NCBI GenBank assembly: GCA_024626585.2
Contig: JANKJI020000001.1
Coordinates: 11,524,736-11,556,278, forward strand
Origin: Ginkgo biloba
Lineage: Eukaryota; Plantae; Ginkgophyta
Direction of reading: 5' to 3'
Length of the DNA stretch: 31,543 bases
A program made the position numbers and the translations under genes. Below, piece by piece: positions 1 through 31,543 of the stretch; position 1 is the stretch's first letter, and each line of letters opens with the position of its first letter. Under the pieces are notes generated by a model that saw only the letters and a program-made list of their open reading frames with translations, was not told the DNA's origin and made no database searches.

Positions 1-28
1 TGCCCCAACTCCTACAAGAGTCTTCCTA

Positions 29-600
29 TTATGGAAGCAATAGCATAACTAAACCAGGTGCATCTCTCTGTTTCCTCCTTGTTTTCCACTGATCTGCTCC
101 ACTGTTGCCAGTGAAAGTGTATCTGCGAGTCAGAGTGTCTAAATTCCGATATGTTTGAAGATACATATGCCCGAGGAAAGTATTTTACATAATTGTTTAA
201 GCTGAATCCTCTAAGTAAAGTCAGTGAATCAAAACAAATAAGAAACCTCGCTTGCATCTTAAATGTTCCTGTCAAGGTATTTTAAGAGGGTTTATAGCAT
301 TAGAAGGTCTCAAATTTCCTGTCATAACTTGGTCTAAAACTAACGCAAAGTGGAATTGCGCACAATACATCAAATGACTGAAGTGCTGCGACATCAATCC
401 ACATTCTCAAAGATCTAGAATAAACAGTAGAGCATCAGACAACAAGCGCATCAGCGAACTACCCTAACAAAAACGCAAGGACCATGCAATCTCTGATAAG
501 GACAATAGAAATAATCACTGTTCCATTCATGGCCACAGCGATGAAAAAGACAACTCTTAAGATAGATCTGGACAACCGACGAAGTGGTTTGGTCGTGTGG
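29..600 (-). other. Possible 5' end (spliced leader exons) of a divergently transcribed gene
   Basis: CpG-retaining segment at ~340-690. On the minus strand: donor GG|GTAGTT at 462, acceptor GACAG ending at 269, 22-nt exon 268-247 ending GAG|GTTTCT, and acceptor CGCAG ending at 123. No product recognised. Confidence 0.3.
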
Positions 601-688
601 TTAGGCCGTGGCATTTGCCAGCAAGTAGTCAATGCCCGTCAAGTCAAACCCAATATAGGTCGTACACCAAGCATGGACTGTAACCGGG

Positions 689-817
689 TACAGGGAACTG
701 GGGCCTCAAGAACTTACAGAGCTTAGCTTACCATACTCCCATTTTCTCTACTGTTTTGGATACAGGAAACTGGGGTCTCAATTATTTACAGAGGTCACCT
801 TACCATAGTTCCATTTT
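689..817 (+). repeat. Tandem duplication, 72-bp period, 2 copies
   Basis: tacagggaactggggcctcaag...ttaccatactcccatttt (689) vs tacaggaaactggggtctcaat...ttaccatagttccatttt (761). Confidence 0.85.
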
Positions 818-1692
818 TTGCTTTTCCTTCCATTATGAAATTCCTTTTTTCACAAGCCTTATTTGAACTCTTAATATATAGTTAGTATTTTAACTATGGC
901 TTTTTCATAAAGACTCTTTTAAACAATCTAGAATGTCTTAGAAATCGTATTTTAAGATGCATCTAATAAGGTTGATTTGAAGTCAATATAAGAACCATCG
1001 AATTTGGACAAATCCTAAGAAAGTCAAAGAAGTAATATTGGTTAGGGTAAACTCTGTTTATATTTTTTAAATGGACCTAGAAACTCTATTAGTTGACATA
1101 ATTTATTGTCTCATAGAAAATATATAATGATTTCTTGTGAAAATGCTTGTTAGAAGGAAAATGATGTATAATATAGATTATTGAATATACTTTTAAAATT
1201 GTTTTCCAACATTTTTTTATATATTAAAATAATATACTCCTTTACCTCCAAGTTAATTAATTTGAGATTCATAGAGGGCTTCTAATTTTCTTTGAATATA
1301 AGCCATTATAAATGCTGTGGGTTGTTAAGCGTGTGTTTTAATTGGCTTGCATATTTCATTCAACACAACCTTTGAGTACAAGTATGAGCATAAGAGGAAA
1401 TTGTGGCCCATATGATTCTCATCGTCCCTCTTCTCCAACTCCATACAGACTATGACAACAATCTCTCTAAGATCACTGCATTGATCATAAGAGAGGAAGA
1501 ATAAGAACAATGGAGAATAATGTTATGAGGGAAAAGGGACATATCATGTAATGGATGGAGTCCAAATATCACGTGGGAAGTACCAAGTAGTAGTTATTGA
1601 AACTAATGTTTTCTTTGGGAGAAAATACAAGAGAACTCGTTGACACCACTTTTTCATATCAAAATTCATTTTTCTTTTTTGTGAGTCCTATT

Positions 1693-1732
1693 TTCTTATC
1701 TACAATAGATGGTTCTTATCTACAATGGATGG
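1693..1732 (+). repeat. 20-bp tandem duplication
   Basis: ttcttatctacaatagatgg / ttcttatctacaatggatgg (1 mismatch). Confidence 0.9.
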
Positions 1733-1972
1733 GAACATAAACTAAATGATTTATAATTTATATGTTTGATGCATGATTTTTTCTTGTTTAGTAATAAACC
1801 TCTTATAATAGCTTCTTGTAAGAAAAAAACTTTTAAATTCACATACATATCACTAATCACCAACGAATCACTAAACGTAGTCTTAATTTTTCAAAAAGGA
1901 ATGGCCACGTGGCTCTTGTTTTACTTTAATATGGTAAGGCAATGGAAAGCATCAAGTCGTGGACAAATGTCA

Positions 1973-2047
1973 ATCTTTGATCCAAGAAAACACATGTCCT
2001 TTTAATTGCCCATCTTTGATGCATGAAAACACGTCCTTTTAATTCCC
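1973..2047 (+). repeat. ~39-bp tandem duplication in the murA promoter
   Basis: atctttgatccaagaaaacacatgtccttttaattgccc / atctttgatgcatgaaaacacgtccttttaattccc. Confidence 0.85.
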
Positions 2048-2299
2048 TAAATGAACACGTGTGGATCGTGGAACTTGAGGAGATTACCATAGCCGATTTT
2101 GATGAAATCCTTGTGTCTGATATAACTCTGAACATATAATATTGACCTTAATTCGCATACTTCCTTGCCTTCACGTTCCGATGGACCCAACTTTCGTGGA
2201 CAAGATCCAAGCTCTCGGAGATGTACTGTCCAACCCAGATTTTCTCTTAAGTCATGCATTGGATAAGGATGCAGGAATGAAGTTTTATTGTTGCTTCTG

Positions 2300-2341
2300 T
2301 TGCTAATCAAAATTTGAAGCTTTCAATTGACACATGTACAG
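2300..2341 (+). other. Probable branch point and 3' splice acceptor just upstream of the murA ATG (5'UTR intron, or an unseen upstream exon)
   Basis: GCTAAT branch-like motif at ~2302-2307, T-rich context, TACAG ending at 2341, then AGAGAG ATG. Confidence 0.5.
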
Positions 2342-2347
2342 AGAGAG

Positions 2348-3030
2348 ATGTCATTCCATGCATTGGCCTATGTATGCTATTCAAACCATATCAATATACT
2401 GGGGCAATGTACCTTACCTAAAGGTTTCCAATCTGGGTTTTATCATGCCAAGTCCATTTGGAAAGCTTACAGTCAAAAGACCAGAAACCGCACACAACCC
2501 ACAAGTATTGTGGCAACCATTCTCAAATCTGTCGATATAAAAGATCCATCAGACCATTCTTCAGATCAGAGCACTGATGCTGATGCAAAACCTCCTCCAA
2601 GGGTTTTGGCCAATGACAGATTTGTGGTGTCTGGTGGAACCACATTGTCTGGACATGTACATATAAGCGGTGCTAAGAACTCGGCATTGGCAGTTTTAGC
2701 AGGGGCCTTGTGTTCAACTGGGATATCGACGTTGCAGATGATTCCAGATCTTCATGATACCAGAATGATGATGCAAATCCTTCGTTCTATTGGGGTTGAA
2801 GTGCATCGATCTGGTCCTGAAGTGGTAGTCAATGCAGATAATATTAAGTGTGTGGAGCCTTGTTCAGAAGCAGTCAGGAAGCTGAGGGCTAGTTTTTTTG
2901 TTATTGGTCCTTTGCTTGCTCGGCATGGTAAGACAGAAGTTGCTCTTCCTGGAGGTTGTAATATTGGAGCACGTCCCATTGATCTGCATTCGAGAGGACT
3001 CCAAGCACTCAGTGCTCGAGTTGAGATTAG
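2348..3030 (+). CDS. murA: First visible coding exon of a nuclear-encoded, probably plastid-targeted MurA (UDP-N-acetylglucosamine 1-carboxyvinyltransferase); 3' exons not found in window
   Basis: Uninterrupted frame from ATG 2348 with MurA motifs: DRFVVSGGTTLSGHVHISGAKNSALAVLAGAL (Lys at 2675-2677, equivalent to E. coli K22), VRKLRASFFVIGPLLARHG (R91 region) and LPGGCNIGARPIDLH (Cys at 2957-2959, equivalent to C115; R120). Homology stops exactly at ATTAG|GTCAGT (phase-2 donor at 3031); read-through residues to the stop at 3058 are non-homologous. No acidic residue in the first 62 aa. Confidence 0.95.
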
Positions 3031-3036
3031 GTCAGT
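3031..3036 (+). other. 5' splice donor of the murA intron
   Basis: AG|GTCAGT coincides with the loss of MurA homology after ...ARVEIR and is followed by T-rich sequence. Confidence 0.85.
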
Positions 3037-3109
3037 TTCTGCAAACATATTTACATAGTATTTATTTTTTGGAGTAAGTTTTGCAGATTGGAGGTCGGGA
3101 TGGATGGGT

Positions 3110-4445
3110 TGATTTACATTTTTGGGGTGCTAATTGATGATGTTAGCAAACGAAAAACAATCACCATAAGTTTGAGCTTCCCAAGGTGATTGAGGTCCAA
3201 GTTCCCTATTGCTATCATACACACCTAGTACAGAAATGTAAGTTCCTGTATGTCTCTGTGTTTGTGGAAACCGCAATTCCCCTTATCTGGTTCATCCTCA
3301 TTTGGCATCAGGGCTGATTGGTTCCTCCTCCTTGGATTCGGGGCTCATGTTTCATGTGTTTGTTACCTTCTAGAGTACACATACTTGCATATTCTCTTCT
3401 TTTGCGTTCTAAATTGTAGTTTTGAATCTCGATGCTGTTCTGTATAGTAAATAGGGTTGGGTAAGTACCCAAGCCTCGGCATTAGGGCTTGTGTTGTTAT
3501 GTGCCTATTTCCTTTTGCAGCTCAGAAACCTGCATGGTCTTTTACTTAATGAAGTTTTAAGTCTATGCAGTATAGATGTTCAAGTATTAAAAAGGGTTGC
3601 ATTATATGGGCACTAATGGGTAATGCAAAATGAAGAAGAAAAGGAACCTTGAGATAATAGAGGCCAGCTTCTAGTTCTTGCCAAGATTATAGAGAACATG
3701 TTTCAGTTCTCAGATACATCCAACTTTGCTGTTAAAGCTTACAAGTTACTGCATATGATCTTATGTGCCTAATAGCCTATTGCTATTTCAATCATAAAAC
3801 CTTGTATGTTTTTCTATTTACATTATAAATTGTAGTTAAGTAGTATTTTGCAGTTTATGGGCCAGGTGAACAAGTTTAAACATAGTTCACATTTCCTTGG
3901 CAATGCAAAAAGAAGAACAAGAAAAACTGCATGTTAAAGCTTGCCAAGGTGATAGAAGCCTCCTTCGGCATTAGGGCATATGTTACGTGCCTATATCATT
4001 TTCTAGCACATAATCCAAAAACTTTGTGTGTTTTACAATGCAAATGGTGGCGTAATGCTATTCTAGGGGTCATATATCAGATGGTTAAATACTAACATAC
4101 TTTACATTTCTTGGGCACTAACTGGTTATTCGGGAAAACCAAAAGCAAACTGTCTCTCAGCTCTAGCTCCCAAGGCAATTGAAGCCCTGTTCCTATGACT
4201 TTAGGGCCTATACCTATTCTCTTTTTGTGGCATATAAACGTGGGTTTCTTGTAGCATTGTGCATAATAGTTTAATTTTGTTTTGGGGTACTAATGAATAA
4301 CACAAAAAAGGAAAGAAAATAGGAACCATAGTAAGTTTGGGCCTGCCAAGGTGATAGAGGTGAGGTTCCTTGTCAAATACATTGATCACTAGTGCTAGGA
4401 CGAATTTTATTGTGTGCCTATTGCATTCTACAACATACAAGTCTG
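3110..4445 (+). repeat. Degenerate tandem repeat (~175-290-bp units, ~6 copies) at the start of the murA intron
   Basis: Recurring anchor ccaagg(t/c)gat(a/t)ga or a variant at 3181, 3469, 3681, 3944, 4170 and 4346. Other recurring blocks: cggcattagggc (~3477, ~3966), gtgccta (~3501, ~3765, ~3987, ~4414) and ggg(c/t)actaa (~3608, ~4113, ~4286). Confidence 0.75.
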
Positions 4446-5034
4446 TATTTCTTCTAATTAGTTGGAACTTGTATTTCAGTGGTGTTTTGAGGGTTTACAT
4501 TCTAGATGACCAAGCCGAGATCCTTTTGTCCTACAGTATTACTTTATTCTAACACATTATTTTCTTCAGTTTTAGGCCAATAGTTTATTCGTGATGACAA
4601 AATATTTATGTGGTGAGATACTGCATTTTAGAAGCAGTTCATGCATTACACCCTCCAATATTTTGTTATTCTAGCATATCTCTTTTCTAGGCCAGAGTTG
4701 GTTTCTCATTTTTATAGATATTCATGAGCCAACTTTGGTAATTTTAGAACTGTTTCTGCATTTTTTGGGCTGTAGCACTATGTTGTGTCAAATGTTTGTG
4801 CCAAACATGGCACGTGCACCTCTCATCTATCATATCTAATGGAACTTCCCTTATACCATGTGTGAGTGCTTCCACAAACTTAAATAAAAATATTGCCTTA
4901 ATAAGTTTAGGTCAAGGAATTATTTATTGTCATGGGCCACACTATTATCCATCATTAGACCCATATTAGACCTCATATCCTTGGGACACAACACTGTTTT
5001 TTGTAAGACTTTGGGTAACTATAAGATTCATGAC

Positions 5035-5105
5035 TATGTGCAGGTTGGTCAGGAGCATCTTGTATGCAGGTTGAAGAAAGCTCTATATGGGCTTAAGCAG
5101 GCACC
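5035..5105 (+). mobile_element. Ty1/copia reverse transcriptase fragment running into a gap
   Basis: YVQVGQEHLVCRLKKALYGLKQA(P), the canonical copia RT motif VCxLxKxLYGLKQAP. Confidence 0.85.
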
Positions 5106-8100
5106 NNNNNNNNNNNNNNNNNNNNNNNNNNNNNNNNNNNNNNNNNNNNNNNNNNNNNNNNNNNNNNNNNNNNNNNNNNNNNNNNNNNNNNNNNNNNNNN
5201 NNNNNTAATGAATAAGAATCCATCAAACTCCTTGAGGAAATAGAAAAATAAATATTATCAATAGGAATCCCAAAATAAGATTCAAATAAAGGACTCAAAT
5301 CATGGTACCCTATTTTTTTTTCAGAAAATAAAAAGGGTGAATAGACAATGCCTATGAATAAGAGAATAATTACTATAGAAGGAAGTACATATTGAGGAAA
5401 CATAAGGAATAAAATAGAGTCATAATAAAATATTTATTCATTAAAACAAGATACACATAAAGGAGATGGTGGTGAAAATCCACCAAAAAGAGACAAAAAC
5501 TAGACAATCCTCATGATATTGATAAAGTGAATTTCCAAGACGAAATAAATGAACAATCATAAGAAAGTGCATAATCGTAAGCTATTGCACAATGACAAGA
5601 AGATGCATAACCATAAGTGAAAGTGTAAGAAAAAACACCATAGAAAAACATTATGATAAATGAATATGGTACTACATAGGTACAAGAGTAGGAAGAATAA
5701 TAACATCCATCAATAAGGAATAATGCACCACAAGAGGAAGAGGTTATAATGATTTCTAATTATGCAATAGAATAGGTGCATGTATTGGTGCAGCCTAAAT
5801 TTAAGGAAATTAAAGATTCTAAAGTGATTAACTCGATGGTTTTTACACCACTAAAGCATAATGCACACATCAATTTTGATGAAAAAGAGTTCGTAAAACT
5901 AAAGATGATAGTTACTAGGGTGTAAGAGGGGACTCACAAGAAAAAGAAGTTTTGGATTATGACTTAGAGCTTCAATAAATTGAACTTTGACAAAAAATGA
6001 TGACACATTCATGAGTCAAAAACTTGAATAAAAGAGTTTCCAAAATTATTAATATAAAATTGGACCAATACAAAACTAAGTTTTAAGATCTTAAAAATAG
6101 TTTGGATCTCAAGAGGATTTATGTACAGAGGAGGAGATGTCATCTCTAGAGGATGTGTCTCGGGAGGGAAGCCTAGAGGTGACTCAATCTTCTTTAGAGA
6201 TGTTGTCAGCTCAGGCCACACTGAATGATGGTTTATTAGGGTTAGATCAAGGTTCTTAGGGAACTTTTGAGGTGCAAATTGATGATGCTTATTTGATAAG
6301 TTCTTAACAAACAATGCCACTTACGACTCCATGTTCAATCTAAGTTGAGAGGGGCAAGTCATGGAATTAGAAGTCTCAAGATGTTCACCAAAGGATCGTG
6401 CCATTACTGTTATAAAACTCACATCTGTAGAAGATATAAGGGAATCTATTTGAACTATAATAATAATGACTACTCTCATGATTCTTAGATTCTAATGAAT
6501 GATAGGACTAGGAGGTCGTCTAACAACTATTGGGTTAACAATTGCTTCCAATATCAGTTATCTATTGAAGAAAATCCACCTTTTCCCTCAATGCTATAAG
6601 ATCCTAACAATCCATGTCATGGATCTACCTAGTATGGGTGATAATAAAAAATATTACCATGTTGTGGGCACACAATGCACGTCATTTGTCTTAAATTATA
6701 ATGGAAGTTGTTGAGGCTCCACATTTTTATGGGAGAATATATCATGTCATTGATATATGAGATAATGGCAAGCCTCTACGTGTTAATAATTTTTGCATAC
6801 AACTTCTATTTCAATTATTATGTGTGGTTGTTTGGTGTCATCTATAATGGGTTTCAAACATTTCACNNNNNNNNNNGTCAAAGTGCATCAACAAAAAATA
6901 TCAATTTTAAGGTAAATTTGAGCTCAACTATATTCTTTGGAAAAAGTGATGGATAATCATGCATCGCAATGTGAGTGTCTACGATCATTAGTGGTTACTA
7001 AGCTAGATGCACTTTATAATGAGTAATTTAATGAGAAGCATACGTGTGTGGATCCTCATCAGTACCATAAGCTATACTATAAAAGACCTTGTAGAAGTTG
7101 TTTGTGGGATACTTTTTTACATAATTTGTGTCCTTTGCATATTGGTATACTTTGGTGCACAAATACCTAACAAGGGTGATTAATTATCCATCACAGAATA
7201 ACTATAAAATAAGAATTGTCACCATGTTTATGGGCATATTTCCCATCCTTTTTTGGGATAACGTGTAGGTTGTTGAGGCTCTACAATCATATTAAGATAC
7301 ACATTGTATTAGTTAGATGTTAATCAAATAATGGTAATTCTCTAAATGTCAATGAAATTTTAGCTAATGGATTGAGATGATCATCCCAAATTCCAATCCA
7401 TGCATAGGACATCCATCCTAATTATTATTTGTTGATTTAGTATAAATTATATTAGGTTTCCATAGACTTGTCATGTATGGACAAAAACCTTAATTTCTAG
7501 ACAACTATGAGTTTGGTTGTCTTTTTTATAATTCCATTATTTCAACATCATACAACACTATGTGAGTGCTNNNNNNNNNNNNNNNNNNNNNNNNNNNNNN
7601 NNNNNNNNNNNNNNNNNNNNNNNNNNNNNNNNNNNNNNNNNNNNNNNNNNNNNNNNNNNNNNNNNNNNNNNNNNNNNNNNNNNNNNNNNNNNNNNNNNNN
7701 NNNNNNNNNNNNNNNNNNNNNNNNNNNNNNNNNNNNNNNNNNNNNNNNNNNNNNNNNNNNNNNNNNNNNNNNNNNNNNNNNNNNNNNNNNNNNNNNNNNN
7801 NNNNNNNNNNNNNNNNNNNNNNNNNNNNNNNNNNNNNNNNNNNNNNNNNNNNNNNNNNNNNNNNNNNNNNNNNNNNNNNNNNNNNNNNNNNNNNNNNNNN
7901 NNNNNNNNNNNNNNNNNNNNNNNNNNNNNNNNNNNNNNNNNNNNNNNNNNNNNNNNNNNNNNNNNNNNNNNNNNNNNNNNNNNNNNNNNNNNNNNNNNNN
8001 NNNNNNNNNNNNNNNNNNNNNNNNNNNNNNNNNNNNNNNNNNNNNNNNNNNNNNNNNNNNNNNNNNNNNNNNNNNNNNNNNNNNNNNNNNNNNNNNNNNN

Positions 8101-10938
8101 NNNNNNNNNNNNNNNNNNNNNNNNNNNNNNNNNNNNNNNNNNNNNNNNNNNNNNNNNNNNNNNNNNNNNNNNNNNNNNNNNNNNNNNNNNNNNNNNNNNN
8201 NNNNNNNNNNNNNNNNNNNNNNNNNNNNNNNNNNNNNNNNNNNNNNNNNNNNNNNNNNNNNNNNNNNNNNNNNNNNNNNNNNNNNNNNNNNNNNNNNNNN
8301 NNNNNNNNNNNNNNNNNNNNNNNNNNNNNNNNNNNNNNNNNNNNNNNNNNNNNNNNNNNNNNNNNNNNNNNNNNNNNNNNNNNNNNNNNNNNNNNNNNNN
8401 NNNNNNNNNNNNNNNNNNNNNNNNNNNNNNNNNNNNNNNNNNNNNNNNNNNNNNNNNNNNNNNNNNNNNAAGTTCATCTTATTATGTCTCCTTTCTCTCT
8501 CTCTCTTTAAGGCATTAGCTTTTAAATATGGTTATTTAATATCAGTAACAAAATTAGGTGAGATATAGACACACGCAAAAGGAAAATGAAAAAACTAATA
8601 TGATTTTAGGTCAAGAAAGTAATAGGAGACAAAATAAAAAAAGAAGATTGAAAATAAGAATAGTATCCCAAAAGAAGTTTAAAAATAAATTAATCAATAT
8701 GCAAAAGTATAATAATTATATTATGATAATGTACGACAAAAAGAGCTGATGTTTCGAAATTGATTGTATGTGGATGAATTTGATCATTTAAGTATGAACA
8801 AATTTGTGTAAATCTATTTGGTAGAGAAAATAAATTTTACGTGAGTTATTGTCTGTTTAAATACTATTCAATTTAATACTATGCATATAAGGGTTGTGAA
8901 GTTATTTAGGGGTTTTATTACTCCTTAACTAAGGATTGCATAATGTAAGCCAAATAGCCATAAAACAATGCAAACACTTCTATGAGGATTTCATGCAAGG
9001 CACAAAATTATCATGAATAGGCTTCTAAAGTTGTCTTACTTATTTGTTGATAGCTTTTTCCTTGCTTCCTTATCATTTTAATGCTCCTAAATGTCGTCTA
9101 ATAAAATCTACATGCAAATTTGATAAATAAAACCTACTAAAGAAATTCCATTCCTAAGTTAATAGGATTAGGATGAATGCTAAATAAACATAAGAAAATG
9201 CCTTGGAAATGGGAAACAAATAAAGCAAGATGCCTTTATGAGCTTGGGGACATAATAAGAGGGCAAATTTGGAGTAACCTTACTAAGCCCAAATGAGTCT
9301 CGTTGACAAGGAGACTCGCTCTTCTTCCCCTTCAAGCTCCTAATATAATAAGACAATGCACAATATAAGAAACTCAAAAACTGGAATGAGGTTTTCACCA
9401 AACCCTGAAGAAAGATATGCTTCTATTAATGTAGAATGGAAATAAAGCTTGAGATGAATGAAAGATTATAATGCCAGTAATATCATTCCTTACTTATGCC
9501 TTCCCTTCCTTTTAAATCCTTAATCACAAAATCATATACATTTAAGATGTATAAAGCTAACTTACCAAAAAGTCTCTTTTAGATTCTTTTCATTACATGC
9601 ACTATATTTAACATTATTCCTTTATATGCATCTAATAAAATAAAAATATGAATAGTGTTGGAAAGGGCCAAACATTTACATAATAGGTTTTTCTTATTTT
9701 TCCTAAATAAAATGTCTGAAAAAGATTGATTGTCTTCCTCAACAATGGTTGTTAAAACCATAGATTTTTCATACCACACTTACAAATACCATGGCATGCA
9801 TACTAAGTTTAATGAAATTACTATCCATTTACCAAACAAAAGTCAAGTGAAACTAATTGACTAGAGGTCACATTGGGAACTAAAAATGCTTGCTTAATGA
9901 ATGTCCTATACTCATAAGTCAAAATCTTTTTTAGCAGCTTTTGCTGCCAAAGAAGTTGTTGATGTGCCATCTTAACCAAGAAGGAGCTAGTACATAGTTC
10001 TATAGAGTTAAGCCTATTGGGGGCTATGACCAAAGGGGATCATTGGAGAGTNNNNNNNNNNNNNNNNNNNNNNNNNNNNNNNNNNNNNNNNNNNNNNNNN
10101 NNNNNNNNNNNNNNNNNNNNNNNNNNNNNNNNNNNNNNNNNNNNNNNNNNNTTGTTTGGTTTGTCTTAAGTTCTTTTTGGATTTACAAACTTAGTGTTGT
10201 ACTATCGGATGTATATTATATTTTCTCTATAGTTAATGTTTTGAATTTTAAATTTTGTATAGTCCTTTGTAGCGAAACTCCTGTAGTTCCCCTGGCAGTA
10301 TTTTTGTAAAAGATTTGAGGACCTTTCAACACCCCTTCTACCTTAATAAAAAAAAAATAACTCTCTAGTTCTTGCTTCTTCTACTTATAGCTTTAAGATT
10401 AAGCTTGTAAAATCAAATTGAAAGTTGAACCTCATATGGGTAGTAATTCTATATACTTCAATTAATTATTTTGTTCTAAAGGATAAACTTTGTAAATTAG
10501 TGTACCGTGATTCCACTTCCAAGCTTTATGTAAGTTCTACATAACAACTTATTTTCTTTCTTTAATAAAGTAATCTCTTACATATGAGTGCAACTTATTT
10601 ATATGATTTGTGCTTGTTTTAATTTACTTGTACCATATGCATGCTAGGATCTTGATCATATTTTGGTATTCGATCCTTAATTTTAGAAATTCTTAAGTAT
10701 GTAATTAAAGAATTGAATGGTTTGGATGCATTCTATGTACTAGGAAGAAAGAGAGCTACTTGTGATGTACCCACTTGGTAGTTGGAAGATTTCCATATGT
10801 TTACAGATGCATGATTGAAAATCTAAGGGGGTAATCTACTTTCTTAAACCTTTGTACTCTCTTTATTTTGGAATAAAGCTCTCTAGTCAAACTGTACAAT
10901 CTATACAACTTTCTATTTATCAAATTCTTGTAATACCG

Positions 10939-11646
10939 TGTTAACATGTGTGATATCAGTCAATATAATAGAAATATGTGCACTTGGAGAACACACTCAC
11001 ACAATACCATGTCTATGTGGTGAACTCTCACGACACGNNNNNNNNNNNNNNNNNNNNNNNNNNNNNNNNNNNNNNNNNNNNNNNNNNNNNNNNNNNNNNN
11101 NNNNNNNNNNNNNNNNNNACCTATCCTATGAACTTGTTAAATCACCTGCAAGATATCCTAGATGATATTCTATACACATATGATGATTTACAATATAAGA
11201 TCCATCCCCATCAAACAAGATTCCAAGATAAATTGAAAGACATAAACCATTTACAAGCTTTCAGACAAATAACCAAATTCCCTTAATTCCAATTGCAAAT
11301 TACAAAGAATACAAGATCAAGAAGAAGGTAGAAGATGCATGAGGAGAAACNNNNNNNNNNNNNNNNNNNNNNNNNNNNNNNNNNNNNNNNNNNNNNNNNN
11401 NNNNNNNNNNNNNNNNNNNNNNNNNNNNNNNNNNNNNNNNNNNNNNNNNNCACAAACACACAATGGCCATAATAAAACATTAAAAACACAATATATAAAG
11501 AGAGGAAAAAAAAAGGAAAAACAATGAATCGATTCTATACTACCCACCTCACCCAAACCGGTTCGCAGTTACTATGCCTCAGTTTATAGGTCCATCTATG
11601 GGGATTAGAGTAACGATTGTGGATTTGTAACAAGCGACCTTCAACA
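10939..11646 (-). mobile_element. Possible LTR (interrupted by gaps)
   Basis: Bounded by TGTT...AACA, with a degenerate antisense tRNA-Met PBS-like stretch (tcttgtaataccg) on the left. No TSD identified. Confidence 0.3.
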
Positions 11647-11751
11647 ATTAGAAAACATCAACGCCAAACATCCATCTCAACCCTCTGCAAGATGCTTCCC
11701 TACCTATTAGCACATATTATTTAAAATATAAGGATAGTATATTAACTCAAA

Positions 11752-11856
11752 AGACACGAAAGGAATGCATAAGGAAGGGGATAATCATACCTCTCATGTC
11801 TGTCCACTCGTACCTAAATTAACTTTGGAGACACGAGAGGAATGCATAAGGAAGGG
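11752..11856 (+). repeat. 28-bp direct repeat pair
   Basis: agacacga(a/g)aggaatgcataaggaaggg at 11752-11779 and 11829-11856. Confidence 0.9.
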
Positions 11857-12159
11857 ACTCTGCTTGTGGTGGCGCCATCCATACTCAACTTAGCCATAAC
11901 AAATCGCAAAAGATGGGCTCCTATAAGTCTGCAACAAATAATGCTATATACATCAACATATATCATATAGAAAATAACTGACATAGAAAAAATTATATCC
12001 ATTTTAAAGAAAAAATGTAAAGATTTGATGTCAGTATATTGCTAGATTCAATCACACCCATAACTTCATATCCACTAACATTGTAAAGAAATTAAACTTG
12101 AAATACCACCAACATATGAACCCCTTAATGGAAGAGGTTACGAATAGAGACCTATATGA

Positions 12160-15100
12160 ATGTGACTCATTCATTCTTAAAGACTTATTCTAAATAGACC
12201 AATACTAAGACCAATATGACTCTAAGATAATTCCCCTAAGTAAACATGATATTGTCCTACGATAAAAAAGGCTATGTGATTGAAACCCTCATATGGACTC
12301 AAAAGAGAATATGATAAGAGTATATATTGAAGGAAAGATATTTGAACTAAAAAGAGAATTGTGGTTCCTAGCATAAGATATTGTCTTAGTTATTCAAGTT
12401 GTCAAGAATGTATGATGAGAAGTTAATGTACAAGCATCCTTATCAGACCATCAGGAGAGATTAGTATTATGAACCAAGTTATGCAAGTATCCATTTCTTA
12501 GCACATATAGAAACATATTTTTGGAGGAATTATCAACTTCACTACTACCTAAACAACAAGTCACCATGCCACCCAGTTAGCTTAGGGTTAAAACTAGTTT
12601 CTCGACTGCCATATTAAACCTCATTCAAACATATAATTGAAATTTCAAAATACTTAGAGGATATTACTAAAAAAAATTACATTTGACCAGGTGGAAATCT
12701 ATTTGGTTGTCTAGTTGTAATTGTAAAAAAGATGGATGGTTCAATGGGGTTATGCATTGACTATAGGGATATTCATAAAATGATAGTTAAGAATATATAC
12801 CCACACCTTTTATTGAATACCTCCTCAATGAACTATAAGAAGAAAAATTATTCCAAAAAAAAAAATCTCTAAAGTGGCTACCATCAAATTAGAATAAAAG
12901 ATAGGGATGAATATAAGACAACATTATGCACTAATTACACCCATTACAAATACCTAGTAATTCCCTTTGGTCTCACTAATGCAATGCACAAATTCATAAA
13001 CCTCATAAATGAATTATTTAGGCCTTATATCAATATATTTATTATATTAAATTTATATAATATCTTAATCTNNNNNNNNNNNNNNNNNNNNNNNNNNNNN
13101 NNNNNNNNNNNNNNNNNNNNNNNNNNNNNNNNNNNNNNNNNNNNNNNNNNNNNNNNNNNNNNNNNNNNNNNCTCTAATTTTTTACTCTATATTGTTTATT
13201 ATTATGATAACACTCGTAAATCCTAAATAGATCTTTCCAAATCATTTTAGATAATATAATTACCATAAAATATAATTTTTCTCAAAAGAATCTCCATGAA
13301 TGTGGTAAAATAATAAATAATCTTAAAATATAAGATCGTGGCCAATCATAATCGTCATAATAAAATAAATATGTAAGAATAATAGATAATATTCTCAAAA
13401 CAATACTAAAAAAACTAAGATTCTAGAGATTCTAGAAGCACCTACTACTTAGAGATATCTAGGGTGGGAGCATCTTCTATCGACAAAGTTCAATTAGAAA
13501 GTACTTACTTCTAAATAGAGATATTTCCTTTTGAGAGGAAAAATTATAAATGCTTATGATGAGATGATAATGAAATGAATAAATATAAGGCCTTGCATAT
13601 AATAAACATACATGAATTAATCTTTAACACTTATAGGTTGACTAAGATATCATTTGGGCTCTAGATTGTACCACAAGGCTAATAACTTAAGTTCCCATCA
13701 AGTTGACCTAAACTAAGATGAATCAAGAGTCCTATGTGCTCCTGGAATTATCTCTATTATAATACTAGTTGTGTCTTAGTGACACAACAACTTATAATAA
13801 TAAATAATCTACATGGGTTTAGAAGCTTCATGGTTTTGGCCAATTATCTAAGAAAGTTTGTTATGGGCTATTCAGAGCCAGGCTTACCCCTTAATGCTCT
13901 AACAAATGGGATGCAAATTTTATTTGGTTAGAGAGAAAATAGANNNNNNNNNNNNNNNNNNNNNATATATTTTGAGAATATTAACTATATAATAAAGAAT
14001 GACCTTATTTTTTCATTACCTAATATCAATACCATTTTAGATTTAAGTTAATGCATTAAGACATAACCAAGTAATAATATTGATCTAGTAGGGAAAATAA
14101 TTTGCCTACCATTCCAATTTTTTTTTAAAAGTTATATAAGGATAATCTACTTGTAATAAGGAAATGTATGCATTAGTACAAGTATTAAAGAATTAAAAAA
14201 ACTATTTTATTATCAAGGATATCATTGTACATTCTTAGCATAGGTCAACTTAGTATTTGGAGACTCATTCCAAGCTATAAAATAACATGCATCACAAATA
14301 GGTCACTTATCAGTTGTAATTGAACATTGTNNNNNNNNNNNNNNNNNNNNNNNNNNNNNNNNNNNNNNNNNNNNNNNNNNNNNNNNNNNAGAATTATTAT
14401 TATATTTTAAGTATTTTGATAAAAAATGATCTATTTGAATTTAATGTCTTTAAAGGTCTTTATAAGGATAATAAAGACATGGCATGTATACATTATATAG
14501 TGCATTAACCAACAATAATGTAAGAGGAGAAAATAAGATATTACATCTTAAATAAAATATTTTGTATAATCTCAATGATTTTTTTTCCCTACAAACTCAT
14601 CTAATTAGAGAAACACACCACTTTAAGGTGGTAGGGCATTTTAGAGTGTAAAGACTCTATTTAATTTATAGATATTATTTTATTAGCCTGTGATAGCCTA
14701 ATATGTTGTAATATTTATCAAGGTACACATGAATTATGTTACATTTATAAGTTTACTAATATAAAGTTAGGAAATATAGGTATTATTCCATCTCATTTAT
14801 GGAATTTAATCTCTAAGGATTTCCCTAGAAGATTNNNNNNNNNNNNNNNNNNNNNNNNNNNNNNNNNNNNNNNTTGACTACTTTTTTATAGTACTAAAAA
14901 GGTTTAGTAAAATTATTGTCCTAATTTCCTATAGAAAGTTTATCATAGGGAAAAAATCAACAAAATAATTCTTTAATCATACTTGGGAACACTTTGGATC
15001 ACCCACTCCCATCATCTCAAATAAGTATAACGTATTTCATATCTACTTTTGGAAAACTTTATGGGCTCATGGATACCATGCTAAGGATGAGATTTTTTTT

Positions 15101-15935
15101 CATCCATAGACTGATGGATTGTTATAAGTTACTAAGAGAATAGTTGTATAAATCTTAAGTATATATAATCATAATCATACTAAGACATAGGATGAAAGTA
15201 TCCCACATATCTAACATAGTTATGATATAACTATTTACAATTTGACTCAATTTTTTACTTTTGAAACTTGTTTAGGATTTTTTTCTAAGGATCCCATTAT
15301 TATAAGTATTAATCTACCATAAACTAGTTCACTCAAATAAAAGGATACCCTATAACAAACAATAAAACTTTTCAAACATATCAATAAGGTATAGACGTTG
15401 TGAAAGAGACATTATTGAAGAATTGATGAAAGTTTAAGGCTAGACATGAGATGCATAGAGTTTATCACTTTCTCTAAGTGGGAGATATAGTATTGATTCA
15501 CCTATCCAAGGATTTATTTTAACCTATAAATGAATATAATTAGGTATTTACCATTTTTCATTTCAAATAAAATAGGAAAAAAATTATTTTAATCTTGATT
15601 TACATCCATACATGGGAATCCACCCAATGTTTAATGTTGATAGGTTGAATCTCTATAAACCCTCTATGCTATATGGAGAGGAAGAAAAATATAAGGTATT
15701 AATATATCCATATAAATATATAATTTCAAATGTTAGTATCCATTGGAATAGTATTCTATTTTATAAAATGTAAAGAGGACAACTAGACAAGGTACCATAA
15801 AGTTATACAATTGGTAGAAAAGGGAAACTATCCCAAGAATGAAAATGGTTCACAGAGGAGTATATGAGAAAGGAATTTTCTAAAATCATTAAGTATATTA
15901 TGTATGACACTATACTTAATGGATTGAGGTATGAT
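12160..15935 (+). mobile_element. Decayed Ty3/gypsy pol (RT-RNaseH-integrase)
   Basis: Frameshifted relics: VKKMDGSMGLCIDYR (~12722), SGYHQIRIK...YKYLVIPFGLTNA (~12873-12983), RSFMVLANYLRKFV (~13821), KEMYALVQVLK (~14158), integrase H...VVGHF (~14615-14642), HP*TDG (15101-15118). Domain order RT-RH-INT indicates gypsy. Confidence 0.88.
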
Positions 15936-17655
15936 ATGGGTTGGATATAAAGTATAAGCATGATTGTCAACTTCAAATTCATAATTTTAAGAAATCTATA
16001 ATCTTATGAAAAGCCATAAAATTAATCTAAGAAGATTGTTGTGTCTAGTTGTCATGACCAATACCAACATTACCAATGTTTTATAAGGGTAAAAGCCATT
16101 AGAAAGGTATATTATGTATATACCAAATCAATATATGGATAATTTTCATTAAGGAGTAAAGCTAGTGGAGAAAATTGTAAGATAATAGAAGATTTTGTAA
16201 AAGTATAATATGTTATAACAAACTCAAACAAACACTCGTATTCAAGAAATTTATCCATCAATATAATACATGATAAATCAAATAAAATTAGTAATTAATA
16301 ATCTACATATAAAAAGGTTTTATAATCCCACATGAATTTGATAAAATATTACCTTTGTAAGATGGATATCAGCCAAAGTTGAATCAAATTTAACTTTATA
16401 TTAGTGTAAGTTATTAAGTTGAGAGGAGTTATAGAAATATAAGAATTCCCAAATGTGAAATAAGTAGTGCACAATGAAGAGTTTCCCTAAATATAAAAAA
16501 CATAATTGAGGTTTTATCTAATCAAAAGGTCTAGCTCATATTATTTAGAATATTTGTATTGTCTACATATTATTTTTATCATTATATATATGGAATTATT
16601 TCCCACATTTAGGAATAATTCATTTCTTAAAATTAGATTCTTTAAATTAGTTACTTGTAACTCCTCTCTTGATTTCTTTTATTCTAACTAGTTCTTCTAA
16701 AAAACTGATGAAGAAGAATATATGAAAGGTCTTCAAAATTAACTACATGTCTCTCTCACGCTCTCTCAAACTTCTTGGTTTGAGAGACCTTTTTGGAGTT
16801 TCTTCCCAAACATTGGCAAACCCATGGTCATAGAATTTCCACTCAAGTTTTGGTTCATATTTCTACATAGAAGGTATCCTTAGATTTCATTACTAATTTT
16901 ATCAACACATAGTGCTTTCAAATGTATGAAATGGTTCTACAAAGTAGTAGGCCTTAGAACTAATAGAGAAAGATGTTTTTCCTTCTCCACTTTCTACCTA
17001 ACTAATCTTCAAATTCAACTATGTACTTTATGTGAATTTAATGTACATTACCAAGGATTTTTTTGTGCATATTATGCTGTGTTTATTCATTTATGTAATC
17101 TTATTATAGATTTTTAATGGTAGCATGGATAAATATTTCTTTACAATGTGTGTGTACTCCTATAAGTGTATTTCCTAATCTATCTTTTCGCTCTTATCCA
17201 ACATAGAAGATTAGGTCTCTATCTCACAACATAAGGTTTCATCATATGGATTAAGTTCACTCTCTTCTTCTTAAATGCTTTTATTATATTATGTAGTGGC
17301 ATACATGCCTACTCACTAATTAGTAGATGATTAATATTGATGTGAAGTGTTTAAACATAATAAATAATTNNNNNNNNNNNNNNNNNNNNNNNNNNNNNNN
17401 NNNNNNNNNNNNNNNNNNNNNNNNNNNTTCATAAAGAGTAATTTTACGTTTACTCTTTCAAACATTTGTTACATAGAAGATGAATTTTTTATATCTCTAT
17501 GCACTCCTCTAGTTCTCACTACTTGTCAATAGAATTTTTTCCTCCTATACTTCTTGAAATATTTTCTATATATTTAGTTTTTTCATGCAAATGCATCGAT
17601 TAAGCCAAGTTTATATGTGTCTTTAAAAACATTAAATTTCTACATAAAATTGTGT

Positions 17656-17787
17656 CACTCATACTAAATCAATGTACATTTATGCATTATGCATTAAAGT
17701 ATATCATTCATACTAAATCAATGCACTTTTATACATTGTGAATAAAAGAATCCCACTTACACTAACTCAGTGCACTTTTATGTATAG
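17656..17787 (+). repeat. 49-bp minisatellite, ~2.7 copies
   Basis: cactcatactaaatcaatgtacatttatgc (17656), cattcatactaaatcaatgcacttttatac (17705), cacttacactaactcagtgcacttttatgt (17754). Confidence 0.85.
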
Positions 17788-18899
17788 ATTGTTATACTGA
17801 TTCAGTTTCATTGGTATAACTTGGAATACATTTTTTATTTTTTATTTTTAAATGCCAAAAACATTTATATTTTTTAACATAAAAAGTGTATTTTTATCTG
17901 CATATTGTTAATTTTTTATGAACTACTCATAGTTCTAGTTTTCTACACCATTGGAAATAAAAATTTAAAAAATATGATTTCTTNNNNNNNNNNNNNNNNN
18001 NNNNNNNNNNNNNNNNNNNNNNNNNNNNNNNNNNNNNNNNNNNNTATCTCCTATCAAATAGATTTTTTATTATTATTTTGTTTGTCTTTCCTACTAATTA
18101 ATTAAAAAAATATAGAAGAAAAAAAAAATATTTTTATATTCATGTTGTAAATTCAATTTTTTCCTAACATTTTAAAAAAATTATAGTACTACCCAATAAA
18201 ACTCACTTCTTCACAAACAATACACCTAAGCCTTAAACAACTAATATAGAATTTGTAATTAAAAGGAACTAGCACAAGAGGGGATACACTAACAACATAG
18301 GTTAACATGGCATGCAAAGAGTATATACTTTTCCCATTAACCAAAACTAATGGGAGCATAGAGTTAGCTTAGGATAATTAGGCCCTAGGTAGGAAGTCCT
18401 TGGTATGATTTGGCAATTAGGAGACCCCTTAAGCAAGGCCCAAGGCCTCTTAAGAGAAACCTAACATATACGAATTAGATTCACCCAATTTTTAAAGCCT
18501 TCAAAGGTGACTTAGACTTATATATGAGTCCTCATAATCAAATGTAAAACTTGATTTAGCCTACTAACTTAGTTTTCACCACCAAGTTGGGTTATTTTAT
18601 TCCACATGGGCTACTTGGATTTCATCAGAAGATTTCCCATGTCCCAAATCTTATTCATTATATCTAACTGAAGGTCATAACCATTATTTATCATTAGATA
18701 CTTAAGAGACTTTAGGATTCCCAAGGCATATATAATCCATCACTAGGCCTTGAATTACATTTTAATTAAATGGAAAAAAATAAAATTAGACTTTAAACCT
18801 ATACACTAGCCTTTATCTATTCTAGTCATGTGTACTTATAATAGGGTAATTCTTATTTTCATCATCCACTTAGCTTCCATCAACCTTCCATCTCACCAT

Positions 18900-19900
18900 A
18901 TGACTCTTAGCTACCATCAACTAGTTGTATAACTATATAATAAAAAAAGCTTAAACCTCTGACTATTATGCTATGATATCCTTAGACACCCATTATCTAA
19001 TTCATAAGACCATCCTTGTTCTCATAGTCCATTTGGATACCATTGGCTACAATTTTTTCACATCACTTTTAACTCATGCTTAGGACATAGCTATAGATTG
19101 CCACTACTAATCCACATTGTCCCNNNNNNNNNNNNNNNNNNNNNNNNNNNNNNNNNNNNNNNNNNNNNNNNNNNNNNNNNNNNNNNNNNNNNNNNNNNNN
19201 NNACCAACAAGTAGATTATCAAGTCAAAATTGGCTTGATTTACATTCCTTACCACTTGAAAATAATGCAGTTGTCCCTATACTTATTTGACCCCCAAATA
19301 ATTATTACATAATTAAATAACCTACAAAACATTTAGCCCACACTCATGAAGTCTTATTAGACATTCCCTCCTTCTCATATGTTATTTTTAGTAATTTGCA
19401 TTTCAACATATACTTCTTAATCCCAATAATTCTACTAATGAGTTGGTTCCTAATGTTTTATAACATGGTACCATNNNNNNNNNNNNNNNNNNNNNNNNNN
19501 NNNNNNNNNNNNNNNNNNNNNNNNNNNNNNNNNNNNNNNNNNNNNNNNNNNNNNNNNNNNNNNNNNNNNNNNNNATATAATATGGCATGGAAACCTTATC
19601 AAAATATTATGTTTATTTACCATGATCAAATGGTATGGTATTAATCACATAGTATGCCAAATTTTAAAAATAACATAGAGATCCAACAAAATAAATGGCT
19701 TTGACAGATCACCAACTAAGAGTGAGTTCAATAGGTTTATAGTGTAGTGTAATATACTTAAAAAATTACCAAAGGATATAAATTAGTAAATAGGTCCAAC
19801 ATTACATGGATACCATAAAATTTCCAATCAAGTCTAGCTCATCCTCCACATCAACTCATATACCATGTGGAAAATATTTGCATCCTCCATCTTTAGCTAA
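18900..19900 (-). mobile_element. Possible highly decayed L1-type LINE ORF1 relic
   Basis: Minus-strand fragments LIGNF (~19830), NFDL (~19230) and QMDYEN (~19035) occur in the order expected for plant L1 ORF1; weak. Confidence 0.25.
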
Positions 19901-21949
19901 GAAGTTGAAACACATAGTTCTATAACTATAGTGATTCTTATAGTTATAAATATTATAAAAGTTCACTATATTTCATAAGTGAGGTTTCCTTTTAGTTACC
20001 AGTAAAATACCCAATGCAATACAAGTCTAATATGATTCCCCAGTTCTTCCTTCTTCTACTTCTAGATCTAATCTTAAGCTTATATTCTACAAATTGTAAG
20101 TTGAAACTATGCAAGGAAATAATTCTATGAACTCTGATAAACTATCGTATTATGATGGATATTAATAATTTTAAATTAATGTACCTTAATCACTCTTCTA
20201 ATCTTGATGTAATATCTATAGAGCATCTCATTTTCTTTATTTAATTTAAAAACAATATTTTACATATGACCACAATTTTTTTTATTTACCTTTTTTGTAT
20301 TTGTATATCTATATTGAAAATGCAACATGTTTATTGTTATTATGTGAATTTGGTTCCTTATATCACATATTTCACACATGTTATAGTTAATTTGATACAT
20401 CATCAATGCCACAATCATAACCTATTATGTTATATTACTCCATTTCACTACCTATATTGTATTAACATGCCTCAGTGCTACATTAATCTCATTCATTTAC
20501 AATATTCTCCCTAATATGGCCCTCTTATTCTCATGAGTATTATATCATATGGCCATTTATATGATCATTTATCTTTCCAAATGGTCCTTCTTCATACTAT
20601 AGACTATGGACTTAATCACATGAATGTTGTTTGATTAGTATATTTGTACTTCCTTATATTTTACATAGATTTATGAGTTTCTCTTGTGACACAATTGGAC
20701 AATAAAGAACCATACACATCATTATATACATCAANNNNNNNNNNNNNNNNNAAATATGATCTTATGAATTGGAGGTGATTATTTTGGCTAAAGTAATACA
20801 CCATGTGGAACATCATAACTTTTCACTACGATTGAGATCAAGAGGCTTATTTTGTCATATAAATATCCCCTATTTATAAGGTAAAAATGAGGGAATATAT
20901 TAATAGAGATTGAAGACTTGGATATATAATTAGTCTTGTATGTCATAAAGCATAATCATGGATTTATACTTTGGCATTCGAAAGTCATTCAAACCATTTA
21001 TTTTGGCATATCTACTTTCACAACGAAGAATGAGAGGAGGATGAGAGAATGATTTCTACCCATTCAATTCTAAGATCCTCATTTGGAATGACCACTTATA
21101 TTTTATTTCCACCTTATATCCATTACTAAAATAATTTATTCATTGTCAAACACTTGGTGGATATTATCATTATTATCTTTTATTATTAAAGTTGAGGATT
21201 TTTGCATGCACTCATATATTTTCCTTTGGAACATATTTTTCCTTGTCTTTATTTTCATTTAGTATTACATGTATCATTATCATTCAAGGGAAATCATCTC
21301 ATACCATCAAGGGAGTAAGAAAATCAAAGAAAGAACATCACTCTTATATAAAGACCTCTTCCCCAACACTCGTTCATATTTTCTATGTTATAAATAGTTA
21401 TTATATTATCCTATGTTCATTATCATTAGAGGTAACTATATATAACATAATTAGTGACTGTACTAGGTTTTTTCTAAGTAATGTTGCTACAATCCTCTAT
21501 GTATTATTTGTGTGTAGTTTTTTTATTGTAGATTTTTCACTTTATTTCATTTTCCACCATGCCATGGGTTTCATAGTGATATGACACCCTTTTCCCATAT
21601 AATTCTCCTTTTCAGTACTATAATGTAGCTCCTTTTATAAACTATGATATGATACCTTTTTTTTACTATGATTCCNNNNNNNNNNNNNNNNNNNNNNNNN
21701 NNNNNNNNNNNNNNNNNNNNNNNNNNNNNNNNNNNNNNNNNNNNNNNNNNNNNNNNNNNNNNNNNNNNNNNNNNNTACACAAGTAAGATAATTTTGTGCT
21801 CCTCTAAAGATTCCTAGGCCTAACCATCAATCCAACCACATGAACTGCAAAGAGATATACCTTGTAACCATAAGAAGAATCCCAATGCATATTATATTTT
21901 TTACTTCATATAGGAGTTGGAAGTAGTTCCTTCTATAATTTATCTTTTG

Positions 21950-24900
21950 GATATTTTACACATAGGTCTGACCAAAGAGACTAACTATTATAACTTTTAA
22001 ATATGGAAGAGACACCTCTTGATAACCTTATTGTGTTTGAACCATCAATTTTCAATAAGGAGATCTCTATTGTATCAAATATATTCCATATCATGGTGCA
22101 TGTAGTCCATATAAAATTATGGAGGTGAATTATTGATGAAGGTTATAAAATCTCAATAATGTCATAATCTACTTTTAATACCCTAGGATTTTCTGACATT
22201 AGTCCTAGTTCTTACATAATTAATGCTTGGGATAATACCTCAAGAGATCATTTTGGTACCCTTAGGATTTTACCAATTAATTTTGAGGGTAAGATAATAT
22301 TTATCAATGTGGAATTCACTAAATTGACCTTTAATATATTATACTTTAGGAAGAAATTGGATCATCCCCATGATAGTAGTTATGCCATCATTATATGGCA
22401 TGATTAAATTTACTTTTAATATAAGAATGATGAAAATAATGATAATATCAATTATAACTCTCATGTTCCATTCATTGGCATTCAACTAATCTCTTCTCGA
22501 CCACAAGTCATTTTGGTTCATAAGTGGATATTGATCCTCCTAATAGACACCCACATCTACATTATATGATACTTTGATAGTTTTGGTTCAATAATCTATA
22601 CTGAGTAACATTGAGATATCCTTATAATTTGGTCCTAGACTCACCAAGTTTCCTCCTAATTTTGATTTCATGATTGGATATTTTCTTAGAGATTCTCTAA
22701 AAGAGGGTCCTTAGTCATGCATGGTGTGTTTGTAGATATTGATTAATCTCCTACCTTCGGGAATTTTTAAAAATAATAGGAAATTCCTTGACTTTATATA
22801 TATAAATGAATATTAATAGAACTAATATCATCATTATAACAATCAATCTCATTATATTTCATCATAAGGAATACTTTCCTTCTTCTCACCTTCCCATGAG
22901 CCCATATTTTATGTTAAAAATAAGAGTGTCCTTCAACCTGACATTTAATCCAAGGAAGAAATTTACCTCATGTTGTTGCTACCTTTAAATATGTTAATCC
23001 CATTAATATTAGTGATAATGGACCCATTAACATTTACAAAACTAACAATCTTGTATATATTCCTATTGGAAATTATTATACTCACTAAGAGGAGGAATAA
23101 TTNNNNNNNNNNNNNNNNNNNNNNNNNNNNNNNNNNNNNNNNNNNNNNNNNNNNNNNNNNNNNNNNNNNNNNNNNNNNNNNNNNNNNNNNNNNNNNNNNN
23201 NNNNNNNNNNNNNNNNNNNNNNNNNNNNNNNNNNNNNNNNNNNNNNNNNNNNNNNNNNNNNNNNNNNNNNNNNNNNNNNNNNNNNNNNNNNNNNNNNNNN
23301 NNNNNNNNNNNNNNNNNNNNNNNNNNNNNNNNNNNNNNNNNNNNNNNNNNNNNNNNNNNNNNNNNNNNNNNNNNNNNNNNNNNNNNNNNNNNNNNNNNNN
23401 NNNNNNNNNNNNNNNNNNNNNNNNNNNNNNNNNNNNNNNNNNNNNNNNNNNNNNNNNNNNNNNNNNNNNNNNNNNNNNNNNNNNNNNNNNNNNNNNNNNN
23501 NNNNNNNNNNNNNNNNNNNNNNNNNNNNNNNNNNNNNNNNNNNNNNNNNNNNNNNNNNNNNNNNNNNNNNNNNNNNNNNNNNNNNNNNNNNNNNNNNNNN
23601 NNNNNNNNNNNNNNNNNNNNNNNNNNNNNNNNNNNNNNNNTTACATCCTTTAGGATGGCTAGCTCATTCATTACTTCCTATAGAGAATTTTCCATAATAG
23701 AAAGTCTAGTGGTAGTAATAAATAATATTTTCTTGATGAGGCGATGTAAGTTTTTCTTGCCTTAGAAAGATGATAAATATTTTAATTCAATATGGTAAAA
23801 CTCCTTCCCTATAGTGGTTATACAACTTGTTGGTTAGTTTTACATGGGGGATGCATGAGAAAAGAGCTTAAAAATGCTAAATTTCTTTGGATAATATTAT
23901 CCATGAGGGCTATGAGGGTCTGAAATACATATGGAACCCATTCACATGTAGGAGTTTTTTAATGATATGAAATGGTGGTGTATTAGGGATGGTTTTGAAA
24001 TGATTAAGTCCATCATGGTGTTATATGTATCCAAACTAGTTGATATGTTCATCTTGATGTTGGCTAAATAATATTCAATTAGGTTGTTAGCCCAAGGCAT
24101 TTGCTTGAAGGTCACATGATCAAAGGATCTTATAAGGTTTTAGGATTAATTAAGGAGGTCCTTGAGGTACTGTGAGAATTTAACCTAGGTCTTAAAAATT
24201 TAGTTAAGGAATAGAGTCGATTCCTCCTATAAGAGGAGATTTCTTATCCCCATATCTTTTGAGAGATTTATCCCTCTCATTATAACTGCATATTCTGCAA
24301 AGTTGTTTATCAACTTGCCAAGTCTACAAGCAAAAAGGTTCACTGCAAGTAGAATTAATGGAAAAGAAACTTTAGGCATAGGAAGGTCCAACAAACATAG
24401 TGAAGGAGCACCTAAAAACAAAACCCAATGAAATGAAAATAGCACTTTCTCTATCAATACAAAAAAAATATGTTTTGCTACAGTTGTTGAATATGCTTCC
24501 AATATTCCATAGAAAAATGTTAGGGCATCAAATGTTAGATTTAAGTATCATTTTTAGTTTTTTAACGATTTGGAGATGGCTCCAATAAATTTGTCTTTTA
24601 GATAACTCTTTAAAAGGAAAGAAAAATAATAGGGAAATATATATCCTTGTGATATATTCTTAGAACATTAATGTTCCCCAAATGGATAAAAAANNNNNNN
24701 NNNNNNNNNNNNNNNNNNNNNNNNNNNNNNNNNNNNNNNNNNNNNNNNNNNNNNNNNNNNNNNNNNNNNNNNNNNNNNNNNNNNNNNNNNNNNAGCCATC
24801 CTCTCGGTACAAGTACTAGCCTCCCTCATGAGGATCGAAGGCACATCAGACTCTTAATATAATTCTCTATAGAACCATTGATGAGAATATAAGAGATTAG

Positions 24901-25374
24901 AATATAAAGAATTATTTTCCATTGTGGTCATATCAACTAACTTCCAAATTTGTAATAGGCTTCACCCCATTTTCACTTATCTATGAAGGAAAAGGAGTAC
25001 TTTCCATTGAAGTTAAAATATCATTGATGAGGATAAAAATTTAAATCTAATTATATCCTATAGAGGATTATGTAGTTAGACTTTTAAAACATGAAGATCT
25101 TGAGGAAGGTCATCTTGGAGCATTATAAAACCTTGAATCATATACAAAGATAATCAAAGCATCTTAAAATAGAAAAGTGGTTCCTTGATCATTTAAAGAA
25201 GGTGAACTAGTCATATATTTTAATTAAGCTACCAATAAAATAGGTCCTAGATAGATTAATGCCTATTGGTTATTTTTTATCATCATTAATGAAGTCTTAA
25301 CAAGATGTTATTACAAGTTATCACATATGGATCAAAATTTGTTTTCCAATACAACCAATGGGAGTTCGCTCAAA
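21950..25374 (+). mobile_element. Decayed Ty3/gypsy (Tat/Ogre/Athila-like) gag-pol relic
   Basis: Protease-like IIDEGYKISIMS*STFNTLG (~22129-22188), LGRNWIIPM...MIKF (~22346-22412), integrase C-terminus GFTPFSLIY...VLSIEVKISLMR (~24958-25032), SFKEGELV (~25189), PTNG-like end (~25352-25374). Confidence 0.8.
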
Positions 25375-26026
25375 ANNNNNNNNNNNNNNNNNNNNNNNNN
25401 NNNNNNNNNNNNNNNNNNNNNNNTTCCCCCTTGTCTAACTTCTCCCATTTATTTATCAAATATTTAAAGAAGGGGGTAGTTTTATTCACTTTTATATAAC
25501 TAATTTAATATGTTCCATATTCAAAATATTTGGCATATTATTTATCTAGATTCATTTATATACTTGTGCATTAATATGATCCATAGTTATTTAAGATGCA
25601 TATATCCATAACATTATATAAATTCAACAAAACTAGACTCAAAATGATATATAATAAGTTATAACATGTATACAAAATGGAACAACAAACTAGAATTATT
25701 ATCATATACATCAAAATGGTACAAATGTATATCAATATATAAAATATACACGAGTCATGATATGGTATGTATGATAAGAAATACCTCTTAGTTATCCTTA
25801 AAACATAAAATATGAACATAAAAGTAAGAGTTAAATATATACATAACCACCCCTAAGGAATCTACCTAAACTTAGTACAATTTGAGTGACTCTCCTTAGT
25901 TCATTAGGATCCCTCCTATCTATAGACCATAAAGGTAAGGACATGGCACCTATGTCATGCTCCCATAGCTCCCTCTATGATGTGCGATCCTAACTAGAGG
26001 GGGCTAGTAGATGGTCCTATGGATTC

Positions 26027-26051
26027 AAGCCTATTGGGGGCTATGACCAAA
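26027..26051 (+). repeat. 25-bp exact match to 10010-10034 (dispersed repeat, probably LTR-element derived)
   Basis: aagcctattgggggctatgaccaaa at both sites, with looser similarity ~25 bp upstream (gctagta...ctat); both lie at or near gap edges. Confidence 0.85.
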
Positions 26052-27504
26052 NNNNNNNNNNNNNNNNNNNNNNNNNNNNNNNNNNNNNNNNNNNNNNNNN
26101 NNNNNNNNNNNNNNNNNNNNNNNNNNNNNNNNNNNNNNNNNNNNNNNNNNNTGAGAAGAAATTTGGATTAGAGTTGATGAAAATAAAAAATACTATTATC
26201 ATTAAAATTTATCTCAAAATGGATCCATTTATACCATTAAAAGGGAAAATTAAAGAAAATTATATTTTTCCCATAAGTTAATGAAAAAAATATTTTTAGA
26301 AGCCAAATTTTAGACTATATCATACTGACATCTATCTCCATAATCTCTCTAAAAATAAGGTCCCGAATCTACNNNNNNNNNNNNNNNNNNNNNNNNNNNN
26401 NNNNNNNNNNNNNNNNNNNNNNNNNNNNNNNNNNNNNNNNNNNNNNNNNNNNNNNNNNNNNNNNNNATAACAGTCTAGATAAGGAAGGATAGAGGACAAA
26501 GAGAATAGGGAAGTTTATTTTGTTCCCCTAGAAAAGATTATCTATCTTGTAAGACTCTTTTTATCTCTAATCAAAGAGAGAAATATGATCAAGAATATAG
26601 AGAAGGTTGAATTTAGGAAGAGAACTAAATTAGCAAGAGAGAATGCAATTGAGAAAACTAATTGAGAAGGACTAAATTAGAGTAAGTTCTAGATAGAGAA
26701 AAATATAGAGGATCCCATGAAATGTAAGAACTTAGATAACTGAGACCAATTTTATAGAATTTATGGGGAATAAAATCTTATACTTATTGTGTAAATCCTT
26801 GTGATATGTGACTCAAGAATAGAGGCATAAACACAATATGATGTAATCCTTTGATGGGTTTGTCATTTTAATGAATTTTGGAGTTTTTATACCCTAAGAG
26901 GGTTTTCTCCAATTAAAAACATGTTGTCTTTTGTGTAATAATTTCATGTGGTCTTTTAATTATTTTAGTTCCTAAATGTTATGGGTTTAAGTGATAATAC
27001 TTCCTAAAATTTACAAACATAGAATTTATTTTGCAGAATCTATTATAGTGCCATTAGGATATTTTGACTCACCCACTANNNNNNNNNNNNNNNNNNNNNN
27101 NNNNNNNNNNNNNNNNNNNNNNNNNNNNNNNNNNNNNNNNNNNNNNNNNNNNNNNNNNNNNNNNNNNNNNNNNNNNNAAACCATTGTGATCGATGGTATA
27201 GATCACCCACTTGAAGTAACATATGGGAATATAGAATCCTTGGATAACTTTGTAGGTGGAGACATAGGGTTTTAAATAAAGGGACCTTATTAAGATTTTG
27301 CCAGATTTTATTCATAGTGATTAGGAGGACTTCACTCCTCCTATACTAGTGAATATTTCACAAGTGTTGGAAGAAATAATTAAGTATTATATTATTCCTC
27401 AAGANNNNNNNNNNNNNNNNNNNNNNNNNNNNNNNNNNNNNNNNNNNNNNNNNNNNNNNNNNNNNNNNNNNNNNNNNNNNNNNNNNNNNNNNNNNNNNNN
27501 NNNN

Positions 27505-27960
27505 CCAGGAGACTTTGTTTGTGTTGCGAGGGGCACAGGCTGATAGTGACGCCCACGATGCATCGCTGTCGTTTTGTTCGACCATGGCTTTCGTCTGGTA
27601 GATAACCATCAACGCGGGCCCATTTCAACCAATGTATTTCGCTCGAAAGACAGATTCATGGTGTAGAGTTTCGAGGTTATCGTCTGCGACTGTTGTTTGT
27701 TCCATCGCCATTCTCAGAGTAACATCAACGTCATTCTCTTGACAGAATGCATTATGTCTCGAATGGTGAAATTCCGATGGAAATTACACGAGAATGCAAA
27801 TGAAGACTGGTTATTAGTTATTTACTCTGAGTTTTGCCATGTTGCTCTGTGAAGAAGGATTTTTTGGTTCATCAGAAAGGTTATATTAATTTAGTTTTCT
27901 GAGAATTTGGGGCATTGATCATGATAGAGAGCCTCAATTTCGGCTAGGTTGCGGTAGAGC
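27505..27960 (+). other. CpG-retaining genic segment; candidate first exon and intron of the NRL gene
   Basis: High CpG content relative to the flanks. FARKTDS-TG|GT at 27638-27662 resembles the NRL exon-1 end (FxxxxxSW, phase-2 intron) and is followed by T-rich intron-like sequence. Confidence 0.35.
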
Positions 27961-28030
27961 ACACATCTACCTATTGCAAACTGCGACCAAATCTATTCCG
28001 TTGAAAACAACATTAGTAGANNNNNNNNNN

Positions 28031-28507
28031 TTGTCAAATATTCAAAGTAAGCAGATTACTGCGCCGTCTCAAGCAGGCGAGCAGCAGGCGCAGGATCAGA
28101 AGCAAATGCCAATGGACTGGTGGTTTGAGGATGTGTGTATGCTGGACATGGATTACTTCGTAAGAACAATTGCAGCCATCAAGGCCAAGGGAGTCAGACC
28201 AGACTTGATAGGTGGCATAATCTCTCATTATGCAATGAAATGGCTACCGGGGCTTATACAAGAGCAAGAAACCTCTACAAATTTGCTGGAAAATCATCCA
28301 GATGGTAAAGAAATTGGGGACAAAATTGAAAATTCAGGAAGCGAGAGTTTCACAAGTGTACAGCGCAAAAATAAATTCCTACTGGAAACTCTAGTGAGCA
28401 TTCTTCCGGCGGAAAAGAATGCTGTGTCTTGTAGCTTTCTTTTGCGTCTCCTTCGTATGGCAAACATAGTGGGGGGCGATACTGTGTACAAAATGGAGTT
28501 GGAGAGA
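28031..28507 (+). pseudogene. NPH3/RPT2-like (NRL, BTB-NPH3 family) coding fragment, 3'-truncated
   Basis: DWWFEDVCMLDMDYFVRTIAAIKAKGVRPDLIGGIISHYAMKWLPGL...LLETLVSILPAEKNAVSCSFLLRLLRMANIV...ELER is the N-terminal half of the NPH3 domain (starts at 28115). Homology ends at 28507 with no GT donor; the expected RVGxQLEQA is absent and a stop follows at 28561. Confidence 0.85.
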
Positions 28508-29394
28508 CTCTTAAAGAGGCAATGGATAATTCAATCCTTGGGATTATTGGTGAAGGGATGAAAGGTGGTGATGATAAGTATGAGTCACACAATGGCCTAG
28601 GAGGTCCTCTTAGAGATATGTATTTATATTTTTAATAATGACATTCCTATCGTTTATATCTTACTCAAGTTTGATGCATGGATTGCTAATAATTATAATA
28701 TGTATATGTGTGAAGATACTCAGATGATACTAGTAGTACAAGAAAGATGGANNNNNNNNNNNNNNNNNNNNNNNNNNNNNNNNNNNNNNNNNNNNNNNNN
28801 NNNNNNNNNNNNNNNNNNNNNNNNNTATAGGGTTGTCAACCTCAGTAAGTCTATTTACGTATGTGTTTGCCACATATATAAAGGCATGCAATCAATATGA
28901 GTCTAGTTGTGAGGCACTACGATATGAGGTATCACATACGAGAGGGAAAGTTGATATTCTGATTCAGATGGATGGCCTTCCTATTGGATCAAGTCAGAAT
29001 CAAGCATCTCATAGTATGGTTAGGGGGATATTGAATTATAGTAGTCAGGAGAAACATCATTATGAGGGGGTAGGAGAAAGTGGCTTGAGCCACCCATGCT
29101 ATGGGTTTATGATGTATATATGTAAATTTATATATTATAAACTAAATTATTGATATCTCATCATATTTTATGTAGTAAATATTTTTTTTCTATATACATG
29201 TATATACACTTTTGTAGATACATATACACATACTTTCATATTTTATGTATTTTTTTAAATGTTATACATATTTATATATTTTTGTTGATTTTTCTATTAC
29301 GTTGAAAACTATATACATGTGTATACAAGGCATGCCCCCTATTCTTGTAAAGATAATACATCTTAATATATTGTGAGTTGACCGAATTTTGAAA

Positions 29395-29975
29395 TTATCA
29401 TCCATCAAGGGTGGTGATGTGATAGGCTATATTTTGTAGGCCTTCGAGGACAATAAAAGGGCTTATCCATTCCAGGATGAACTTTCTAATTTTGTCAAAC
29501 AAATATTCCATCTTATGGAATTTATCTTGAATTAGGAATTTTTTATGCTTGACTTTATTTTTGTAAGTAATATGACTTCTATTCTTATATGTATCTAAGT
29601 GTTGGCACAAAAGGATCCTTTTCTCATCGATTTCTTCAAGATGAGCTAGTTAAGAGGATTTAAGTCCTTCATAATCAATAATATTTTGAGTGGAAATTAT
29701 AATAGAATATATTTTTATCTTTAGGGGAAGGATCATTTCTACCCCATAAATAAGGGAATAAGAAGTTATTCCTATAGGAGTTCAAATGGATGTCTAATTT
29801 TCCCACAAGGTGGGGAAGATTTTAAGGTTCTAGTCATAAGTGGATTGGTGAACAATTATTTTTAAAATATGAACTAAGGTCTCATTGAAATAATCATCTT
29901 GTACATTAGCTTATGGATAATATCGGGAAAATTTTTAATGCATAATTAATAATTTTTTACAAATCTCGTCGATGT
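29395..29975 (-). mobile_element. Ty3/gypsy integrase C-terminal relic (copy A)
   Basis: Minus strand: FNETLVHILK.IVHQS (~29890-29840), a decayed LW...TP motif and ...AYHITTLDG (~29427-29401). Confidence 0.75.
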
Positions 29976-30075
29976 NNNNNNNNNNNNNNNNNNNNNNNNN
30001 NNNNNNNNNNNNNNNNNNNNNNNNNNNNNNNNNNNNNNNNNNNNNNNNNNNNNNNNNNNNNNNNNNNNNNNNNNN

Positions 30076-31543
30076 GCAAGAATGAAGAATGGATCTAACT
30101 ATTTTGGGATGAATTTACCTTTTTTATCAAATAGGTAATCCAATTTCAAGACCATATCTCCTACTAGGAATATTTTGTACCTTACTTTTTTATCATAAGC
30201 AAGGAAAACCAATTTTTATAGGCCTCTAAGTGATTATGGGAAAGAAGTCTCTTTTCATCAAGATCTTTAAGTTCTGCCAGTCAAGAGGCTTTGAGCCCTT
30301 CATTGTCCATCAAGTTTGAGTTGAGATTTAAAGGGAAGAGATCTCAATTTCAAGATGGAGAACAACTTCTACCCCATTAAAAAGTGAGAAGGGATTCATC
30401 CCAGTTGGAGTTCAGATGCAATTTTGATACACCCACAAGGAACAAAATACTTTTATGTGCCAATCTCAATTGGATTGGTTGACAATTTATTTTAAGATGT
30501 GGACCAAAGTCTTATTGAAACCCTCAGCCTAACCATTGTCTTGTGGGTATTATGGTGCCAAAGTTTGATGTTTAATTCAAAATTTTTAGCAAATTGCATC
30601 AACATGTTTCTTACAAAATGATTTCCCATTGTCCGTTATGATAACATCAAGAATGTCAAAGAGGCATATGATTTTATTAAAGATTAACATAGTGATAATG
30701 TATCCATCTATATGCAAATGGGATGGATTTATCCCACTTAGTGAAATATTCCATGGTCATGATAATGAATTTATGTTGGATGGAAGAGGGGGCATTGATA
30801 GTGCCAATAAGCTCTATCCCCCATTTTGAGAATGGCCATGGAGAAGAAATATTTTAGAGGGACTATGTGGGTGCATGGAACATGTGTGAATGCTCTTGAC
30901 ATCTATGGAATCTATGTACATAATCATGTGCATCTCTAAATACATTTGTCTTGCAATACCCCATTTAGAGGATTTTTAAATCAGTAGGTTTCCCACCAAA
31001 ATGACCCCTAAATATTCTTTCATGCGACTCACACAAGATTTTTTAAGCTTCTACGGGGTTAAGAAATAAGAGTAAGATTCCATTTAAATACCTTTTGTAA
31101 ATATAATTTCCAAGTATAACATGCTCACGTTCCATGGCATGAATCCATTTTTTTGTTTAGAGGAGGTCATTTGTGGGTATCAATATTCAAGGTATGAAAT
31201 GGTATCCTTATACCACTCATGATTAGAAATATCTCTTTGGTCAACATGGAAGATATTTTTATCTTGCAATGATTTGTTGATAGGTTTTTTCTCATCATTG
31301 GACAGAGATAAGTCTACCTAATATTTGATGATGATCATTCCCTTTTTCTATATTTTCTTACTATAGACATATAAAAATCTTGTAATAATATAACCAGTCA
31401 TAAAACCCTCTTGGTATGATACAATTAGTGGATTCAAATGAGTGTGCATATTAGTATGGGCATTGAATAGGTGTTGTTTAAGTTTGTTAGCTACGAAAAC
31501 TAAAGAAAAACATTATTTTTCAACAAGAACATAATTCAATTCA
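30076..31543 (-). mobile_element. Ty3/gypsy RNaseH-integrase relic (copy B)
   Basis: Minus strand: ESHERIFRGHFGG (zinc-finger His, ~31030-30992), HRCQEH (~30910-30890), YPQDNG*AEGFNKTLVHILK (~30549-30490), LWVYQNCI*TPTGMNPFSL. Confidence 0.85.

Follow-up and report, generated by a model that had tools for sequence, protein, structure and literature searches.

The window, which is the whole stretch of 31,543 nucleotides of Ginkgo DNA that we analysed, carries near its left end an open reading frame on the forward strand (2327..3058). The preliminary description of this DNA had reported an uninterrupted MurA frame, and indeed 227 codons plus 2 bases run from the ATG at 2348 to 3030 without a stop. 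The spliceosomal signal that it had reported is also present, as a canonical donor (AG/GTCAGT at 3030/3031) at the position where exon 1 of moss MurA ends. The boundary at 3030 is phase-2, and the MurA frame of an unspliced transcript would meet a stop at 3056-3058. Judging from its family matches and its relatives, 2348-3030 is the first exon of a nuclear gymnosperm MurA orthologue. The features of the locus are as follows.

2250..2347 (left limit approximate), + strand: probable 5' untranslated region, from the polyA reads of run X24
2348..3030, + strand: coding sequence of nuclear MurA exon 1, from the open reading frame, MurA family matches, leader homology and RNA depth
2348..2614, + strand: leader of ~89 residues, putative plastid transit peptide, from homology to gymnosperm MurA leaders
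2615..3030, + strand: MurA enzyme residues 2-140 (E. coli numbering), from profile and structure matches
2675-2677, + strand: codon of the Lys22 equivalent, from alignment
2957-2959, + strand: codon of the catalytic Cys115 equivalent, from alignment and 6q03
3031..3036, + strand: splice donor of intron 1, GTCAGT, from the sequence, the moss-like intron position and the RNA drop
3037..31543, + strand: either a putative intron 1 or sequence placed here by scaffolding and unrelated to the gene; rich in AT, derived from repeats and interrupted by 26 N runs
4927-5105, + strand: Ty1/copia reverse-transcriptase fragment with a KKALYGLKQA motif, cut by an assembly gap, from translation of the open reading frame
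28031-28561, + strand: NPH3/NRL-family fragment, from Pfam PF03000 (E 6e-31, profile positions 1-112 of 258)

MurA is UDP-N-acetylglucosamine 1-carboxyvinyltransferase, which carries out the first step of peptidoglycan synthesis and is the target of fosfomycin in bacteria. Exon 1 matched NCBIfam TIGR01072 at E 4.4e-43 over profile positions 3-140 of 416 (exon residues ~90-227), PRK09369 at E 1.5e-44 and Pfam PF00275 at E 4.8e-30. The MurA models scored 140-152 bits (E 1e-41 to 1e-44), above the sister enzyme AroA (EPSP synthase), for which the aroA profile reached 22.5 bits (E 4e-5). The scores stayed below the whole-protein MurA cut-offs of 297-552 bits because only one third of the protein is encoded by the exon. 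Among solved structures, 32 chains deposited as MurA matched at E 1e-24 to 1e-34, and NikO matched at 2e-14. The AKN, RAS, PGGC, and GARP motifs were conserved in a 27-row alignment, the PGGC motif with the catalytic cysteine aligned with that of 6q03, and the equivalents of Lys22, Arg91, Cys115, and Arg120 were all kept. We take the Cys115 equivalent to be the cysteine that attacks phosphoenolpyruvate. A complete MurA has two domains and ~420 residues, the active-site residues of its C-terminal part being the equivalents of Asp305 and Arg397. The exon had been described as the N-terminal half of MurA; it does hold the N-terminus, but ~140 of ~420 residues amount to the first third. Bacterial MurA (E. 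coli 1UAE, Clostridioides 6Q03) belongs to the same fold family, has the four catalytic equivalents in common with exon 1 and is ~45-50% identical to it, but has neither leader nor introns.

The leader at 2348..2614 gave no MurA-family match in the profile and structure searches (Pfam, NCBIfam, solved chains). It aligned from residue 5 with the gymnosperm protein P0312, which has 526 residues and is encoded by uninterrupted ~2.5 kb transcript contigs, and from residue 38 with Cryptomeria P0314. The alignment with P0312 from residue 5 onward indicates that the ATG at 2348 is the orthologous start. The leader is probably a plastid transit peptide, as suggested by the DeepLoc predictions for the Mur proteins of Picea abies (PMC12681378). 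Upstream of the start, the first polyA reads of run X24 fall in the 2201-2400 bin, and the variants at 2310 and 2330 are present in these reads. An out-of-frame ATG was observed at 2334, 14 bases before the MurA start, which opens a frame of 68 codons (2334-2540, +) overlapping that start. Since RNA reads cover 2334, this codon would serve as an upstream ATG in the MurA transcript.

Protein comparisons placed the exon among gymnosperm sequences. The best matches were P0312, with 65% identity over almost the whole exon, and Cryptomeria, with 70% on residues 38-227 and 86% on the enzyme domain. Identity on the exon-1 domain was 84-86% to Cryptomeria, 77-79% to P0312, 66-68% to bryophytes, 58-62% to angiosperms, and ~50% to cyanobacteria. 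In a maximum-likelihood tree of this domain the Ginkgo exon grouped with the seed plants (97/91), outside the clade formed by angiosperms (100/99), nearest to Cryptomeria and P0312 and with a terminal branch of ordinary length (0.13). The gymnosperm MurAs, namely Cryptomeria SUGI_0752570 (P0314) and P0312, have the same leader and catalytic motifs as the Ginkgo exon and belong to the same clade. The tree and the leader homology thus confirm the earlier assignment to a seed-plant nuclear MurA and narrow it to a gymnosperm one. PaMurA of Picea abies (cDNA LC777194, PMC12681378) is counted with them among the closest known systems, the sequence comparison itself covering Cryptomeria and P0312. 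A full-length MurA protein of the same species was not found by exhaustive and word-index protein searches.

Angiosperm MurA (Nelumbo, Magnolia, Nymphaea, Camellia, Musa, Macadamia) is likewise nuclear, leader-bearing, and retained in seed plants, but forms its own clade at the identity given above. Some angiosperm models were short or partial: P0165 of Papaver californicum has 181 residues and P0169 of Victoria cruziana has 398. These two may be truncated models or decaying copies. Victoria and Nymphaea shared a long branch in the exon-1 tree.

MurA is a bacterial-type enzyme, and cyanobacterial proteins scored E ~1e-33 against the exon, which would suit a contaminant of bacterial or cyanobacterial origin, or DNA recently inserted from an organelle or a bacterium, in place of a plant nuclear gene. 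Against such an origin, gymnosperm MurA proteins have leaders homologous to that of the exon (89 residues), the spliceosomal donor sits at a conserved plant intron position, the exon is far closer to Cryptomeria than to cyanobacteria, and the tree places it within the seed plants. In addition, the exon is flanked by plant repeats, to which a 13 kb contig joins it without interruption and with equal depth. The probability of a contaminant or recent bacterial insert is thus negligible, and this origin was excluded.

The position of intron 1 was compared with moss-like contigs (L001 and L002) that carry MurA in six exons over ~7 kb. Exon 1 of both ends at Marchantia residue 190, the same position as the donor at 3030, and in the alignment the position of intron 1 is conserved between these genes and Ginkgo. 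Bryophyte MurA (Physcomitrium patens MurA1 and MurA2, Marchantia P0276), 66-68% identical to the Ginkgo exon, likewise has intron 1 at the identical position. Whereas the moss-like genes place all six exons in ~7 kb, no exon follows Ginkgo exon 1 for 28.5 kb. Relative to P0312, the Cryptomeria protein P0314 has ~47 extra residues (residues ~205-251) exactly at the junction of exons 1 and 2. These are probably a mispredicted exon boundary or a retained intron in the gene model, and the insertion marks the same intron position in a conifer.

Expression was examined in the raw reads of run X24, a polyA RNA library of which ~6% was read. The locus received 53 reads, almost all of them within ~2250-3030. 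The depth was ~12-15 on 2601-3000 and fell roughly six-fold, from ~12 to ~2, at the donor; ~3 reads lay just within the intron and none in the next 4 kb. Exon 1 is thus transcribed into polyadenylated RNA, and the drop at 3030 is consistent with use of the donor. No junction read or loose end was found at 3030 among reads placed at a 95% likeness limit. The RNA donor individual differs from the reference at five sites in 2977-3011, all within the final 55 bases of exon 1 and none of them covered by an X24 read. The lack of junction reads is probably caused by these differences, which push such reads under the 95% limit, and the RNA profile fits a probable splicing event at 3030. Two further runs, X14 and X18, were rejected as RNA, because both cover the intron and the upstream sequence alike and are DNA. 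Run X1 is DNA of the assembly source or of a near-identical plant, with a 13 kb contig that shows zero differences over the region. Of the "intact, spliced" gene announced in the preliminary description, what holds is a transcribed and intact exon 1; exons 2-6 are absent from the 28.5 kb that follow, and splicing is probable.

Comparison with the P0312 cDNA by the Nei-Gojobori method gave a dN/dS of 0.126 for the catalytic part and 0.343 for the leader, with dS ~1.0 and hence near saturation. These ratios support the contrast drawn earlier between an intact exon and its eroded surroundings, the value of 0.13 on the catalytic part being not near 1. To judge from them, purifying selection has acted on exon 1 during most of its history. 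In runs that bear the label of this organism, differences from the reference amounted to ~1.5-3.3% over 2300-3260. The differences were densest in the leader, with 10 in 160 bases, and X18 has a 12-base deletion after 3067. This divergence is high for one species, and the samples may come from divergent populations or from a mislabelled sister species. All eight within-species variants in the leader were nonsynonymous; of those in the catalytic part, five were synonymous and four nonsynonymous. The reference allele has T196, S215, S222, and K195 where Cryptomeria and P0312 have A, L, G, and E. When polarised with P0312, it is the reference allele that is derived at A196T, L215S, and G222S. All 25 other aligned sequences have A in column 196, G in column 222, and L, V or I in column 215. 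The alternative allele, carried by other individuals, is canonical at the three positions, and the X24 RNA confirms this for codon 196. These replacements hint at a weakened reference allele. Private replacements at columns conserved at 95% or more were also counted as a possible pseudogene signal. The reference allele has two, Aquilegia three, and Ananas two; since this is within the range of annotated plant MurAs, the count is suggestive only and was not taken as such a signal.

Exons 2-6 were not found in the 28.5 kb downstream by permissive tblastn with moss, liverwort, charophyte, angiosperm, and gymnosperm MurA (25 representatives; Marchantia, Chara, Closterium, and Victoria; and two gymnosperm proteins), and MurA residues past ~140 are encoded nowhere within the window by the same search. 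Two weak collinear hits, at 5710-5769 and 6704-6787, were rejected: one is interrupted by a stop, each extends across a known intron position, and better chance matches came from a control with the reversed window (E 0.63). The N runs at 5106-5205 (100 bases) and 6867-6876 (10 bases) are bridged by X1 contigs with nothing between the two sides, and these gaps are spurious placeholders of zero true length. Because the first two gaps hide nothing, intron 1 is at least 4.5 kb long. The first gap able to hide an exon is a run of 899 N at 7571-8469, which is too small for exons 2-6 together. The retroelement context noted in the preliminary description is real but thin, consisting of the copia reverse-transcriptase motif at 4927-5105 in otherwise AT-rich, decayed sequence with 26 gaps. 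This copia repeat is of high copy number, with a depth of 149-641 in the 5001-5200 bin. The NRL fragment that had been placed near the exon is a real PF03000 match but lies 25 kb away. The match stops after ...MELERLLKRQ, a 10-N gap lies just upstream of the fragment, and no further NPH3-like sequence was found in the last 3 kb beyond 28561; the piece looks like a truncated gene fragment and not a whole gene. A 49-base tandem repeat (2.8 copies, 78% matches) was observed in AT-rich surroundings at 17644-17781, and Rfam and tRNA scans over the whole window gave no matches.

The missing exons could be explained by an intron (intron 1 or a later one) of more than ~20-28 kb, by a break in the scaffold, or by loss of the 3' exons. 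Published work favours a long intron or a scaffold break over exon loss: introns of more than 20 kb loaded with Ty1-copia elements are numerous in gymnosperms (PMC9364684), and the Mur genes of Picea abies were present only as fragments in the assembly until RACE gave full cDNAs (PMC12681378). With a probability of roughly 0.7, we interpret the locus as exon 1 of a transcribed gymnosperm MurA that is most likely spliced to five exons beyond the window. The exon would encode the leader, as a probable transit peptide, together with the first 140 residues of the enzyme, and the donor at 3030 would join five further exons located outside the window. These may be out of reach either because intron 1 exceeds 28.5 kb or because the gap-rich short-read scaffold breaks the gene. 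Splicing, the remaining exons, plastid targeting, and enzyme activity are what we infer, whereas identity, lineage, selective constraint, transcription, and the conserved intron position were observed. Several observations count against this interpretation, namely the absence of exons 2-6 from 28.5 kb as compared with the ~7 kb of the moss genes, the presence of an NPH3 fragment on the same strand at 28 kb, the lack of junction reads, the three derived replacements of the reference allele, and the lack of a full-length protein from the same species.

The scaffold itself may be at fault, in that the contig with exon 1 was joined to unrelated repeats while the rest of a compact gene lies on another scaffold. 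From ~5.1 kb on, contigs of 1-2 kb follow one another, separated by 26 N runs, and the long X1 contig, which is free of errors, stops at 5094 inside the high-copy copia repeat. Against this reading, 3031-5094 is contiguous in an independent contig and is already without exon 2, and X1 contigs bridge the first two gaps to at least 7200. Intron 1 is therefore at least 4.5 kb regardless of the scaffolding, and the long-intron picture holds at least in part. An artefact of this kind is possible but clearly less probable than the gene continuing beyond the window. Slightly less probable again is a relic, in which only exon 1 survives, at least in the reference haplotype, the 3' exons having been deleted or rearranged in an eroding pathway, and in which the promoter still fires to give a truncated or aberrantly spliced transcript. 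The missing exons 2-6, the three derived replacements, which lie at conserved positions and are confined to the reference allele, and the few RNA reads that continue into the intron would fit such a relic, and Gnetum, which is reported to keep only MurE and MurG fragments, shows that loss occurs in gymnosperms (PMC12681378). However, the long-term dN/dS of 0.13 and the 227 codons free of stops and frameshifts amid eroded sequence are not those expected of a relic, and the RNA drop argues for use of the donor. Moreover, the two private replacements are within the angiosperm range (Aquilegia 3, Ananas 2), and gymnosperm genomes typically have long introns and Mur genes in fragments. We regard it as rather improbable that the window represents a lineage in which MurA is reported missing or plastid peptidoglycan synthesis is being lost, with canonical and weakened (T196/S215/S222) MurA alleles segregating. 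If this were true, the alleles would form a natural series in which to study the remaining roles of Mur genes in seed plants.

The preliminary description had presented MurA in a seed plant as remarkable, which does not agree with what is already known. Full-length cDNAs of eleven Mur genes including PaMurA, together with MurE enzymology, were reported for Picea abies, and parts of all Mur genes were found in Pinus taeda, Thuja, and Sequoia (PMC12681378). The full Mur toolkit was described in Thuja, Asparagus, and Citrus (PMC10784329), and Asparagus and Citrus were credited with nine Mur genes, without the bifunctional PBP (PMC12681378). No MurA was reported for Pseudotsuga menziesii, and Gnetum montanum is the species in which only the fragments mentioned above were found (PMC12681378). 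In moss, MurA is needed for chloroplast division according to knock-out work, as cited in PMC12681378. Our protein searches also found annotated MurA in Cryptomeria, Taxus, and dozens of angiosperms, including Nelumbo, Magnolia, Nymphaea, Camellia, Musa, Prunus, Theobroma, Gossypium, and Coffea. With MurA already well documented in gymnosperms and many angiosperms, the Ginkgo exon is ordinary.

The question at stake is whether seed-plant plastids still make peptidoglycan, and to this the Ginkgo exon adds little. Its modest value is that of a further gymnosperm orthologue for which constraint and transcription are documented, and of an example of how a giga-genome may stretch or break a compact six-exon gene. 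It also provides two alleles from within a species, distinguished by three conserved residues, with which one could test how much MurA activity the plant needs.
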